Source: a virus. Taken from it: a stretch of 64,000 nucleotides of DNA. The notes under the pieces are model-generated. The model was not told the DNA's origin and made no database searches. It saw only the letters and a program-made list of their open reading frames with translations. Both the position numbers and the translations under genes were made by a program. Where the stretch lies: positions 73,365 through 137,364 of IMG/VR virus record IMGVR_UViG_3300046787_000316; one strand, written 5' to 3'. Positions 1-64,000 of the stretch are shown piece by piece. The stretch's first letter is position 1; the number at the start of each line of letters is the position of its first letter.

Positions 1-44
1 TAAAATCTTATCTGTCTTTTTCATATTTAATTATTTGTAATCAA

Positions 45-76
45 TAAAGATACAACATTTTTTTGTAATTAACAAA
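45..76 (-). promoter_or_regulatory. Bacteroidota-type sigma70 promoter (TTTG-N20-TATCTTTA)
   Basis: Plus strand taaagata at 45-52 and caaa at 73-76, 20-nt spacer; upstream of an ATG at 22-24 (MKKTDKIL..., runs off the window). Confidence 0.65.
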
Positions 77-713
77 AATTTATGTAACAAAATCTATTAT
101 AATTTTTAACTTTTTCAACTGCGTGAAATGGATTGTGTTTTGTAAAATCTAATATAGCAACATTTCCAAAAATAGGTTTAACTATATTTGTATGTTCTAT
201 TATTAACTCACCACCATTACCCTCAATATAATTGTGGGTTAGATATATTAATATAACACAATTTGGCTTGTTTTCAGAATACGATGCATCTTGATGATTA
301 ATTAAGTAGCAGCCATCGTTATACATAGTTAGTTGTGATGAACCTTTGAATTCCGAATCGTAGAATGTTTTAAATATAGTTTCAGCCAATTTAGCCGATT
401 CATTTATATATTTAGGATAATCGAAGTACCAAATTTGGTCAACTGAATTATCCACACCATTGGTATAATTTTCTAATATATCATTCTTAATGATTTCCAA
501 CTCATCAAATGGTGCATCTAATATAGATGATTTGTATGGCGATTTCTTATTCAATTCTATAATAGAATTTCTCAAATTACGAAAAGATGAAGGTTTCAAT
601 GTTTCAATTGGAAACAATTTTTCTAATTTAAGAAATAAATCGTTATTTAATTCACTTAAATGAAATGAAACGTATCCTTTATTGAATAATTCGTTTTTTA
701 AAACAGATTCCAT
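69..713 (-). CDS. 2OG-Fe(II) oxygenase family protein
   Basis: HxD (INHQD), LIYL..GGEL strand, distal His (PFHAV) and 2OG-binding Arg (NRF). Confidence 0.8.
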   Translation of the reverse strand: MESVLKNELFNKGYVSFHLSELNNDLFLKLEKLFPIETLKPSSFRNLRNSIIELNKKSPYKSSILDAPFDELEIIKNDILENYTNGVDNSVDQIWYFDYPKYINESAKLAETIFKTFYDSEFKGSSQLTMYNDGCYLINHQDASYSENKPNCVILIYLTHNYIEGNGGELIIEHTNIVKPIFGNVAILDFTKHNPFHAVEKVKNYNRFCYINFC

Positions 714-1783
714 TGTGATATTATATTTTTTGTGAATATTTTATACATTCTAGCCGATACGTGTCCCAATGGACACCCATCATTATATAGTTCAATCAAT
801 TTATCTTCGGTATATTCCCCATCTACTCTTTGCTCCATAAATAATGAATTATTGTAGTTGGTATCTCTATTGGAATCATTTATATCATAATTACGAATTG
901 CCCATTCAATTACTCCACCAAATTTATGAATACCCTCTTCTTCATAAAACCAAAACGTATTCCAATCTACCATATTATAGTAATATTCCAAATATGGATT
1001 TTTAAAATAGCTCATAGAGTCATTATAGGTGTTTGGTATGTATTTGTTTTTTATAATTTCATACATTTCGTTATGCGGCGAATTCTCTGGCTTAAACATT
1101 GGGAATCCTCCACCATTTATACAATTTAAAACGTATGTATCTGAAAAGTTATTAGATATGTTGAACATCTTATATTTTATACCATTTGATTTAAAATACA
1201 TTTGTAACATAATGATTGTTTCTAAAAATACAAGCAATCTCTCTTCATACGAATGATAGTGTCCTAAGTTTAAATAAGCAAATTCTCTCATAGGATTTTT
1301 AACATGCTCCATTCCGAATCCACCTGATAGGAAATAGTATCCGTTTTCACCAATACTATTTTTTTCTTCTACGAAATCATTAATATGCGCATAATCATCA
1401 TCCCACCTCTTACCATGCTGTGGTAGTTTTAGTTTTGGATTTTCATTTATCTTTGATGGTGACACAAAATAACTATTTCTATAAAAAGATGACCATTGTA
1501 CTATAACCGAAATATCAGATGTATCAATTCCTTCTTTTTTTAATTTTTCGATTTTGTAAATTATATTTCTAGCTATTACTTGATTATCGTTTGTAACATT
1601 TCCCAAATTTATAACTTTCAATTCAGGGTTTGCTTCTTGAATTTGATGTGCGTAATAATTAAATTCATTCGAATGAGAATGCCTTGCCATATCATCTTCT
1701 TCCATAAAATTATCAGCGGTTACATCGATATTAATTCGACCTGCTCGTGTGAATGAGCAACCATTTGTAATTAAATATTTCAT
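698..1783 (-). CDS. SGNH/GDSL-fold hydrolase or acyltransferase-like protein
   Basis: N-terminal TNGCSFT, block II NLGNVTNDN, C-terminal GHVS. Confidence 0.6.
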   Translation of the reverse strand: MKYLITNGCSFTRAGRINIDVTADNFMEEDDMARHSHSNEFNYYAHQIQEANPELKVINLGNVTNDNQVIARNIIYKIEKLKKEGIDTSDISVIVQWSSFYRNSYFVSPSKINENPKLKLPQHGKRWDDDYAHINDFVEEKNSIGENGYYFLSGGFGMEHVKNPMREFAYLNLGHYHSYEERLLVFLETIIMLQMYFKSNGIKYKMFNISNNFSDTYVLNCINGGGFPMFKPENSPHNEMYEIIKNKYIPNTYNDSMSYFKNPYLEYYYNMVDWNTFWFYEEEGIHKFGGVIEWAIRNYDINDSNRDTNYNNSLFMEQRVDGEYTEDKLIELYNDGCPLGHVSARMYKIFTKNIISQWNLF

Positions 1784-2790
1784 AAGAATTTTGGTTTTAA
1801 AATATCAAAATAAAACTTTCTCCACATTAACGTAGATGGGTGTCCATACGATTTATCATTGAAGTAATTCTTAATATCCGTATCTGACATAAATTCCATT
1901 TCAAAATAGATATTTTTACTTAAATTTAAACCACTATCATCTACAATGTTCTCATCCCAATTACCCAAAGTCCATTCCAATGCTCCCCCACATTTGTGAT
2001 ATCCATCTATCTGATAATACCAAAAATCATTTTCAAAATCTATTAAATCTATTAAATAATTAATATATGGGTTATCCATAAACATACCGGCTTCCCAATT
2101 TTCTCCAACCAATTTATATTTAAGTAAGTTTGGTCCAAAATCTATAACCGGCTCTTGTGTTCTGTTATTTAAGTTATCGTATGTAGAAAATGAATTGGAT
2201 GTGATATTATTATTCATTTGAAAATATTTGTATTTTATTCCCAAACTTTTACAGAATGATGACATCATAATTATATTCTTCAACCAAGATATTATACGTT
2301 CTTCGTTTGAGTATTGATGTGCAAAATAATTAAACGTTATATCATTTAGTTTATCCAAATTATCGGTGCGATTGTATCCACCAGTTAGATATTTGAAACC
2401 ATGTTCATACGGATATCGTTTTTCTGAAATGAAATCATTGGTATGTATCCTATTAGTCATCTCACTACGGCTTACCATATATTTTGGTATATAGAATGAA
2501 TTTCTACTCAATGCAGACCACTGTATTATAACTTCAATATCAGTTGGGTTAATACCATCTTTCATTAATTTACTAATGGCATACATAACACTTTCAACAA
2601 TTGTACTATTATCATTTGTAGGGCAACCATAGTTATGAACTTTATAGTTATCCGATTCGTAATATTGTATCCACTCTACCCAAGTCCAACTTTCCATATT
2701 TTTATCAAACAATGGATACTCCGTTGGCATGTCGATATTTGGTTTTACTAAATTAGTAAAAGAACATCCAGATGTTACGAGGTGTTTCAT
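1780..2790 (-). CDS. SGNH/GDSL-fold protein (tandem paralog of 698-1783)
   Basis: TSGCSFT, NYGCPTNDN, IIQWS..SRNSFY shared with neighbour, C-terminal GHPS. Confidence 0.6.
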   Translation of the reverse strand: MKHLVTSGCSFTNLVKPNIDMPTEYPLFDKNMESWTWVEWIQYYESDNYKVHNYGCPTNDNSTIVESVMYAISKLMKDGINPTDIEVIIQWSALSRNSFYIPKYMVSRSEMTNRIHTNDFISEKRYPYEHGFKYLTGGYNRTDNLDKLNDITFNYFAHQYSNEERIISWLKNIIMMSSFCKSLGIKYKYFQMNNNITSNSFSTYDNLNNRTQEPVIDFGPNLLKYKLVGENWEAGMFMDNPYINYLIDLIDFENDFWYYQIDGYHKCGGALEWTLGNWDENIVDDSGLNLSKNIYFEMEFMSDTDIKNYFNDKSYGHPSTLMWRKFYFDILKPKFL

Positions 2791-3788
2791 TACAATTTAC
2801 TTTTATATGCTAATATTGATTTTGTAAGTCCTTCTTTCAAAGTAGTTTGTGGCAAAATACCATATTTGGTTTGTTTTTTAGAACCTAAACATCTAATGGC
2901 ATCTCCATTTGTTTTAGTTTCATCCCACACTATATTTTTCTCTATCCCACTTATTTCTTTATATGCTTCAACGATAGTTTCAATTGTTTCTTTAATTGTA
3001 ACTGCTTCGCCACATCCAAAATTGATTATGTCCTTAACTTCCTTTTTAACAACATCGATAGTCGCTTGAGCTACATCATCTCCAAATACAAAATCTCTTT
3101 TAGAAGAACCATTTCCCCAACAAATCATATCATCTCCTTCTACATTAAATAACTTCCATATATTAGAACTAATTACAGTAGCATCTTGAGCAAAATTATC
3201 ATTTGTGCCATAGATGTTAGATGGGCGTATTACAGTCCAATTATCCCATCCGTATTGAATCCTAAGCGAATCTAACGTAAGTTCTCCCATACGTTTTGTC
3301 CAACCTGGATGCCAATCTAATCGAGATGGAGTTGATGCCCAAGTTTCTTCTTGTGACCAAATATCTTCTTCGTGCATTACATCGGCTGGCGAATATACAC
3401 CAACTGATGAAAGATATACAAACCAATCAACTTTTGCATCAAATGATGCTTTAATCATATTGGTATTAAACATCAACATTGGGAATAAATAATCAGCAGG
3501 TTGCGTTGATGAACGAGCGGGTGAACCTTTTACTCCAGCAATATGTAATACTATATCAATCTTCTCATTTTCGAATAATTGTTCACAATGTGAAAGATAT
3601 GTTAAATCTGTTTGAACTAATATCAATCTATCTAAACCATATTTAGATTGTAGTTCTCTCAATGATTCGCCGATTTTTAAATCAACTGCCATTACATTAG
3701 AACCTTCTTCTAAACACTTTTCAATTGTTGGTAATCCAACCAACCCATTTGCTCCCGTTACTAAAACGTTTTTGCCTTTAAATTCCAT
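2790..3788 (-). CDS. NAD-dependent sugar epimerase/reductase (extended SDR, GDP-fucose synthase-like)
   Basis: VTGANGLVG Rossmann motif, HIAGVKG, RPSNIYG, RDFVFGDDVA; YxxxK site reads PGWTK. Confidence 0.8.
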   Translation of the reverse strand: MEFKGKNVLVTGANGLVGLPTIEKCLEEGSNVMAVDLKIGESLRELQSKYGLDRLILVQTDLTYLSHCEQLFENEKIDIVLHIAGVKGSPARSSTQPADYLFPMLMFNTNMIKASFDAKVDWFVYLSSVGVYSPADVMHEEDIWSQEETWASTPSRLDWHPGWTKRMGELTLDSLRIQYGWDNWTVIRPSNIYGTNDNFAQDATVISSNIWKLFNVEGDDMICWGNGSSKRDFVFGDDVAQATIDVVKKEVKDIINFGCGEAVTIKETIETIVEAYKEISGIEKNIVWDETKTNGDAIRCLGSKKQTKYGILPQTTLKEGLTKSILAYKSKL

Positions 3789-5097
3789 AATTTTTTATTT
3801 TTTGTAAACTATTTTCAAATACATCATACTTTGTAAAACTTAATAGATGATTCCTATTATATATACATATATTTTTCAATTCTAATAGTAGTTGATTTAG
3901 TTCAGTTATATCGAATTGAGATATACGAAGTATTTCATCGCATACCATTTTAAATCGTTTTTGAGAATTAGTTTCATTATCATATTCCTCATTTATATAA
4001 GGTGAGAATGTTTTAAATCCTAATTCTTGCATTATTTTTAAATGTCCATTTGAAGAAAATACAATGAAAGGTTGTAAATTAATAATTGGATGAAATGTTT
4101 TTTCCGAAAGGAATACTCTGTTATTTGTAAATGTAGTTTCAGTTACAATGTTAATAGCAGATTCCATATACAATGGCTTATAGTATATTTCGGAAGTTCT
4201 GAATTCAGATATGTTAATACGTTTATCCAAAAATTGAGTATCCAACTCCATTGGTATTTTATTAAAAAAAATGGAATCATACTCCATATATGACTGCGCA
4301 TCTACTTTCGAAAGCACCTCATTTAATTCATCTACATTTTTAGGATTGTGGCATACTAAGAAACTAAAATTACCAATATCCCATAGATTATTTTTTTCTA
4401 AAAATAAACCCAATGCATATCGATGTGGTCTATCAACGTGTCTATTCATTGAAATAAAGTGTTTTTGTTTTTTAGTATCAAATACACTATGGTCTACTAT
4501 TTCGGTAGTAAATTCAACTTGATTAGATTTATATGTTTTATTTCTTAATAATAGTTTTAAAGATTGTGCAGTATTTGCCAAAAAGAAATGGTCTGATATA
4601 TAATTTATATTAGAATTTGTTGGAATATTGTTTGCGCTTGTTAATATAAAGAAATTAGATGGATTTATGTTGTTATCTCTACAAAATGTTTCTATTTGAT
4701 TATTAAAAACAACATCGTATAAAGGTTCACCAAACCAATTAAATATTACCTTTAGTTGATTCGATTTTAACCTATCCAACACATTATCGGATATATTATT
4801 TATAAATTCATTATTGTAATATGGAACAGGTGTGTATGATTCGCATATATAATACAATACATCATCTGATATATCGGTGGTTTGTAAATTATGTTTAAAT
4901 ACATACCCAGTTGATAATGTGCCAGAAAATTTATTAGTTCTACGTTCTCTTAAAAAAGAATCCCAATTGTAATCTATTGAGCATAACGTATTGTATTCAT
5001 CTAATTCAATTTTGGAAAGGTTGTTTGGAAGTATTCTACCAAATTTATCTACATTTTCAAAGTAGAATTTAAAAGGCAATCCATTTACCTGTTCCAT
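3778..5097 (-). CDS. Putative glycosyltransferase (GT10/fucosyltransferase-like C-terminal half)
   Basis: SAINIVTET...FLSEKTFHPI...PFIV...LGFKTF motif resembles the ENS...TEK donor-binding region of GT10; context of sugar genes. Confidence 0.4.
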   Translation of the reverse strand: MEQVNGLPFKFYFENVDKFGRILPNNLSKIELDEYNTLCSIDYNWDSFLRERRTNKFSGTLSTGYVFKHNLQTTDISDDVLYYICESYTPVPYYNNEFINNISDNVLDRLKSNQLKVIFNWFGEPLYDVVFNNQIETFCRDNNINPSNFFILTSANNIPTNSNINYISDHFFLANTAQSLKLLLRNKTYKSNQVEFTTEIVDHSVFDTKKQKHFISMNRHVDRPHRYALGLFLEKNNLWDIGNFSFLVCHNPKNVDELNEVLSKVDAQSYMEYDSIFFNKIPMELDTQFLDKRINISEFRTSEIYYKPLYMESAINIVTETTFTNNRVFLSEKTFHPIINLQPFIVFSSNGHLKIMQELGFKTFSPYINEEYDNETNSQKRFKMVCDEILRISQFDITELNQLLLELKNICIYNRNHLLSFTKYDVFENSLQKIKNYGI

Positions 5098-5698
5098 AAT
5101 GTGGGAATTTTGATTTATAGTTGTAATATATTACATCCGATGGTATTTCTCTTTTTGTATTCCAAGTTGCTTCCGTTGGTGTATAAGTTGAAACATTATT
5201 ATCTTCTACTACGAAATATAAAGGTAAGTCAAAGTTTTTAGCATACTTATGTACTTCATAAAATATACCACTTTCAAAACTCATATCACCTACAAAACAC
5301 CAAACTTTTTCATCACTACCACTATCTTTTAAAGATTTGGCAACACCCAATGCAATTGAAAGAGTTCCACCAACAATTGCCGATGAATATAATTTTTCAT
5401 CCGAATTGCATAATGTGATTGATTTTCCTTTAAGGATTTCATCTTCAATCCAAATTGGACAAACACCTTTAAGTAATGCATGATAATGCGAACGCCAAGT
5501 TGAAAACACCCAATCGGTTGATTTTATTCTTTTGAATATTTCAATCAATTGCTCTTCATTTCCTTCCGATAAATGAATGGGGCCCCTAATCTTTGCATCT
5601 TCCCAATGCTTCACAATCATTTCTTCAAAATTGATTAAATCTTCCGAAGTGTATTCCACATCATTTACAATTGGATACTTATCGATATTCTGTATCAT
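5069..5698 (-). CDS. ThDP-dependent enzyme, E1-alpha-like subunit (short form)
   Basis: GPIHLSEGNE, STWRSHYHAL, ThDP motif GDMSFESG...VEDNN. Confidence 0.85.
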   Translation of the reverse strand: MIQNIDKYPIVNDVEYTSEDLINFEEMIVKHWEDAKIRGPIHLSEGNEEQLIEIFKRIKSTDWVFSTWRSHYHALLKGVCPIWIEDEILKGKSITLCNSDEKLYSSAIVGGTLSIALGVAKSLKDSGSDEKVWCFVGDMSFESGIFYEVHKYAKNFDLPLYFVVEDNNVSTYTPTEATWNTKREIPSDVIYYNYKSKFPHYGTGKWIAF

Positions 5699-6447
5699 AT
5701 TAGTTTTATTTCAGTTAACTTATTATATATTCGCTGTGCTACTTCCTTATGCCCTTCGATGGATAAATGTGGGTCTGGCACTGGACAATTTGGTATATCC
5801 ATTATTCTCATTTCATTATTACTAGCCCATGCTCCCAAATTATCACCATCAAATTTTATAAAATTATTTGCTTCATTAAATTGAGTTGGATTACCATCAT
5901 ACGAAAGCCATAATGTATCTATACCTTTTGATTTTAACCATAAATCATACATCTCAATATCTCTAATTAAATTATTCACAACATCGGTTTCATTGTAAAT
6001 ATATGATAAGTAATTAGTATAGTACTCATGTAATGGTTTGTATGCGTAGTTTCCTAAAAATGGTGGTTCTGAAAATTCAGTTCTATTTAATTTTATAAAC
6101 TCATTTGTAAAATCATAATAAACGTGCTGTCTAGTAAACATTGTCAACTGTCCTATCATTAAAACACGTTGAGTTGGTTTTGGATTTGAAAAGTATTTAT
6201 AAATTTTTCTAAAAATCAAATCATTAGATGACATCGATTCGGCAGTATTTATAAACTTACATCCGAATAAATTAGCCAAATATACTATGTAATTATTATC
6301 TTTTTTAAATTTTATAGTATCAGGATGCATGAACCCAATACTATCATCATTTATATTATTTATAAATTTATAAACGTTTGGATTATCCAGTCCACCACCT
6401 TCGGTAAAACTACAACCAAATCCTACTATTAAATCGTATTGCTTCAT
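5695..6447 (-). CDS. SGNH/GDSL-fold protein
   Basis: GFGCSFTEGGG, SSNDLI, C-terminal DPHLSIEGH. Confidence 0.6.
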   Translation of the reverse strand: MKQYDLIVGFGCSFTEGGGLDNPNVYKFINNINDDSIGFMHPDTIKFKKDNNYIVYLANLFGCKFINTAESMSSNDLIFRKIYKYFSNPKPTQRVLMIGQLTMFTRQHVYYDFTNEFIKLNRTEFSEPPFLGNYAYKPLHEYYTNYLSYIYNETDVVNNLIRDIEMYDLWLKSKGIDTLWLSYDGNPTQFNEANNFIKFDGDNLGAWASNNEMRIMDIPNCPVPDPHLSIEGHKEVAQRIYNKLTEIKLI

Positions 6448-6989
6448 CTATCTCTTTTTTGTAATATGGGATTGGTGGTAGGCCATTCCATTTGATATTC
6501 CGGGTCGTTCCATTTAATTACACCTTGCTCATTTGCATCTATATATTCTCCATTGTAAAATAAATTGTAATGAAACATACAATCGGTAAGTGCATAGTGA
6601 CCATTTGCAAACCCAGGAGGAACTAATACCTGTTGCCTGTTACGTTCGGATATGATAAATGATTCCCAATCCCCAAAGGTAGGCGAACCTTCTCTTACAT
6701 CCAAAACAATGAGGTATATTTCCCCAACAACGGCTTGGACTAACTTCCAAGTTTTAGTATCATAGTGTAATCCTCGTAATACGTTTTTGTAGGAACGAGA
6801 GAATCTACCGTGAATACTAATTTCTGATTTATCATAGTGAATATGATTCATTACTGGATGTTCCTCACTATGAAATGTAGTAAATATTTCACCCCTATAT
6901 TCTCTGTAAATAGATGGGGTAAAAATAGGTACTTCGTACTCAAATATTTTTGATGGAGTTTCTATAAACTCATTCCATTTATTACTCAT
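6444..6989 (-). CDS. rmlC: dTDP-4-dehydrorhamnose 3,5-epimerase
   Basis: NVLRGLHY, KLVQAVVGEI..IVLDVREGSPTFG, VPPGFANG, GVIKWNDP. Confidence 0.92.
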   Translation of the reverse strand: MSNKWNEFIETPSKIFEYEVPIFTPSIYREYRGEIFTTFHSEEHPVMNHIHYDKSEISIHGRFSRSYKNVLRGLHYDTKTWKLVQAVVGEIYLIVLDVREGSPTFGDWESFIISERNRQQVLVPPGFANGHYALTDCMFHYNLFYNGEYIDANEQGVIKWNDPEYQMEWPTTNPILQKRDR

Positions 6990-6990
6990 A

Positions 6991-7962
6991 CTATGTATTT
7001 TTTGCGTATCCTAATGGGAATCCGTTTCTAAACTCTGCTCCCATCTTAGGAACAATCATTTGGTAGGCTTGAATTAATTCAGTTATACCCTTATCCAAAT
7101 TCCAATGTGCTCTCCATCCAGTCGCTTCTATTTTAGCGTTCGATACAATGTAATCTCTTTTATCAGGGTCCTCATAAAAGTCGTTGTATGATACCGCAAA
7201 ATCCTTTACATGAGATTGTATCTTTTCTAATAACTCTTGCTTTGATAAATTGGCAGAACTTAATCCTACGTTAAATACTTCACCTTTGTAAGTATCATAT
7301 CTATCTAACATAAACATAAACACATTTGCTACATCCCTAATATGAATAAAGTTTCGTTTGAAATTCTTTTCAAATACAACAATGTATTTATCGGTAATTG
7401 CTTTGTAAACAAAATCGTTTACTAATAAGTCGGTTCTCATTCTTGGCGATACACCAAACACAGTTGCTAATCGGAATATAATAGCATCTGTTTCTTTTAA
7501 TAATAAATTTTCAGCTTCGCACTTTGTTTTACCATAAACTGAAATAGGGTTTAGTGGTGATTCTTCCGTACATTCCGTTTGTCCTTCGCCTATTCCATAT
7601 CCACTATTAGTATTTGGATATAATATTTTTTTACCAGTCCCCTTTGTGAATCTAACAATATTTTCAATTTGTGTATAATTTACATCCAATGCCAACTGCG
7701 GGTCGGCATCGCAAGCAGGGAATCCTACAATAGCTGCTAATGGAATAATAGCATCCGCTTCATTACAACACTTTTCCAATAATGTCGTATTACGGACATC
7801 TCCATAAATGAATTTGAATTTAGTTGTAAATGTATATTGTAATAACGATGTTTGATTGAATAATAATTTATCCAAAACAGTCACATGGTGTCCTTCATCT
7901 AATAACCTACCAACTATAACCGAGCCTAAGTATCCAGCTCCTCCTGTTATCAATACTTTCAT
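6991..7962 (-). CDS. NAD-dependent nucleotide-sugar epimerase/dehydratase (extended SDR)
   Basis: ITGGAGYLGS, LAAIVG, catalytic YGKTK, FRLATVFG, RNFIHIRDV. Confidence 0.9.
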   Translation of the reverse strand: MKVLITGGAGYLGSVIVGRLLDEGHHVTVLDKLLFNQTSLLQYTFTTKFKFIYGDVRNTTLLEKCCNEADAIIPLAAIVGFPACDADPQLALDVNYTQIENIVRFTKGTGKKILYPNTNSGYGIGEGQTECTEESPLNPISVYGKTKCEAENLLLKETDAIIFRLATVFGVSPRMRTDLLVNDFVYKAITDKYIVVFEKNFKRNFIHIRDVANVFMFMLDRYDTYKGEVFNVGLSSANLSKQELLEKIQSHVKDFAVSYNDFYEDPDKRDYIVSNAKIEATGWRAHWNLDKGITELIQAYQMIVPKMGAEFRNGFPLGYAKNT

Positions 7963-7963
7963 A

Positions 7964-8698
7964 TTATAATTTTTCTAAATCTTTACAAAATTTCATTAAG
8001 TGGTTGTTGTTACCTGTCATGTCCCAAAACTTATAATCAGTTTCGTTTTCAAAATTAAAACAACATAATAATCCTAACTCACTTTTATCAACTAATTGAA
8101 ATCCATGTTTATTTTTAGTTACAAGATTTGGTAAGTTTTTTCTGAAATCATTAACAACCGAGCCATCTAATTTTTTATTAGAAACTATAAAGAAATCACT
8201 ATAACATTCTTGCGACCAACTAAAATCTCCCTTAGTATCAGCTGAACCTATAAAGTATGGTGCGTTAACATAATCTCTTAACTTACCACCCAATGTTTCG
8301 GAATATACTAATTCATCATCAATCCATAATTCATAAGTAAACGTATCCCCATCCCAATTTAATGTAAATAAATGTGGTTCTGCCCAAAATTCTTCATCTT
8401 TATAGAACAAAATCTTATCGGCATATTTTTCTACCTCATCTTCCACATACCAAAAATTCAACATTAACATATCGGGTTTTCTATAAACGATTCCCGTATG
8501 TAATCCTCTTCTCATAAAGATTCCAGCCATATCATCTATTTTGGAATCATCTTCTCCTCGTTTCCAAGTTCCACTAATAGTCCAACTTGATTCATTCATT
8601 ACATAAAAAGCAGATGTATCAATAATCCCATAGGCGTTATGTGGCCACCAAGGCAAATCTGCTAATATCAATGGTTCTTTGTGTTTTATTTTGTACAT
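7964..8698 (-). CDS. LamG/concanavalin A-like lectin domain protein
   Basis: Beta-rich, ELWIDDELV, FIGS, ends WDMTGNNNH, the LamG-type D.SGN.NH signature also seen in the neighbouring GT7 fusions. Confidence 0.55.
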   Translation of the reverse strand: MYKIKHKEPLILADLPWWPHNAYGIIDTSAFYVMNESSWTISGTWKRGEDDSKIDDMAGIFMRRGLHTGIVYRKPDMLMLNFWYVEDEVEKYADKILFYKDEEFWAEPHLFTLNWDGDTFTYELWIDDELVYSETLGGKLRDYVNAPYFIGSADTKGDFSWSQECYSDFFIVSNKKLDGSVVNDFRKNLPNLVTKNKHGFQLVDKSELGLLCCFNFENETDYKFWDMTGNNNHLMKFCKDLEKL

Positions 8699-10098
8699 TA
8701 TAACTGTATTTCTTTTGTGAAATTATAAAATTCTTCTAATTCTGGGAATGTTTTACAAAAATCCGTTCCTCTTCTTTTGTCGTGTTCACTAAAGAATTTG
8801 TGGAAATTATATCTAGCTTTATGCAACTCCCCATTATCAATTGGAGATATCGACCAATCGTATGTTCTTTTCAATTTTTGTATTTCTAAATCGGAATACC
8901 CAACGTATCCTTTTGAATAATATGGAATCCCATAATAAAATGCTAATTGAGCTTGGTCAAATATATTTTGCTTAAATTGATGTGGTAGGATTTGTACCGT
9001 TTGATGACGAGGATGTCTTAGATATGATGTATCTAATAATACAGGCGATAACCAATATCTATCATCTCCAGCATACTCTCTCTTCAAATCATACACTCCT
9101 TTAATTAATTTATCAAAACTGAATACTGATAACATATTGTATGTTACCATAAATGTAATAGTGATTCTCGGAACTTCTCTTAAAATTCTATTTACATTAT
9201 TCCAAAAACGATTAAACTCTAATCCGTTACGGATATATTCAGCTTGCTCTCCCCAACCATCACACGAAGTAAATAACACAAATCCCTTTACTTTATCTTC
9301 TTCTGTAATTCTTTTTAATTTTTCGATTAATTTAGTTATAAGCTCATCGCTAACTCCTAAATTGGAATTGATTGAGAAATCTAAATTTTTATTAGGATTT
9401 GGTTCATCAATTATATAATCCAAAACTTTCCAAGTATCCTTTGATAACAATGGCTCTCCACCAGTTATTCTAAAAGTATGCAAATCTCTATACAAATCCG
9501 GCCACCATTTCCAAAATGCTTCTACATAAGGATTATGTTCTCTATGTGGAATTGGCATCTTTTGTTCAGCTGCAAGATGTTTTAAATCATTGAAATTATC
9601 AGTTGTATTATACCCACCATGTTGCTGAATCTCTTCCATCCATTTAGATGAAAAAGTAGGTGAACAATATGAACAAGCAAAATTACAAATGTTTGAGAAT
9701 GCAACCTCTACATATCTTGGATTAAAATCATCTCTCCAATTTGAATTTTTAATGGTTTCGAAATCAGGCCAAGACCAATCTTCGGATGATTTGAAAATTC
9801 TATCCGAATATAAATCCGAATTATCCTCAACTCCCCAACAATAATCACATTCCGTTGGCCTCGCACCGGACATCATTTCTTTTCTTTTCTGCTTCTTAAA
9901 TAAAGTATTATGAAGTGCAGATGGGTTTCTAGCAATCTCTGCTTCGGATACTTTGTGAGTATTAGGGTGGTGACAACTATGATTGTGACCGGTGTGTAAG
10001 TGAGTTGTAACTTGCGTCCATTTCGCTAAACACATTCCTTTACCAATGCCATCTAATGAATTTTTTACTTCTTCGTAAAGTGGTTTTTTATACGCCAT
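8698..10098 (-). CDS. Radical SAM protein with N-terminal twitch/SPASM-like domain
   Basis: CNFACSYC (CxxxCxxC), ITGGEPLL; N-terminal CLAKW...SCHH...ECDYCW. Confidence 0.9.
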   Translation of the reverse strand: MAYKKPLYEEVKNSLDGIGKGMCLAKWTQVTTHLHTGHNHSCHHPNTHKVSEAEIARNPSALHNTLFKKQKRKEMMSGARPTECDYCWGVEDNSDLYSDRIFKSSEDWSWPDFETIKNSNWRDDFNPRYVEVAFSNICNFACSYCSPTFSSKWMEEIQQHGGYNTTDNFNDLKHLAAEQKMPIPHREHNPYVEAFWKWWPDLYRDLHTFRITGGEPLLSKDTWKVLDYIIDEPNPNKNLDFSINSNLGVSDELITKLIEKLKRITEEDKVKGFVLFTSCDGWGEQAEYIRNGLEFNRFWNNVNRILREVPRITITFMVTYNMLSVFSFDKLIKGVYDLKREYAGDDRYWLSPVLLDTSYLRHPRHQTVQILPHQFKQNIFDQAQLAFYYGIPYYSKGYVGYSDLEIQKLKRTYDWSISPIDNGELHKARYNFHKFFSEHDKRRGTDFCKTFPELEEFYNFTKEIQL

Positions 10099-10100
10099 AA

Positions 10101-11510
10101 CTATGCTTTAACATTTATAAGTTTGTGTTTATTATATATAGTATCGATTGATATTAATTCGTATTTCATTGAGTTAATACCATCCGATTTGTAATCAATT
10201 TTACCCTGCTGCATTTGTAATATATATCGTCTTTCATTTCTTGCAGTAGTTTCTCCCTTTGCCCATTTATCAATTCCCCCAACATTAATTAATCCTTCGG
10301 TTTGATGTGGTAAGCATCTGAATTTACCATCCCTTCTATATGGTAAGACTGTATTTGGTACTGAAATAGTTTGATTTATAATTTCTACATTATCCATTTC
10401 CAATTCATCCATTGGTTGGGAGAAATCCAAATCAAATACTAAATTATCAGTAGGCTGTATTTTATGTAAGTTTTGTATTTCATCTGCTGATAAACATCTA
10501 TCCCACATTTTTATTTCGGAAATATAACCTTTGAAAAATTCTTCATTTGGTGATTTAGAATATCCAATTTGAAATTTATCCATCCCATAACGTTTCAATG
10601 GTTCATTATAAATTAATGGCGAATATGTACCAGTCCCCAATCTTGCATCACTTTCTTTACCATTTAGATAAAAATGAATTTGTTTTAATTCGGAATCAAC
10701 TGCCATTGTCACCCAACTCCATTGATTTTCATAACGTTTAATCCATTGATATAAATGAGTCTTAACTCTATCCCATAACATAGCAGTATAAGCTCTACTA
10801 TTATTAAATGATATTCCCCAATCGTATCCAGGTTTTCTGAATATTGGGTACTCTATAAATTGTCTTTCGGAATCTCCAATTAACCATATAGGAACTTTTT
10901 CAATTTGTTGGTCAGCTTTTACTAAAATAGAAACGGTATGTGATTGTGAAATACAATCTTTCATTTCTCTGCTAGGCCTGTATAATGCTTTGGAATTCAA
11001 TCCATTAAAGTATCCAACTAATTTATCTTTATCAAAATCCAATTGATTTCGTTGTGCATACCCTTCCATCACACATCTCCAAAATAAATCATCATCCTCC
11101 ATTCCCCAATCCCAATAATCATTTGAATATCCATTAGTACGTTCTACTTGTTCTTTGGAAAATACAACTGCTCCACCAAAATACTCCTCATATTTTAATT
11201 GGTAATCCGATTGTGAAATTCTAACGGCAATGTGTTGTGGGTTATCAGTTGGAAATGAATAATCGCAACTATCATCTTCCGGCACCATATCAATATCATG
11301 CCAAACGATGTAATCACATCCATCATCAAATGCATGTTTAGCTGCAATGTTTTTCATTAAACCTCTATTAAAAAGTTTATCATCACATTGATGTGCTAAA
11401 TAAATGGTATGTTCAATTCCTTTTGAATCTAAAAAAGCAGATACAATTGGAATGAATTGATTCATGTGTTCTTCTCGGTTTCTATATGGTACACATACTC
11501 CTAATTTCAT
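10101..11510 (-). CDS. GT7 (beta-1,4-galactosyltransferase-like) with inserted LamG domain
   Basis: VPYRNR, FNRGLMKN, HDIDM (DxD), YFGGA, NGYSNDYWDWGMEDDDL; LamG strands; C-terminal GKFRCLPH...DGINSMKY. Confidence 0.85.
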   Translation of the reverse strand: MKLGVCVPYRNREEHMNQFIPIVSAFLDSKGIEHTIYLAHQCDDKLFNRGLMKNIAAKHAFDDGCDYIVWHDIDMVPEDDSCDYSFPTDNPQHIAVRISQSDYQLKYEEYFGGAVVFSKEQVERTNGYSNDYWDWGMEDDDLFWRCVMEGYAQRNQLDFDKDKLVGYFNGLNSKALYRPSREMKDCISQSHTVSILVKADQQIEKVPIWLIGDSERQFIEYPIFRKPGYDWGISFNNSRAYTAMLWDRVKTHLYQWIKRYENQWSWVTMAVDSELKQIHFYLNGKESDARLGTGTYSPLIYNEPLKRYGMDKFQIGYSKSPNEEFFKGYISEIKMWDRCLSADEIQNLHKIQPTDNLVFDLDFSQPMDELEMDNVEIINQTISVPNTVLPYRRDGKFRCLPHQTEGLINVGGIDKWAKGETTARNERRYILQMQQGKIDYKSDGINSMKYELISIDTIYNKHKLINVKA

Positions 11511-12937
11511 TATATACCTACGTTTATAGTTCTTATATTACCATTGGTTTCAACACCATAGGTATGATATTTTAAAGTACTCAATCCATCGTTTTCCAAT
11601 AATGAATGATTACCATTTACTTCATTTACAAATCTTAACTGATTCCATCTAGTCGATTGGTCTTTCCAAGCATTTCCTACGAATCCATTCTCATCATGCT
11701 TCAATGATTTGAATAGTGATTTCCTACGATGTGGAATATAGAAATCTTCATAATCATCTACCAATTCTTTTACAATTTCACATTTATATATAATACCATC
11801 ATTATCATTGCCAGATAAATCAGTTAGTTTATAGTTTTCAATGTGGTTAGAATCATAATATGTTTTTAAATTATCAGCAGATTCATATTTTCCAAAATTC
11901 TCTGTTAATAGTTTAGTATTATTATTAGAAATATCATAAATCTCATCAGCTGATAATTGATTATCATAGTATGCGAAATATTCAATAGTTCCTTTAAACC
12001 AATTTGGAATAATTTCCCTATCAGGATTACCAACTCCTAAATAAAAGTATGGTTCTTTTCTATATCTAGCATTATATCTACGAATTGGTTCAGTTTCTCC
12101 AACTAACTCACCATCTTGATACATTTTAATTATAGTAGATGCTGAATCGTATGATAAAGTAATATTGGTTTTATACTTAGGTTTAATATCTGTATTAAGA
12201 TATATGGGTTTGAATTTACTATCAAATGTACAGAAGTTGTATCTATCAAATGACGTATATGATATAGCGAAATCGAAGCCAGGTATACTAAACGCAGTAA
12301 ATTCATCTGATTGTTTGTTATGATTTAAAATTAAATTATTAGGTCTGAAACATATCGATATAGTAAAGTCATTATTCAAATCAATAACATTTTTGGATTT
12401 AACATAAGCATTATCGCCATTAAATCTTAAAACATTATTATTGTAACCTACGTTTTTTAATTCTATTTTATTTAATTCAACTGAATGATACTTACATCTC
12501 AACAATAAGTCATCATCTTCATATCCCCATCCCCAGTACTTATTAGAATAACCATCAATCTGCTCAAAGATATCCATTGGAAATAACGTAACACCGCCAA
12601 AGTATGTATCAAATACAACTCGTTCCTTCTCACCTTCACTTAATTCAAAATTAGTAGATAAATGTAATGGGATATCCGAATAAGAATAATCTACATCAAT
12701 TGGTAGCATATCAACATCGTGGAATACTACATAATCACATCTAAGCTTTTTAGCTTGCTTAAATCCGATATTAAGTAGCATCCCACGATTAAAAAGTTTG
12801 GCATCGTCTTGGTGAACTATAATTAATTCAAATCGTATATTTTTAGTTCGTAAATAAGTTACAATTGATTGTTTAAATTGTTTCAAATGTAAATCACGAC
12901 CTCTATACGGCACAACTATGCCAACTTTCCTATCCAT
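11510..12937 (-). CDS. GT7 (beta-1,4-galactosyltransferase-like) with inserted LamG domain, paralog 2
   Basis: VPYRGR, FNRGMLLNIG, FHDVDMLP, YFGGV, GYSNKYWGWGYEDDDL; LamG (MYQDGELVG, DLSGNDNDG); C-terminal KSLKH...DGLSTLKY. Confidence 0.85.
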   Translation of the reverse strand: MDRKVGIVVPYRGRDLHLKQFKQSIVTYLRTKNIRFELIIVHQDDAKLFNRGMLLNIGFKQAKKLRCDYVVFHDVDMLPIDVDYSYSDIPLHLSTNFELSEGEKERVVFDTYFGGVTLFPMDIFEQIDGYSNKYWGWGYEDDDLLLRCKYHSVELNKIELKNVGYNNNVLRFNGDNAYVKSKNVIDLNNDFTISICFRPNNLILNHNKQSDEFTAFSIPGFDFAISYTSFDRYNFCTFDSKFKPIYLNTDIKPKYKTNITLSYDSASTIIKMYQDGELVGETEPIRRYNARYRKEPYFYLGVGNPDREIIPNWFKGTIEYFAYYDNQLSADEIYDISNNNTKLLTENFGKYESADNLKTYYDSNHIENYKLTDLSGNDNDGIIYKCEIVKELVDDYEDFYIPHRRKSLFKSLKHDENGFVGNAWKDQSTRWNQLRFVNEVNGNHSLLENDGLSTLKYHTYGVETNGNIRTINVGI

Positions 12938-13118
12938 TTATGGTAGGGTCTTTTTGTTGAGTAGTTTTATGCCATTCGGCAAGATAGAATTGAATTCGGT
13001 TACTCCACTCATCTTTATCAATTTCTTCAAACCAAATTGCTAAAGCGTCAACACTATTTGCTATCTTTTCTAATGCTTTTACTTCTCTTTCTTTTAATTT
13101 TAATTCGTCTGCTGTCAT
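12930..13118 (-). CDS. Hypothetical protein
   Basis: 62-aa ORF between a promoter and the GT7 genes, overlapping the next start. Confidence 0.6.
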   Translation of the reverse strand: MTADELKLKEREVKALEKIANSVDALAIWFEEIDKDEWSNRIQFYLAEWHKTTQQKDPTING

Positions 13119-13140
13119 TAGTGTTTAATTATTTATATTA

Positions 13141-13172
13141 CAAAGTTAGTGAATTTTTTTGATAAAACCAAA
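13141..13172 (-). promoter_or_regulatory. Bacteroidota-type sigma70 promoter (TTTG-N20-TAACTTTG)
   Basis: Plus caaagtta 13141-13148 and caaa 13169-13172. Confidence 0.8.
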
Positions 13173-14024
13173 TTAAATTGATATTATTTTTTTAAGTAAA
13201 TTATCCCATTGAGTGTATCCATTATAATCATCTGAAATATTTTCAAAACCATATTCTGAATTATTTACATCTATTTCAAAATTATTACTTCTAATAGCTT
13301 GATACATTTTCAAATATTCTGCTGAAAATGCATAGGGTTTGCGCTCATCTGCCACTGTTTTAATCCTATCAACACAAGTTGAATCCCATTTAAAATGATG
13401 AACTTGCACATTATACTTATCAATTGGTGCTATTAACGGATGATTCCATCCATGCCATCTCCAAGTTGAATGTCCATTTATTTTTGCATAATGTTGTCCT
13501 GCTGTAATTTCAATATTACCTTTCATAATACAAACCTTATTAGGACATGCTTCACTCATAGGATATCTAAAGAATCCAGCCAACGGAAATTGTTTAAATA
13601 TATTTTTGTATGGTTCTATAACAGGGAATACACCATTCTCACCAATTCTATCGATAAATCCTCCTCTAACTAATTCCCATCCATTAATTTCACAATCTTC
13701 AACAATATAACTTAGAGGTTGCGAATAAACATGAAATTCATCATCATCTGAAACTACCCACCAATCATTTGGATGCATCAATTTAGTTTCATTATATAAT
13801 TGGGTAACATATTCCCAATTAAACTTCTCTTTAACTTCCCTTCTAACTATCTTAGCATTTGGAAAATTAACTAATATGTTTGAGATTTCTGAATAAGTAC
13901 TAAATCCTTCCCACTCATATACTACGATATAAATTTCATCAACTATATCCTTGTAATGATTCAGCATGTGCCACAATGTATTTGTACGTGAACCAGTAAC
14001 CGTAACTAACCTTATCTTTTTCAT
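13173..14024 (-). CDS. Glycosyltransferase family 2-like protein
   Basis: LWHMLNHY...VDEIYIV, DWWVVSDDDEF acidic motif, HHFKW. Confidence 0.65.
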   Translation of the reverse strand: MKKIRLVTVTGSRTNTLWHMLNHYKDIVDEIYIVVYEWEGFSTYSEISNILVNFPNAKIVRREVKEKFNWEYVTQLYNETKLMHPNDWWVVSDDDEFHVYSQPLSYIVEDCEINGWELVRGGFIDRIGENGVFPVIEPYKNIFKQFPLAGFFRYPMSEACPNKVCIMKGNIEITAGQHYAKINGHSTWRWHGWNHPLIAPIDKYNVQVHHFKWDSTCVDRIKTVADERKPYAFSAEYLKMYQAIRSNNFEIDVNNSEYGFENISDDYNGYTQWDNLLKKIISI

Positions 14025-14064
14025 TTTATTTTATTTTTAAGCTTTCTAAGCTTTTTTAGCTGTC

Positions 14065-14826
14065 TTATTTTCTGCTTAGCAGTGTCAAACCTGTCGAGGT
14101 AGGTCTTTTTGTGTCAAATATACGAAAATTTTTTAAATTTACCAAGTCCCAATCTGGATTATCTTTTAATTCTTTAACAAATTTAGCAGGTCCATCAAAT
14201 GTAGCAAAATCCTTTTTAGCATTTTCGGTAACAATAAACGTATCGTGGTATAGTTTATCGGTATCGTGAATTGTAATCAATCCATTTTCAGACATTATAG
14301 TAGAATATAATTCAAAATCTTTCTTAACTCCCTCATAAGAATGGTCGCCATCTATATGTAGATAGTCAATTTTAATATCTTGTCTAACAAAGTAATCGTA
14401 AAACGCTCTCTCCGAAGTTTCTAATATAATTTGAGGACTGAAATGTTTTCTAAGAAACGAATCTTCTTCAGTCCAATCGGTGAACCCACCAACTCCATTT
14501 GAAGCATCTACTATAATGGTTGTACCAACATCACCCCACTCATTGGATGGATTTCCTTCGAATATATTTTGAGAATGTAAATCAACTCTGGCTTGAGTCA
14601 TAATACGTGGAATGAATCCACCACCACTACCAATACAAACGCAGATTTTTGAACGAGAAAATTGTATGAATGAATATATTAACATTCCATCTCCTAAGTG
14701 TAAATCAGTTGCACCATGAGTCCATCTGTAATTTATCGGAGTATGTATTTGATTACCCTCTTCATCGAAGTGATGATTATTAGTAAGGTAATCTTTAACA
14801 ATATTTAGATTAAGTAACGATTGCAT
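14065..14826 (-). CDS. Class I SAM-dependent methyltransferase (Methyltransf_24-like)
   Basis: CIGSGGG motif I, IDYLHIDGDHSYEGVKKDF, GLITIHD. Confidence 0.85.
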   Translation of the reverse strand: MQSLLNLNIVKDYLTNNHHFDEEGNQIHTPINYRWTHGATDLHLGDGMLIYSFIQFSRSKICVCIGSGGGFIPRIMTQARVDLHSQNIFEGNPSNEWGDVGTTIIVDASNGVGGFTDWTEEDSFLRKHFSPQIILETSERAFYDYFVRQDIKIDYLHIDGDHSYEGVKKDFELYSTIMSENGLITIHDTDKLYHDTFIVTENAKKDFATFDGPAKFVKELKDNPDWDLVNLKNFRIFDTKRPTSTGLTLLSRK

Positions 14827-14829
14827 AAC

Positions 14830-15807
14830 TTATTGTATATACATATATATATCGTTAATCCATTTTTGCTTATCTGTAAACTTTTGTAACCCTTTTTTCA
14901 ATCTATCAAATTGTTTAGCATTTTTTTCAAATCCATCTTCAATGATTTTAAGATATTGATAGTGGAATTGTTTTTTATTCATAGCTCTATAACGATACTT
15001 AATATCCTTCATCCAATCCGAATTAAGTATTGGTAATTTACCATTATCAATCGCATCGAATATAGAATACCCAAATGGTTCTTTGGTATAGCATCCGTGA
15101 AATATTTGAAAATCTTTTTGAAAAAACTTATTATGGAATCTGTAATCAAATTCTATAAATCGATGAACATCCGCATTTATTTTACTACCTTCCAATAAAC
15201 GTTTGTAATCATATTTGTTACTGAAAACGTATGATGGTATTCCATCCAAGTAATGTGCATTTTTACGAGTTTCACATCTCGCCGCATATCCAATGTAATT
15301 ACTTGATATTTCAGCAAATGGTTTATTATACTTCCATTCATAATAATTTGGAATTGTTATTGTTTTTGGAAAGTATGTATGAATCGTATCACTCTCATAT
15401 CCTATCCATATAATATTTTTAGAATTATCCAAAATATCTTTTTGCCAATGCCAATCCAATCGTGTCATTAGGTTTTCATACTCATCATTTAATCCTAACA
15501 TATCAGGAATAAAAGCATGAACAAAAGTTGTATGAGTTTTATGAAGATACTTTTTAATTATAGGATTTGCTTTGTAAGAATGGTGTAGAAAAACTATCTT
15601 ATCACACTCATCCAATATCCTATCTACTTCCCCATCGTTTTGGAAAGTGTAAATTGCATCTTTTTCTGACAATAAAGGTCTACCATCCACTATTATTTTA
15701 TATGGTTCATCAACTAATGGTAAAACATTCTCCATAAAGTTATTACACCATATATCAGAACCTCCTACTACATTTTTTCCGTAACCCGTTGTTATGAATA
15801 CTATCAT
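14830..15807 (-). CDS. GT-B (GT4-like) glycosyltransferase
   Basis: N-terminal VVGGSDIW, GYAARCETRKN, EPFGYSIFDAIDNGKLPI (E-x7-D/E motif). Confidence 0.7.
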   Translation of the reverse strand: MIVFITTGYGKNVVGGSDIWCNNFMENVLPLVDEPYKIIVDGRPLLSEKDAIYTFQNDGEVDRILDECDKIVFLHHSYKANPIIKKYLHKTHTTFVHAFIPDMLGLNDEYENLMTRLDWHWQKDILDNSKNIIWIGYESDTIHTYFPKTITIPNYYEWKYNKPFAEISSNYIGYAARCETRKNAHYLDGIPSYVFSNKYDYKRLLEGSKINADVHRFIEFDYRFHNKFFQKDFQIFHGCYTKEPFGYSIFDAIDNGKLPILNSDWMKDIKYRYRAMNKKQFHYQYLKIIEDGFEKNAKQFDRLKKGLQKFTDKQKWINDIYMYIQ

Positions 15808-15812
15808 ATAAA

Positions 15813-16541
15813 TTAATTATGCTCAAAATATATATTCATATCTAATTTTGAATCTACATATTCATTTAAAGTCGTATTTGTAGAATTACCATATAAACAT
15901 TTCGGATGGTATGTTTCTATATATGAATCCAATGTAGTATCCGTAAAACAATATAAAGTAAATTCTTCTATTAATGTAGTTATATTTTCATCCTTTGCTA
16001 AATTTAATAATTGGGTAGATATATTACTATCTGATATATAAATAAATCCAGCATTTGGTATCACCAATGTATCCATATAATCCCAACTAAATTTATTTAA
16101 TAAATTAGATTGTAATTCAACCCAATCATCGGCTCTATCATATATTGTTTCGTAATCTGATTTGTTATATGAATATATTGGCGCTAATAAATCTTTACCA
16201 TCTATTTGATTAAAAAATACATCATCCAAATCCTTCACTAAATTACAATCCCAATCTAAAAATAATATTTTAGAATAGGTTTTCATAGAAGTATCTATAC
16301 CAATCAACTTATGTATGAAGTGGTATTTTGGGTGTGTAAACTTATAATCTAACGAATTTTTACTCATCAATTTTGTTTCATATCCTAAAGATTTTAAAGC
16401 ATCTCTATTTTCTACTCCCCACACATATACGATTTCATTATATTGTGGTGTAGTTGGTATATTTGAAATATCAAAATTTCCAAAAACAACCCTTACAACC
16501 TTGACATCTCTTGTATCTTGAAATGAAATTATTTTATCCAT
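15813..16541 (-). CDS. GT-A-like DxD protein (paralog of 55344-56129)
   Basis: HKL...KILFLDWDC, VIPNAGFIY, IEE, IYFEH. Confidence 0.5.
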   Translation of the reverse strand: MDKIISFQDTRDVKVVRVVFGNFDISNIPTTPQYNEIVYVWGVENRDALKSLGYETKLMSKNSLDYKFTHPKYHFIHKLIGIDTSMKTYSKILFLDWDCNLVKDLDDVFFNQIDGKDLLAPIYSYNKSDYETIYDRADDWVELQSNLLNKFSWDYMDTLVIPNAGFIYISDSNISTQLLNLAKDENITTLIEEFTLYCFTDTTLDSYIETYHPKCLYGNSTNTTLNEYVDSKLDMNIYFEHN

Positions 16542-16547
16542 ATTATT

Positions 16548-19500
16548 TTATTTTTGTATTTGTTCTTCTAATTCCAATACCCTATCTTCTAATAATTCTA
16601 CCTTTGATGCCATTTCTCGCATAGCAGCTGTAATCAATGCGATAATTGCGTTATATTCCACCGTCAATAGATTTTCATATTCAACCGAACCTTTCACAAC
16701 TTTAACTAACTCCGGAAAATATTTTTGAATATCTTGTGCAATAAATCCGTATGAATATCCTTTATCGGTTAAAGGCGCAGTTGCATCATTCCATAAAAAT
16801 GATTTTGGATTTAATTGAGATAATTTCACCATTGGTGAATCGATTTCTCTAATATCTGTTTTTAATCTCTCATCGGATGTGGAATTAAATGCAGCCGCTT
16901 GAATAGAACCGGCTACCTTTACATCTCCAGTAAACGTTCCAGCTAATCCTGCCCCTGCTGCGGCTCCAATCGCAGTTAAACCACCGGCCGATGAAATTTG
17001 GATACCATTTAATCCTATTTCTAATTTTTGAGATAATTGTAATGCATTTATTGTAAAAGTCTGAGCGGGTAATGTATATTGATTTACACTTAAACTCCAT
17101 GCGGGAACACTACTACTAAATGTATATGCAATTGCCGCACTTGTAATAGACCAAGATATAGCTGTTCCAACTCTGTATTGATACGATGTATTCAATCCAC
17201 CAAATGCAGCAGCGGTTACCCCACCACTATATCCAGTAGAAACTGCCCCTGCCATTGTTCCATTGATATACTCATAATATATCTGTTTAGATTGAGTATC
17301 CACAGTTTCCCAGCCGCCATTTATAAATCGTTGTAACGAAATTGAAATACTAGCGGTGAATACGAAAGTAGAATATTGATAATTTGGTATAGATGATACA
17401 TTTGATGAAAATGCCGTTCCAATTCCACTTCTTGAATTTGGTTGTCCCACCGAAGAACCCTGATAAGTCACCGATATGGTCAATGCATCTTGTGATATAC
17501 CAAATTGATTGGAATACCCAACTCCAGATGTACGTGTACGGCTATGACTACCATAATAATTCCAAGTTGTGCCACCCGTTGAACTTAAAGTCTGGTCAGC
17601 TCCTTCTACATTTGTCGATGTTGATGTAGCAATTGAACTCTGAACCAAATTATCTTTTGTAATTCGAATTCTTTCGGTAGAACCATCGGTTAATGAAATA
17701 ATACCCGTATTATATAATATAGTTTGGTTGTTATTTGATTTTATACTACTACCATCGATTGACCAACCACCAACACTACCTGCCGTTTTAGCAGAACCAT
17801 TATCTTGATATCCAGCATTGTTAGCTAATGATGTTATATTTGCTCCAGGTTGAAGTGCCGCATTAGCATTACTTGCAATTGTAGCAATTGTGCTAGCTCC
17901 AATTACGGCATTACCACCAATTGTTAAAGTTGCACCATCCCAAGTTATACCTTTTGTAGAACCATCTCCGATTGAAAACTTATAATTTGAACCACTATAC
18001 CCCAAAAAGAACCCCGTTCCAGTATTATAATCGCTCTGCCCTCCTCTAATGAAACCACCGCCACTCATAGCTATACCACCACTTGCAATAGTAATAGAAG
18101 CTTCTATACCAACTTTAGCTTGATTTTGAGCTGAATAGTTTTGGACATTTCCTAATCCAACATCGTTGCCGGTCAAACTGAATCCACTCAATGTAAGAGA
18201 TGTTGCCGTAATTGCTCCCGTAATATTTGCATTGGTTGCGGTTAATACTCCGGCGGGTGTTACTCTAAATGGAGCAGATGCAAATGTTGCATTTCCTAAA
18301 GAAATTCCATCCGTAGTTGCTTTGAAAATATTATTTCCACTACCAATTGATATCGTTCCACCACTAATAGTTCCACCACTAATAGTTCCACCACTAATGG
18401 TAGCAGTCGATGTTATGTTTCCACTAAAATTTCCCGCATTAGCATTTATAGTTCCATTAACAGTCAATGAAGTTCCATCAAATATTAATTTATCTTTTAA
18501 TGAGAAATTACCATTACTATCCAAATACACGCCGGTGTTTGTATTATTAAATGCCCCCGTTCCAATATAAATTTTACGAATAGATGTTCTTGCATCTAAA
18601 TTTATAGTTGAAGATGTATTATCTCCGACTGTAAATAACTCTTTTATATAACCCTGCTGTCCACCAATGGCAGGTGAATATATTACATTATCCCCAATGA
18701 ATGAACCACTATATTGTCCGTTTGCTAAATTTTTAACTTGTGCAAATGATGATGATAGAATTATTGCATTGGAGGAACTTACGGATGCACTTAAAGATGT
18801 AATTGAAGAACTAACCGATGAACTTAGAGATGTAATACTACCACTAACACTACCACTCAACGTTGTAATACTACCACTTGCCGATGAACTATACACAGTC
18901 ATCGTTCCACTAATAGATGAAGAAACTGCTGCCAACTCAGCCGCCGATGCGGATGCGGATGCACTTATAAATGTTAAAGTTCCACCAATATTATTATTAC
19001 CTCCAGTGAAAAGTGCGCTTTGTGTCACTAATACCGGAACGTAATTATTGTTTACATCATAGAACTCAAATTTAAAATTATAAGTTTCATTCCCAACCAC
19101 AGTTGGCATAGATGTTACAAACGAAATCTCCGATGGAGAGAAAGCAGTATCTTCTGTTAACTTTAATGATAGATTTCCAATATGCCATTCACTTTGTGAT
19201 TGAGAAAGATATAAACTAGCCGTTGGTTCTGCTAATGGTAATGTAAACTGAAATACGCTATCTTTTAAATTCTTAGTCGGTGCAATTCCAGTCAATGTTC
19301 CAACCAATACTTCCCCATTGTTAGAACCACTCACATATATTCCCATATTACTTGGATTCGATGCCGAATAAAAAGCATCTACTCCAAACTCATATACACT
19401 ATTTTCTGATAAATTTAGAGATGATGAATATGTAAAATACCCACTACCATTTAATTTAACACCATTATCCACTCTACTTGAAGTCAATTGAGTTGTTAGA

Positions 19501-20315
19501 GTTGGATATGACCATAGTTTTTCTAAAACTTCCGAAGTCATTAACCCTGCTTCACCAACCACACTTCCGGTTAACTCATAAGAAGTTAATAACTCCTTTG
19601 ATTCAACTAAAATATCTTGAATCATATCATAATCAGAAATATCACCTTCCGATGTTCTGTAAACTTTAATACGTTTAACATCTCCGGCAAATGTATCCAA
19701 TTTAGAAAGTGTAACATTAGCAAACGATGAAACTATATTTGATTCTATCTTAGAACCGCTTACAATTGTATATATGGGTGAAAGTGTTTCGGAAATACTA
19801 GCCGTAGGTCTTTTATAAAAACGTATTTTGGTTGTATTTGGTAATTTTGGATTTACCGTTACTTGCTTTTGCCATTTTACATTATAAGTTCCTTGCCAAT
19901 TTGATGGAACGGGAATTAATACACCGGCATCATTATAATAATCACTTAATTCTCCCAATATAGTAATAGTAGCGGGACCAAATGATGTATCCGGGTAAAT
20001 ATGAACAGCTATCACTTTTGATACCCCCTCATAATATTCGGTTACAACCGATTCACCCGCTACCGATGAAGAAACTATACCCTCACCTGGTTCGTAGTAT
20101 ATAGTATTACCTTGCGAATCTTTAATTTCAATTTTAATTAAGGTATCGGCTACCAATTGTTCTGAACCTTGAATTAAAAATGCGTTCTTTCCACCCGTAA
20201 ATGTATCGGATAATTCAGTTATTTTAAAATACTTACTAAACGGGTCAGTATCCGTTACAAATGTATTATATTTATCTAAATTTTCAGTAAATAGAGTTTT
20301 TTGTGTTACAGCCAT
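16548..20315 (-). CDS. Tail fibre/spike protein with C-terminal peptidase S74 intramolecular chaperone
   Basis: Gly/Ser/Thr-rich repetitive body; STSDERLKTDI...YGFIAQDIQKYFPELV...YNAII plus terminal coiled coil. Confidence 0.9.
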   Translation of the reverse strand: MAVTQKTLFTENLDKYNTFVTDTDPFSKYFKITELSDTFTGGKNAFLIQGSEQLVADTLIKIEIKDSQGNTIYYEPGEGIVSSSVAGESVVTEYYEGVSKVIAVHIYPDTSFGPATITILGELSDYYNDAGVLIPVPSNWQGTYNVKWQKQVTVNPKLPNTTKIRFYKRPTASISETLSPIYTIVSGSKIESNIVSSFANVTLSKLDTFAGDVKRIKVYRTSEGDISDYDMIQDILVESKELLTSYELTGSVVGEAGLMTSEVLEKLWSYPTLTTQLTSSRVDNGVKLNGSGYFTYSSSLNLSENSVYEFGVDAFYSASNPSNMGIYVSGSNNGEVLVGTLTGIAPTKNLKDSVFQFTLPLAEPTASLYLSQSQSEWHIGNLSLKLTEDTAFSPSEISFVTSMPTVVGNETYNFKFEFYDVNNNYVPVLVTQSALFTGGNNNIGGTLTFISASASASAAELAAVSSSISGTMTVYSSSASGSITTLSGSVSGSITSLSSSVSSSITSLSASVSSSNAIILSSSFAQVKNLANGQYSGSFIGDNVIYSPAIGGQQGYIKELFTVGDNTSSTINLDARTSIRKIYIGTGAFNNTNTGVYLDSNGNFSLKDKLIFDGTSLTVNGTINANAGNFSGNITSTATISGGTISGGTISGGTISIGSGNNIFKATTDGISLGNATFASAPFRVTPAGVLTATNANITGAITATSLTLSGFSLTGNDVGLGNVQNYSAQNQAKVGIEASITIASGGIAMSGGGFIRGGQSDYNTGTGFFLGYSGSNYKFSIGDGSTKGITWDGATLTIGGNAVIGASTIATIASNANAALQPGANITSLANNAGYQDNGSAKTAGSVGGWSIDGSSIKSNNNQTILYNTGIISLTDGSTERIRITKDNLVQSSIATSTSTNVEGADQTLSSTGGTTWNYYGSHSRTRTSGVGYSNQFGISQDALTISVTYQGSSVGQPNSRSGIGTAFSSNVSSIPNYQYSTFVFTASISISLQRFINGGWETVDTQSKQIYYEYINGTMAGAVSTGYSGGVTAAAFGGLNTSYQYRVGTAISWSITSAAIAYTFSSSVPAWSLSVNQYTLPAQTFTINALQLSQKLEIGLNGIQISSAGGLTAIGAAAGAGLAGTFTGDVKVAGSIQAAAFNSTSDERLKTDIREIDSPMVKLSQLNPKSFLWNDATAPLTDKGYSYGFIAQDIQKYFPELVKVVKGSVEYENLLTVEYNAIIALITAAMREMASKVELLEDRVLELEEQIQK
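18355..18399. repeat. 3 x 15-bp tandem repeat encoding (ISGGT)3 in the tail fibre
   Basis: gttccaccactaata x2 then gttccaccactaatg. Confidence 0.9.
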
Positions 20316-20330
20316 CGATTATTCTTTTAG

Positions 20331-20338
20331 ATAAATAT
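20331..20338 (-). promoter_or_regulatory. Putative phage late promoter ATATTTAT (tail fibre)
   Basis: Plus ATAAATAT 15 nt upstream of the start; same octamer precedes several structural genes. Confidence 0.6.
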
Positions 20339-20359
20339 TCTTAAAAAAATAAACTAACC

Positions 20360-20367
20360 ATATTTAT
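20360..20367 (+). promoter_or_regulatory. Putative late promoter ATATTTAT (RHH gene)
   Basis: Same octamer, oriented toward the + strand ORF at 20418. Confidence 0.5.
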
Positions 20368-20373
20368 ATATAG

Positions 20374-20411
20374 AAAACTAATGAATACTTTATAAAACTA
20401 AAGAAAACTAA
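20374..20411. repeat. Phased AAAACTAA direct repeats (putative operator)
   Basis: Copies at 20374, 20394, 20404; partial AAACTAA at 20351. Confidence 0.7.
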
Positions 20412-20417
20412 ATAGTT

Positions 20418-20597
20418 ATGAAATACGCAATGTTACAGATTAAAAAAGAAACCCACGAACTTCTCAAAGGATATTGCGAAGAACATGGGTTTAAAATGGG
20501 AAGTTTAGTTGAAAACTTAATTAAGAAACACGTTGGTGTTCCCAAGCCTCAATCAAATGTGTTGAAGGTTGATAAGGTTAGAAATCAATCTTACTAA
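20418..20597 (+). CDS. Ribbon-helix-helix (CopG/MetJ-like) DNA-binding protein, not in the ORF track
   Basis: Manual translation, 59 aa: MKYAMLQIKKETHELLKGYCEEHGFKMGSLVENLIKKHV...; alternating beta strand, helix, G turn, helix. Confidence 0.75.
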   Translation: MKYAMLQIKKETHELLKGYCEEHGFKMGSLVENLIKKHVGVPKPQSNVLKVDKVRNQSY

Positions 20598-23500
20598 ATC
20601 CATTCTCTTTTTTAATTTCAATTAATCCATCTACTATATCTCGCATTTGTTCTAAGTGAGAAATCATCCAAATGAAATCAAATTGAGTTTTTAAATACTG
20701 CATCATCATAAATAAAGATGATAGGTTATCACTATCTAATGTTCCAAACCCTTCATCAATTACTAAGAAGTTTGGACGAGGTAAGTTACATACATTAATA
20801 AGAGCAACTCTAATTGCCAATCCACTTACGAATTTCTCCATACCACTACACATTTCTAATGGCCATTCCTGGTCATCATAAACTATTTTGGCGTTAATTG
20901 ATTTACCATCCACATCCATCACAATTCCAAAATCAACAACTTGTCCTAAAATATTATTTACTTCATTTTCGATAACCGGCAATGCTTTGGAAATCAACTC
21001 ATAAGGAATACCATCTCTCTTCACCGCATCTAAATAATAGGTGTATAGGCGGTTCTTTTCCTCTAAATCCTTAACTTCTTCCATCTGTAACTTTATCCTC
21101 TCTATAAACGAAGATATGGAAGAAATAGAGCCATTCACTCCTGCTATCTCTTTAGTGATTTTTTTAATCTCACTTTCTATTTCACCTTTGGTTTTTTGTA
21201 ATCCTACGATTATGCTATTGATTTGAGTATTACGTTTGATTGTTTCCTCATTATCGTGATATTTTTGAATATTAGCTTTAATAGTATCTAATTGATGTTG
21301 TAATAACTCCTCCTTAGTATCAAACCCACTCATTTCAGCAACGGCAGTTTGTAACTTAGAACTAACATTAGTTACATCGGATTTCAATCTATTCCACTCA
21401 ATCCATTGAGATTCTACATCTTTAAGTTTTTCAATTTTAGAAATTAAATTACCTAAATTAGATTGCAATTCATCCAATTGAATTAACTGATGGCTAACTA
21501 TATTTTTAGTTTCTTGTGCATCTTTAACAAATACGTTATCACAACAAAACTTACAATTAGGGTCATACTCATGCTTTTCTAAATGCGAAAGTTTATCTGT
21601 ATTAGCATCTAATGAAATCTTTAACTTATCAATCAAATGAACTGATTGAGTATGCTCCGTATTTAACGTATTATAACTTTCATACACCAAATCAACCGAT
21701 TCGCCATTAAATTCTTTAATTTCACCAATTCTTTCATTTAACGAAATGATTGTATCCTTATATGATTGAATTTTTTCATTCTTATCTTTTTTCTCCGATA
21801 ATATGTGTAAGATATCTCTACCAATAGAATTCTGTTGTTTAGTTAAACTATCTAAATCCAAATTACCATCCATAGGAGTAAGTTCTGCACTCAATCCAAC
21901 AATACGATTGCTTAAATCGGTTACATCTTCATTTCTGTTTGCTAATGTTTTTTCTAAATCTTTTAAAACCGATTTATATGATTTCAATTCATTAGCTTTA
22001 GTAGCTAATTCCGTTGTGAAATCCGTTTTCTTAAAATTCTTAATTAAAACACTCACTTCTTTAATATCATCGGTAGCAGTTTCATATAATTTATCAAAGA
22101 TATTCAATCCCATAAATTGTGCTAACAAATCCTTACGTTCTGATTGAGATTTATCAATGAATAATGCGTTATTACCTTGTAGAGATAATGCCGTTAATAC
22201 AAAATCTTCATATTTACCAACATATTGTTCTATAATAGTGTTCGTATCACGTCTTTCTGTTCCATTTAACGATGTTTTGGTATCGCCATCTTGTCTCCAA
22301 AATTGTACATCAACTTTAACATTCTTTCCTTTGTTAATTGTTTTGGCAGTTCTCTCAATATGATAATCTAACCCATCGATTTGAAAATGTAAATGACAAG
22401 AGAAATCCGTTTTACGATTATTTAAAATATTAGCCGCTTTATAAGCTCTACTGCTCTTATCGTATAAACAAAAAGATACTGCATCAAATAATGATGATTT
22501 ACCTGCGGCATTTGGTGCAAATAATCCAACCAATCCACCTAATTTGGTAAAATCAATTTTATTATCCTCACCATAACTAAACATATTAGAAAACTCAAAA
22601 CGTATTGGTTTCCATTGTATGTTACGTTGTACATCATCTTGTACTATCCTACTATTAATATCTCTATTAATCATTTCCAATCCTTTCAAATCTTCGGGAA
22701 CTACAAATGGCATCATTCTCTCAACATACTCATTTATAAGTGAGTTTTGATAATTGATATCTGAAATATCTTCGAAGTCCAATTTGTTTAATCGGTTTCC
22801 CGTTTTAGATTTAGAAAGAGAATCGGTTCTAATAATTGTGAAATCATCTACACCATATCTCATTTTAATTTCAGCCATTACTCGTTTAGTATCAGCCGTA
22901 TCAGTATTAGATAAACGAACTCTTAAACGAGGTTTCCTTGGCATATTCGTTACAATTGGAACTTTTCCATTATCGATATCCATAGTATAATATCCATAAT
23001 CATTATCGATATCAACTGCCTCATAACTCATAGTATCCAAATCCCAAACTAAGAAACCATGCTTATCTAAAGATTCGCCAAAGTTTTGCTGAACTAATGA
23101 ACCAGCATAAACTACCTTACATCCTTTTGGAGAAATCATTTCTTGTCTTTTATGAATATCACCCAATAGGGCTAAATCATATCCATCAAACATATCGGTT
23201 GTAAAGTGTCGAGATGAAACTACATATCCAATATCTGTCATCGAATTATCAACCGGGCCGTGAAACAATGCAATCTTTTTGTTTCCAAACATTGTATCTG
23301 CTTTAGGCCAATTCTCTTTAGTATCGAATATACTGAACACCCCGAAGTCTACACCACCAATCGAATATACTTGAGTATCTCTTAGGTAAGTAAAGTTTGG
23401 TAAGTTCAATGCTTCAACGATTGGAGTAAGAACATCCAATCTATCGGAGTTATTCATATTACAATCGTGATTACCCGTAATAAGGATAGTTTCGCATAAT

Positions 23501-23721
23501 TTCGAGCATTCCGTAAATAACCAACTAATCTCTCTCACTAATTCGGGAGAAAGTTCCAACTTAGCATGGGCAATATCACCTGCTAAATAAATGATTGAAT
23601 CTTCTACTCCTCTTGAACGGATTTCATCAAACATTTTTTCAAACACTTGTCTATACTCATTATGTCTTTTGACATTCCGAATATGTACGTCTGCAATGTG
23701 GTAAATCTTTTTTAAACTCAT
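20578..23721 (-). CDS. SbcD/Mre11 nuclease-SbcC/Rad50 ATPase fusion (T4 gp47-gp46-like)
   Basis: HIADVH, AGDI, GNHD, LGDIH phosphoesterase motifs; Walker A APNAAGKS, coiled coil with CKFC hook, CSGMEK signature, Walker B VIDEGFGTLD. Confidence 0.92.
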   Translation of the reverse strand: MSLKKIYHIADVHIRNVKRHNEYRQVFEKMFDEIRSRGVEDSIIYLAGDIAHAKLELSPELVREISWLFTECSKLCETILITGNHDCNMNNSDRLDVLTPIVEALNLPNFTYLRDTQVYSIGGVDFGVFSIFDTKENWPKADTMFGNKKIALFHGPVDNSMTDIGYVVSSRHFTTDMFDGYDLALLGDIHKRQEMISPKGCKVVYAGSLVQQNFGESLDKHGFLVWDLDTMSYEAVDIDNDYGYYTMDIDNGKVPIVTNMPRKPRLRVRLSNTDTADTKRVMAEIKMRYGVDDFTIIRTDSLSKSKTGNRLNKLDFEDISDINYQNSLINEYVERMMPFVVPEDLKGLEMINRDINSRIVQDDVQRNIQWKPIRFEFSNMFSYGEDNKIDFTKLGGLVGLFAPNAAGKSSLFDAVSFCLYDKSSRAYKAANILNNRKTDFSCHLHFQIDGLDYHIERTAKTINKGKNVKVDVQFWRQDGDTKTSLNGTERRDTNTIIEQYVGKYEDFVLTALSLQGNNALFIDKSQSERKDLLAQFMGLNIFDKLYETATDDIKEVSVLIKNFKKTDFTTELATKANELKSYKSVLKDLEKTLANRNEDVTDLSNRIVGLSAELTPMDGNLDLDSLTKQQNSIGRDILHILSEKKDKNEKIQSYKDTIISLNERIGEIKEFNGESVDLVYESYNTLNTEHTQSVHLIDKLKISLDANTDKLSHLEKHEYDPNCKFCCDNVFVKDAQETKNIVSHQLIQLDELQSNLGNLISKIEKLKDVESQWIEWNRLKSDVTNVSSKLQTAVAEMSGFDTKEELLQHQLDTIKANIQKYHDNEETIKRNTQINSIIVGLQKTKGEIESEIKKITKEIAGVNGSISSISSFIERIKLQMEEVKDLEEKNRLYTYYLDAVKRDGIPYELISKALPVIENEVNNILGQVVDFGIVMDVDGKSINAKIVYDDQEWPLEMCSGMEKFVSGLAIRVALINVCNLPRPNFLVIDEGFGTLDSDNLSSLFMMMQYLKTQFDFIWMISHLEQMRDIVDGLIEIKKENGFSKIDF

Positions 23722-24659
23722 AAATTTTTAATCTTATTTAATAATAACTCTTCTGGAGAAAACGTATTTGCTTTCCCCAACTCTTCGTAAAATTTGGAAT
23801 ACCCCATATCAGCCGCATCTTTATCTTTAAGATACATCATAGTTACGTTAATTCCTTGTTTACGAAAGTATTCACCTGCTTTAAGTGCTTCGTTAATTGC
23901 ATCGTTATCTAATGAAATAACAATATCGGTAACTCCGCTCATAAAGATTTTTTGTACTAATTCTCTTGAAGGAAACTTTCCTAACAATGGAATAGCATTT
24001 CTTTTAATTGTAATAGCATCAAAAACTCCTTCACAAAGTATAATTGGTTCATTCCAATTGATTTGCGATTCCAAACAAATTACATTTTTACTGATTGGTG
24101 GATTCTTATACTTCATCTTTTCTTCCGGGTAATAGGAACGAGAAACAAAATAGTTTAACGAACCATCCGAAGTGTAGGATGGAATAATAACTCTTCTACT
24201 ATATAATCCTTCTTTACAATATCCAATATTATACTTAATGATTTCTTTTTTAGTAATGCCCCTCTCATTTAGATAATGGATAGCATGTCTGTATTCGGGA
24301 TTAAATCCTTTAGGTTCATCGCTAAGAGAAATAAATTCTTTTGGAAGTTGGATAAACACCTTTGTATCGGCATCTTCCGTTAATGGGTTGTAATTTGAAT
24401 CACCATAGATATCTCTAATGATACCTATCGTTTTTCTATCTACATCTAATTTCTTTAATAACGATGTTAATTTCTTACCACCACTATTACAAGTCCAACA
24501 ATGCCATTTTTGAGTTTCGGTATTTACTTGGAGCTTTTGCTTAGCATGATTGCAGAATGGACAGTAAAAAGCTAACTCATTACCCTTCAAAGAAGAGTAA
24601 CTACCCAACGCATTAGATAGCGTAGATATTACGATATTTTTGTCTGTAATTTTCAACAC
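23718..24659 (-). CDS. DNA primase (zinc finger + TOPRIM)
   Basis: CPFCNH...WHCWTC; ILCEGVFDA, ISLDNDA, KDAADM; GTG start. Confidence 0.88.
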   Translation of the reverse strand: MLKITDKNIVISTLSNALGSYSSLKGNELAFYCPFCNHAKQKLQVNTETQKWHCWTCNSGGKKLTSLLKKLDVDRKTIGIIRDIYGDSNYNPLTEDADTKVFIQLPKEFISLSDEPKGFNPEYRHAIHYLNERGITKKEIIKYNIGYCKEGLYSRRVIIPSYTSDGSLNYFVSRSYYPEEKMKYKNPPISKNVICLESQINWNEPIILCEGVFDAITIKRNAIPLLGKFPSRELVQKIFMSGVTDIVISLDNDAINEALKAGEYFRKQGINVTMMYLKDKDAADMGYSKFYEELGKANTFSPEELLLNKIKNL

Positions 24660-24663
24660 AGAA

Positions 24664-24695
24664 CAAATATACGAATTTTATTTGGTTAATCCAAA
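24664..24695 (-). promoter_or_regulatory. Bacteroidota-type sigma70 promoter (TTTG-N20-TATATTTG)
   Basis: Plus caaatata 24664-24671 and caaa 24692-24695. Confidence 0.85.
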
Positions 24696-24696
24696 T

Positions 24697-25104
24697 TTAT
24701 TCGAACCAATTTTCGGGAATATGTTTATCTGCGTATTTGAAACCATTCTTATCACACCAATCGGCATAAGATGTTTTAGATGCTTTACTGATTTTATTCT
24801 TTGAGTTTGAGAATACAAATCGTATATCCAATTCAGGGTTATGTTCCCTAACTAATAGATGTTTTTTTCTATCTGCCGCAAGAAACCTTCCTTTAGTTTC
24901 TACGAAAATACCATTAGGTAACTTAAAGTCAGGATTATAAGTATGTTTAGAAGCAGGTATAACATATACCAATTTTTCGGTTTCATACTCCACTTTAATT
25001 CCTTTACTTTCGATTTGAGTTGAAATGTTCTCCTCAAGACCTGACTTAAACCCATATTTTCTGGCAACCCATCCACTTGATTTTTTTGTAACTTTTTTAG
25101 CCAT
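24697..25104 (-). CDS. T7 endonuclease I-like Holliday junction resolvase
   Basis: FKSGLEE, YNPDF.LPNGIFVETKGRF, IRFVFSNSK.KISK.SKTSYADWCDKNGF; start reset to MAKKVTKK (ATG 25102-25104). Confidence 0.9.
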   Translation of the reverse strand: MAKKVTKKSSGWVARKYGFKSGLEENISTQIESKGIKVEYETEKLVYVIPASKHTYNPDFKLPNGIFVETKGRFLAADRKKHLLVREHNPELDIRFVFSNSKNKISKASKTSYADWCDKNGFKYADKHIPENWFE

Positions 25105-25108
25105 TAAA

Positions 25109-25315
25109 TTATTTTTTTGTATCTGAATATTTCTTTTCAGAAATTGAACCACCTCTACCAACTTTGAATTTATCAGCAGTTAAGATTTGGTCATCTGCCT
25201 TTTTTAAATCGTTTGTAGTATATGGTGTTTTTGCATTATCACCAGCAGTATAGCTGATTTTATCAACACCTAATGATTTTTGTGCTGCTTTGTATAAATC
25301 TAAAATCTTTGACAT
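25109..25315 (-). CDS. Small hypothetical late protein
   Basis: 68-aa ORF preceded by the ATATTTAT motif at 25334-25341. Confidence 0.6.
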   Translation of the reverse strand: MSKILDLYKAAQKSLGVDKISYTAGDNAKTPYTTNDLKKADDQILTADKFKVGRGGSISEKKYSDTKK

Positions 25316-25333
25316 AGTTTCTTTTGTTTAGTA

Positions 25334-25341
25334 ATAAATAT
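25334..25341 (-). promoter_or_regulatory. Putative late promoter ATATTTAT
   Basis: Plus ATAAATAT, 18 nt upstream of the start at 25315. Confidence 0.55.
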
Positions 25342-25344
25342 TAA

Positions 25345-26562
25345 TTATGTATCAAAACGTACAATAAAGTTTATAGGAATATCTGGTTCTGATTTAATAG
25401 GTTGTGGTAACTTAGCAACTGCTACTAAATCACAATTATCATCATATAATCCAATAGTTGTAATAAATGGTGCCAAGAAAGAACCAACCGTATCTATTGA
25501 GCCACTTAAATCATAATGTTCGAATCCTGCAAAAACACTTTCACTAACCGATGATGTATATCTATAATCCAATACCTGCCCATCATCCATTATAGATTTT
25601 TTACGAATATATTTAGTAGGTTGCTCACTCCAAACACGTCTACTAATCCCATCGGAATCAATAAATGTAGAATACTTACCGCCAACTTGTGTTATAGCCG
25701 TTGGATTTTGTGATATATTGAATTCATCTTGATTTGAAATCAAAAGATATTCATGTTCGTATATAGTTTGAGTTGATTTATAGGTCAAATCCCAATCACC
25801 TATTAAATGTGTTTCAACTTCCCTATTAATAGTTACCAATCCTTGTTGATAAAATACATTACCTAATTTTATACCATTTGCTTCCGCAGGTAAGAATGGG
25901 AAGTTATCAACAATCATTTGTTGAGTTTCCATATCAAACTTATCTATTCGAATAGCAGTATCGCCTCTATACTCTATATCTCTATATGTAAATTCAATTG
26001 TTTGATTTTCAATATCCACAAAAAATAAATTATTATCAAGTATAATAGTATATTCATTTTCAACGGTATCTTCGAATCTAAAATTTAATGCCGATGCTGA
26101 TGGTTCGTTTTCAAGATTAATAATCGTTACAAAGACTTGGTCGCGTGGGTCGTATAAGTTACCATAACCATCATCAAAGTAAGTACCAAGCGTACTATCA
26201 TCAACCAATTGTAGTGATGTTTTCTTTATACCCTCTCCTACATATTTTAAAGGAATTGATATTACTTTAGCAGAACCACTTAAATATCGTTCTTTAGCTT
26301 TAGTTTCCGGAATATATAAATTTGTTTTTACTCCTGAACGTATAAACGGATTATCTTCTTGCCCATTATAGAATTGAGCTCTTAGTTGACCGAATACCGA
26401 TTTATATGGTACAATTGAGCCATCGTTTAACGTATTATTATTGGATATGTTATCATTGGCATATAATATAGAAATATCAGTAGATGCTTCATTGAAAGCC
26501 CACTCCTTATACGCCTTAAATGGACGAACGCTAATATCCGATTTTGGAATTCTTTTTAACAT
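25345..26562 (-). CDS. Baseplate/tail structural protein
   Basis: C-terminal ITTIGLYDD..DLVAVAKLPQP resembles tail-collar/fibre-attachment domains; late motif upstream. Confidence 0.55.
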   Translation of the reverse strand: MLKRIPKSDISVRPFKAYKEWAFNEASTDISILYANDNISNNNTLNDGSIVPYKSVFGQLRAQFYNGQEDNPFIRSGVKTNLYIPETKAKERYLSGSAKVISIPLKYVGEGIKKTSLQLVDDSTLGTYFDDGYGNLYDPRDQVFVTIINLENEPSASALNFRFEDTVENEYTIILDNNLFFVDIENQTIEFTYRDIEYRGDTAIRIDKFDMETQQMIVDNFPFLPAEANGIKLGNVFYQQGLVTINREVETHLIGDWDLTYKSTQTIYEHEYLLISNQDEFNISQNPTAITQVGGKYSTFIDSDGISRRVWSEQPTKYIRKKSIMDDGQVLDYRYTSSVSESVFAGFEHYDLSGSIDTVGSFLAPFITTIGLYDDNCDLVAVAKLPQPIKSEPDIPINFIVRFDT

Positions 26563-26569
26563 ATCCTAT

Positions 26570-26577
26570 ATAAATAT
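26570..26577 (-). promoter_or_regulatory. Putative late promoter ATATTTAT
   Basis: Plus ATAAATAT 7 nt upstream of the start at 26562, just after a terminator. Confidence 0.55.
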
Positions 26578-26585
26578 CGGTTAAA

Positions 26586-26610
26586 CTAAAAACCCACCAA
26601 TTAGGTGGGT
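26586..26610 (-). terminator. Rho-independent terminator
   Basis: Minus strand ACCCACC-taatt-GGTGGGT followed by TTTTAG, after the 26635-27885 stop. Confidence 0.8.
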
Positions 26611-26634
26611 CTAAAGTTTATTAGTTACTCTCTA

Positions 26635-27885
26635 TTAAAAATCTAACTTTACTTTTATTGCTACTTCCTTATCGAATGATTTTTCGATTGGTTTAGATAC
26701 TTTCGCCACTGCTAATAATTCATTTGCATCATCATACAAACCTACCGATGTAATATAAACCTTAGGGTCTTTTTCAAATGTAGATTGAACAAATGCACCA
26801 ACTGAACCAGTTACGAATGTTGGGTTGTTTGAGAAATTGAATTCTCTATTGTTTGCTCTTACAAAATAATGTGAAGTTGAAACATTTTCAGTTCTTCTCA
26901 TTTGTAAATCGGCTCCACCAGCGATTGCTTTAAGTAATGCTACCGAACCTGAATTGTAAGAATAAGTTGAACCACTCAATGCGTTGTTATGGTAAACATC
27001 TTTTTGAGAACCATTAGCTGCTGCTAATTTAGTATCAACTGCTGCATATAATGCGTTTGGATTTAATAAGATAACTCCCATATCTGGATAGAATAATCCA
27101 AATCCTTGTCCGTTTGATGCGGTTGGAGATGCGATTGTTCCTTCGTTTGCGCTACCAATATTTAATGCTCCACTAACTACATTGAATACTCTACCACTTG
27201 CACCAACTGCTTCGGTTTGACCCGAATCATCGATTAAAGTAATAGTACCCAATGAACCAGAAAGTGTAAGTTGGAAGTTACCTGGGTCTAATTGTTCTTT
27301 ATATCTCGCTCTGTTGATGTTGATTGCGTAGAATGATGTTAAATCGTGTCCTGCGGCAGTTGAGCCGGTATATACACTAAAATTAGTATCAGCTGCATCT
27401 AACAACATATTACGGAATTGAGAATAAACTGCTTTAGTTTGAACCCCTGAATTATCACTTTGAGTGTAAGTAGGTGCACCATATCCATTTATATCTCCGT
27501 ATGCCAATGAGAACTGAACTTCAGCTGCATCCGATGATGGTGTTAGGTTATACACATCTAAGTAATATTTACCACTCACATCTGCTAATTGCGTAGATGA
27601 AGTGAAAAATGAACTTAATGAACCTGTATCACCACTCCAAATACCCGAAGTTACGATTTCTGTTCTGTTAGTTACTTTATCGATGGCGCCAAATTTCTTA
27701 TAAATACCATTTGTAACGGTAGTTATATCTGAACTGATTTGCTCACCTTGTCCTAAAAATTGGTTTACGATATTCACCAATTCGGTTGTATCGACAGGAG
27801 TTCCAGCAGTATTTGCCGCTGAAGCTAAGTATTGTGATAAATTACTTGCTAAAAGTGCTCCTCTATTATCTCTTATTAATGCCAT
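26635..27885 (-). CDS. Baseplate/tail structural protein (C-terminal domain paralogous to 25345-26562)
   Basis: YITSVGLYDDANELLAVAKVSKP. Confidence 0.55.
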   Translation of the reverse strand: MALIRDNRGALLASNLSQYLASAANTAGTPVDTTELVNIVNQFLGQGEQISSDITTVTNGIYKKFGAIDKVTNRTEIVTSGIWSGDTGSLSSFFTSSTQLADVSGKYYLDVYNLTPSSDAAEVQFSLAYGDINGYGAPTYTQSDNSGVQTKAVYSQFRNMLLDAADTNFSVYTGSTAAGHDLTSFYAININRARYKEQLDPGNFQLTLSGSLGTITLIDDSGQTEAVGASGRVFNVVSGALNIGSANEGTIASPTASNGQGFGLFYPDMGVILLNPNALYAAVDTKLAAANGSQKDVYHNNALSGSTYSYNSGSVALLKAIAGGADLQMRRTENVSTSHYFVRANNREFNFSNNPTFVTGSVGAFVQSTFEKDPKVYITSVGLYDDANELLAVAKVSKPIEKSFDKEVAIKVKLDF

Positions 27886-27893
27886 AGTTTAAA

Positions 27894-28517
27894 TTATTGA
27901 ACGTATGTTACGGTTACCGGAATTGTTTGTGAACCACCCGTTTCATTACCATACACAGTTATAGTTGTTCTGATAGATGAAGTTAATGATGGGTTTGGAA
28001 TAAATTTGAATGTCAATCCTTTTGCAACAGCTGCAGTTGCAGAAACATCATCACCAATAAATACTGGCACTGTCCCTACATCAGAAGTTACACCTTCTCC
28101 AATAATATCTCCTGCGTTTTTATTAGATAATACGATTGTATATCCTAAACGTCTGTTTCCGGCTGGAGATGTCGTTGGTGATAAAGATACTTCACCACTA
28201 TTTTGATTAACTGCTACATTTGGAATACCAAATTCTACAACCGGAATACGAGTTGTATTTTTAGGTAATGTTACCAATTTGTATTTCATTACTTGTGTTT
28301 CATCAGGCGATGCTTCTAAAACCGGCATATTTTTAATAGCCGCATCATAGTAAGCTGACCCCAATGGATGAGCTGGTTCATATAGAGAGTAGTCAATCTC
28401 ATCATCTGCTAATGCAAATTGAGTAATGTTTAACCCTTGCCCAGCTGCTAATTTCTCTCTACCCTTTTTAGTAAGAATAGCATCTACTGTTAATTCAGTA
28501 TTACTTAAATATCCCAT
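27894..28517 (-). CDS. Baseplate/tail-collar-like structural protein
   Basis: LTKKGREKLAAG..LNITQFALADDE resembles the N-terminus of tail-collar fibre domains. Confidence 0.5.
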   Translation of the reverse strand: MGYLSNTELTVDAILTKKGREKLAAGQGLNITQFALADDEIDYSLYEPAHPLGSAYYDAAIKNMPVLEASPDETQVMKYKLVTLPKNTTRIPVVEFGIPNVAVNQNSGEVSLSPTTSPAGNRRLGYTIVLSNKNAGDIIGEGVTSDVGTVPVFIGDDVSATAAVAKGLTFKFIPNPSLTSSIRTTITVYGNETGGSQTIPVTVTYVQ

Positions 28518-28538
28518 AGTATTGTATTATCTTTGTTT

Positions 28539-28546
28539 ATAAATAT
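28539..28546 (-). promoter_or_regulatory. Putative late promoter ATATTTAT
   Basis: Plus ATAAATAT 21 nt upstream of the start at 28517. Confidence 0.55.
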
Positions 28547-28564
28547 AATTATTTTTAAAATCCG

Positions 28565-31500
28565 TTATTCTACTTCCAAAATTGGTTCAGATGAATCTCT
28601 ACCTGCTTTGTTTACTTTCAACGTATTAGGGTTTGTTGTAAACACTTCTACCGGAGATGAGCCATCTAAAGTAGTTGCCGCAGTATTTTTAGAACCCTTA
28701 AAGAATGAATTTTCCATTCCTCGTGTCAAATCGGATGTATTTCTAAAATGTGTTTTTAAATACCCATTTACAGGTACTACCGAAATAATATTGTTCTTAA
28801 CAATTGGAGCAACCGAATTAGCGAATGGTTGAATATTCAATGTTGTTTCTGTATAAACCGATGATGTTAATACACTACCACCTCTTTCATCACCCAATCC
28901 AGTTAACGATGATGTTACTGCGTATTTAACTATTTGTCTAGTCTTTTGTTCGGTTATCAAATTAACTCTAACTCTCTCCTTTATAACACTACCATCTGTT
29001 CCAAAATAAGTTCTAATGGCAGAACCACTTTGTGCATAAATACCAAATCCAATATTTTCTAATACCGATTGACCTGCTATTGTATTACTATTTACTAAAT
29101 CAATTTCACTTAATATAGTAGGTTCGCCTAAGCCGGAACTAATTGTAGTTTCTTTTTGATAAACATCCGATGATAATATCAAATCATCATTGGCACCAAT
29201 TAATGAATCATATTGATAATTCATAGCCGTTAAATTATTAGATAAATTGGCTTCAACTAATGATTCATACTGATTATTTTCACCAGATATACTATCGGAT
29301 AAATCGGCGTTTACAATCATTTCATATTGATTGTTTTCCATTTGTATTACCGTAGTATCCGAAAACTTTATATTAGTTTCTTTCTGATATTCTTCTCCCG
29401 TTGGCTTATTCAATTGAACTTTACTTCTTTCTAAGAAATGCGGCTCAATTAAAAGACCCGTAGTTGCTTTAACTCTAGCTGGCAACATCTTCTTAATATC
29501 TTCAAACATTGATTTCTCATAAAGTTTGATTAAGTTGATGTATGAATAAATATCTCTACCATCAAATCTTTCGAAGTAATAACTTCTCAAATCATCTAAT
29601 TGTTTGTAATTAGATTTATATGCATCGGATGGGTCACCAATATAGTTATCCAAATTAATTCCACCAAATGATTTGGCGATATCAATATTTAATTCTTTTG
29701 TTGGTGAGAAAAATAATCCCACTCTATTTGAATCGGTTGGAGATTGGTCAAACGCTTTCTTAGTAGCTCTACCTTTAGATGATAAATCTGAAATTAATGT
29801 TTGCGATTCCATTCTAACTTTATTCGTAGAATATCTACCAGCTCCTAAATCGGGTATTTCCAATACAACACTTCTATCAATAGCTTCGAATTGATACGGA
29901 TAATCTGTTATAGATGTAAATCCAAACGCAGATGCTGAATATGATGCCGATGGGTTTGTTGATAATATTGTATCTCCACCTACCAAAGAACCACTTTCTA
30001 AATCATTTCTATATAAAGATGATGAATAGTGTATATTCGCATCCACATTTAACAATGATTGAGAAACTGATAAATTCTTAGGGTATTCAAAATCTAAACG
30101 GAAATATAAATCATCGGTAGATGCTGAAACGTGATTTCCATTAATCATCTCCGGAAATGAAACGTGTTCAAAGAAACGTTCTTTTTCCAATGGGGTTGAC
30201 CATAAACGGAATTCATCCAAACTACCAACGTATGTTCCACCAACCTTTAATTCAGTAGGAGTTTCCCAATCCGAATTTGTATTAACTACACTAGCAGTCG
30301 TTGTGTTTTGGAATATAGTTCTTTCTTTATTAGCCTGTCTTACATTTAATTCAAAATTATGATAACTACCACTTACTTCTCTTGATATCTCTACACCAAA
30401 GAAATTACCATTGAATATAGGTAATATTGATGATGTAAAATTACTAGAGCCATAATTGAACTCCAAATATCCAAACGGATTATCAGCATCATTAGATGAT
30501 GTGTGTAAATTTAAACTAACCGAACTACCATTCAATGAAAGTAATGTAGATGATTGTCTACCCAATGGTTTAACAAATACCTCTATTGTATCAGGTCGTC
30601 TATTTCGCTCGGTATCTCTCCAATCAGTTGTAATATATGAACCACTAACCATTTTAAGAGCGGTAGTAATGTTATCCATCACTAACTTAGTCTTAGTAGT
30701 TTCGGTTACTTCTGGTCCTCCAAATTCTAAAATAGAAAGATTAGATGATGGGATACCATAGCAACTCAATAGTGCGTAAACTCCTCTTCGAGTTCCTTTA
30801 TGTTTTAATAAGTAAGGTAAGTTATTTATAATTCTTCTCCAAACTTCGTATGTTCTTTGTTTGGCTGGGTTTAATTCAGTTTCACCATTTTGATTACCAA
30901 ATACATAAGACCACAATGCTTTATCTGCTGCCAGATTTTGAGCATCCCATCCAAATGATTTAAGTGCATCAAATAATAATTTATCCGAAATACCATCTTT
31001 CGATTGGTATCCTAATCCTCTACTCTTTTCAATTGCTTTGGTATGGAAATAGATATTATCAAAATGTTGACCAATCATTGAAAAGAATAATAGTAAACTG
31101 GCATTCTCCTCATTGTTAACAATATATTGTGGTATATTGTTTTGAACCCAATTCATATTATTAGAATCATAGATAGTAGCATCCTCTAATATAATGTTAT
31201 ACCAATCGGCAACACTATTATCATTCGATGATACTCTATTACTTCCGTTATAAGGCCAAGACATTGAAGATGATGTGTATAAGAATTTCTCAAATCCATC
31301 AAATCCAGTTATCAATTGATTTTTCTTAGATAATTGTCTTTCACTCTCTTGTTGCGATACAAGTGATGATGTATAAAATGCTTGCTCCTCACCGGTATAA
31401 TCGGTAGATGCGCTTAATATTAATTGCTCATAACTTTCAATTAATTGAACTTTATAAACGAAATTATCCAATCTTTCTTTTGCCGAACTGAAATGTACGA

Positions 31501-33607
31501 AGTTATTCCACAAATAAGTTGAACCACTCACATATTCAATATTCAGTGCATCAGTACTAATCAATGAAGAGCTTAGATATGTATTCACCAATTCGGATGA
31601 TGATGATATCGATGTTCCTAATATCAAATTATCTAACGATTCGTAGTTAGTAGATTGTCCTTTTACAAAATCAACCGGAATTTCAAAATTAGGCCCTTTT
31701 AATGGAGGACATGATAAATCATCTTGCTCATTTAATACAACCGTTTCAATCAACGGATTACTCATTAATTTAGTAATCCAAAATGTTGAATTGTTTGATA
31801 TATTGGCTGGAAGCGGCGAGTATAGTTTTAATATAATCGATTCAACTTCATTTGTAACAAATTCATTACCCAATTCATCAATTGATTTATCAGATAATGT
31901 CCAATTATCAACTTCCCAAGATGAAATCAATGTTTGCTCATTGTTTCCAAAGTTAGCAAGATGTGTTAAGTATTTACTTTCCTTATCTGGTTCAATAATA
32001 CTTAATTTCTCCGAAAACGATTGGAATAATGATGTAGCAATTATATCTTCATCCAATGATAAGGTTGGTAAAGTTAATTTAGTAATAATTTCGTATTCAT
32101 TACCAATTAACTCTTCAGCGCCACCTCTATTATAGGGTTTTAATATCAATGTAACATTATCACTACCACTCCAATTAGGATATGCGTTTCGTAATGTTTT
32201 AAGATTAATCTTTAATCCACCATTTGCAGGTTGATTGGTAGCTAATCCAATATTAGAACCATCTTTTAATTTTAAAAATATATCAACTGATGTTGCTGCG
32301 AATGTTGCGTATTTAACATCGTATTCAACATTGAAATCAGAAAATGATGGAACATCGATTGTATCAGCACACGTTACTTCGGTAATAGATGGATAATCAT
32401 TCACCGATGTAAAGGTTACTAATATTTCTTTTCTAGTACCCGTTCCATATTTGTTCCCAACAGGAACTAATATAATTCGATTTGAACCATATACCTCTTG
32501 AAAATCTTTTTGAAAGAATAATGTGAATTGGTTGTTAGAGGCCGGTATCTCCAAAACTTTCGAAGGAGATACATATACCATTACTTTATCAGCATTATTG
32601 GTTTTAAATGGAATCGTAATAGATTTCTCCGTATCCGATTCTCTTACACTTAATGTATATTGCGTAGAACTTAGCTCAATGGTAGGTTCGGCAAATGTCA
32701 ATATCTTTTCAGCGTTAACAATGACTATGAAAGTAGATGTTAATTGGTTTGCTGGTATTTGAAATGAATATGGTTGCGTCACCAATCTATCAAAGTTGAT
32801 GTTATTTACATCATCTCCGATTTGAGATTTAACACCTGAATAAATACCGGTGATACTAATATCGCTTGGCAAATTACCCTGTAATTGTAGATTAACAACC
32901 GCATTACTTATAGTTTGTTTTGGTAATATACCAAGTAAGTTACCATCTGATAATTTTAATGTACCCGATTTAATTATATCACCATTTGAAATGATATCAT
33001 ATTTTAACGAGATGTAATCGTTAATTTCCGATGTTAAGTTTGAACCAAACCCCAATTCATATTCAATATTTGGGTTAGGTGACTCGTTTATTTGTTCAAT
33101 ATATGATACGGAAGGGGATACGGCTGCCTTTTCAAGTTTAAAATTCAAAGTAACACCACCAGTTGCATAGTTTAAAGTTCTTGGTTGTTCAGCTATCCAC
33201 TCACCATTTGAATAGGTGAACTCTTGAATAGATACTCCCTCACTTCGTATATTGTTAGCATCTAATGGGATAATACTTACATCAAACTTATTTACAACTC
33301 TACCAGCCGAAGTAAGTGCAGTGTAGGTTCTCTTTGAACCAAATTTAGTAGATGGACTATACGTTACAGTCGTAGAAGTTCCGTATGTAACTACTACACC
33401 ATTATCTGCGAATTCAAGAGCATCATATCCATCTGCTGTTAAATTTATATGCAATGGATTTGTTTTTACAGCTCTAGTGGGAACGTATGGAATTACTGGA
33501 GTAGGTATCGAAACCCCTCCTCCTCCGCCACCGCCTCCACCAAATGAGATGAATCCCCCATCTATGGATATACTATCCGCTGCATCTCGTAAAAATTCTT
33601 GTACCAT
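28565..33607 (-). CDS. Large baseplate wedge/tail protein with LamG-like region
   Basis: LPYLLKHKGTRRGVYALLSCYG (P2 gpI/T4 gp7-like KGT motif), GSLDEFRLWS (LamG), N-terminal poly-Gly. Confidence 0.6.
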   Translation of the reverse strand: MVQEFLRDAADSISIDGGFISFGGGGGGGGGVSIPTPVIPYVPTRAVKTNPLHINLTADGYDALEFADNGVVVTYGTSTTVTYSPSTKFGSKRTYTALTSAGRVVNKFDVSIIPLDANNIRSEGVSIQEFTYSNGEWIAEQPRTLNYATGGVTLNFKLEKAAVSPSVSYIEQINESPNPNIEYELGFGSNLTSEINDYISLKYDIISNGDIIKSGTLKLSDGNLLGILPKQTISNAVVNLQLQGNLPSDISITGIYSGVKSQIGDDVNNINFDRLVTQPYSFQIPANQLTSTFIVIVNAEKILTFAEPTIELSSTQYTLSVRESDTEKSITIPFKTNNADKVMVYVSPSKVLEIPASNNQFTLFFQKDFQEVYGSNRIILVPVGNKYGTGTRKEILVTFTSVNDYPSITEVTCADTIDVPSFSDFNVEYDVKYATFAATSVDIFLKLKDGSNIGLATNQPANGGLKINLKTLRNAYPNWSGSDNVTLILKPYNRGGAEELIGNEYEIITKLTLPTLSLDEDIIATSLFQSFSEKLSIIEPDKESKYLTHLANFGNNEQTLISSWEVDNWTLSDKSIDELGNEFVTNEVESIILKLYSPLPANISNNSTFWITKLMSNPLIETVVLNEQDDLSCPPLKGPNFEIPVDFVKGQSTNYESLDNLILGTSISSSSELVNTYLSSSLISTDALNIEYVSGSTYLWNNFVHFSSAKERLDNFVYKVQLIESYEQLILSASTDYTGEEQAFYTSSLVSQQESERQLSKKNQLITGFDGFEKFLYTSSSMSWPYNGSNRVSSNDNSVADWYNIILEDATIYDSNNMNWVQNNIPQYIVNNEENASLLLFFSMIGQHFDNIYFHTKAIEKSRGLGYQSKDGISDKLLFDALKSFGWDAQNLAADKALWSYVFGNQNGETELNPAKQRTYEVWRRIINNLPYLLKHKGTRRGVYALLSCYGIPSSNLSILEFGGPEVTETTKTKLVMDNITTALKMVSGSYITTDWRDTERNRRPDTIEVFVKPLGRQSSTLLSLNGSSVSLNLHTSSNDADNPFGYLEFNYGSSNFTSSILPIFNGNFFGVEISREVSGSYHNFELNVRQANKERTIFQNTTTASVVNTNSDWETPTELKVGGTYVGSLDEFRLWSTPLEKERFFEHVSFPEMINGNHVSASTDDLYFRLDFEYPKNLSVSQSLLNVDANIHYSSSLYRNDLESGSLVGGDTILSTNPSASYSASAFGFTSITDYPYQFEAIDRSVVLEIPDLGAGRYSTNKVRMESQTLISDLSSKGRATKKAFDQSPTDSNRVGLFFSPTKELNIDIAKSFGGINLDNYIGDPSDAYKSNYKQLDDLRSYYFERFDGRDIYSYINLIKLYEKSMFEDIKKMLPARVKATTGLLIEPHFLERSKVQLNKPTGEEYQKETNIKFSDTTVIQMENNQYEMIVNADLSDSISGENNQYESLVEANLSNNLTAMNYQYDSLIGANDDLILSSDVYQKETTISSGLGEPTILSEIDLVNSNTIAGQSVLENIGFGIYAQSGSAIRTYFGTDGSVIKERVRVNLITEQKTRQIVKYAVTSSLTGLGDERGGSVLTSSVYTETTLNIQPFANSVAPIVKNNIISVVPVNGYLKTHFRNTSDLTRGMENSFFKGSKNTAATTLDGSSPVEVFTTNPNTLKVNKAGRDSSEPILEVE

Positions 33608-33622
33608 CTATATTGTTTAGTA

Positions 33623-33630
33623 ATAAATAT
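33623..33630 (-). promoter_or_regulatory. Putative late promoter ATATTTAT
   Basis: Plus ATAAATAT 15 nt upstream of the start at 33607. Confidence 0.55.
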
Positions 33631-33667
33631 TTTAATATTATTTTATTGGAATACTTCCAATTTGAAA

Positions 33668-35092
33668 TTACTGAACTTGTAATTCCATATCATTCCTATC
33701 GGTGAATCTATCGCCAAAATTACGTTCGTTTACGATACCACCACCACTACTACCACCACCAAACGATGGCGTTATTGAAACGGCTGGTTCATCTACAATT
33801 GGAATAGGTGTGAATGTTGGTAAGAATATATTCGAAAGATTATCTAATCCCATTGCATTTAACCCAATATTGAGATTCACTCCACTAAAATCTACAATTG
33901 GTGCAACCGGTATATTGATTGAATCGATTGGTAACTTAATTGTTATTTCGGGAGCAATTTCAATTGGTGGAAATACTTTTGGAATTGGAATTGGAATTAC
34001 TGGCGGAGGAGTTACCTTTACCGGCACTTCAATTTTAGTTACAGTCTTTATAGGAGCCAATTCAGTAGTTCCTTGAACTCTCAAATCAACTTTATCCGGA
34101 GCATAAACATTTCGTTTAATATCCACATTAGTTTGAAATGAATTCAAATTATCTTGTATTTGCTTTCGCAATTCAACTACCGCAAACTCTTTTGGTAAGT
34201 TACTATAATCAATAGCTCTACGTTTTAAAGTCTTTATATTATATGTAATACAATTATTTAATATATTAGATATATCACCCATTAATGTTGTAAACGAATA
34301 TTGCTCACAATCTATAAAACGAATTTCAGATGGTTTACCAAAATTAGATTGAGAAATATCATAGTATCGGTTGTTTAGCCAATGATTTACACTATCTCTG
34401 AAATTATCAAATATTCTCTTATTAAATGTATCCAAATCTCGTAAACCAAAATCCTTTCTTATAGTTGCTCTAAAATCGTTTCCAAATTTAGCAACTAAAG
34501 CATCATCAATTTTACCCAATGAATCGGATTCGAATTTATCTAACGCATCTAATATATTTCTTTTATAATATTTGAAATCTTTACTTAAATTATGAATATT
34601 TTTAAATTCATAAGTTGTGATTACATTTATACTTTCATCTTTCGTTTTCAATGGAATTATACGAACCTCTTCTCTTGAAGGAGATATTTCTTGTATCCAA
34701 ACTTTAGTTAATTCATTATCTGAACCAACTTTGTTTCTAACAAAATTTATGTTTAATTTTAAAATACCATTGGTGAATCCCAACTCATTCAATAACTTTT
34801 CAGCATCGATGGCCATTTCGGGAAATCCTTGCTTATTATTTAAAACATATAAGTAATTTTTAATATCACCTGTTTTAATATATGCGATATTTTTACCACT
34901 TTTATGTGGTAGTATATTGTTGTTAATATCATATACGGATACCTCCATAACATCATATTTACAATCTCCAAAATCGGTTTCATCTAATTCATTTTTAGAC
35001 ACAATAAACAAATCCTCCGATTGAAGATATTTACCTTCATTTTGAGTTTTATTATTGATTTCATCAAAATTAGCGTATTTTGTAATACTCAT
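33668..35092 (-). CDS. Hypothetical virion protein with Pro/Ile-rich C-terminal tail
   Basis: Long ORF in the baseplate block; VWIQEISPSREEVR; low-complexity PPPVIPIPIP tail. Confidence 0.55.
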   Translation of the reverse strand: MSITKYANFDEINNKTQNEGKYLQSEDLFIVSKNELDETDFGDCKYDVMEVSVYDINNNILPHKSGKNIAYIKTGDIKNYLYVLNNKQGFPEMAIDAEKLLNELGFTNGILKLNINFVRNKVGSDNELTKVWIQEISPSREEVRIIPLKTKDESINVITTYEFKNIHNLSKDFKYYKRNILDALDKFESDSLGKIDDALVAKFGNDFRATIRKDFGLRDLDTFNKRIFDNFRDSVNHWLNNRYYDISQSNFGKPSEIRFIDCEQYSFTTLMGDISNILNNCITYNIKTLKRRAIDYSNLPKEFAVVELRKQIQDNLNSFQTNVDIKRNVYAPDKVDLRVQGTTELAPIKTVTKIEVPVKVTPPPVIPIPIPKVFPPIEIAPEITIKLPIDSINIPVAPIVDFSGVNLNIGLNAMGLDNLSNIFLPTFTPIPIVDEPAVSITPSFGGGSSGGGIVNERNFGDRFTDRNDMELQVQ

Positions 35093-35103
35093 AGTTTATA
35101 TTA

Positions 35104-36249
35104 TTAATATGAATCTGGATGATACTTACCAAACCCAGCTTCGTATGTTTTATCTTTAGATGAGCCATCCGAACGAGTTACCGTTACTTTCAATGCACCA
35201 CCTTTATAATCTTTTGATTTGGTGTTACCACCAAACCAACCACCTTTTTTACGAGAATCTAAATCTCCAACTGTATTTTCAGTTAGAGTTAAATTTAATT
35301 TTTTGTTTTCTCCAGCAGCCATTGTAAACTGCATTTCGGGAATAGTATAAAAATCCCTACCACTTTCAGGATTAGTTTTGGTTAACTTAATCGTTATTTG
35401 ACTTTTATCATTATTGGTTATTTCCAATGCTTTTCCATTTTTCCATTGAGAACCACCACCTGATTTGAATCTAGCCCAAATAGCCGGAGCACTAGCATCT
35501 TCATTTGCCTCCAACTTAATAATTGCAACTTCATTTACAACATCCGCACCAGCTGCTTGAGCTTGTGCCAATGTTCCCGATGTGATTGCAGATTGTTGTT
35601 GAACTGCTCCTAATTGAGCTTGCAATCCTTCAATGATTGAGTTTAACGAATCAATTTGTTTAATCAATGCTTCAATCTGTGCTTTGAATCCTGAATTTTG
35701 AGCTTGTAAAGATGCTCTTAAAATAGATTCATCTACCGATTTTTGAACCGCTGATTGAATTTGTGTTGTAAAATCTTGTATAGTTCCGTTCAACGCATCT
35801 AACTGATTTAATAACACATCATTTGTCTGCTCTATGTTTAATCTACTATTAATTTCAGTTTGAACTCTAGCATTCAAATCCGTTACAGTATCATTTAATG
35901 ATTGAACTTCTTGCGTTAAATCGGTTACTTGTTTTCGTAAATCCTCATTATCTAATACCTTTTCATCATACAACGGCTTTGGAACTAAATCCAAATTAGG
36001 TGTTGGAATGTTTGGTTTTAGCTCTTTAACTTCGATATCGATTGCTTTTACCAATTCAACATCATCGTGTCTATCTTTACTAAGGCTTTTGAATAACAAA
36101 GATGAAGCAGGTATCTGTTCATTTACTATTGTAACGTTGTAATCATTTTTGGCAATAGATTGAGAACCCGATACACTTAATATCGTTTCTAATTTCTCTT
36201 TACGAGCCGCTTCTAACTTCTGAGCTATTGCTTCTAATGCTGTTGCCAT
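35104..36249 (-). CDS. Coiled-coil virion protein
   Basis: Long Q/L/N heptad region followed by a beta-rich C-terminal domain. Confidence 0.55.
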   Translation of the reverse strand: MATALEAIAQKLEAARKEKLETILSVSGSQSIAKNDYNVTIVNEQIPASSLLFKSLSKDRHDDVELVKAIDIEVKELKPNIPTPNLDLVPKPLYDEKVLDNEDLRKQVTDLTQEVQSLNDTVTDLNARVQTEINSRLNIEQTNDVLLNQLDALNGTIQDFTTQIQSAVQKSVDESILRASLQAQNSGFKAQIEALIKQIDSLNSIIEGLQAQLGAVQQQSAITSGTLAQAQAAGADVVNEVAIIKLEANEDASAPAIWARFKSGGGSQWKNGKALEITNNDKSQITIKLTKTNPESGRDFYTIPEMQFTMAAGENKKLNLTLTENTVGDLDSRKKGGWFGGNTKSKDYKGGALKVTVTRSDGSSKDKTYEAGFGKYHPDSY

Positions 36250-36250
36250 A

Positions 36251-37324
36251 TTAAACTATTTCAAATATTGATTTATCATCAATTATATAATCAATCCCAC
36301 TTTGGGATATTTTCATTTTTAATAAATAAGTTCTATTAGCTGGTAAGCTACTTAAATTCATAATAAAAAAACTACCATTACTATCACAACTAATTTTAGT
36401 GTAATCCCCAAATGGAAATATAACTTCTCCAGTTATATAATCTTCCAATTGGTAATATGATGTAGTGGGTAAATAGCTTGTATTATCGTAATCAAACGTT
36501 CCTGAAAACGTTCTCATTGGATATAACTCTCTACCTTTAACTCTAATTTTTATCTTACTATCTTTTGAATATTTTGATTTTAAATTAGAATATACAACTT
36601 TAAAATTCTCATCAGGTATCACACTTAGTGAGCCGGTTGAAAATGTAGAATCATCCCAAACAATTTCTAATTTAGGTTCATATATTGTATGTGTTTCTTT
36701 TGAAAAGAATTTCAACACACCATAATCTAATGAATCCTCTTCATTAGTTAATCCATGTCTTACAATAAATCCATTATTAGGTAATGAACCACTCATCCAT
36801 AGATTAACAATTCCAGTCACATCCATTCTAACGTCATCCACTTCATAGTTGTATGATTGAGATGCTTCCGACCCCGTATACCAAGTACCACCCTCAGCGT
36901 TAGCAGAACCAGTAGTTCCCGCTACAAACGTAGCAGTTCCTCCTAATGTGTTATCTTGCCAAGTATTAATTCCATCTCTATACTTCCAACTTATACCATC
37001 GGTTGTTATATTATCGAATTTAGTACCTGTTCCCATATTCCAACTTTGAGAAACGGCGTTGGCATAGATTGTATATTCCAATGGAATTTCCTCTGAACCC
37101 GCTGATTTCAAATTTAGATACGCTTTCCAACTACCTGTAATCTCTCCACTTACTATGGATGCCGATATTTGATTGGTATTGAACTTTATTAATGCTCTAG
37201 CTATATCTTTGGTATCTCCATAATATAGTTTACCTACTTCCAACATTTCATCCCTACCAGCGTTTTGGTCGGGTTGTTGTAAGTAAATACTGGCATCGAA
37301 CGATGATGTGAATAGTTTATGCAT
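36251..37324 (-). CDS. Baseplate-associated protein (DNRLRE/CBM96-like beta-sandwich)
   Basis: DASIY...N.G.DE.LEVG, RALIKF, DVTGIV..W...NNGFIV, F.SKE...PKLEI. Confidence 0.45.
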   Translation of the reverse strand: MHKLFTSSFDASIYLQQPDQNAGRDEMLEVGKLYYGDTKDIARALIKFNTNQISASIVSGEITGSWKAYLNLKSAGSEEIPLEYTIYANAVSQSWNMGTGTKFDNITTDGISWKYRDGINTWQDNTLGGTATFVAGTTGSANAEGGTWYTGSEASQSYNYEVDDVRMDVTGIVNLWMSGSLPNNGFIVRHGLTNEEDSLDYGVLKFFSKETHTIYEPKLEIVWDDSTFSTGSLSVIPDENFKVVYSNLKSKYSKDSKIKIRVKGRELYPMRTFSGTFDYDNTSYLPTTSYYQLEDYITGEVIFPFGDYTKISCDSNGSFFIMNLSSLPANRTYLLKMKISQSGIDYIIDDKSIFEIV

Positions 37325-39369
37325 TATAGTGCTCTTCCTTTTATGTCTTTATTAGGGTATTTTACTTCGAAAACGCAAGGGTCTAAGGATGGATAAACTA
37401 TCTTACCTTGAGTTGCTTGTTCTATATTATATCTATTAGGAGAATAGTTTTCTCCATTCGTATTTGATTTACATAAATTAGAAATCTTAACAGATGGAAC
37501 ACTCATTACGCCATCCACATTTGCTAATAGTAATTCTATTTCTGAAATGTTGATTGGTTTATTGAATGTCCAATTATCTGTATTAAAATAATCTTGCAAT
37601 TCTAATAAACATTTTGTGATAACTTCATTTTTGTTATAATTTGAATAACATATAATTTCAAAATCACATCCAATGTTAACAATAAATCCATCGATTATAT
37701 TAACGGCATCCGTAATCATTCTATACTCACCTAAATAAGTTTTAAGGTTTTCCTTTATAGCCGGATTCAAATTTGTTAATTTTTTATCACCATCATAAGC
37801 CAATACATACATATTGATTGCGAATGGGTTATTAACCTCCGATAGATTTGATTTCTTTTGTGTAAGATATTTTACCAATTCGGTTTGTATTTCCGATTTA
37901 GTTTTATCTTTCATCCCATCGACTATACCAACAAATTCTGCAATATTATTTGGATTAGCGAGAATCGAAGCAGGTGAATTATTATCAACCTCACCATCGG
38001 GAGAAACATATACTTTGGCAACACTACCATATCTTTCTGGCATACTCAATGCTCTTACAATGTAATCCTGTCTAGTCACTGCTCTGTTTTGAGAACCAAA
38101 TGTTGCTAATGCGTTTTGTCTGATTTCCTCAATTGATTCTACACCTCTACCACCTACCGCTGGTTCTAAGTTTTCAACCGCTACGGATGTCTTATATGTT
38201 TCGTAAAGATTTCGTTCAGCTACATCGGCAAATGATAATAAATCTTCTTCGAATTCTATTTTTGTTACATTGGTTAAATCGCCCGTATTAACATTTGATT
38301 CTACACCACCTCCAACTAAATATTTAACACGCAATGTTGTTCCATTTGATGGGACAACTCCAAATGTATTTGTTTTTAAGAAATTAGATGGGTCTATCGA
38401 TGAGTTCAATCTACTAATTGAATGGGCTAATCCTAATCCAACATTTTTAGAATTTGGCAATATTACCTCATCCGGTTGGCTTGAATCACCACTACCAAAT
38501 TGTAAATCAATTGTGTTATCTGAATTTACTTTTACACTAAATCTATTTGGAACTTTTTGTATTTCTAAAATATACGGAACTACGGATGATGATGAATATA
38601 ATTCACTTTTACTTTCAATATTAGCCGTTTCTACAAAAATACTTTCTTGTGCCAAATATGGAACTTCGTACCACTTCTCACCATCTTGTGATGTTACCGA
38701 TACAATTTGTATTATATTTGTATCACTTATAGTTTTAGTTGGATATTCCATATAATCACCAAAATACAAATCAGTTTCTTTTTGAGTAGCTGATATTGCT
38801 TTTACTTTTTTGGTAATCAAATATTGAGTAGGAGCACCAGTCACACTATCCCTTTCAAACACATCAATTTCTCTATCCGTTGGATTAGAAAAATCAACTG
38901 CATCCAATGTTCTAAATGTTATATTTGATTTAGTAGTCGATGATACTTGCATACCATCTTTTATTCTTAAATAATATTTAGGGTTCGGGTCGTATTTATC
39001 ACTTCCATTACCACCAATCACCGGCATCAACTGATATACAGTCAATGTAGTTACAGCAGGTGATGTTACCTTTGGTTTATATCCCATAGATTGCGCCAAT
39101 GCTACAACGTTTTTACGTTCGGTAGCATGTGATAACATCGATTCTTTTAATTGAGTATCCTGATAAAATGAAAGAATATCACCAATAGCAGCTGCTTGTT
39201 CTACAAACACCATACCTGGCGAAGCCTCATTGAAATCCGAATATGTGTTAGGGAAATACGTTTTAGTATAATCAATAAGAGTTTGCTTCAATGTTGCAAA
39301 ATCTTTACCAACGTAATTTACATTTTTACTTTCGTTACCCCAAGTCTTATTTATAGGTTTAAGTCCCAT
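37324..39369 (-). CDS. Baseplate wedge subunit (T4 gp6 / baseplate J-like)
   Basis: KDFATLKQTLIDY...SDFNEASPG, LAQSMGYKP, GG..ESIEEIRQNA...QNRAVTRQDY. Confidence 0.88.
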   Translation of the reverse strand: MGLKPINKTWGNESKNVNYVGKDFATLKQTLIDYTKTYFPNTYSDFNEASPGMVFVEQAAAIGDILSFYQDTQLKESMLSHATERKNVVALAQSMGYKPKVTSPAVTTLTVYQLMPVIGGNGSDKYDPNPKYYLRIKDGMQVSSTTKSNITFRTLDAVDFSNPTDREIDVFERDSVTGAPTQYLITKKVKAISATQKETDLYFGDYMEYPTKTISDTNIIQIVSVTSQDGEKWYEVPYLAQESIFVETANIESKSELYSSSSVVPYILEIQKVPNRFSVKVNSDNTIDLQFGSGDSSQPDEVILPNSKNVGLGLAHSISRLNSSIDPSNFLKTNTFGVVPSNGTTLRVKYLVGGGVESNVNTGDLTNVTKIEFEEDLLSFADVAERNLYETYKTSVAVENLEPAVGGRGVESIEEIRQNALATFGSQNRAVTRQDYIVRALSMPERYGSVAKVYVSPDGEVDNNSPASILANPNNIAEFVGIVDGMKDKTKSEIQTELVKYLTQKKSNLSEVNNPFAINMYVLAYDGDKKLTNLNPAIKENLKTYLGEYRMITDAVNIIDGFIVNIGCDFEIICYSNYNKNEVITKCLLELQDYFNTDNWTFNKPINISEIELLLANVDGVMSVPSVKISNLCKSNTNGENYSPNRYNIEQATQGKIVYPSLDPCVFEVKYPNKDIKGRAL

Positions 39370-39371
39370 TC

Positions 39372-39809
39372 TTAATTATTTACATTTATTTGAACTGATT
39401 CTGATAAATTTGGGTTAGATGTGAGTGCAAACTTAATATCCAACGCAATTCTATTATTATCAATATCGTTATCATCGTAATCAAATACAATTTCTGTTAC
39501 AGTTAAATATGGTAGCCATTTAGATACGGCATCCAATATAACCGATTCCACAACTGTTTCAATTGTATCAGCGGGCATCGGTTCGAATAACACTTTCCAA
39601 ATATCACAACCAAATTCAGGTTGCATCAATCTTTCACCTTTTTGGGTTAATATAAGATTTCGTAAATTATGTTTAGCTTGAGTAAGTGTTGTATAATTTA
39701 CGGCAAAGATACCACCTGCATTAGAAACTTCATTGATTCCAATACCTAATATCTTATAATTATTTTCCGTTAAATCGGTTACTTTAACTTTACCAAGCTC
39801 TATTGCCAT
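39372..39809 (-). CDS. Baseplate wedge subunit (gp25/GPW-like)
   Basis: NLRNLILTQKGERLMQPEFGCDI..VLFEP, WLPYL. Confidence 0.9.
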   Translation of the reverse strand: MAIELGKVKVTDLTENNYKILGIGINEVSNAGGIFAVNYTTLTQAKHNLRNLILTQKGERLMQPEFGCDIWKVLFEPMPADTIETVVESVILDAVSKWLPYLTVTEIVFDYDDNDIDNNRIALDIKFALTSNPNLSESVQINVNN

Positions 39810-40339
39810 TATCTACGTCTTTTACCTTGTTCTTGTTCTGCAAAAACTTTTGTTAATGCGCTATAATCTCTAGTCAATGCTTTCATTGTTGCATCTTGCA
39901 ATGCATCTCCGGTTGATTGTATTTGTTGTGGCATTGATTGTGGAATATCTAAACTTCTAAAATCCATAGTTTCCCACTCATCATCCACACTCACATTTGG
40001 TTGTAACATATCCAATACACTTCCTCCCATAGTACCACCTTCTGCCCTTTGTTCAGCTGAAAATGGTTGAGTCATATTTAAAATCTCATTAATCATAGGG
40101 TCTTTTGTGAATTCCTTTGTCTGTTGAGGTCTTTGTTGTTGTGCAATTGGTTGCTTTCTAATTTGTGGTTGCGAAGCTACTTCAGTCATTTCTCTCAATG
40201 ACGGAGTTGTTGTTTTCTTTTGTGAGTTCAATGTAACCGCACCAGATTTGATAAGTTTAGCTAACTCTTCTTTGACTTGTTGCTTAACTTCATTTTTTAC
40301 CACTTCTTTAATAAGTGTTACTAAAATTTCTGATTTCAT
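39809..40339 (-). CDS. Hypothetical late protein
   Basis: LIKEVVKNEVK N-terminus, ALTRDYS C-terminus; late motif upstream. Confidence 0.6.
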   Translation of the reverse strand: MKSEILVTLIKEVVKNEVKQQVKEELAKLIKSGAVTLNSQKKTTTPSLREMTEVASQPQIRKQPIAQQQRPQQTKEFTKDPMINEILNMTQPFSAEQRAEGGTMGGSVLDMLQPNVSVDDEWETMDFRSLDIPQSMPQQIQSTGDALQDATMKALTRDYSALTKVFAEQEQGKRRR

Positions 40340-40363
40340 AATAAAAAAATATTCTGTTTGTTA

Positions 40364-40371
40364 ATAAATAT
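40364..40371 (-). promoter_or_regulatory. Putative late promoter ATATTTAT
   Basis: Plus ATAAATAT 24 nt upstream of the start at 40339. Confidence 0.55.
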
Positions 40372-40384
40372 AAAAAGATTAAAT

Positions 40385-40933
40385 TTAATCTGGAACTTGA
40401 TAGCCATTCCACTTAACTATACCCGGAGCAGGTGGAGCAGGTGATGGATATTGTGCAATAACGGTGTAAATACCCGATACAGTCATCAAATGTAATTTTG
40501 CCGAATTAATAAATGCGTTTAAAAATTGTTCCGGATTATTATTTGGTGGAACTTTTACAGGTGTCCAATTACCCGGACTTAACACCAATCCAGCAGTAGT
40601 AACTATATTTTTTATAGAACCTGGTGCAGGTATTTTTGGTGGTGGGACGGGTGACATCTTACCTCCTAACCAATATATTATGATAGCAGGTCCAACTACC
40701 TCTAAAAAAGTCAATACTTTAGCTTTTTGAGTTTGTTCCAAAAATTGTATAATAGATTCTTGCATTAATATGGGATTACCTTTTATTAATGGTACACCAT
40801 TCAATGGGTCTTTGCCTGATTTAACAGCCGTATCGTATGCTAATGTAAATGCTTTGGCAAAATCACTAATAGTTCTATATGAGTTATTTTGCATCTGCGG
40901 TAGCAATGTAGATTTAAAAGTTCCCCAAGACAT
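40385..40933 (-). CDS. Hypothetical baseplate-associated Pro-rich protein
   Basis: Coupled directly downstream of the spike/hub gene. Confidence 0.55.
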   Translation of the reverse strand: MSWGTFKSTLLPQMQNNSYRTISDFAKAFTLAYDTAVKSGKDPLNGVPLIKGNPILMQESIIQFLEQTQKAKVLTFLEVVGPAIIIYWLGGKMSPVPPPKIPAPGSIKNIVTTAGLVLSPGNWTPVKVPPNNNPEQFLNAFINSAKLHLMTVSGIYTVIAQYPSPAPPAPGIVKWNGYQVPD

Positions 40934-40934
40934 A

Positions 40935-42140
40935 TTATTTACTTAAAAAGTTTTTAGCAGATTGTATGGTTTTCAATTTACTCTTAATAGATGCAAATTG
41001 AGAAGCGTTGGTCGGTCCCGTTTTTGATGGGCCGGCCGGTGTTAGATATACCTGTTTTGTGATTGCATCTATTAATTCTTCCATTATTTTAACCAATTCA
41101 CCACCCAATACCATTTTTTGTACATCTGCTCCAGCTGCTCCCTCTCCTTTATTTTTTCCTAAATATATCTTACCATTATCGGAATTAAGAAATATTTGAT
41201 TAGCACCTTTGGAATGCAATGTTACATTTTTATTGGTATGTAAGTAGATATCTTTTTCAGCATCTACCGAAAAATTACCATCCGTTATAACACCGGTATT
41301 ACCTTTACCAAATATGATAAATTCACTTGCTTTTGCTGAAAATACGATTCTATCGGAATTTACGAACAATTGGTCACCCTTTAATTTATCCGAAGCTGGA
41401 AAATCTTTGAATCCAATCTTTTCTTTTTTAATGGTTTCCTTAAATGGTATTTTAACCTTATTAGATGTAATGTATATAGATGAACCATCCTTATTAATAT
41501 CCTCTTCAATCAATTCTCCAATTGGTTTAGAATCTAACTCTGGATTTTGCTTATTACGGATGAAAATAGATGGAGATGATGTCTTACCATCTTCCGTTAA
41601 AAAGAACTCACTAAGACGAAGTGTGTTACCAACTCTACCACTTATAATGGTATCTCCCTCACTTGGTTTTAAAAACTTTATCTTCTCCTTTACTTCATAC
41701 TTCTTTTCAGTAGATTTAGTTTGAGTTGGAGTTTGATTTGGCGCACCAGCTTTAGCTTCCGCATAATCTTTATTCTTACCATCTCCTTTTGAAGCGGGTA
41801 TATCCTTCTCTTTGGAAACTTCGGAAGTTTTATAATCTTCTCTATAATTTGGATATTGATTAACAGAATATGGTAACCAATACATATTATTACCTATTTC
41901 GATAATCAATACCGTTTCACCCAATATAGGATAAGTAATATTGTTTTTATCAAATGGAAACGCATATCCTTCTTTATCGATAGCTGATTCTCTTTTAAAC
42001 TCAACTGCCCCTAAAAAACGAATATCATTCGCATCGAATGATTCATTACCATTGTATTTCTTTACAAAATCCGTATCTTTATTTAATGGTTTATCTGATT
42101 TTAGATAAACTTTAGAAACGGATGCTAAGTATGCCTCCAT
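40935..42140 (-). CDS. Baseplate central spike/hub protein (gp5/VgrG-like)
   Basis: N-terminal OB-like P.LGETVLI, EGDTIISGRVGN.LR, C-terminal beta-repeat region (NSDRIVFSAK, VLGGEL). Confidence 0.55.
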   Translation of the reverse strand: MEAYLASVSKVYLKSDKPLNKDTDFVKKYNGNESFDANDIRFLGAVEFKRESAIDKEGYAFPFDKNNITYPILGETVLIIEIGNNMYWLPYSVNQYPNYREDYKTSEVSKEKDIPASKGDGKNKDYAEAKAGAPNQTPTQTKSTEKKYEVKEKIKFLKPSEGDTIISGRVGNTLRLSEFFLTEDGKTSSPSIFIRNKQNPELDSKPIGELIEEDINKDGSSIYITSNKVKIPFKETIKKEKIGFKDFPASDKLKGDQLFVNSDRIVFSAKASEFIIFGKGNTGVITDGNFSVDAEKDIYLHTNKNVTLHSKGANQIFLNSDNGKIYLGKNKGEGAAGADVQKMVLGGELVKIMEELIDAITKQVYLTPAGPSKTGPTNASQFASIKSKLKTIQSAKNFLSK

Positions 42141-42544
42141 TATAGTTTAGTTTTTATATCATCAATTTCAACTTGAATATCTAATAACTTTTCATCTGCT
42201 TTTTTCTCAATCTCATCGATTGTTTCTTCCAAATCCGTTAATAACTGAGCTTTCTCATGCTCACTTAACCAACCATCCTCACCAATTCCCTTAGCTTCTG
42301 CGGCTGCTAATCGTTGTGCAATTGTTGCAAGTTTAATCAAATGGTCATCATTCTTAATTGATGTATCTATTAAATCTCTAATGATAGGTGCAAGGACTGT
42401 TGCCTCACCTACGTTACGAATTAATTTACGAAGCGATTCAATCATTTCCGAAATGTTTTTCTTTTTTGATTGCTGATTATCGTAAATATCTTTAAATAAT
42501 GATGATAAGTTTTTACCATCAAATAACTGAAATTCTGTTGCCAT
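42140..42544 (-). CDS. Hypothetical helical protein
   Basis: 134-aa ORF coupled to both neighbours. Confidence 0.6.
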   Translation of the reverse strand: MATEFQLFDGKNLSSLFKDIYDNQQSKKKNISEMIESLRKLIRNVGEATVLAPIIRDLIDTSIKNDDHLIKLATIAQRLAAAEAKGIGEDGWLSEHEKAQLLTDLEETIDEIEKKADEKLLDIQVEIDDIKTKL

Positions 42545-42545
42545 A

Positions 42546-43322
42546 TTATATTATGTTCTTCTTTACTATATAATTATAAAGTTCTTCACTTATTAGTTTA
42601 TATCCTTCTTTATTTGGATGTTGAGTTGCCCTCGTCTTAAATGTTGCGTCTTGATGTTCCCATATATCCAACCGTTTGGTTTTATTTAAAAAATCTCTAA
42701 ACGTTTCTTTATCAAATCCCCAATATGTTGATTTATTTATCGTATGTCTAACATCATCTTTTTTATGCAAATCAATCAGCATAGATTCTATACCATCACA
42801 CATAACATATTTTATACCATAATAATTAAATAGTTGTTGTAAAAATGTTATATAGTTCTGATTAACAATGTTGTAATAATTTTGATTAAATAATTCAGCA
42901 ATAAAGAAGTTCTTATAATTTATAAGAAAATCATTATAATCTTCATTATTACTTCTAAATGAATTTACAAATTTCTCTGGAGTTTCTATTAAGTGTTTAA
43001 CAGACCAACTAACCCACTCACCTTTTGGTAAAAATGGAACGTAATCCCTCAAAGATGAACTCCACATTATAACAACCAAATCACCTGTTCTAATTCTACC
43101 ATCTTGTACATCTGTAACAGTCTGATTGAATATCTTATTATTGGCATTTCCACTAACACCATTGTTGTGTAATGAAATACCTAATTTATTAGATAATTGA
43201 GTTGGCCATGATAATGAGTTTCTAAATAATCTCTTATCATCTCTATCGGTTAATGTACTTTCAACTGAAATATCAGCGCCTTCTCCTTCTGTCCAACTAC
43301 ATCCGTATGTGTGTAATATCAT
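42546..43322 (-). CDS. SGNH/GDSL-fold protein
   Basis: YGCSWTEG, NNGVSGNAN, QHPNKEGY. Confidence 0.65.
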   Translation of the reverse strand: MILHTYGCSWTEGEGADISVESTLTDRDDKRLFRNSLSWPTQLSNKLGISLHNNGVSGNANNKIFNQTVTDVQDGRIRTGDLVVIMWSSSLRDYVPFLPKGEWVSWSVKHLIETPEKFVNSFRSNNEDYNDFLINYKNFFIAELFNQNYYNIVNQNYITFLQQLFNYYGIKYVMCDGIESMLIDLHKKDDVRHTINKSTYWGFDKETFRDFLNKTKRLDIWEHQDATFKTRATQHPNKEGYKLISEELYNYIVKKNII

Positions 43323-45013
43323 AACTTACTTATTAAATAATTTCCCATAACTAAATAATCCATATCACAATTAAGGAATGTATCAATTGCTGTTTGTGGG
43401 TCGTTTACCATTGTTTGTCCTCTCAAATTAAATGAAGTGTTTAAAAGTATAGGAGTACCGGATACTCTTTTGAATTCTTTTAATAATTGATAGTATAATG
43501 GATTAGATTCTCTTTTTACTGTTTGTATTCTAGCAGAACGGTCAACATGAGTTACGGATGGTATTGATTTATAATCTGTAACTTTCACAACCTGATTCAT
43601 ATAAGGAACATCTTCTTCTGAATTAAAATATTTCTTATATTCTCTATGAGTTACCGATGGAGCAAATGGTCTAAACATTTCTCTCTTTTTGACAACTCTA
43701 TTGATTCTATCTCTAATATCCGATAAATGTGGGTTTCCCAAAATAGAACGATTCCCCAATGCTCTTGCACCAAATTCTGTTCTACCTTGAAACCATCCTA
43801 TAATATTACCATCATTAATAAGTTGTGCCGTTTTTTGTAATAACTCTTTAGTTTTAAGTTTAGTACCTGTCACACTTAAATTTAATTCTATTATTTGAGA
43901 TAAAGATTCGTTGTCCCATTCTGGACCTAAATATGGTGAAGTATTATCACCACCTTTTACTTTTTGATGACCCAATATATCATGCCATTGATATAAACAA
44001 GCCCCGATTGCAGAACCGGCATCCGATGGAGCAAATGGTATCCAAACATTATGAACTCCGCAATGTTTTTTAATTTTACCATTAGCAGTTCCATTATAAG
44101 CAGAACCACCACCCAACACTAAATTGGAACTTTTAGAATGACTCATTGAATTGTTGATAATATAATATAAACAACCTTCATACCATTTTTGCAACGCTGC
44201 TGCCAAATCTTTATGATGTTGTTCGATATCACTATCAGCTTCTCTTGGTTCGAATCCAATTAAATCTACTAAATCCATAGTAAACATATCTTTATTAGAA
44301 TATTGCCAAGTGAAATATTTCTGATTTATAGAAATCAATGAATCAGTACCAAATGATGTTATTTTATTGAATATATCATAAAACCTATCGGATTCACCAT
44401 ACGGAGCTAATCCCATTACTTTATATTCACCACTATTTGGTTTAAATCCCAAATAAGCAGTAATAGATGAGTAAACTAACCCCAATGAGTTAGGAAATTT
44501 TATAGATTTTACTTCATTTATACCATTTATGGTACATTCTGCGATTGAAACGCTATCCCACTCACCAACGCCATCAATTGAAATACCAACGGCATCATCA
44601 AATGGTGATGTATAAAATGATAACGCTAAATGCGATAAATGGTGCTTTGTAGTGGTAATTTCACCATTAAACCCCAATTTATCGTTAATATATCGTTTTA
44701 AACTACCTTCTGTTGATTTAAAATCTCGTTTAAACCTATTCCAAGTTCTAAAGTTGCGAATCCAACGTTTTCCTAATGTTTTACTAACTCTATCGTATTT
44801 TAATGCCGGTTCTTCGTACCAACAAATCATATCGATATCATTAATTGTAATGTTTGCGTAATCCAAACACATTTGAATTGCCTGTAACGGAAAAGAGTTG
44901 TCATGCTTAATGCCTGACAACTTCTCTTCTTCTATTGCTACAATTACTTTTCCATCTACTACCAAAGCTGCTGCCGAATCGTGGTAGAATGCTGATAATC
45001 CTAATTGAATCAT
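43319..45013 (-). CDS. Carbamoyltransferase (NodU/CmcH/TobZ family)
   Basis: YHDSAAAL, EEEKLSGIKH, HHLSH, IDGVGEW, EYKVMGLAPYG, GRTEFGARALGNRSIL, FRPFAP, LLNTSFN. Confidence 0.95.
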   Translation of the reverse strand: MIQLGLSAFYHDSAAALVVDGKVIVAIEEEKLSGIKHDNSFPLQAIQMCLDYANITINDIDMICWYEEPALKYDRVSKTLGKRWIRNFRTWNRFKRDFKSTEGSLKRYINDKLGFNGEITTTKHHLSHLALSFYTSPFDDAVGISIDGVGEWDSVSIAECTINGINEVKSIKFPNSLGLVYSSITAYLGFKPNSGEYKVMGLAPYGESDRFYDIFNKITSFGTDSLISINQKYFTWQYSNKDMFTMDLVDLIGFEPREADSDIEQHHKDLAAALQKWYEGCLYYIINNSMSHSKSSNLVLGGGSAYNGTANGKIKKHCGVHNVWIPFAPSDAGSAIGACLYQWHDILGHQKVKGGDNTSPYLGPEWDNESLSQIIELNLSVTGTKLKTKELLQKTAQLINDGNIIGWFQGRTEFGARALGNRSILGNPHLSDIRDRINRVVKKREMFRPFAPSVTHREYKKYFNSEEDVPYMNQVVKVTDYKSIPSVTHVDRSARIQTVKRESNPLYYQLLKEFKRVSGTPILLNTSFNLRGQTMVNDPQTAIDTFLNCDMDYLVMGNYLISKL

Positions 45014-45016
45014 AAT

Positions 45017-45733
45017 TTAGATATTTATATCACCCGTATCCATAAATTGATTATACAATTCCATTTGCTTTTCTCTCATTTTAGTAACAACCTTTGTTAT
45101 ATAATGAGTTGGGTGACCTGTCATTTCTCTTATAAGTAGATACAAACTCTTTTTATTGAAAGATTCAATATAGTCTGCTCTTCGAAATAACTCTAAGATA
45201 GCATCTGCGATTTGCATATCTCTTTTCTTTGGGAAATAGTTTTCTAAATGCTCATCCCAATATGCCAACATTCTTTTATTAAAAGTACGATATTCATCGT
45301 TAATACTTTCTTCTTTCCAATTATTTTCGGTATCGAATGATGGTGGTAACGATGACATTATATCCGTTTCCTTATATCTTTTGTAATTTGCATTGTTTGT
45401 AAGGATAAGATAGTTCCTTGCAACGATTGTAAAATAACTAAATGCTTTACCTTTACCGGCTTTATACATGTGTATCTTTTCAATCATAAATGCAACAACC
45501 TCGCACATTACATCTTGCGGTTCATCATCGAAATAACTAAATTTCCATTTGTTATAAACGATTTCCGCTAATTTATCGAATGCCGGCTTGATTCTATCTC
45601 TATAAACTCTATCTTTGATACGTTGGTCGTTTGTTGAGTTATACTCAATGATTGCATCTTCTGTATCTTTTGTGAAATATTGTTTATTTCTTGGCTTTCT
45701 AGTTACTTTGGTTGAACTCTTTGTATTTTTCAA
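45017..45733 (-). CDS. Phage late-transcription sigma factor (T4 gp55-like)
   Basis: YFT..TEDAIIEYN, KLAE, KAFSYFTIVARNYL (region 2.3-like); only a TTG start is available. Confidence 0.7.
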   Translation of the reverse strand: MKNTKSSTKVTRKPRNKQYFTKDTEDAIIEYNSTNDQRIKDRVYRDRIKPAFDKLAEIVYNKWKFSYFDDEPQDVMCEVVAFMIEKIHMYKAGKGKAFSYFTIVARNYLILTNNANYKRYKETDIMSSLPPSFDTENNWKEESINDEYRTFNKRMLAYWDEHLENYFPKKRDMQIADAILELFRRADYIESFNKKSLYLLIREMTGHPTHYITKVVTKMREKQMELYNQFMDTGDINI

Positions 45734-45950
45734 TTGTTTCTTTTATTTGGTAAAAAATTGAACCTACTTCATCATCCTTCTCAAACATTTCACGAGAATC
45801 AATTTCTCTCAATGCCTCCAGTAACGCTTGGTTTCGTATTGTTTCTTTTTCTATAAATTCTTCATACGTTTCTAATTTTTGTAGAAGATTATACGTTGTG
45901 TAGCCTAATCCTATCGATAAAACTACCAATAATAATATAATGTATTCCAT
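45699..45950 (-). CDS. Small membrane-anchored protein
   Basis: Hydrophobic N-terminal helix IILLLVVLSIGLGY followed by a helical region. Confidence 0.65.
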   Translation of the reverse strand: MEYIILLLVVLSIGLGYTTYNLLQKLETYEEFIEKETIRNQALLEALREIDSREMFEKDDEVGSIFYQIKETIEKYKEFNQSN

Positions 45951-45952
45951 AA

Positions 45953-46594
45953 TTAAACTACTTCATATCCTTTTAAAAATAAATCATTAGCTTTCTTATA
46001 CTTCACTTCAATCAATTCACCGGTTGGAGATTTCATAACAACTTTATCATTTCTTCCTGGTAATTCATTTGTAGTACGAGTTGTATTATACACTCTATCT
46101 TTGATAGTAATACCATCTAAGTGGTCAATTTCATGCTGAACTACAACAGTCATCATCGTTTCAACCGATACTTGTCCTTTATCTCCTTCTGGATTAATTT
46201 CAAATACCATTTCACCCATATTATCTGATTGAACTACAATTTTACAAGCACGAATCGTTCTTAATGGTTTTTCAATAGTCTTTGGAAGAGATAAACATCC
46301 TTCGTAAAAAATAAACCCTTCTTTGGAACGGTCTGTAATAACTGGATTAACTAAGAATAATTCTCTACCATTCTCATCATCTCCAAATTTAATATAACAT
46401 GCTCTTTTCTTAATTCCTAATTGAGTAGCTGATATACCTAAACCCGGATACTTCTTAAACCCTTCCTCTAATTGAGAACGTAACTCATCTGCTTCAGCTG
46501 TACTGATTTCAGATTTTGGGACTGGTGTTTTTAGGTATTCTACGAATTCAGGCGAAGTTAACCCATTCGAACCTTTTTCTAATATTAATTTCAT
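45953..46594 (-). CDS. def: Peptide deformylase
   Basis: GLGISATQLG, EGCLS, QHEIDHLDG. Confidence 0.95.
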   Translation of the reverse strand: MKLILEKGSNGLTSPEFVEYLKTPVPKSEISTAEADELRSQLEEGFKKYPGLGISATQLGIKKRACYIKFGDDENGRELFLVNPVITDRSKEGFIFYEGCLSLPKTIEKPLRTIRACKIVVQSDNMGEMVFEINPEGDKGQVSVETMMTVVVQHEIDHLDGITIKDRVYNTTRTTNELPGRNDKVVMKSPTGELIEVKYKKANDLFLKGYEVV

Positions 46595-46617
46595 TGTTTG
46601 GTTTTTATAAATTTTAC

Positions 46618-46649
46618 TAAATATATGAAAAATAATTCAAATTACCAAA
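46618..46649 (-). promoter_or_regulatory. Bacteroidota-type promoter variant (TTTG-N20-TATATTTA)
   Basis: Plus taaatata 46618-46625 and caaa 46646-46649. Confidence 0.7.
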
Positions 46650-46660
46650 TAATTACCAAA

Positions 46661-47554
46661 TTATAATTTAATAAATGGTAATATTGCTAATTCTTTTGCT
46701 TTTGCCTCAACCATAATATCTACATCTAATCCGTATGTATTAGGGATTGAGTTGATGTAATCGGAGTGAGCTTGTGGTTTAAGTTTATCATTACCTTCGT
46801 GCAATACTTTACTTTCGGAATAATGAACAACTGGTATAATATCTTTTGGCCAAGTTGTAGCTGCCAATTTAAGTGCAGCTTCTTCGGATAAATCGCCTGT
46901 ACAAAATGTATGATGATGATAATCAAATACAATCGGTATTTTGATTGCGTCGTGGATATACATTAAATCTCTAACAGAATACATAGATGCTTTATCATCA
47001 TTCTCAATTGTTAAGCGATTTTGAACCGATTTGGAGAGTCTTTGGAAGTTTTTGATGAATCTATCCATTGCAGATATTTTATCTCCGTAGACACCATTAC
47101 AATGGATATTAATCTTATTATACGGAGTTTGTGATAACCCCATCATATCAAAAACCTTACCATGTAATTCTAAATCAGCAATTGTAGCCAAAACTACTTT
47201 CTCATTAGGAGAAACTAATACATTAAATGGACCTGGATGAGATGTAATACGAATATTATGGAGTTTGGCGTAATCGCCTGCTTTCTTTAATTCATCTTTG
47301 ATTTGAGTATAATCTTTGAGTTGAGTTAAATCTAAGTTATCACCCCACGGGATAAGAGCAGAAGATAAACGGAAAAATGTAATTCCGTTTAATCTATTCC
47401 ACTCTAAAATTTTTATAATATCTTTTGCATTGAGTAATGCAAGTTCTGAAACATAATCTAAACCTTTCTCATTAAAGGTTTTTTTAACCATAGTTCGGTT
47501 AGTGGTAACTTTCTTACCCAATGACATGTTAATACAAGCGTATCCTAATTTCAT
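46661..47554 (-). CDS. uvsE: UV DNA damage repair endonuclease
   Basis: LGYACIN, FFRLSS, RITSHPGPFNVL, INIH, LTIENDD, VFDYHHH, HYSES, AHSDYI, MVEAKAKE. Confidence 0.93.
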   Translation of the reverse strand: MKLGYACINMSLGKKVTTNRTMVKKTFNEKGLDYVSELALLNAKDIIKILEWNRLNGITFFRLSSALIPWGDNLDLTQLKDYTQIKDELKKAGDYAKLHNIRITSHPGPFNVLVSPNEKVVLATIADLELHGKVFDMMGLSQTPYNKINIHCNGVYGDKISAMDRFIKNFQRLSKSVQNRLTIENDDKASMYSVRDLMYIHDAIKIPIVFDYHHHTFCTGDLSEEAALKLAATTWPKDIIPVVHYSESKVLHEGNDKLKPQAHSDYINSIPNTYGLDVDIMVEAKAKELAILPFIKL

Positions 47555-47580
47555 AATTTAAAGTTTAAATTTTATAATAA

Positions 47581-47612
47581 CAAATATAAACAAAAATTAT
47601 GAGAATGCCAAA
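47581..47612 (-). promoter_or_regulatory. Bacteroidota-type sigma70 promoter (TTTG-N20-TATATTTG)
   Basis: Plus caaatata 47581-47588 and caaa 47609-47612. Confidence 0.85.
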
Positions 47613-47616
47613 TATT

Positions 47617-48738
47617 TTAGTAAGTTTTTACGTTTTCCTCTTCTGTTCGAAGTCTTGATAAATCTCTAATAGTTCCACCCTTAGTTGCTAACCAATAATT
47701 AACTGCTTTTGGATTGTTTATCCACAATTTACGATTATTCCAAGGAAATTCGGGATGCATATACTCTTCCCATTGTAAATTTAAAGGAATTTCATCCAAT
47801 TTCACATTTTCTGAAACATCTTCCGTAATTTCATCATCTGTGAAAGTATTTTCCACTAAAATAGGAGTTTCTTCTTCAATTGGTAAATCTTTTCCACTAA
47901 AATCTTCATTTTGTAAATTATTTTCCACTAACTCATCGCCGTATATCTCATATAATCCCAATTTTTCATCATCTTCCATCATCTTACTCAAAATCTTCCT
48001 TCTCTTTTCCGATTGAGGTTCAATTAATCCATTAAATGCGATGATTAGAGCTACTGCAAGTGGGTCAAACACAATTACGATGATAAAAATGAAGAATTTT
48101 ACAACATTTTTCAATTCCACACCAAATGCTTCTGCTACAAATCGGAATCCACCAACTTCTTTTTCTAAATCTAAATTGGAAATTTTAATTTGATTGATTT
48201 TTTCAGTTTCGGAAGCATTTTCAGCTTGTAAATTAGAAATTTTATCGTTTAATTTGGAAATTTCTTTATCTCTATTATCAATTGAACGTAATAATCTTCT
48301 ATTAACCTTACCTCCATCGATAATTTTACCTTGATTAGCGTTAAATTCCGTAATTTGAGTAGAAAGTTGAGTAATTTGAGCCGTATTTTGGTCAATTTTG
48401 GTTTGATGAACCATTACTTCCCTATCTACTTGTTGTAATTTAAGAGATTGTGCTTGAAAAGCATTTGAAAGATATCCAAAAATACCGGCGGAAGTGATTA
48501 ACATAAGAATTCCTACTGAAATAGTAAGATACCATTTATTAAATCCTTCTAATACATCCCACTTTTGCTTCAAATAAGTAGCAGCAACTAACTTAGCAAA
48601 CTCAAGAGAGCCAGCCATAACCATTACGGATATAGATGCTCCTGCAAAAAGAACACCTAAACCCGTTACGGAGAAATATGCGGCACATCCGGCAATAATT
48701 AGCGCAGATAAACCGACTAAATATTTAAGCCAATTCAT
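47617..48738 (-). CDS. Membrane protein with coiled coil (DUF4407-like)
   Basis: Three N-terminal hydrophobic helices, ITSAGIFGYLS, coiled coil, further TM helix IVIVFDPLAV. Confidence 0.6.
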   Translation of the reverse strand: MNWLKYLVGLSALIIAGCAAYFSVTGLGVLFAGASISVMVMAGSLEFAKLVAATYLKQKWDVLEGFNKWYLTISVGILMLITSAGIFGYLSNAFQAQSLKLQQVDREVMVHQTKIDQNTAQITQLSTQITEFNANQGKIIDGGKVNRRLLRSIDNRDKEISKLNDKISNLQAENASETEKINQIKISNLDLEKEVGGFRFVAEAFGVELKNVVKFFIFIIVIVFDPLAVALIIAFNGLIEPQSEKRRKILSKMMEDDEKLGLYEIYGDELVENNLQNEDFSGKDLPIEEETPILVENTFTDDEITEDVSENVKLDEIPLNLQWEEYMHPEFPWNNRKLWINNPKAVNYWLATKGGTIRDLSRLRTEEENVKTY

Positions 48739-48739
48739 A

Positions 48740-48919
48740 TTAATCTCTTTCGATACTGATTAACTCACCGATACGTTCAACTACCTTTTTAGTTTCTGCA
48801 ATAATTTGAACTGTTTCTTGGTTATTCATCTGAATTGCTCCAGTTGCAATCCCTTCAATGATTCTCAATTTACCATTCAGAACCTCTACTAAACCTTGTA
48901 CTTTTTCTTTGTATATCAT
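48740..48919 (-). CDS. Small hypothetical protein
   Basis: Start reset to MIYKEKVQ because the longer track ORF begins inside a terminator hairpin. Confidence 0.55.
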   Translation of the reverse strand: MIYKEKVQGLVEVLNGKLRIIEGIATGAIQMNNQETVQIIAETKKVVERIGELISIERD

Positions 48920-48940
48920 AACAATATATATTTTATTAAT

Positions 48941-48975
48941 AAAAAATGGGTAAAAGCACTTTGCCTTCACCCATT
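48941..48975 (-). terminator. Rho-independent terminator
   Basis: Minus AATGGGTGAAGGCA-aag-TGCTTTTACCCATT (14 bp with G-U pairs) followed by TTTT, after the HD gene. Confidence 0.75.
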
Positions 48976-49009
48976 AAAGATACGATTAAAAAATGAATTT
49001 TCCTAATTA

Positions 49010-49657
49010 TTAAACTTCATTTTCTTGTGATTCAATTACTGTACTCATGTGGTCTGCCCAATGCATTATGTATGGAATTTTGTATTTCATACGTTTTGTA
49101 ATATCAAATACTTTTAAATATTTAGTATTATCTTCATCGTACAATCCATCTGTAAGTTTCATACCAAAGTATTCAGCCTCGGTAACTTCGATACCATATT
49201 GCTGCAATAAGAACATAGTTCTATCGGTATGAGTCATGTGAGATAATTCTGGGTTAGCTATAAATACTTTACCCTGATTCTTAATATGCCAATCTGATGG
49301 ATTAGCTATGTAGTAAGGTTTACCTTTAGAACCCAACTTACCTAAATCGTGATGTAATGCACAGAATACTAATTCTTCATCTGTAAAATCTACTTGCCCA
49401 CCTATACTGACAAATAGTTCTTTTACTTTTAATGCATTCTTACAAACATTAAAAATATGGTCTATATAACCACCTGTATAACAATTATGATATCCAGCAT
49501 TTCCACTTGCTGGTGATATTACAAGATTGATTCCTAATTCTTGTTCTGAATACATGAACAATAGTTTTTCCAATCTATCACCTGTGAAGTATTTCTTTAC
49601 TACTCCTAAAAACCTTTGATAATTTTCTGTTAATTCTTTTTCTGTTTTTTGCTTCAT
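49010..49657 (-). CDS. HD-domain phosphohydrolase
   Basis: GGYIDHI..V, ALHHDLGKLG, HWAD. Confidence 0.8.
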   Translation of the reverse strand: MKQKTEKELTENYQRFLGVVKKYFTGDRLEKLLFMYSEQELGINLVISPASGNAGYHNCYTGGYIDHIFNVCKNALKVKELFVSIGGQVDFTDEELVFCALHHDLGKLGSKGKPYYIANPSDWHIKNQGKVFIANPELSHMTHTDRTMFLLQQYGIEVTEAEYFGMKLTDGLYDEDNTKYLKVFDITKRMKYKIPYIMHWADHMSTVIESQENEV

Positions 49658-49695
49658 TGCTGTCTGTTTAAAGTTTAATAATTAAAATAATACTC

Positions 49696-49727
49696 CAAAT
49701 ATACGAAATTTTTTTGAATTTTCCAAA
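49696..49727 (-). promoter_or_regulatory. Bacteroidota-type sigma70 promoter (TTTG-N20-TATATTTG)
   Basis: Plus caaatata 49696-49703 and caaa 49724-49727. Confidence 0.85.
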
Positions 49728-49730
49728 TAT

Positions 49731-50045
49731 TTAGAGAGTTATTTCTTTTTTAGTTAGAATTTTAAATAAAATCTCAACCTCTTCTTCGGTTTGCAGCTCA
49801 GGCAAATCATCATCAAATAATCTCATTGTGTAAATTGTATTTCCGTTGGAATCTTTTAGGTTATCGGAATCGGAACTAAAAAGAGTTGGTATATCTTCGA
49901 CATACATCAGTTCTTCTTCATCGACATCTATTAATGGTATAACGTAATAATGGAAAGAGCCATTACCATCGTTACCCTCTACTTTGTGCGCTTTCCATTT
50001 AAGGAAGCTAGCATCTGTTATTGGTGTTTGCGGTACTATTATCAT
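49731..50045 (-). CDS. Acidic hypothetical protein
   Basis: 104-aa ORF starting 5 nt after a promoter -7 element. Confidence 0.6.
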   Translation of the reverse strand: MIIVPQTPITDASFLKWKAHKVEGNDGNGSFHYYVIPLIDVDEEELMYVEDIPTLFSSDSDNLKDSNGNTIYTMRLFDDDLPELQTEEEVEILFKILTKKEITL

Positions 50046-50050
50046 AGTAA

Positions 50051-50082
50051 CAAATATAATGAATTTTTGTTACATTTACAAA
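50051..50082 (-). promoter_or_regulatory. Bacteroidota-type sigma70 promoter (TTTG-N20-TATATTTG)
   Basis: Plus caaatata 50051-50058 and caaa 50079-50082. Confidence 0.85.
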
Positions 50083-50092
50083 TAAAATATTA

Positions 50093-50659
50093 TTAGATTA
50101 TTGTTTTTTTAGATATATCCATTGCATATTTTTCACCCCTTGGAAATGATACATCATCTAAATTATCAATTGAAATGTAATTTTGAAGTAATTTAAACCC
50201 ATCCCCATAATATAAACTTTCGTAAGTAATTTTGAAATAGTTTGGATTATTAATGAAATCATTAGTAATACCATTTGTTACTCTATCGAATTGCTGTATT
50301 ATTTCCAAATCATCTACTATGGTATTTGAATCATACTTCCATGCGTTATTCCACTTACCCGTCAACATAGCATTATTAAATGATAGTAATTGCTCTCGTT
50401 TGTTCTCTCTATATAATACGATTATCTTATCCGAAATGGATAATAATTTAGAATAGTCTATATCATATTGATATATTTCTTTTACGAATAAATGTTCAGT
50501 ATCGTATTTCCATTGAGTTGGGCACACGCCATTCTTAAACCACTTTAAAGTTGAATTAGTAATAGGTTCGTATAATGTTGTGAATTTGGTTTGATTATAA
50601 AACCAATTAGCTAAATTAGTAGAGCCGCTTCTTGGTTCAGCAATCACTGTAATGACCAT
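50093..50659 (-). CDS. PAPS-dependent sulfotransferase-like protein
   Basis: 5'-PSB AEPRSGSTNL, LYEP, 3'-PB LYRENKREQLLS, ITYESL. Confidence 0.75.
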   Translation of the reverse strand: MVITVIAEPRSGSTNLANWFYNQTKFTTLYEPITNSTLKWFKNGVCPTQWKYDTEHLFVKEIYQYDIDYSKLLSISDKIIVLYRENKREQLLSFNNAMLTGKWNNAWKYDSNTIVDDLEIIQQFDRVTNGITNDFINNPNYFKITYESLYYGDGFKLLQNYISIDNLDDVSFPRGEKYAMDISKKTII

Positions 50660-50663
50660 AATA

Positions 50664-50771
50664 CTATGTGTGCTTAACTTTTATTAAGTTAATTACAGTT
50701 TGTATCATTGCTAAACATTTTTCTTTTTGTGTAATTGTTAGTGGTTTAACCACTTTAACTATATTTCCCAT
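50664..50771 (-). CDS. 35-aa basic peptide, not in the ORF track
   Basis: MGNIVKVVKPLTITQKEKCLAMIQTVINLIKVKHT; fills the gap with 7-nt and 4-nt spacing to its neighbours. Confidence 0.65.
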   Translation of the reverse strand: MGNIVKVVKPLTITQKEKCLAMIQTVINLIKVKHT

Positions 50772-50778
50772 ATATTAA

Positions 50779-52164
50779 TTATTTTTGATTTGGGCAATAA
50801 TTGTGAATTACCAAGGTATTTAAAATCTCATTGGAATTAGTCCCAGCTATAAATACATCGGATGGTTCTATATCTATCGTTGTTATTGAACCTGTGAAGT
50901 ATTCATTATCAATAGATGTAATAGTGGATGTAATATCCGATGAGTTAAAAATGGTATCGCCTTCTACTAAATCAATTACATTTTTAAACTTCACTACGCC
51001 ATCAACGTTTACCAATAACATTTTTCCCGTTGGTAATAATGAATATCCGACATTATCCCCATTTGTATATGTAATTTTATTCAACCAATCTTCAGTCGGT
51101 TTATGTATAATACTAACTACCGATGCGCTGGTATATGATATAAGTGATTCAACACTTCCTGTATATTCCCATTCAAATGTCTGCTGTCTATTGAAATCAT
51201 ATCCAAGTGTATCTATTAATAGTGCTTTAACATTATCACCAATTTGAATATCAGCCGCAGCTGTTTCGATAAAACTTCCATCTTCCTGCATCACATCAAT
51301 TTTATAATCGGATGGGATACCTTCATCAGATACTCTGTTTGGATTTGAAAAAAACATATATCTTGATTTGTTGTTTAATTTCAAATCAGTATATTCGATA
51401 ATTGTTTCATCCAATGGTATTTGATTAGAATGCAAATATCCACCCAAATCTATAATTTCCGAAAGTTGGTTTGTTATGAGATACCACTGCCTAATGTGAG
51501 TAGTTATTGAACCACTTTCTATATTAGTTGGAGAAAATTTATATTCTTGCAAAAACAAACCAGTATTCAAATTTGACTTAACGGATTCAAGTTCATCCAA
51601 AGTATCTACCTTTATAAATTCGGGATACATTGATTTATCAAAATCAGGTAATTGTTTTTTAGAAATTAAATTAGGTATTTCGCCATTATCGTTTATAGAT
51701 GTAAGAGTATCTAAAACTTCACCATTGTAAGTAGTAAATGTTTTTGGAAGTATGCTTCCCGAACCACCTTCAAATAATAAATTTATTAATTCATTTTTAT
51801 CTCTACAATATGTATCATCTAATATTGCTTGCGCATTATATGCAAACCTTAAATTTAATGTAGAACTATCATCCGTATAAGAAGGTATTGTTACTCCATT
51901 AGCTGGGATTATAATTTCATCAAATATAACATTATTTAATGTACATTTTTCTTTTATAATATCGACAACAAATTTAGATACAAATTGAGATTTATATATA
52001 ATACGAAGAGTTGAGAACTCATTCGATACTATATAGTTAAAAAGACCATCGAAATCAAAATAAGAACTCTTAGCATAAGACAGATTAATATCTGTATTCA
52101 TTTCTAAAAGTAAAATATCTTCATCGGTTGTAATGAAGTCAACACCTAATAATACACTGTTCAT
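50779..52164 (-). CDS. Circularly permuted ATP-grasp ligase fused to a C-terminal Hint domain
   Basis: N-terminal GVDF...LLEMNT, then RDK..L..LL, LPKT, PNLISK, LQEY, HIRQWY; Hint from G282 (GIPSDYKI...IQIGDNVKA...TIDIEPSDVFIAG...VIHN) then YCPNQK. Confidence 0.7.
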   Translation of the reverse strand: MNSVLLGVDFITTDEDILLLEMNTDINLSYAKSSYFDFDGLFNYIVSNEFSTLRIIYKSQFVSKFVVDIIKEKCTLNNVIFDEIIIPANGVTIPSYTDDSSTLNLRFAYNAQAILDDTYCRDKNELINLLFEGGSGSILPKTFTTYNGEVLDTLTSINDNGEIPNLISKKQLPDFDKSMYPEFIKVDTLDELESVKSNLNTGLFLQEYKFSPTNIESGSITTHIRQWYLITNQLSEIIDLGGYLHSNQIPLDETIIEYTDLKLNNKSRYMFFSNPNRVSDEGIPSDYKIDVMQEDGSFIETAAADIQIGDNVKALLIDTLGYDFNRQQTFEWEYTGSVESLISYTSASVVSIIHKPTEDWLNKITYTNGDNVGYSLLPTGKMLLVNVDGVVKFKNVIDLVEGDTIFNSSDITSTITSIDNEYFTGSITTIDIEPSDVFIAGTNSNEILNTLVIHNYCPNQK

Positions 52165-52217
52165 AATTGTAAATCTATATAGTATATATATCTCTAAAAA
52201 ATAAAAATATCAAAGGA

Positions 52218-52811
52218 TTACATCAATACCTTACTATCTTTTCTGTATTTTTTGGATGGATTCATATATTCAAATGCATCGTTATAATTCAAACCGCATC
52301 CGATACTTTCAAATGTATTTTTTGCTAATTCAAAATTTGTAGAGTATAAATCCTCATACCATATCATCGGCAAGTTGGTTATTTTTTGAAAATGAATAAT
52401 TAAATCAATATATTGATTGACGGTATCCATATATTCGATATCCATTACCGATGGGTTATGTATATATGTTCCATGCCATACTGTGAATCCATCGTAATAT
52501 CCATTTCGCTCTATAATTTCTTTACACTTCGATATACCATTACACTCACTTTCCCAACTAGCAATTCTATCACGTCTACTTATTAATATAGTTTTATCAA
52601 ATGTTTTAGAAAATTCCCACAACTCTTCAATACTATTGTGTTGATTTATTAATGTTTTTAAAACAACATTTTTTTGATATGGGTTATATAGATTATATGA
52701 CGCATTTGGATTGAATGGTTCTATTATTTGTTTTAAATTTAGTGTAGAAGCAATTGCATTGGTTAATGTAGTTGTCCCACTTCTAGCAGTGCCGATTATT
52801 AGTATTTTCAT
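52218..52811 (-). CDS. PAPS-dependent sulfotransferase-like protein
   Basis: GTARSGTTTL, IEPFN, ISRRDRIASWES, IWYEDL. Confidence 0.75.
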   Translation of the reverse strand: MKILIIGTARSGTTTLTNAIASTLNLKQIIEPFNPNASYNLYNPYQKNVVLKTLINQHNSIEELWEFSKTFDKTILISRRDRIASWESECNGISKCKEIIERNGYYDGFTVWHGTYIHNPSVMDIEYMDTVNQYIDLIIHFQKITNLPMIWYEDLYSTNFELAKNTFESIGCGLNYNDAFEYMNPSKKYRKDSKVLM

Positions 52812-53284
52812 ATTATACTCCTTGTAATAACTTCGCCATAAAACTTATTTATCATTTCAACATCATTATAATGTTTTATGGAATTACTATCGCCATTCTT
52901 TATCAATTCACTCTTATTATAATGTATATCGGATAGTTTCGCCATTCGTATCTCACAATCACCCATATCAATTAAATCGTATGTTTGATTATCTACCAAA
53001 TAGAATGCGCCAAATTTGTTATTCTTTTTGAACCAATATGTTTTATTTATAAGTCCAAATTTCTGCTCCCCTATAAATGTAAAATTATAATGATTCTGTA
53101 AAATTTCAAAATATTTAATATCGGATGTATTTAATGCTAGATTTAGATTACCAACATTTCTAGCTATTATATTGTGATAACGTAATACGGATGAACCGCC
53201 TAATATTATATTTCCATCTGTTAAATTATGAAAATCGTTAAATATAATATTATTAAAATCACTAGTGAAGTTCAGTTGTATCAT
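52808..53284 (-). CDS. Pol-beta-type nucleotidyltransferase-fold protein, apparently degenerate
   Basis: ILGGSSVL..H..IARNVGNLNL (DxD position reads NxN), C-terminal K...KH.ND. Confidence 0.45.
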   Translation of the reverse strand: MIQLNFTSDFNNIIFNDFHNLTDGNIILGGSSVLRYHNIIARNVGNLNLALNTSDIKYFEILQNHYNFTFIGEQKFGLINKTYWFKKNNKFGAFYLVDNQTYDLIDMGDCEIRMAKLSDIHYNKSELIKNGDSNSIKHYNDVEMINKFYGEVITRSII

Positions 53285-53285
53285 A

Positions 53286-53507
53286 TTATTTTATTGTATT
53301 CTTTCGTAATCCGTATTTAATCCACTTATACCAAATTCGTTCGTGAATATAATATTGAATCGGCTTATATACCAATTCTGCAATACCAAACGCAGTTCCA
53401 ACTTTAATTGAACCACTTATCCACCACATTAAGATAAACCCTATCAAGGTACTTAAAATACGATATGATATGGTTTTGGCTATATGTCTTTTTCTCGTAA
53501 CTATCAT
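53286..53507 (-). CDS. DUF2061-like membrane protein
   Basis: RHIAKTISYRILSTL, IAELVYK..QYYIHERIW..IKYG. Confidence 0.8.
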   Translation of the reverse strand: MIVTRKRHIAKTISYRILSTLIGFILMWWISGSIKVGTAFGIAELVYKPIQYYIHERIWYKWIKYGLRKNTIK

Positions 53508-54013
53508 ATTAATCCAATTTGATTATTTGAAATATTTTTTCTATATCGTTCATTTGAATTTTTATCAAAGATATCCTCGTAATATGTTATTGGGATATTT
53601 AATGTATTACTAAGAACAAGCAATTCGGAATCCCAACGAATGATATCGACTTCGTATTTCTCTACATTTGGTGGAGTTTTCCATACATAATGTTTTAATG
53701 AATTGAAATTTTTATGATTGTGATGCTGGAGATATGCCCAGCTTTCCGAACACTCTTTTAAATCTCGTCTACTTAAAAGTATGACTTTATCAAATTCCTT
53801 AACTAATTCAATATATGCATCAATCGCCGTATCAAACCCATTAGGACAATGATACATCATAGTTTTAACAACAACATCAGTTGGGAGAATACCATACCTA
53901 TATCGTTTTGGGTCAAATGGTTCAAATATAAATGGTATCCGATATTCTTCACTATACCGACTCATTAATGAAGTTGAGCCGGTTCTCGGAAGAGCTATTA
54001 TTAATATTCTCAT
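53504..54013 (-). CDS. PAPS-dependent sulfotransferase-like protein
   Basis: ALPRTGSTSL, FEPFDP, LSRRDLKECSES, TYYEDI. Confidence 0.75.
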   Translation of the reverse strand: MRILIIALPRTGSTSLMSRYSEEYRIPFIFEPFDPKRYRYGILPTDVVVKTMMYHCPNGFDTAIDAYIELVKEFDKVILLSRRDLKECSESWAYLQHHNHKNFNSLKHYVWKTPPNVEKYEVDIIRWDSELLVLSNTLNIPITYYEDIFDKNSNERYRKNISNNQIGLI

Positions 54014-54393
54014 TATCCTTTAGTTTCATCATAAGTAATAGTGCCATCCGGCATCATGTGACCTGTTCTAATAGCAGTTCCGCTTATCTGTGCAACATCG
54101 GTTGGCGGTTCGTGGTAGATAACATCATACCCCACACCTCTTCCATAATTGATTGATTCAATATCGGGAATAATTGATAATAATACCTTATCCCAATTAT
54201 TCATAAAGAATGGTTCGTTCATTAGTTCTATCATAACTTGGTGAGCAGTTTTCGGATTATTCCCATCAACCTCCACATCTCTAATTGCAACCCAAACATA
54301 CTTTCCCTTTTCCAATTGTTGGTTAATCAGCCATTCGTGTCCTTTATGCCAATTTTGCCAACGTCCTACATACATTGCGTACTTTTTACTCAT
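54013..54393 (-). CDS. Minimal HxGH (cytidylyltransferase-like) nucleotidyltransferase
   Basis: GRWQNWHKGH, VAIRD, IPDIESINYGRGVGY, ISGTAIR. Confidence 0.8.
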   Translation of the reverse strand: MSKKYAMYVGRWQNWHKGHEWLINQQLEKGKYVWVAIRDVEVDGNNPKTAHQVMIELMNEPFFMNNWDKVLLSIIPDIESINYGRGVGYDVIYHEPPTDVAQISGTAIRTGHMMPDGTITYDETKG

Positions 54394-54399
54394 TGTTTT

Positions 54400-55347
54400 T
54401 TAATTTAATTTATCAATAATTTTGGTGAGTTCATCATTAAATCCATTTCTGATTATCATTTGTTTCCATTGGTCTACTTTAAATAATCTAAATTCTTCGT
54501 TATTATTAACTACACTCTTATCTAACCAAATATGGTCGAACCCAACCGGCTTTTCATTGTGTGTTTGTGGAATATCAATCCATTGTGGGAGATATCCTAC
54601 ACCATCCACCATCCCATCGTAAAATTGTACGTGAGTTTTGTTATGAAATGTAGTAACTTTACTATTCAAGCTCCTCATAGTATAACCTAATATGTTTTGG
54701 TCCGACATTAACCACAGCCAATCCGGTACTTGTTCGTATTTTTTTGTAACAATTTCTAAATGTAACTTCAAATACTCTTCCAACACTTCCGAATTGTTTA
54801 TAAATAAAAACGAAGTATTAGGTATTAGCATCCTACTATCAAACGTTGGAATGTTTAACCCCATACCATCTATCATATATTGCTCTATATGTAAGAAACT
54901 TCTCGGTAATTCCCAATGTGTATGAACTACATCATAATCGAATACCCATTTTGGAAAATCATCTTGAATGATTAAATCCAAATCCATAAATAAAAATGGT
55001 GGTTCTTCCTTACAAATTGATATAATCTTGCCACTTGTCCAAAATTGAGCTGGGTTTACATCATATTCCTCATTTAAGGTTTCCAATGTGTTAGTATCTA
55101 CCTCATCAAATAATTCAAGCAGTCCTACTTTCTCATAGTATTTCTTACCTATCTCATCGGTTACCAATTTAATAGGGAATCCAGTCCTTACTTTAGCACT
55201 TGTTATCGCAGCCATCTGCATAATGATTTCGTAATCAGGCAAAAAGTAATCATCTCCATTATATTCAAATGTAGAATATTTCTTATATCCTGCGAAATTC
55301 TTTCTCTCAAAGAATGGTTTAGTCCAATTTACAAATATTACTTTCAT
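54400..55347 (-). CDS. GT-A-like protein (DUF6734-like)
   Basis: KLVTDEIG, FWTSGKI, PFLFMDLDL, IPNTSFL. Confidence 0.55.
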   Translation of the reverse strand: MKVIFVNWTKPFFERKNFAGYKKYSTFEYNGDDYFLPDYEIIMQMAAITSAKVRTGFPIKLVTDEIGKKYYEKVGLLELFDEVDTNTLETLNEEYDVNPAQFWTSGKIISICKEEPPFLFMDLDLIIQDDFPKWVFDYDVVHTHWELPRSFLHIEQYMIDGMGLNIPTFDSRMLIPNTSFLFINNSEVLEEYLKLHLEIVTKKYEQVPDWLWLMSDQNILGYTMRSLNSKVTTFHNKTHVQFYDGMVDGVGYLPQWIDIPQTHNEKPVGFDHIWLDKSVVNNNEEFRLFKVDQWKQMIIRNGFNDELTKIIDKLN

Positions 55348-56129
55348 TCGTGTATAAAATATATGTCTTTTTTTAATCTATTAGTAGTGTATTCATTTAG
55401 TATAACTTGCTTACCCATCATTTCTAAATCATCTTTACCCAAACAAACCAATGGTTCTATTGTATCCATATATTGTTCTGCTGAATCGATGTAGTTGTTA
55501 AAATGTAGTAATGCACACACCTCTTCAATATTGGTGGTGATTCCGTGAGTTTTTTGAATTTCAATTAATTGTTTTGGAAATTTCTTATCTCTTAAATAAA
55601 TAAAACCGGCATTTGGAATTACAATACCATTATCAAATTTCCATTTACCATTTCGTATTATCTGATAAAAGAACATATTGAAATAATGCGTAGTATCATC
55701 TGATTTTGGATTGATTGTTTGGAATTGATTAAGTATTTCGGCTGGATAAAGATATAGAGGTATTTGTATATCACCTCTACTTCTTAGCATATTGTAAAAC
55801 TTATCATCCAATGGTTTCTGTATAAAACAATCCCAATCTAAGAAAAGGATTTCATCATACAATTCCATTGCTCTTTCGATTGCAAGTAGTTTATGATAAA
55901 AATTAAAATCTCTATTGAATTTTAAACTTGGTCCCATATAATGATATGGATACCCCAACTTCTCCATTAATTCACAATTAACTTCATCCCATACTATAAC
56001 CATTTGGTTGGTGAGATTGTGTTTATCATCAATTAGTTTTGCTTCATAGCATTCGGAATGGTATGAGTTCAAATCTTTTTCAAAGAATTGATGTTCGGGT
56101 TTACCCCATAAGCATCTTATGATTTTCAT
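55344..56129 (-). CDS. GT-A-like DxD protein (paralog of 15813-16541)
   Basis: HKL...EILFLDWDC, IPLY, VIPNAGFIYL, IEE, IYFIH. Confidence 0.5.
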   Translation of the reverse strand: MKIIRCLWGKPEHQFFEKDLNSYHSECYEAKLIDDKHNLTNQMVIVWDEVNCELMEKLGYPYHYMGPSLKFNRDFNFYHKLLAIERAMELYDEILFLDWDCFIQKPLDDKFYNMLRSRGDIQIPLYLYPAEILNQFQTINPKSDDTTHYFNMFFYQIIRNGKWKFDNGIVIPNAGFIYLRDKKFPKQLIEIQKTHGITTNIEEVCALLHFNNYIDSAEQYMDTIEPLVCLGKDDLEMMGKQVILNEYTTNRLKKDIYFIHE

Positions 56130-56362
56130 AAGCCCTCCACTTTATTCCATTTTTTTAAATCACAACTACCCATAACATCGGTGAATATCTTTTTACCAAT
56201 AGGGCAACCGCATTCTCCACATTTTTTACCAAACACTACCGAATCTATCATCGAATCGCATCCACTGCATATCTGTAAACGTTTCCTTGCAAGTTCGGAT
56301 TGTTGAGGTGTAGGATTTTCTGCTATCCACCATGCTTTTATTATAGTGGCTATACTACTCAT
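56126..56362 (-). CDS. Small Cys-rich zinc-binding protein (DUF6171-like)
   Basis: RLQICSGC...KCGECGC...K.....CDLKKW. Confidence 0.7.
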   Translation of the reverse strand: MSSIATIIKAWWIAENPTPQQSELARKRLQICSGCDSMIDSVVFGKKCGECGCPIGKKIFTDVMGSCDLKKWNKVEGL

Positions 56363-56661
56363 AATGTTTTTTTGATGTTTAATACTCTAGCACATAGTTC
56401 ATACATTTCTAACCCAACGGCTTGTGAATGAATAAAATCTAATAAGTGAGTATATTGTTCCCTCTTAATAGTAACATAAGCAGGTATATCTTTAAATCTG
56501 AATATAATCAGTTCCTTTGCTGTCCTATTGTTTTTGAAAGTATCAATCATATCAACGACTGTTGTCATGTGAGGCTCGGTTAATGGGAATTTATGAATGT
56601 AATCAACCCAATCCAATTGGATATAACTCTTTTCTAACTTAGGTAACGCTTTGAGGTTCAT
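56359..56661 (-). CDS. Hypothetical protein, first gene of the operon
   Basis: 100-aa ORF downstream of the promoter at 56687, ATGA-coupled to the next gene. Confidence 0.6.
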   Translation of the reverse strand: MNLKALPKLEKSYIQLDWVDYIHKFPLTEPHMTTVVDMIDTFKNNRTAKELIIFRFKDIPAYVTIKREQYTHLLDFIHSQAVGLEMYELCARVLNIKKTL

Positions 56662-56686
56662 TGTGTAACGGATATAATTTAATAGA

Positions 56687-56718
56687 CAAATATACTAATA
56701 ATTATTGGAATTTCCAAA
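56687..56718 (-). promoter_or_regulatory. Bacteroidota-type sigma70 promoter (TTTG-N20-TATATTTG)
   Basis: Plus caaatata 56687-56694 and caaa 56715-56718. Confidence 0.85.
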
Positions 56719-56761
56719 TTTATTTTAATATATTTTTTTAACAAAACTTTAACATAATTAA

Positions 56762-56793
56762 CTTGATTTTTGGGATATAATTTTGTATATTGC
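56762..56793 (+). promoter_or_regulatory. Divergent promoter variant (CTTG-N20-TATATTGC)
   Basis: Same 20-nt geometry, faces the + strand cassette; mismatches in the -7 element. Confidence 0.45.
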
Positions 56794-56819
56794 AGAATAA
56801 AATTTAAAACAAATAAGAT

Positions 56820-57017
56820 ATGGAACAAGAAACACTTGAAGATAAACTTCAATCATTGGTAGTTAAATGGCACCAATTACAATTACATTATCAGGATGTA
56901 GCAGAGGACAATATTACTCACGAACATACTAATAGAAAATTTACTTACAAAGCACAAGCTACGAGAGATTGTTGGAAGGAGTTACTAACCTTATTAAATG
57001 AATCTAAAAATGGATAA
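56820..57017 (+). CDS. Hypothetical protein
   Basis: First ORF of the coupled + strand cassette. Confidence 0.6.
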   Translation: MEQETLEDKLQSLVVKWHQLQLHYQDVAEDNITHEHTNRKFTYKAQATRDCWKELLTLLNESKNG

Positions 57018-57234
57018 CGAAGAAACACTTGAATATGGGTTACTACAACACATTAAACTTTGTCTTGAATGTAACAATGAATCGCAGGCTATAAGATTGC
57101 TTGAGAAGTATGGATTTGAAAAACAAGAGGAAAGGTATAGTGAGGAAGAAGTTATGGATATGTTTCATAATTTGAGTATGCATCTTCCTTTACATTACGA
57201 ATTTTTAGTTAAAGAACAATTTAAAAATAAATAA
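56998..57234 (+). CDS. Hypothetical protein
   Basis: Coupled ORF; the true start may be the MDNEE ATG. Confidence 0.55.
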   Translation: MNLKMDNEETLEYGLLQHIKLCLECNNESQAIRLLEKYGFEKQEERYSEEEVMDMFHNLSMHLPLHYEFLVKEQFKNK

Positions 57235-57237
57235 GGT

Positions 57238-57321
57238 ATGTTAGTAGGGGTATTTGATTTAATTTGGTTAATAATAGAAGAAACCGCAAAGTTACTAATA
57301 AAACTATTCAAAAAGAAATAA
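57238..57321 (+). CDS. 27-aa amphipathic peptide, not in the ORF track
   Basis: MLVGVFDLIWLIIEETAKLLIKLFKKK; fills the gap exactly. Confidence 0.45.
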   Translation: MLVGVFDLIWLIIEETAKLLIKLFKKK

Positions 57322-57322
57322 G

Positions 57323-57646
57323 ATGAACGCACAAACGGTAGAATATTACGACTGGTTCGATATCCAAAAAGAAATCTGTAAAGAGATGGGTATTGAGGAA
57401 CAATACTTTAGAGATTACCATAAGTTAGTCGGTGGTGAGTATAAAGACCTATGGCATTTTTGGTTAGAGTATTTTGATTCTGTTCCTAATAACGATACCA
57501 TTGTATTCAATGATTTGGGGGAGAATATGGAATCTAAAATCGATTGGGTAAAAATCAAAGGAGAGGAATGGGGAATCCCATTTATTGAAGCAGTATATAA
57601 GGTTTGGGATGAATTTGAAATTGAATACATAAAATATAGTTGGTAA
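57323..57646 (+). CDS. Acidic aromatic-rich hypothetical protein
   Basis: 107-aa ORF in the cassette. Confidence 0.65.
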   Translation: MNAQTVEYYDWFDIQKEICKEMGIEEQYFRDYHKLVGGEYKDLWHFWLEYFDSVPNNDTIVFNDLGENMESKIDWVKIKGEEWGIPFIEAVYKVWDEFEIEYIKYSW

Positions 57647-57807
57647 TGGAAATTGATATCGATAATAAATTAGCTTGGATTCCTAAGACAGTAATATTCG
57701 AAGGTAAAGAATATCCAGCTCCATTGAATTTATTACCACTAATGGCACATAGGGTTTTGATTGAGATGTTAGAAGAAAGACAAAATAAAAGAAAATGTTA
57801 TGAATAA
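57646..57807 (+). CDS. 53-aa hypothetical protein, not in the ORF track
   Basis: TAATG overlap; MEIDIDNKLAWIPKTVIFEGKEYPAPLNLL... Confidence 0.55.
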   Translation: MEIDIDNKLAWIPKTVIFEGKEYPAPLNLLPLMAHRVLIEMLEERQNKRKCYE

Positions 57808-58081
57808 ACAATATAAAATATTTAGACAATCATATTGGGATGAATATGGTGTAGAAAGTTCAGTTTCATATTATATTAGAGAATATAGAACGTTCTTAGG
57901 AATACCATATTGGAAAACAATAAAACACAAAGTAGGTGGCATTGGTGGTTCTTATTATACAAAAACCATATTCAGAACCATAGAGATAGCAGAAACGTTT
58001 GTTAAAGAAAATCTCTGCCCAAGTATGGGTAGAAGTGAATGGGTAGAAACCGAAGTTAAACAATTGGGATGTAAGTTATGA
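57800..58081 (+). CDS. Hypothetical protein
   Basis: Coupled ORF (YYI..Y.TFLGIP.W). Confidence 0.6.
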   Translation: MNKQYKIFRQSYWDEYGVESSVSYYIREYRTFLGIPYWKTIKHKVGGIGGSYYTKTIFRTIEIAETFVKENLCPSMGRSEWVETEVKQLGCKL

Positions 58082-58350
58082 AAGTAAAATTATTAAAAAA
58101 GATTAGAAAAAGGTATTCAATTACTCATTATCCAAACGGAGTATTTTTATGGGATGCTTTTCATGAAGGTCCTCTTACCTTAATAAGAGCTAGAGATGGT
58201 AGTTACAGGTACGATATTTCATGTCTCGAAAAACAGCCAGCATACGATAAGTTGTATGAGAAGTTATTAGAATGGATACAGCAAGATTACGGTATGTTTA
58301 AAAGCAAAAGAGTTAAAATAGTATCAGAGGAACTTTGGTATAAAAAATAA
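58078..58350 (+). CDS. Hypothetical protein
   Basis: ATGA overlap; MKVKLLKKIRKRY. Confidence 0.6.
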   Translation: MKVKLLKKIRKRYSITHYPNGVFLWDAFHEGPLTLIRARDGSYRYDISCLEKQPAYDKLYEKLLEWIQQDYGMFKSKRVKIVSEELWYKK

Positions 58351-58357
58351 ATAGGTT

Positions 58358-58504
58358 ATGAGAAAAGTATTTAAAGTTTTAGCTCCATTTTATTTAGGAG
58401 CATCGTTGAGTATATTTGCCAACGTAAATTGTTTTCAATGGGAATTTTGGGCAATAGTTGCTCCATTTCTCTTATTACAAAGAGCAAGTGAAGATGATGA
58501 GTAG
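58358..58504 (+). CDS. 48-aa two-helix membrane peptide, not in the ORF track
   Basis: MRKVFKVLAPFYLGASLSIFANVNCFQWEFWAIVAPFLLLQRASEDDE. Confidence 0.55.
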   Translation: MRKVFKVLAPFYLGASLSIFANVNCFQWEFWAIVAPFLLLQRASEDDE

Positions 58505-58721
58505 TGAGGATGATTACGAACCAATAGATTTATCTCAATACAAAAAGCATAAACAAAAATTAGAACGTTTATCGTTTGGTAGGTATGAAATGGAATTTAG
58601 AAGGGATTGGAAGGCTTATCTAAAAGAAGTATTCCGATTTGAAGAACCAATCACCGAGTATGTAAAACCACTACCATTGCCGGTAAAAAAAGAAATCCAC
58701 CCGTTTAATGAGTGGATTTAA
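58494..58721 (+). CDS. Hypothetical protein
   Basis: Start reset to MMSSEDD, overlapping the previous stop. Confidence 0.5.
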   Translation: MMSSEDDYEPIDLSQYKKHKQKLERLSFGRYEMEFRRDWKAYLKEVFRFEEPITEYVKPLPLPVKKEIHPFNEWI

Positions 58722-58745
58722 TTTGAACCTTGTGATTTTGTTTAT

Positions 58746-59537
58746 TTAGTATTTAGTTCCGCAATTTGGGCAAAACTTGTGTGAATCCTTTTTACGTTTA
58801 GAACCACATTCTCCACAATAGGTAACGGGTAAATCCGATGAACTCCATTGTTTTACAGAGTGTGGTAGGATTTGCCATGCAACATTGTGAAATGGTGAGA
58901 AACTAAAGTTCCTATGTGAGTTTGTAAACGATTGACTTGAAGAGCCACCTTTTTCAGTTGTACCTGTTTCGATTTTAGAACTTCTAATGTTTGGTCCGGC
59001 GAAAGTATTCGATGTATTTGTTACAACCGAATTAATCCCAGATGTTAGAGTTGCCGTATTGGTTGAATACGTTACAGTAGATGTAGGGAAGCTCGCTGTT
59101 CCACTATTACTTAAAAAAGTATTAGTTACCCCATAACCACCAGAAATGCCGTAGGGCTGGTTATAATTCAAATTTGCAAAGTTCTGAACTTCGTTGTAGA
59201 AATTAATCTCCACATACCCATTATTTGAAAGGGCGCCCGATTGAACGGCTTCTTTACCAACTTCGTATGTTTTAAAAACGAACTTGTTGTTGGAATCTAA
59301 AAATCTCTCTAAGAATATTCTTTCACCTGGTCGTAGAACAATTCCACCACCTGAAATGAATTGATTATCCAATTTGATTTTTGCAAGAATGTGATTTGGG
59401 GTTGGGTTGAATAATTCGATTTGGTATTCATCACCATTGGCAAGATAGACTTGACCTTCGAATTGTTTGATTCTTTGTTTACCTTTTGTGATAAACGCTT
59501 GAGGGTTGGACTGATTAGTCCATACTGATTGTTTCAT
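58746..59537 (-). CDS. Beta-sandwich protein with C-terminal double zinc ribbon
   Basis: GDEYQIELFNPT...AKIKLD; CGECG...FCPNCG. Confidence 0.7.
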   Translation of the reverse strand: MKQSVWTNQSNPQAFITKGKQRIKQFEGQVYLANGDEYQIELFNPTPNHILAKIKLDNQFISGGGIVLRPGERIFLERFLDSNNKFVFKTYEVGKEAVQSGALSNNGYVEINFYNEVQNFANLNYNQPYGISGGYGVTNTFLSNSGTASFPTSTVTYSTNTATLTSGINSVVTNTSNTFAGPNIRSSKIETGTTEKGGSSSQSFTNSHRNFSFSPFHNVAWQILPHSVKQWSSSDLPVTYCGECGSKRKKDSHKFCPNCGTKY

Positions 59538-59568
59538 ATTTTCCTTATTTTATTTGTATTTAAAAATT

Positions 59569-59631
59569 CATTCGTTGGTTTCTCTCCAACTCAAATGTCA
59601 CATAGGACACTGAATGTTTAACCACAAGGTT
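59569..59631 (-). ncRNA. Candidate structured 5' leader RNA (three-way junction)
   Basis: Nested pairings CAUUC/GAAUG closing UGUC/GACA and GUUGG/CCAAC hairpins, plus AACC/GGUU hairpin. Confidence 0.35.
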
Positions 59632-59635
59632 TCTA

Positions 59636-60301
59636 TTATATATATACGATATCCGATAAAACGCTCGTATGTTTCGATTTTTGTATGGTATCTATGAACC
59701 AATCTGAAAATTGATGGTGGCCTCCTTCGGACCAATGTCTATCATCAACTACTCCATTGGTTTCCTTATATATGGTTTGAAATTTGAATAAATTGTAATT
59801 CGATATGAATTTCCAATCCAAATGAGCCCAAGTCCAATTGATGAGTATATTATCTCTAAAGGTATATTCCATTAACTTAACCCAATTTCGTAACTCATCC
59901 TTATACAAGGGAGAATCTCTGTTATATAGAATCTCATCCAATGTGTTATCGGATACTTCATTGTTTAGAAAATTAGCCGGATTAGAATTAATAGACTGAT
60001 AATTTGGGATAATGGATTGCCAACGTTTAGAATAGTTATCGGCTAATCTGAATCGGTGGATGTGCGACCATCCTATACTAACGATATCATCTGATTTGAT
60101 TTTATACGAATTACTACCAATACATTCCAATATATCACTATTACTCCATCCTCCCTTACCTAAGTTGACCCAATCAATACCCAATCTCTCTCCAATTATT
60201 TGTGGATGAGTTTTAGGTTGATATCCTTTATGGATTGAATACGGATTAGTTTCAGAAAATTCTTCTGTAAACGAATCTCCGAAACACCAAATTGTTCTCA
60301 T
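59636..60301 (-). CDS. SGNH/GDSL-fold protein
   Basis: FGDSFTE, NLGKGGWSN, DDRHWSEGGH. Confidence 0.7.
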   Translation of the reverse strand: MRTIWCFGDSFTEEFSETNPYSIHKGYQPKTHPQIIGERLGIDWVNLGKGGWSNSDILECIGSNSYKIKSDDIVSIGWSHIHRFRLADNYSKRWQSIIPNYQSINSNPANFLNNEVSDNTLDEILYNRDSPLYKDELRNWVKLMEYTFRDNILINWTWAHLDWKFISNYNLFKFQTIYKETNGVVDDRHWSEGGHHQFSDWFIDTIQKSKHTSVLSDIVYI

Positions 60302-60365
60302 ATTTTCGCGGGGGGTTGGGGGGAAAGGTCGAATTAAAGAAATTTTTTATATCTCTATTGATAGT

Positions 60366-60399
60366 GCCTTCTTAGTTTCGTTAGCCTTCTTAGTTTCGT
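60366..60399. repeat. 16-nt direct repeat with 18-nt period
   Basis: gccttcttagtttcgt at 60366-60381 and 60384-60399. Confidence 0.85.
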
Positions 60400-60404
60400 A
60401 TGAG

Positions 60405-60653
60405 TTATAGAGAGTTCCAAATTCCTATTACACCAACTATCATCCAAAATAGGTTTAACATAATATAAGCCTTATTGTGTCTTTCAAACGCACAATAGGT
60501 TAAGATTCCGGCATCAATGGTATTTACAATCCACATAGCGAGGAATGGGGTATTCTCATTAAGGATTGAGAGAGTTCCAAAGGAAAGGATTCGCATACCG
60601 ACTCCCAATCCTTCCAATACCGATATCCATCTATCTTTTGAATCTGTCATCAT
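60405..60653 (-). CDS. Small multi-pass membrane protein
   Basis: Three hydrophobic segments, LNLFWMIVGVIGIW. Confidence 0.7.
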   Translation of the reverse strand: MMTDSKDRWISVLEGLGVGMRILSFGTLSILNENTPFLAMWIVNTIDAGILTYCAFERHNKAYIMLNLFWMIVGVIGIWNSL

Positions 60654-60666
60654 AACTTTGTTTTAT

Positions 60667-61737
60667 TTATAGTGTTCCTGCCAATTTAGCATCTTCAAAT
60701 CTTTTCTTTGCTCTACTCTTCCAAACGAGAGTTAGACCCTTTCTTATAAAAGCAAGTGGGTTCTTTTTAGTTTCAGCATCCCATTTGGCTTTCTCTTCGT
60801 TTTCAAAATCAATTAGAGTTCGAGGTTTACGGGTGAGAGATTCCGTAGTAGGAGTAGGAGTAGTAGGTGGTGGGGTCTTAGTTGCTTCAATAGCAGCATT
60901 TATCCTTGATGTTTGTATATCCGTAGTAGAGGATTTCTTTTCTACATATTGATGTTCTACTATTGGAGATTCATCATCAGAACTTGCTATTTTATTTTCT
61001 ACTCGGATTAATCGTTTCCCTGATGTATTGGGAAGTTCCCCATAGAAGAACGTTCTCTTTATGGAGTTGAAATCATCCGATAGCTGGGATAAGCGGTCAT
61101 CGATGTTTAGAAGGAAGGTATCTAATTTAGCTTGGTCTATTGGTCCATCGGATTGAGCGGCCGCAATGTTTAGTGGGGTGATATCGTATTTCGGGTCGTT
61201 CACCTCTGCGTATTTATAATAAGAGAAACTATCGCCAGGTCTTTGGTAATCTCCCAACGTATAATTGATTTGGTCTACCAACCCTTGAGTGATACCGGCC
61301 GCAAGTTCATCCCCTTCGAATACATAATCCACTTCGGTTACTCCTCCGTTTTTGTTTACCAAATCACGTCGTTGACCGATTTCTAACCACTTACCTCCAT
61401 CTAACTTAATGATTGGAATACTCCTTCCTATACCTGCTACCTTTTCTTTAACCGGTATAGAACCATTTTGTAGGATATCCCAATGAGGATTTCCATTCTT
61501 TTCAATTAATCCTAATGTAGTAGGCGATATCAAATATCTACCACCTATTTCAACTACAACTCCATCTACTCCCAATAGTGGTAGTATATCGAACGAAGTC
61601 ATTCCCTTAGTTATTCCAATGGGTTTAATCTCTCCCTTACGATTTCCATTAGGTGAATCTCCAATGGCTGATACTTCCCATCCCGTATCCGTTTTGGTGT
61701 ATCTCTTTGAGTTGTTTTGTATTCCCTTATTTTCCAT
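60667..61737 (-). CDS. Hypothetical protein with Pro/Thr linker
   Basis: 356-aa ORF, TKTPPPTTPTPTT near the C-terminus. Confidence 0.65.
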   Translation of the reverse strand: MENKGIQNNSKRYTKTDTGWEVSAIGDSPNGNRKGEIKPIGITKGMTSFDILPLLGVDGVVVEIGGRYLISPTTLGLIEKNGNPHWDILQNGSIPVKEKVAGIGRSIPIIKLDGGKWLEIGQRRDLVNKNGGVTEVDYVFEGDELAAGITQGLVDQINYTLGDYQRPGDSFSYYKYAEVNDPKYDITPLNIAAAQSDGPIDQAKLDTFLLNIDDRLSQLSDDFNSIKRTFFYGELPNTSGKRLIRVENKIASSDDESPIVEHQYVEKKSSTTDIQTSRINAAIEATKTPPPTTPTPTTESLTRKPRTLIDFENEEKAKWDAETKKNPLAFIRKGLTLVWKSRAKKRFEDAKLAGTL

Positions 61738-62020
61738 CTTTAATTCCTTTCCAAGCCCTTTTATATATTGTTAATTCTCTTGCCTTACTTCCTTTACTCT
61801 TCAATCGGTATAGTTCCCTTTGTAGTGGTTGATACTCCTCTCTCTCAATCGCTGATGTTATGATTCCATTAATGGTTAGTTCCCCATCCCATTGTTTCCA
61901 TTTTGGTTCTCCCAATTCCACTCTCTCCTCCGAAAGTTTCTTAAACCCCATAATCTTAGCTATTCCGATACTAACACCGAACTCTTCCGATATCCATTGA
62001 AATGTTTCACTTCTAATCAT
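61727..62020 (-). CDS. Hypothetical protein
   Basis: 97-aa ORF overlapping the next start; start uncertain. Confidence 0.45.
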   Translation of the reverse strand: MIRSETFQWISEEFGVSIGIAKIMGFKKLSEERVELGEPKWKQWDGELTINGIITSAIEREEYQPLQRELYRLKSKGSKARELTIYKRAWKGIKDGK

Positions 62021-62256
62021 ACAAATATATATTCTCCTTTTTGATTTCCCACCCGATATACCCTAGCTCGTTTAAAAAGAGCTCACCCTCCCCTAAACGG
62101 ACACTTGATGTGTCAACATCTATATCAAAATACCTCTTTCCCCAGCGAAAAAACCGGGCTCGGTATTTAAGCGGACCCGACCCGGCTTGGCACACGCCCT
62201 GCTCCTTGGGTTACATGATATTCAGATGCCCCTCCCACCTCTGGCTTTAGAGCACA

Positions 62257-62288
62257 GAAAAGCCGGCGAACCATTAGGTCCACCGGCT
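62257..62288 (-). terminator. Probable rho-independent terminator
   Basis: Minus AGCCGG...CCGGCT stem with inner GACC/GGTT pairing, followed by TTTC, after the small early ORFs. Confidence 0.55.
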
Positions 62289-62318
62289 CACTCTGCCTTA
62301 AAACTATAAAATGAAAAA

Positions 62319-62477
62319 CTAACTATTCAGCCATTGGGTGTATCTCTCTCTATACGCCTCTATACTATCTCCTTCTACTCTACTACTAATCCTATTGGCC
62401 TTTGCCCATCTTCTATACTCCTTACTCTGTCTGATTCTCTCTCTTGTCTCCTCTATACTATATACTATATAATTCAT
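62319..62477 (-). CDS. 52-aa Arg/Glu-rich protein, not in the ORF track
   Basis: MNYIVYSIEETRERIRQSKEYRRWAKANRISSRVEGDSIEAYRERYTQWLNS. Confidence 0.55.
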   Translation of the reverse strand: MNYIVYSIEETRERIRQSKEYRRWAKANRISSRVEGDSIEAYRERYTQWLNS

Positions 62478-62495
62478 TGCTGTTTTTGTTTTAGC

Positions 62496-62675
62496 TTATT
62501 CCGCAGAGGTATAGGGAATATCCCCTTTCTCTGAATCTTTAATTAATTTCAATGCCGAACGTATCTCATTCAGGCGGGCACTTGCACTCCACTTAGGGCT
62601 GCCATCTCTCATAGCACGTATCCTCTTCATTAGGACCGCCTCCGCTTTCTCTAGGACTTCAATTGCTTCATTCAT
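62496..62675 (-). CDS. 59-aa helical protein, not in the ORF track
   Basis: MNEAIEVLEKAEAVLMKRIRAMRDGSPKWSASARLNEIRSALKLIKDSEKGDIPYTSAE. Confidence 0.6.
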   Translation of the reverse strand: MNEAIEVLEKAEAVLMKRIRAMRDGSPKWSASARLNEIRSALKLIKDSEKGDIPYTSAE

Positions 62676-62680
62676 ATATC

Positions 62681-63085
62681 TTATCTATTTAGTTTTGGTT
62701 TAATCTCCATCCACATAGGCTTATAGTGTATAGCCTCTGCGTTGGTAGCATCTATCTCTAAGGGATGGTTCTCATACCCATACTCCTTTGCTAACTTGTC
62801 GTAATTGTTCATAGGTTGTAATTGGTGTTGCCACTCATGGATGATTGTCTGAATTAACATCTTCACATTATCCACATTGTTCCAATACACAATCAGTTCA
62901 TTATCCCAATACCTATACTCACCCATACACGTATCAGTAGGTAATGCCTTATAGAACGTTACATTGGGTGCATACTTCTTACGTTTGTTTACTCCCATAT
63001 TGTTCATACACCAAGTGATTGCCATTCTCCCTATCCTTACGGCTTCCTTCCTATCTTCAACCTTTGAGCTTAACTTCCAAGTCAT
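62681..63085 (-). CDS. Zincin-like HEXXH metallopeptidase
   Basis: MGEY, TIIHEWQHQLQ, Y..HPLEIDA. Confidence 0.7.
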   Translation of the reverse strand: MTWKLSSKVEDRKEAVRIGRMAITWCMNNMGVNKRKKYAPNVTFYKALPTDTCMGEYRYWDNELIVYWNNVDNVKMLIQTIIHEWQHQLQPMNNYDKLAKEYGYENHPLEIDATNAEAIHYKPMWMEIKPKLNR

Positions 63086-63105
63086 ATTATAAGTTTAATC
63101 TATTA

Positions 63106-63141
63106 AAATAAAAAAGGTGATAGATAAAATCTACCACCTTT
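63106..63141 (-). terminator. Rho-independent terminator
   Basis: Minus AAAGGTGGTAGAT-TTT-ATCTATCACCTTT followed by TTTATTTT, downstream of the tRNA. Confidence 0.75.
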
Positions 63142-63208
63142 AAGGTTGGTCCAAATTGTAATAAATGTAAAGTAAATAAGAGAATAACCATTTGATGAAC
63201 CAACATCG

Positions 63209-63280
63209 AGCGGCGGTGTGGATTCGAACCACCTCCTCCTATCTGGAATGATAGGCGTGCAACCATTACACTTCCACCGC
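63209..63280 (-). tRNA. tRNA-Gly(UCC)-like gene, atypical (8-nt anticodon loop, A8, G49-A65 mismatch)
   Basis: GCGGTGG/CCGCCGC acceptor, GTGT/GCAC D stem, CCTAT-CATTCCAG-ATAGG, GTGG-TTCGAAT-CCAC T arm, U73; no encoded CCA. Confidence 0.8.
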
Positions 63281-63306
63281 AGGTTAGGGGTGTTACCCCT
63301 ATTCTA

Positions 63307-63480
63307 CTACTTTGTAGATGTAGTGTCTGCTGGAATCTGAGCCGTAGTTGAATCAACTGCTACTGCTGTTGTATCTACTGCTGTTGAATCCGTAGCTACG
63401 CCTTCAGCGTTAGCTTTACTACCTTGTCCACAACTTGCCATTGTTAGGGCGATGGCTGCCACTACTAATAAACTCTTCAT
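63307..63480 (-). CDS. Small lipoprotein (signal peptide II), not in the ORF track
   Basis: MKSLLVVAAIALTMAS-C17, then a T/S/A/D-rich tail with DST, DTT, DST, DTT. Confidence 0.85.
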   Translation of the reverse strand: MKSLLVVAAIALTMASCGQGSKANAEGVATDSTAVDTTAVAVDSTTAQIPADTTSTK

Positions 63481-63512
63481 AATGATTGGTTTTATTGTTA
63501 TTGTTTGTTATA

Positions 63513-63544
63513 CAAATATACGAAATATAATCCACATTTCCAAG
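63513..63544 (-). promoter_or_regulatory. Bacteroidota-type promoter (CTTG-N20-TATATTTG)
   Basis: Plus caaatata 63513-63520 and caag 63541-63544. Confidence 0.8.
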
Positions 63545-63555
63545 GAATAAGTGAA

Positions 63556-63864
63556 TTAAATTCCAACTAATTCTGCTGCCTCTGCTAACTCCGTTGATGC
63601 CATTATATCATTGTGAGCTGCTACCACTCCACTAACGTGTTGATAACCACTCAAGTCCAATGCCTTTGTTGTCACCTTTTGGACCTCACACTCATTGATA
63701 TACCTCAACGCCTTCTCCTTAGATACAAAGGTCTTAGGTGTCGGGAACTTCTTTGATGATACTATATACACATCAGTAGGCGCTTGGACCTTATCGATGG
63801 TTAATACTCTACTAACCACCTCAACTTTGTAACCCCTAGGGTATTCTGATTTTGCTCTTGCCAT
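63556..63864 (-). CDS. Hypothetical early protein
   Basis: 102-aa ORF under its own promoter. Confidence 0.65.
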   Translation of the reverse strand: MARAKSEYPRGYKVEVVSRVLTIDKVQAPTDVYIVSSKKFPTPKTFVSKEKALRYINECEVQKVTTKALDLSGYQHVSGVVAAHNDIMASTELAEAAELVGI

Positions 63865-63887
63865 TTCTCTTATTTTTTATTACATAG

Positions 63888-63919
63888 TAAATATACGAAT
63901 AATAATCGGTATTGCCAAA
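63888..63919 (-). promoter_or_regulatory. Bacteroidota-type promoter variant (TTTG-N20-TATATTTA)
   Basis: Plus taaatata 63888-63895 and caaa 63916-63919. Confidence 0.75.
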
Positions 63920-64000
63920 TATTTTAACACTTATTTAGTAAAATAATGACAATGCTGCTCTCATCCCTTCGGGTGTCGATTGGTGGACCGATGATGGGAT

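Follow-up and report, generated by a model that had tools for sequence, protein, structure and literature searches.

A run of twelve minus-strand ORFs (50093-56661) from an uncultured large marine phage may well be a single copy of a module, conserved in phages, for peptide ligation and tailoring, a reading to which we give about an even chance. The conserved core of the module consists of a ligase-Hint gene, the micro-ORF that follows it and a gene encoding a Cys-rich small protein. The module looks like an undescribed route to a modified peptide, whose chemistry we infer. We found no description of a system with such a gene layout in the literature, and no match among 50,697 deposited phage genomes. 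Linkage was followed in two samples, 71 loci anchored on the ligase gene and 66 loci anchored on a sulfotransferase gene, 24 of the latter with full flanks.

Gene order and conserved neighbours

An earlier note on this DNA had described the twelve ORFs as a single operon under a promoter at 56687. The ORFs, their coordinates and their close spacing were borne out: neighbours overlap by 1-4 nt or lie 1-7 nt apart, the sole exception and largest gap being the 53 nt upstream of the 461-aa gene, and nearly all of the domain calls hold. The promoter fared less well. A sigma-70-like hexamer pair lies in the divergent intergenic region (56689-56717, minus strand) with 9 of 12 consensus matches, yet such sites are no commoner in this DNA than in shuffled sequence (52 observed, 56.8 expected), and only the switch of coding strand at this point makes the site plausible. 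The lower operon limit at 50093 is arbitrary, since genes of the same direction go on below it without a terminator. The gene set is real but a single twelve-gene operon is not fixed, the sulfotransferases and the nucleotidyltransferase-DUF2061 pair being frequent accessories.

The first ORF of the run encodes 100 aa (56359-56661, minus strand, as are all genes below) and has homologues in 11 of the 71 ligase-anchored loci, mostly beside the Cys-rich protein. The latter (78 aa, 56126-56362) carries a CxxC...CxxCxC pattern and matches PHROG 13558 (E 4e-7). The next two proteins had been called GT-A-like, a call that was not confirmed; only DxD-like motifs are visible in them. The 261-aa protein (55344-56129) has no match in Pfam, PHROG, NCBIfam or PDB, and homologues of it are absent from the 71 ligase-anchored loci; it is matched somewhere in the 66 sulfotransferase-anchored loci. 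The 315-aa protein (54400-55347) falls in the DUF6734 family, with a Pfam match below the curated cut-off (E 1.7e-4) and every Atlas feature match being a DUF6734 cluster, and has homologues in 3 of the 71 loci. The suggested glycosylation rests on these two putative GT-A-like proteins, one of them absent from the ligase-anchored loci.

Further downstream, a 126-aa protein (54013-54393) is a putative minimal HxGH nucleotidyltransferase of the cytidylyltransferase superfamily. The HxGH and ISGTxIR motifs are present and agree with the original assignment, but the matches to NMN adenylyltransferases are weak (NCBIfam E 1.6e-4; 2qjo E 6e-3). Its gene forms a pair with that of a DUF2061 small membrane protein (73 aa, 53286-53507), correctly named before (Pfam PF09834, E 8e-15), in 34 of the 71 loci. 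The Atlas structure model of the 158-aa protein (52808-53284) matches AbiEii and ANT(2'')-like nucleotidyltransferases (TM 0.66-0.71), upholding at the level of fold the call of a degenerate nucleotidyltransferase: a Pol-beta-type fold with GGS...NLNL in place of G[GS]...DxD, the acidic pair being replaced by N-L-N. Its homologues are found in 8 of the 71 loci, mostly directly upstream of the ligase gene, and its C-terminus is the tag described below (-TRSII).

The Cys-rich protein proved to be a recurring partner of the ligase-Hint gene, with homologues in 57 of the 71 ligase-anchored loci and in 42 of the 43 ligase-containing loci of the sulfotransferase-anchored set. Sulfotransferase-like genes are present in 40 of the 71 ligase-anchored loci and, when the search is anchored on the 188-aa sulfotransferase subfamily, the ligase-Hint gene is found in 43 of 66 loci (21 of the 24 fully flanked). 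The linkage is reciprocal and holds even where gene order has been shuffled and identity has fallen to 25%. The earlier note had counted a lack of conserved gene neighbours in homologous loci against its reading; the neighbours are conserved. Since all related loci belong to a single broad lineage of large myoviruses, the linkage could partly be synteny inherited within a variable island.

The ligase-Hint protein and the micro-ORF

The AF2 model of the 461-aa protein (50779-52164) has a pLDDT of 83.5, with low confidence in the last 15 residues, tail included. Fold matches of both domains confirm that an ATP-grasp ligase is joined to a Hint domain, as had been proposed. Judged from the model, the ATP-grasp domain in the N-terminal half (residues 1-276, 51337-52164) is circularly permuted and belongs with the carboxylate-amine ligases of the glutathionylspermidine-synthetase/YgiC clade: VIA matched it to E. 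coli glutathionylspermidine synthetase 2io7 (Z 9.2) and to both YgiC 7uka and the glutathione-synthetase-like 5oeu (Z 9.0), and Foldseek to YgiC 7uk8 (E 3e-6). Classical ATP-grasps (RimK, LysX/ArgX) can be aligned only from residue 49-51 of the protein. The nearest solved relatives of the domain ligate a peptide or acid carboxylate to an amine. YgiC and YjfC have been termed peptidylpolyamine synthetases, and the activity of Cp1B requires D141/E163/N165 (PMC12568646). The counterparts of these residues in the 461-aa protein, D9/E21/N23, are invariant in 30 sequences down to 25% identity, as are R106, the DDxYCR motif, K169, R225 and N455. The family is so far known only from viral and metagenomic sequence. 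The domain is not a graspetide-type ligase.

Residues 279-455 (50800-51330) form a predicted intein- or BIL-like Hint domain, with VIA matches to BIL 2lwy (Z 15.4), KlbA intein 2jnq (Z 15.1) and BUBL BIL2 6tmm (Z 14.6) and a profile match to KlbA (E 2e-4). Two of the four classical catalytic elements are missing. Intein position 1 is Gly282, i.e. the N-terminal nucleophile is absent, and as there is also no TxxH block the domain should be unable to form an N-terminal (thio)ester. It keeps the terminal His-Asn (N455 invariant, H454 nearly so) for Asn cyclisation and would therefore be capable only of cutting off sequence downstream. In this phage the downstream sequence is the six-residue tail YCPNQK (50782-50799), which holds the family's one conserved Lys. 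Exactly one Lys is present in short tails (2-7 aa) in 52 of 52 distinct sequences. Longer tails of relatives (27-67 aa) are Cys-rich, the sampled ones combining 6, 8 or 10 Cys with one or more Lys, and other cargo after the Asn consists of BACON domains or a second Hint. The first residue of the tail is Tyr here, and F, P, R or V in other family members.

The micro-ORF (P0121, 35 aa, 50664-50771) lies 7 nt past the stop codon of the ligase-Hint gene, and 4 nt separate it from the next gene. An ORF of 24-38 aa directly follows the ligase gene in 68 of the 71 loci, at ligase identities down to 25%. The products form a single alignable family with the C-terminus [H/N]-[S/T/A], and four clades gave median dN/dS values of 0.16-0.54, indicating that the small peptide gene listed in the earlier note is real and conserved. 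The peptide has no acidic or Thr/Ser repeat core like that of known ATP-grasp-modified peptides.

Putative tailoring enzymes and the proposed route

Three mini-sulfotransferases of 169 aa (53504-54013), 197 aa (52218-52811) and 188 aa (50093-50659, C-terminal -KKTII) are encoded in the run. They are divergent Stf0/NodH-like proteins, and both fold and PAPS-loop motifs agree with their first identification. Alignment A2, which includes the 169-aa and 188-aa proteins, shows a PRSGST loop, an R...S motif and YE(D/E)L. The 197-aa protein (AF2 pLDDT 88.9) was matched by VIA over its full length to Stf0 1tex (Z 11.2), the olefin-synthase sulfotransferase 4gox (Z 10.4) and SULT1B1 (Z 9.9), and also matches the TPST structures 5wri and 3ap3 (Z 9.3-9.5). 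The family profile detected NodH (E 5e-3) and the CurM sulfotransferase (E 1e-2); Pfam sulfotransferase matches were all under the curated cut-offs. A search of the 137-kb record with the A2 profile gave three matches only, all flanking the ligase gene; the nucleotide-sugar cluster, 40 kb distant, holds no sulfotransferase-like gene. No APS kinase for PAPS synthesis was found in the record, which is ~73% complete.

A C-terminal tag, approximately K-[T/S]-[L/I]-[I/L], ends 369 of 1151 ORFs in the related loci, in at least 12 unrelated clusters, and is common to the sulfotransferases and other enzymes of ligase loci; among these 1151 ORFs it ends no ligase, nucleotidyltransferase or HD-phosphohydrolase cluster. 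In the window (the whole 64,000-nucleotide stretch analysed) the tag is scarce, with three strict matches in 73 ORFs, two of them among the operon's proteins. Loci with tails of 2-5 residues (FK, YKA etc.) keep the tag at a similar rate, 24% as against 34% of ORFs, a result that points to the micro-ORF peptide as the common substrate rather than to the tail by itself.

In the route that we favour, in which substrates, step order, sulfation site and biological role are all putative, the ligase would activate a peptide carboxylate by forming an acyl phosphate; the conserved C-terminus of the micro-ORF product is the best candidate for that carboxylate. Coupling would then be to the tail Lys, still tethered, through its epsilon-amine, or else to an alpha-amine freed by cleavage, and the Hint step would then free the conjugate. 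The three PAPS-type mini-sulfotransferases could tailor the peptide or the conjugate with host PAPS, and the nucleotidyltransferase-like and DUF6734 proteins possibly share in the tailoring. The RiPP-like or protein-tagging pathway suggested before is supported in part, by the gene composition and the conserved neighbours, whereas a sulfated or glycosylated conjugate, and sulfotransferases acting on the peptide, are only presumed. The purposes that the earlier note gave as examples, namely anti-defence, superinfection exclusion or virion decoration, are likewise conjectural.

Alternatively, the tethered tail itself could be the substrate, the ATP-grasp performing one tail ligation or cyclisation and the Hint domain releasing the product, with tailoring enzymes using their shared tag to dock on the ligase-Hint protein and modifying the tail before its release, and the micro-ORF peptide acting as a cofactor, chaperone or regulator. 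The tag does mark many unrelated enzymes encoded beside the ligase gene, and the relatives' 27-67-aa tails with their 6, 8 or 10 Cys resemble a peptide product. We nevertheless consider this unlikely: tails of 2-5 residues offer little to tailor, yet tagged enzymes persist at those loci, the strict tag is on only two operon proteins in the window, and the micro-ORF is more universal than the long tail.

We also doubt that the island serves two functions, with the sulfotransferases, DUF6734, HxGH nucleotidyltransferase and DUF2061 proteins building or sulfating a glycan (host envelope or virion sugar being the candidate target) or a small molecule, and the ligase-Hint gene and micro-ORF standing apart. 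A large cluster of nucleotide-sugar and glycosyltransferase genes is present in the phage and sugar enzymes abound in related loci; in structure the sulfotransferase best matches carbohydrate/lipid types such as Stf0, its best profile match is NodH, and DUF2061 occurs in rhizobial nod loci with nodH and nodPQ (bioRxiv 10.1101/2022.04.26.489235). However, the record's three sulfotransferase genes flank the ligase gene and not the sugar cluster, the reciprocal linkage survives shuffling and divergence, and the sulfotransferases carry the same tag as other ligase-locus enzymes. A small-molecule ligase (e.g. a polyamine or thiol conjugate synthetase) with an inert structural or regulatory Hint appendage and an unrelated small protein in the micro-ORF would fit the closest solved structures, which form small-molecule amides, and the two missing Hint elements, but is most improbable given the invariant Asn455 and nearly invariant His454, a tail always of at least two residues with exactly one Lys, needless for an inert domain, the long cargo after the Asn in relatives (Cys-rich peptides, BACON, second Hint) and the retention of the micro-ORF.

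Comparison with known systems

The favoured module for peptide ligation and tailoring resembles graspetide (microviridin-type) pathways in having an ATP-grasp enzyme beside a short precursor-like ORF. The phage peptide, however, lacks a repeated Thr/Ser...Asp/Glu core, and the Hint fusion and Lys-bearing tail of the phage protein are not known from graspetide pathways. No microviridin-type ligase was listed in the VIA or Foldseek fold searches, which is an absence only. In LysW with LysX/ArgX, and S6 with RimK (3vpb, 5k2m, 4iwx), an ATP-grasp acts on the C-terminus of a small protein encoded nearby, and in phage loci the constant partner is likewise a small protein, Cys-rich and zinc-ribbon-like. 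The ligases of those systems are unpermuted and can be aligned with residues 49-276 only (Z 5.7-6.4). The acidic C-terminal tail of LysW and S6 is absent from both the micro-ORF peptide and the Cys-rich protein.

Another comparison is with sulfated ribosomal peptides, for example RaxX and its sulfotransferase RaxST, and with tyrosylprotein sulfotransferases. As in the phage, a small gene-encoded peptide adjoins a PAPS-type sulfotransferase, and the phage tail starts with Tyr. RaxST is a single enzyme, whereas the phage has three paralogous mini-enzymes of 169-197 aa and no peptidase-transporter; the tail Tyr varies across the family, and peptide sulfation in the phage is conjectural.

BIL and pretoxin-Hint domains (2lwy; Tetrahymena BUBL BIL2 6tmm; PF07591) are, like the phage Hint, of the processing and not the splicing kind, and set free a variable C-terminal cargo when their terminal Asn cyclises, as the phage domain probably does. 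The phage domain differs in Gly at position 1, hence no N-terminal (thio)ester, in its six-residue cargo and in its ATP-grasp partner; in the literature we found no ATP-grasp ligase described as the N-terminal partner of a Hint domain.

The ligase domain itself resembles glutathionylspermidine synthetase, YgiC, YjfC and eukaryotic glutathione synthetase (2io7, 7uka, 7uk8, 5oeu, 2hgs) in fold and permuted order, with the Mg/ATP-binding D...E-x-N strands N-terminal. These enzymes couple an activated terminal carboxylate to a primary amine, and the phage ligase presumably performs the same chemistry. Identity is only 9-13%; the phage ligase lacks an amidase or other partner domain of that sort, is fused to a Hint domain, and its gene is followed by the micro-ORF in 68 of the 71 loci.

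The gene run and its phage

The window is the final 64 kb of a 137-kb linear IMG/VR virus record, whose completeness is estimated at 73%. The baseplate wedge protein of the phage is 39-42% identical to its counterparts in Microcystis phage Mel-JY01 and Flavobacterium phage immuto, and the phage is a large myovirus. The earlier note had described an operon of 12 ORFs under a promoter, and exactly these 12 ORFs were found on the minus strand, from 56661 to 50093. The run begins at a strand switch; its neighbours overlap by 1-4 nt or sit 1-7 nt apart, with a lone gap of 53 nt before the gene of the 461-aa ligase-Hint protein (50779-52164, minus). The promoter fared less well: a sigma-70-like site is present at 56717-56689, but sites of this class number 52 in the window vs 56.8 in shuffles, and the counts of late-promoter motifs in the window are not above chance. 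No terminator bounding the run was found, and co-directional genes run on below 50093. Hence, the gene string of the claimed operon is real, but its promoter and lower boundary are not established.

Far from the sulfotransferases of the run, at 698-12937 on the minus strand, we noticed a nucleotide-sugar/glycan cluster containing two NAD-dependent epimerase/dehydratases, a TPP-dependent E1-like protein, a radical-SAM-like protein of 466 aa and a 469-aa fusion of a family-7 glycosyltransferase to a concanavalin-A/laminin-G lectin domain. Three adjacent ORFs of 466-475 aa in this cluster may be related to each other. ARAGORN detected no tRNA anywhere in the window.

The two halves of the ligase-Hint protein

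No Pfam, PHROG or NCBIfam family was found for the 461-aa protein. At least 139 full-length relatives of ~460 aa are present in aquatic metagenomes, and an exhaustive profile search for the family yielded 242 clusters at 50% identity (E 1e-30 or better). Two domains are seen in an AlphaFold model for which 36 sequences were used (pLDDT 83.5). For residues 1-276, VIA gave Z 9.2 to glutathionylspermidine synthetase 2io7 (rmsd 4.5 over 213 aligned residues) and Z 9.0 to both YgiC 7uka and 5oeu, with further fold matches to glutathione synthetases and the E-64 ligase Cp1B, and Foldseek matched the ligase half to 7uk8 (E 3e-6). The unpermuted ATP-grasps RimK, LysX/ArgX and DcsG could be aligned by VIA only from residue 49-51 onward. 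Since the fold-closing strands with D9 and E21-x-N23 open the 461-aa protein and the unpermuted enzymes start at 49-51, the model confirms the permutation proposed from the sequence and places residues 1-276 as an ATP-grasp of the permuted glutathionylspermidine/glutathione synthetase-like clade.

Residues D9, E21 and N23, which form a D...E-x-N acidic/amide metal-ligand pattern, are invariant in 30 sequences with identity down to 25%; R106, a DDxYCR motif, K169 and R225 are likewise invariant down to 25% identity. This invariance argues for an active enzyme, apparently a carboxylate-amine ligase of the peptide type, which is predicted to use ATP to form first an acyl phosphate and then an amide bond. 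The VIA offset puts D9, E21 and N23 on Asp318, Glu330 and Asn332 of 2io7, which we take to be metal ligands. Asp9 also falls near D141 of Cp1B. The activity of Cp1B requires D141, E163 and N165, and YgiC and YjfC have been named peptidylpolyamine synthetases (PMC12568646).

The second half, residues 279-455, matches by VIA the Clostridium BIL domain 2lwy (Z 15.4; 136/138 residues, rmsd 2.0), the KlbA intein (Z 15.1), the Tetrahymena BUBL BIL2 (Z 14.6) and 27 further intein/Hint entries at Z above 9, and a sequence profile match links it to the KlbA intein (E 2e-4). Position 1 of the intein falls on Gly282, which is invariant in the marine clade, the position being non-nucleophilic in the other clades as well, and in place of the block-B TxxH the sequence is L-P-T-G-K, where neither Thr nor His is conserved. 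Because of the glycine at position 1 and the missing block-B Thr/His pair, splicing or N-terminal ester formation is impossible for this Hint half. The +1 nucleophile of splicing inteins is also lacking: Asn455 is followed by Tyr here, and relatives have Y, F, R, P, K or another residue at this place. N455 itself is invariant, H454 is present in at least 90% of relatives and is Tyr in one clade, and the tail after the terminal Asn always has at least two residues among the relatives. We therefore predict a Hint of the C-terminally cleaving, BIL-like type, built to cleave, with the cut after Asn455.

The tail that such a cut would free is YCPNQK. Its shortest forms among relatives have two residues (FK, YK), others have 27-67 residues with 6, 8 or 10 Cys, and in others again a second Hint or a BACON-containing cargo takes its place. 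Exactly one Lys is found in 52/52 distinct short tails, and the sampled Cys-rich tails hold at least one. That this Lys is kept even in two-residue tails makes it very likely that it reacts or serves in recognition.

In four related loci (L015, L017, L018 and L020) the first Hint is followed by a short Cys-containing linker and then by a second complete Hint-like domain ending ...ANG[IV]LV[YH]D (for example at L015:8001-9854). The distant family members P0234 and P0240 (1232 and 1667 aa) and P0153 (649 aa) have large cargo after the Hint, with BACON domains in two of this set and a weak match to Peptidase_S74 (endosialidase-chaperone) in one; such large and varied cargo suggests that the Hint may release very different products in different phages. 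Outside the window, at 32200-32616 of the full-length record of the same phage (G000:C1), we observed a weak match (E 6e-4, 25% identity) to Hint residues 300-441 inside an open frame of 579 aa, which may encode another Hint-containing protein.

Companion genes of the ligase

A micro-ORF of 35 aa (50664-50771, minus) begins 7 nt past the ligase stop codon, and an ORF of 24-38 aa occupies this position in 68/71 related loci. The encoded peptides can be aligned as one family; their centre is amphipathic and their end conserved, reading K-H-S/T in the marine clade and x-N-S or N-A elsewhere. Their median pairwise dN/dS is 0.16-0.54 in four clades. The micro-ORF is a genuine gene, and no other accompanies the ligase as constantly. 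By its length and its splice-junction-like end it could have been the C-terminal half of a split intein, a candidate we rejected as the Hint is already complete, with 136/138 residues of 2lwy aligned. Graspetide chemistry of the microviridin type was also rejected: the 29 aligned peptides, in which a single Ile is the sole invariant column, show no conserved core of Thr/Ser and Asp/Glu. In L015 and L017 a hydrophobic ORF of 69 aa occupies the usual place of the micro-ORF after the ligase-Hint gene.

Conservation of the neighbourhood, the check proposed in the earlier note, was examined in 71 loci anchored on the ligase and, reciprocally, in 66 new loci anchored on the subfamily of the 188-aa sulfotransferase (50093-50659, minus), collected with the subfamily alignment. 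Both sets show conserved neighbours. Homologues of the Cys-rich 78-aa protein are present in 57/71 ligase-anchored loci, sulfotransferase-like genes in 40/71, and the HxGH nucleotidyltransferase and DUF2061 genes, as an adjacent pair, in 34/71 each; the 100-aa protein (11/71), the 158-aa protein (8/71) and DUF6734 (3/71) are rarer, and no homologue of the 261-aa protein was found in the 71 loci. Gene order varies: depending on the locus, the nucleotidyltransferase-DUF2061 pair can lie immediately upstream of the ligase or be separated from it by several genes. Reciprocally, 43/66 sulfotransferase-anchored loci hold the ligase gene (21/24 among those with full 10-kb flanks), and the Cys-rich protein accompanies it in 42 of these 43, all these linkage counts coming from loci that are not phylogenetically independent. 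Set beside this two-way linkage, the explanation that the ligase is merely co-located with genes for glycan sulfation appears improbable.

The three small sulfotransferase-like proteins of the run, of 169 aa (53504-54013), 197 aa (52218-52811) and 188 aa, all on the minus strand, align with 37 relatives and have in common a YE(D/E)L element, an R...S pair and a PRxGS[T/S] loop. In this loop, the one for binding the 5'-phosphosulfate, R9 and G11 are invariant; its consensus, PRxGSTS, has no Walker-A Lys and coincides in the alignment with the equivalent loop in NodH and the CurM sulfotransferase; the invariant R78 and S87, aligned to NodH, make up the R...S motif for the 3'-phosphate. The best PDB matches of the family profile are NodH (E 5e-3), the CurM sulfotransferase (E 1e-2) and a bile-salt sulfotransferase. 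The model of the 197-aa protein (pLDDT 88.9) matches by VIA Stf0 (Z 11.2), the olefin-synthase sulfotransferase 4gox (Z 10.4) and SULT1B1 (Z 9.9) over residues 1-194, and tyrosylprotein sulfotransferases (Z 9.3-9.5) over its full length, while nucleotide kinases reach Z 9.6 over the core only, the alignment ending at residue 173. Weak Sulfotransfer_3 matches were obtained for 14/40 family members (best E 1.7e-4); the three window proteins fall below the curated cut-off of 27 bits, one scoring 13.9 bits and two giving no match. The three are divergent, shortened PAPS-type sulfotransferases and the only sulfotransferases in the whole record. No APS kinase was found in the record, which is 73% complete, so PAPS would come from the host.

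A C-terminal tag of the approximate form K-[T/S]-[L/I]-[I/L] ends 369/1151 ORFs in the ligase loci. The ORFs that bear it belong to at least 12 clusters unrelated to each other, among them those of the sulfotransferases and the Cys-rich protein; the ligase, nucleotidyltransferase and HD-phosphohydrolase clusters in these loci have no tagged member. The frequency of the tag is 24% of ORFs in loci with short tails vs 34% in those with Cys-rich tails. A model in which the ligase-Hint protein serves as a docking hub, with the tail as substrate, has to accommodate the persistence of tagged enzymes in loci with two-residue tails, a finding that makes the micro-peptide a likelier common substrate than the tail; we regard this model as doubtful. 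In the window the tag is weak, its strict form ending only the 188-aa sulfotransferase, the 158-aa protein and a 258-aa protein (42546-43322, minus), and no other ORF. The last of these, the sole strict copy outside the 12-gene run, has a weak DUF6071 match, adjoins a Nol-like carbamoyltransferase and ends in -KKNII.

The remaining ORFs of the run are less informative. The fold of the 158-aa protein is that of Pol-beta nucleotidyltransferases, but other residues replace the acidic pair. The 315-aa protein belongs to DUF6734; this protein and the 261-aa one are at most putative GT-A glycosyltransferases: DxD-like motifs are the one GT-A feature seen in them, and neither gave an informative PDB sequence match. 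The 126-aa protein is a minimal HxGH nucleotidyltransferase; a sulfate-activating role was considered for it, and its matches are weak ones to NMN adenylyltransferase only. Together with the 73-aa DUF2061 protein it forms an adjacent or overlapping pair (53286-54393 in the window), which shifts as a unit between positions of the island in the 34 loci that hold it. The one useful co-occurrence that the literature on DUF2061 yielded is its reported presence inside rhizobial nod loci with nodH and nodPQ (bioRxiv 10.1101/2022.04.26.489235), which hints at a link of the pair to sulfation.

A proposed ligation-and-release pathway and known systems

In its general form, the reading that the locus encodes a linked peptide-ligation and tailoring module stands, in our judgement, about evenly between right and wrong. 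In the pathway we propose, the ligase would activate the C-terminal carboxylate of the micro-peptide and couple it to the tail Lys, by analogy with its relatives, which join a peptide carboxylate to the primary amine of a polyamine. The Hint would then free the conjugate by cleavage, and the sulfotransferases would tailor it. This specific isopeptide chemistry, from micro-peptide carboxylate to tail Lys, is tentative and rather unlikely to be correct in detail. The same low confidence attaches to the full product it would give, a new gene-encoded one: a micro-peptide isopeptide-bonded through its C-terminus to the lone Lys of a tail still tethered via a cleavage-only Hint, tailored by tag-bearing enzymes (here the three sulfotransferases) while still tethered, and then released by Asn cyclisation as a branched, sulfated peptide. 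That the ligase acts on a small molecule and carries an inert Hint is very improbable beside the invariant Asn455 and the constant micro-ORF.

Were the ligation-and-release pathway true, an ATP-driven ligase would carry the acceptor of its reaction on a tether that cuts itself, its partners being a universal micro-peptide and a set of exchangeable tailoring enzymes that bear the tag, and the Hint domain would gain a new role as the release device for a ligase product. The products would be modified peptides of a new, virus-encoded class, with hosts or competitors as possible targets, and the 242 clusters would represent a widespread module with a previously undescribed enzyme logic. The protein could also offer a compact ligation-and-release tool for protein chemistry, and the marine variant is close to the minimal version for laboratory reconstitution: it has a 6-residue tail, a peptide of 35 aa and three small sulfotransferases.

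Each domain comes from a known superfamily, and the defining features of splicing inteins and graspetides were looked for and are absent. A literature search found no paper joining an ATP-grasp to a Hint domain in phages, and the ATP-grasps in a jumbo-phage survey are of the R2K and RNA-ligase types only (PMC7824862). The operon DNA, the ligase-Hint protein of the marine and freshwater types and a sulfotransferase gave no match in 50,697 deposited phage genomes, and a pattern scan of limited sensitivity detected no relative in species-representative bacterial and archaeal genomes. If the proposed pathway holds, phages of this lineage would possess a ligase-Hint route to modified peptides unlike any known ribosomal-peptide pathway or protein-tagging system.
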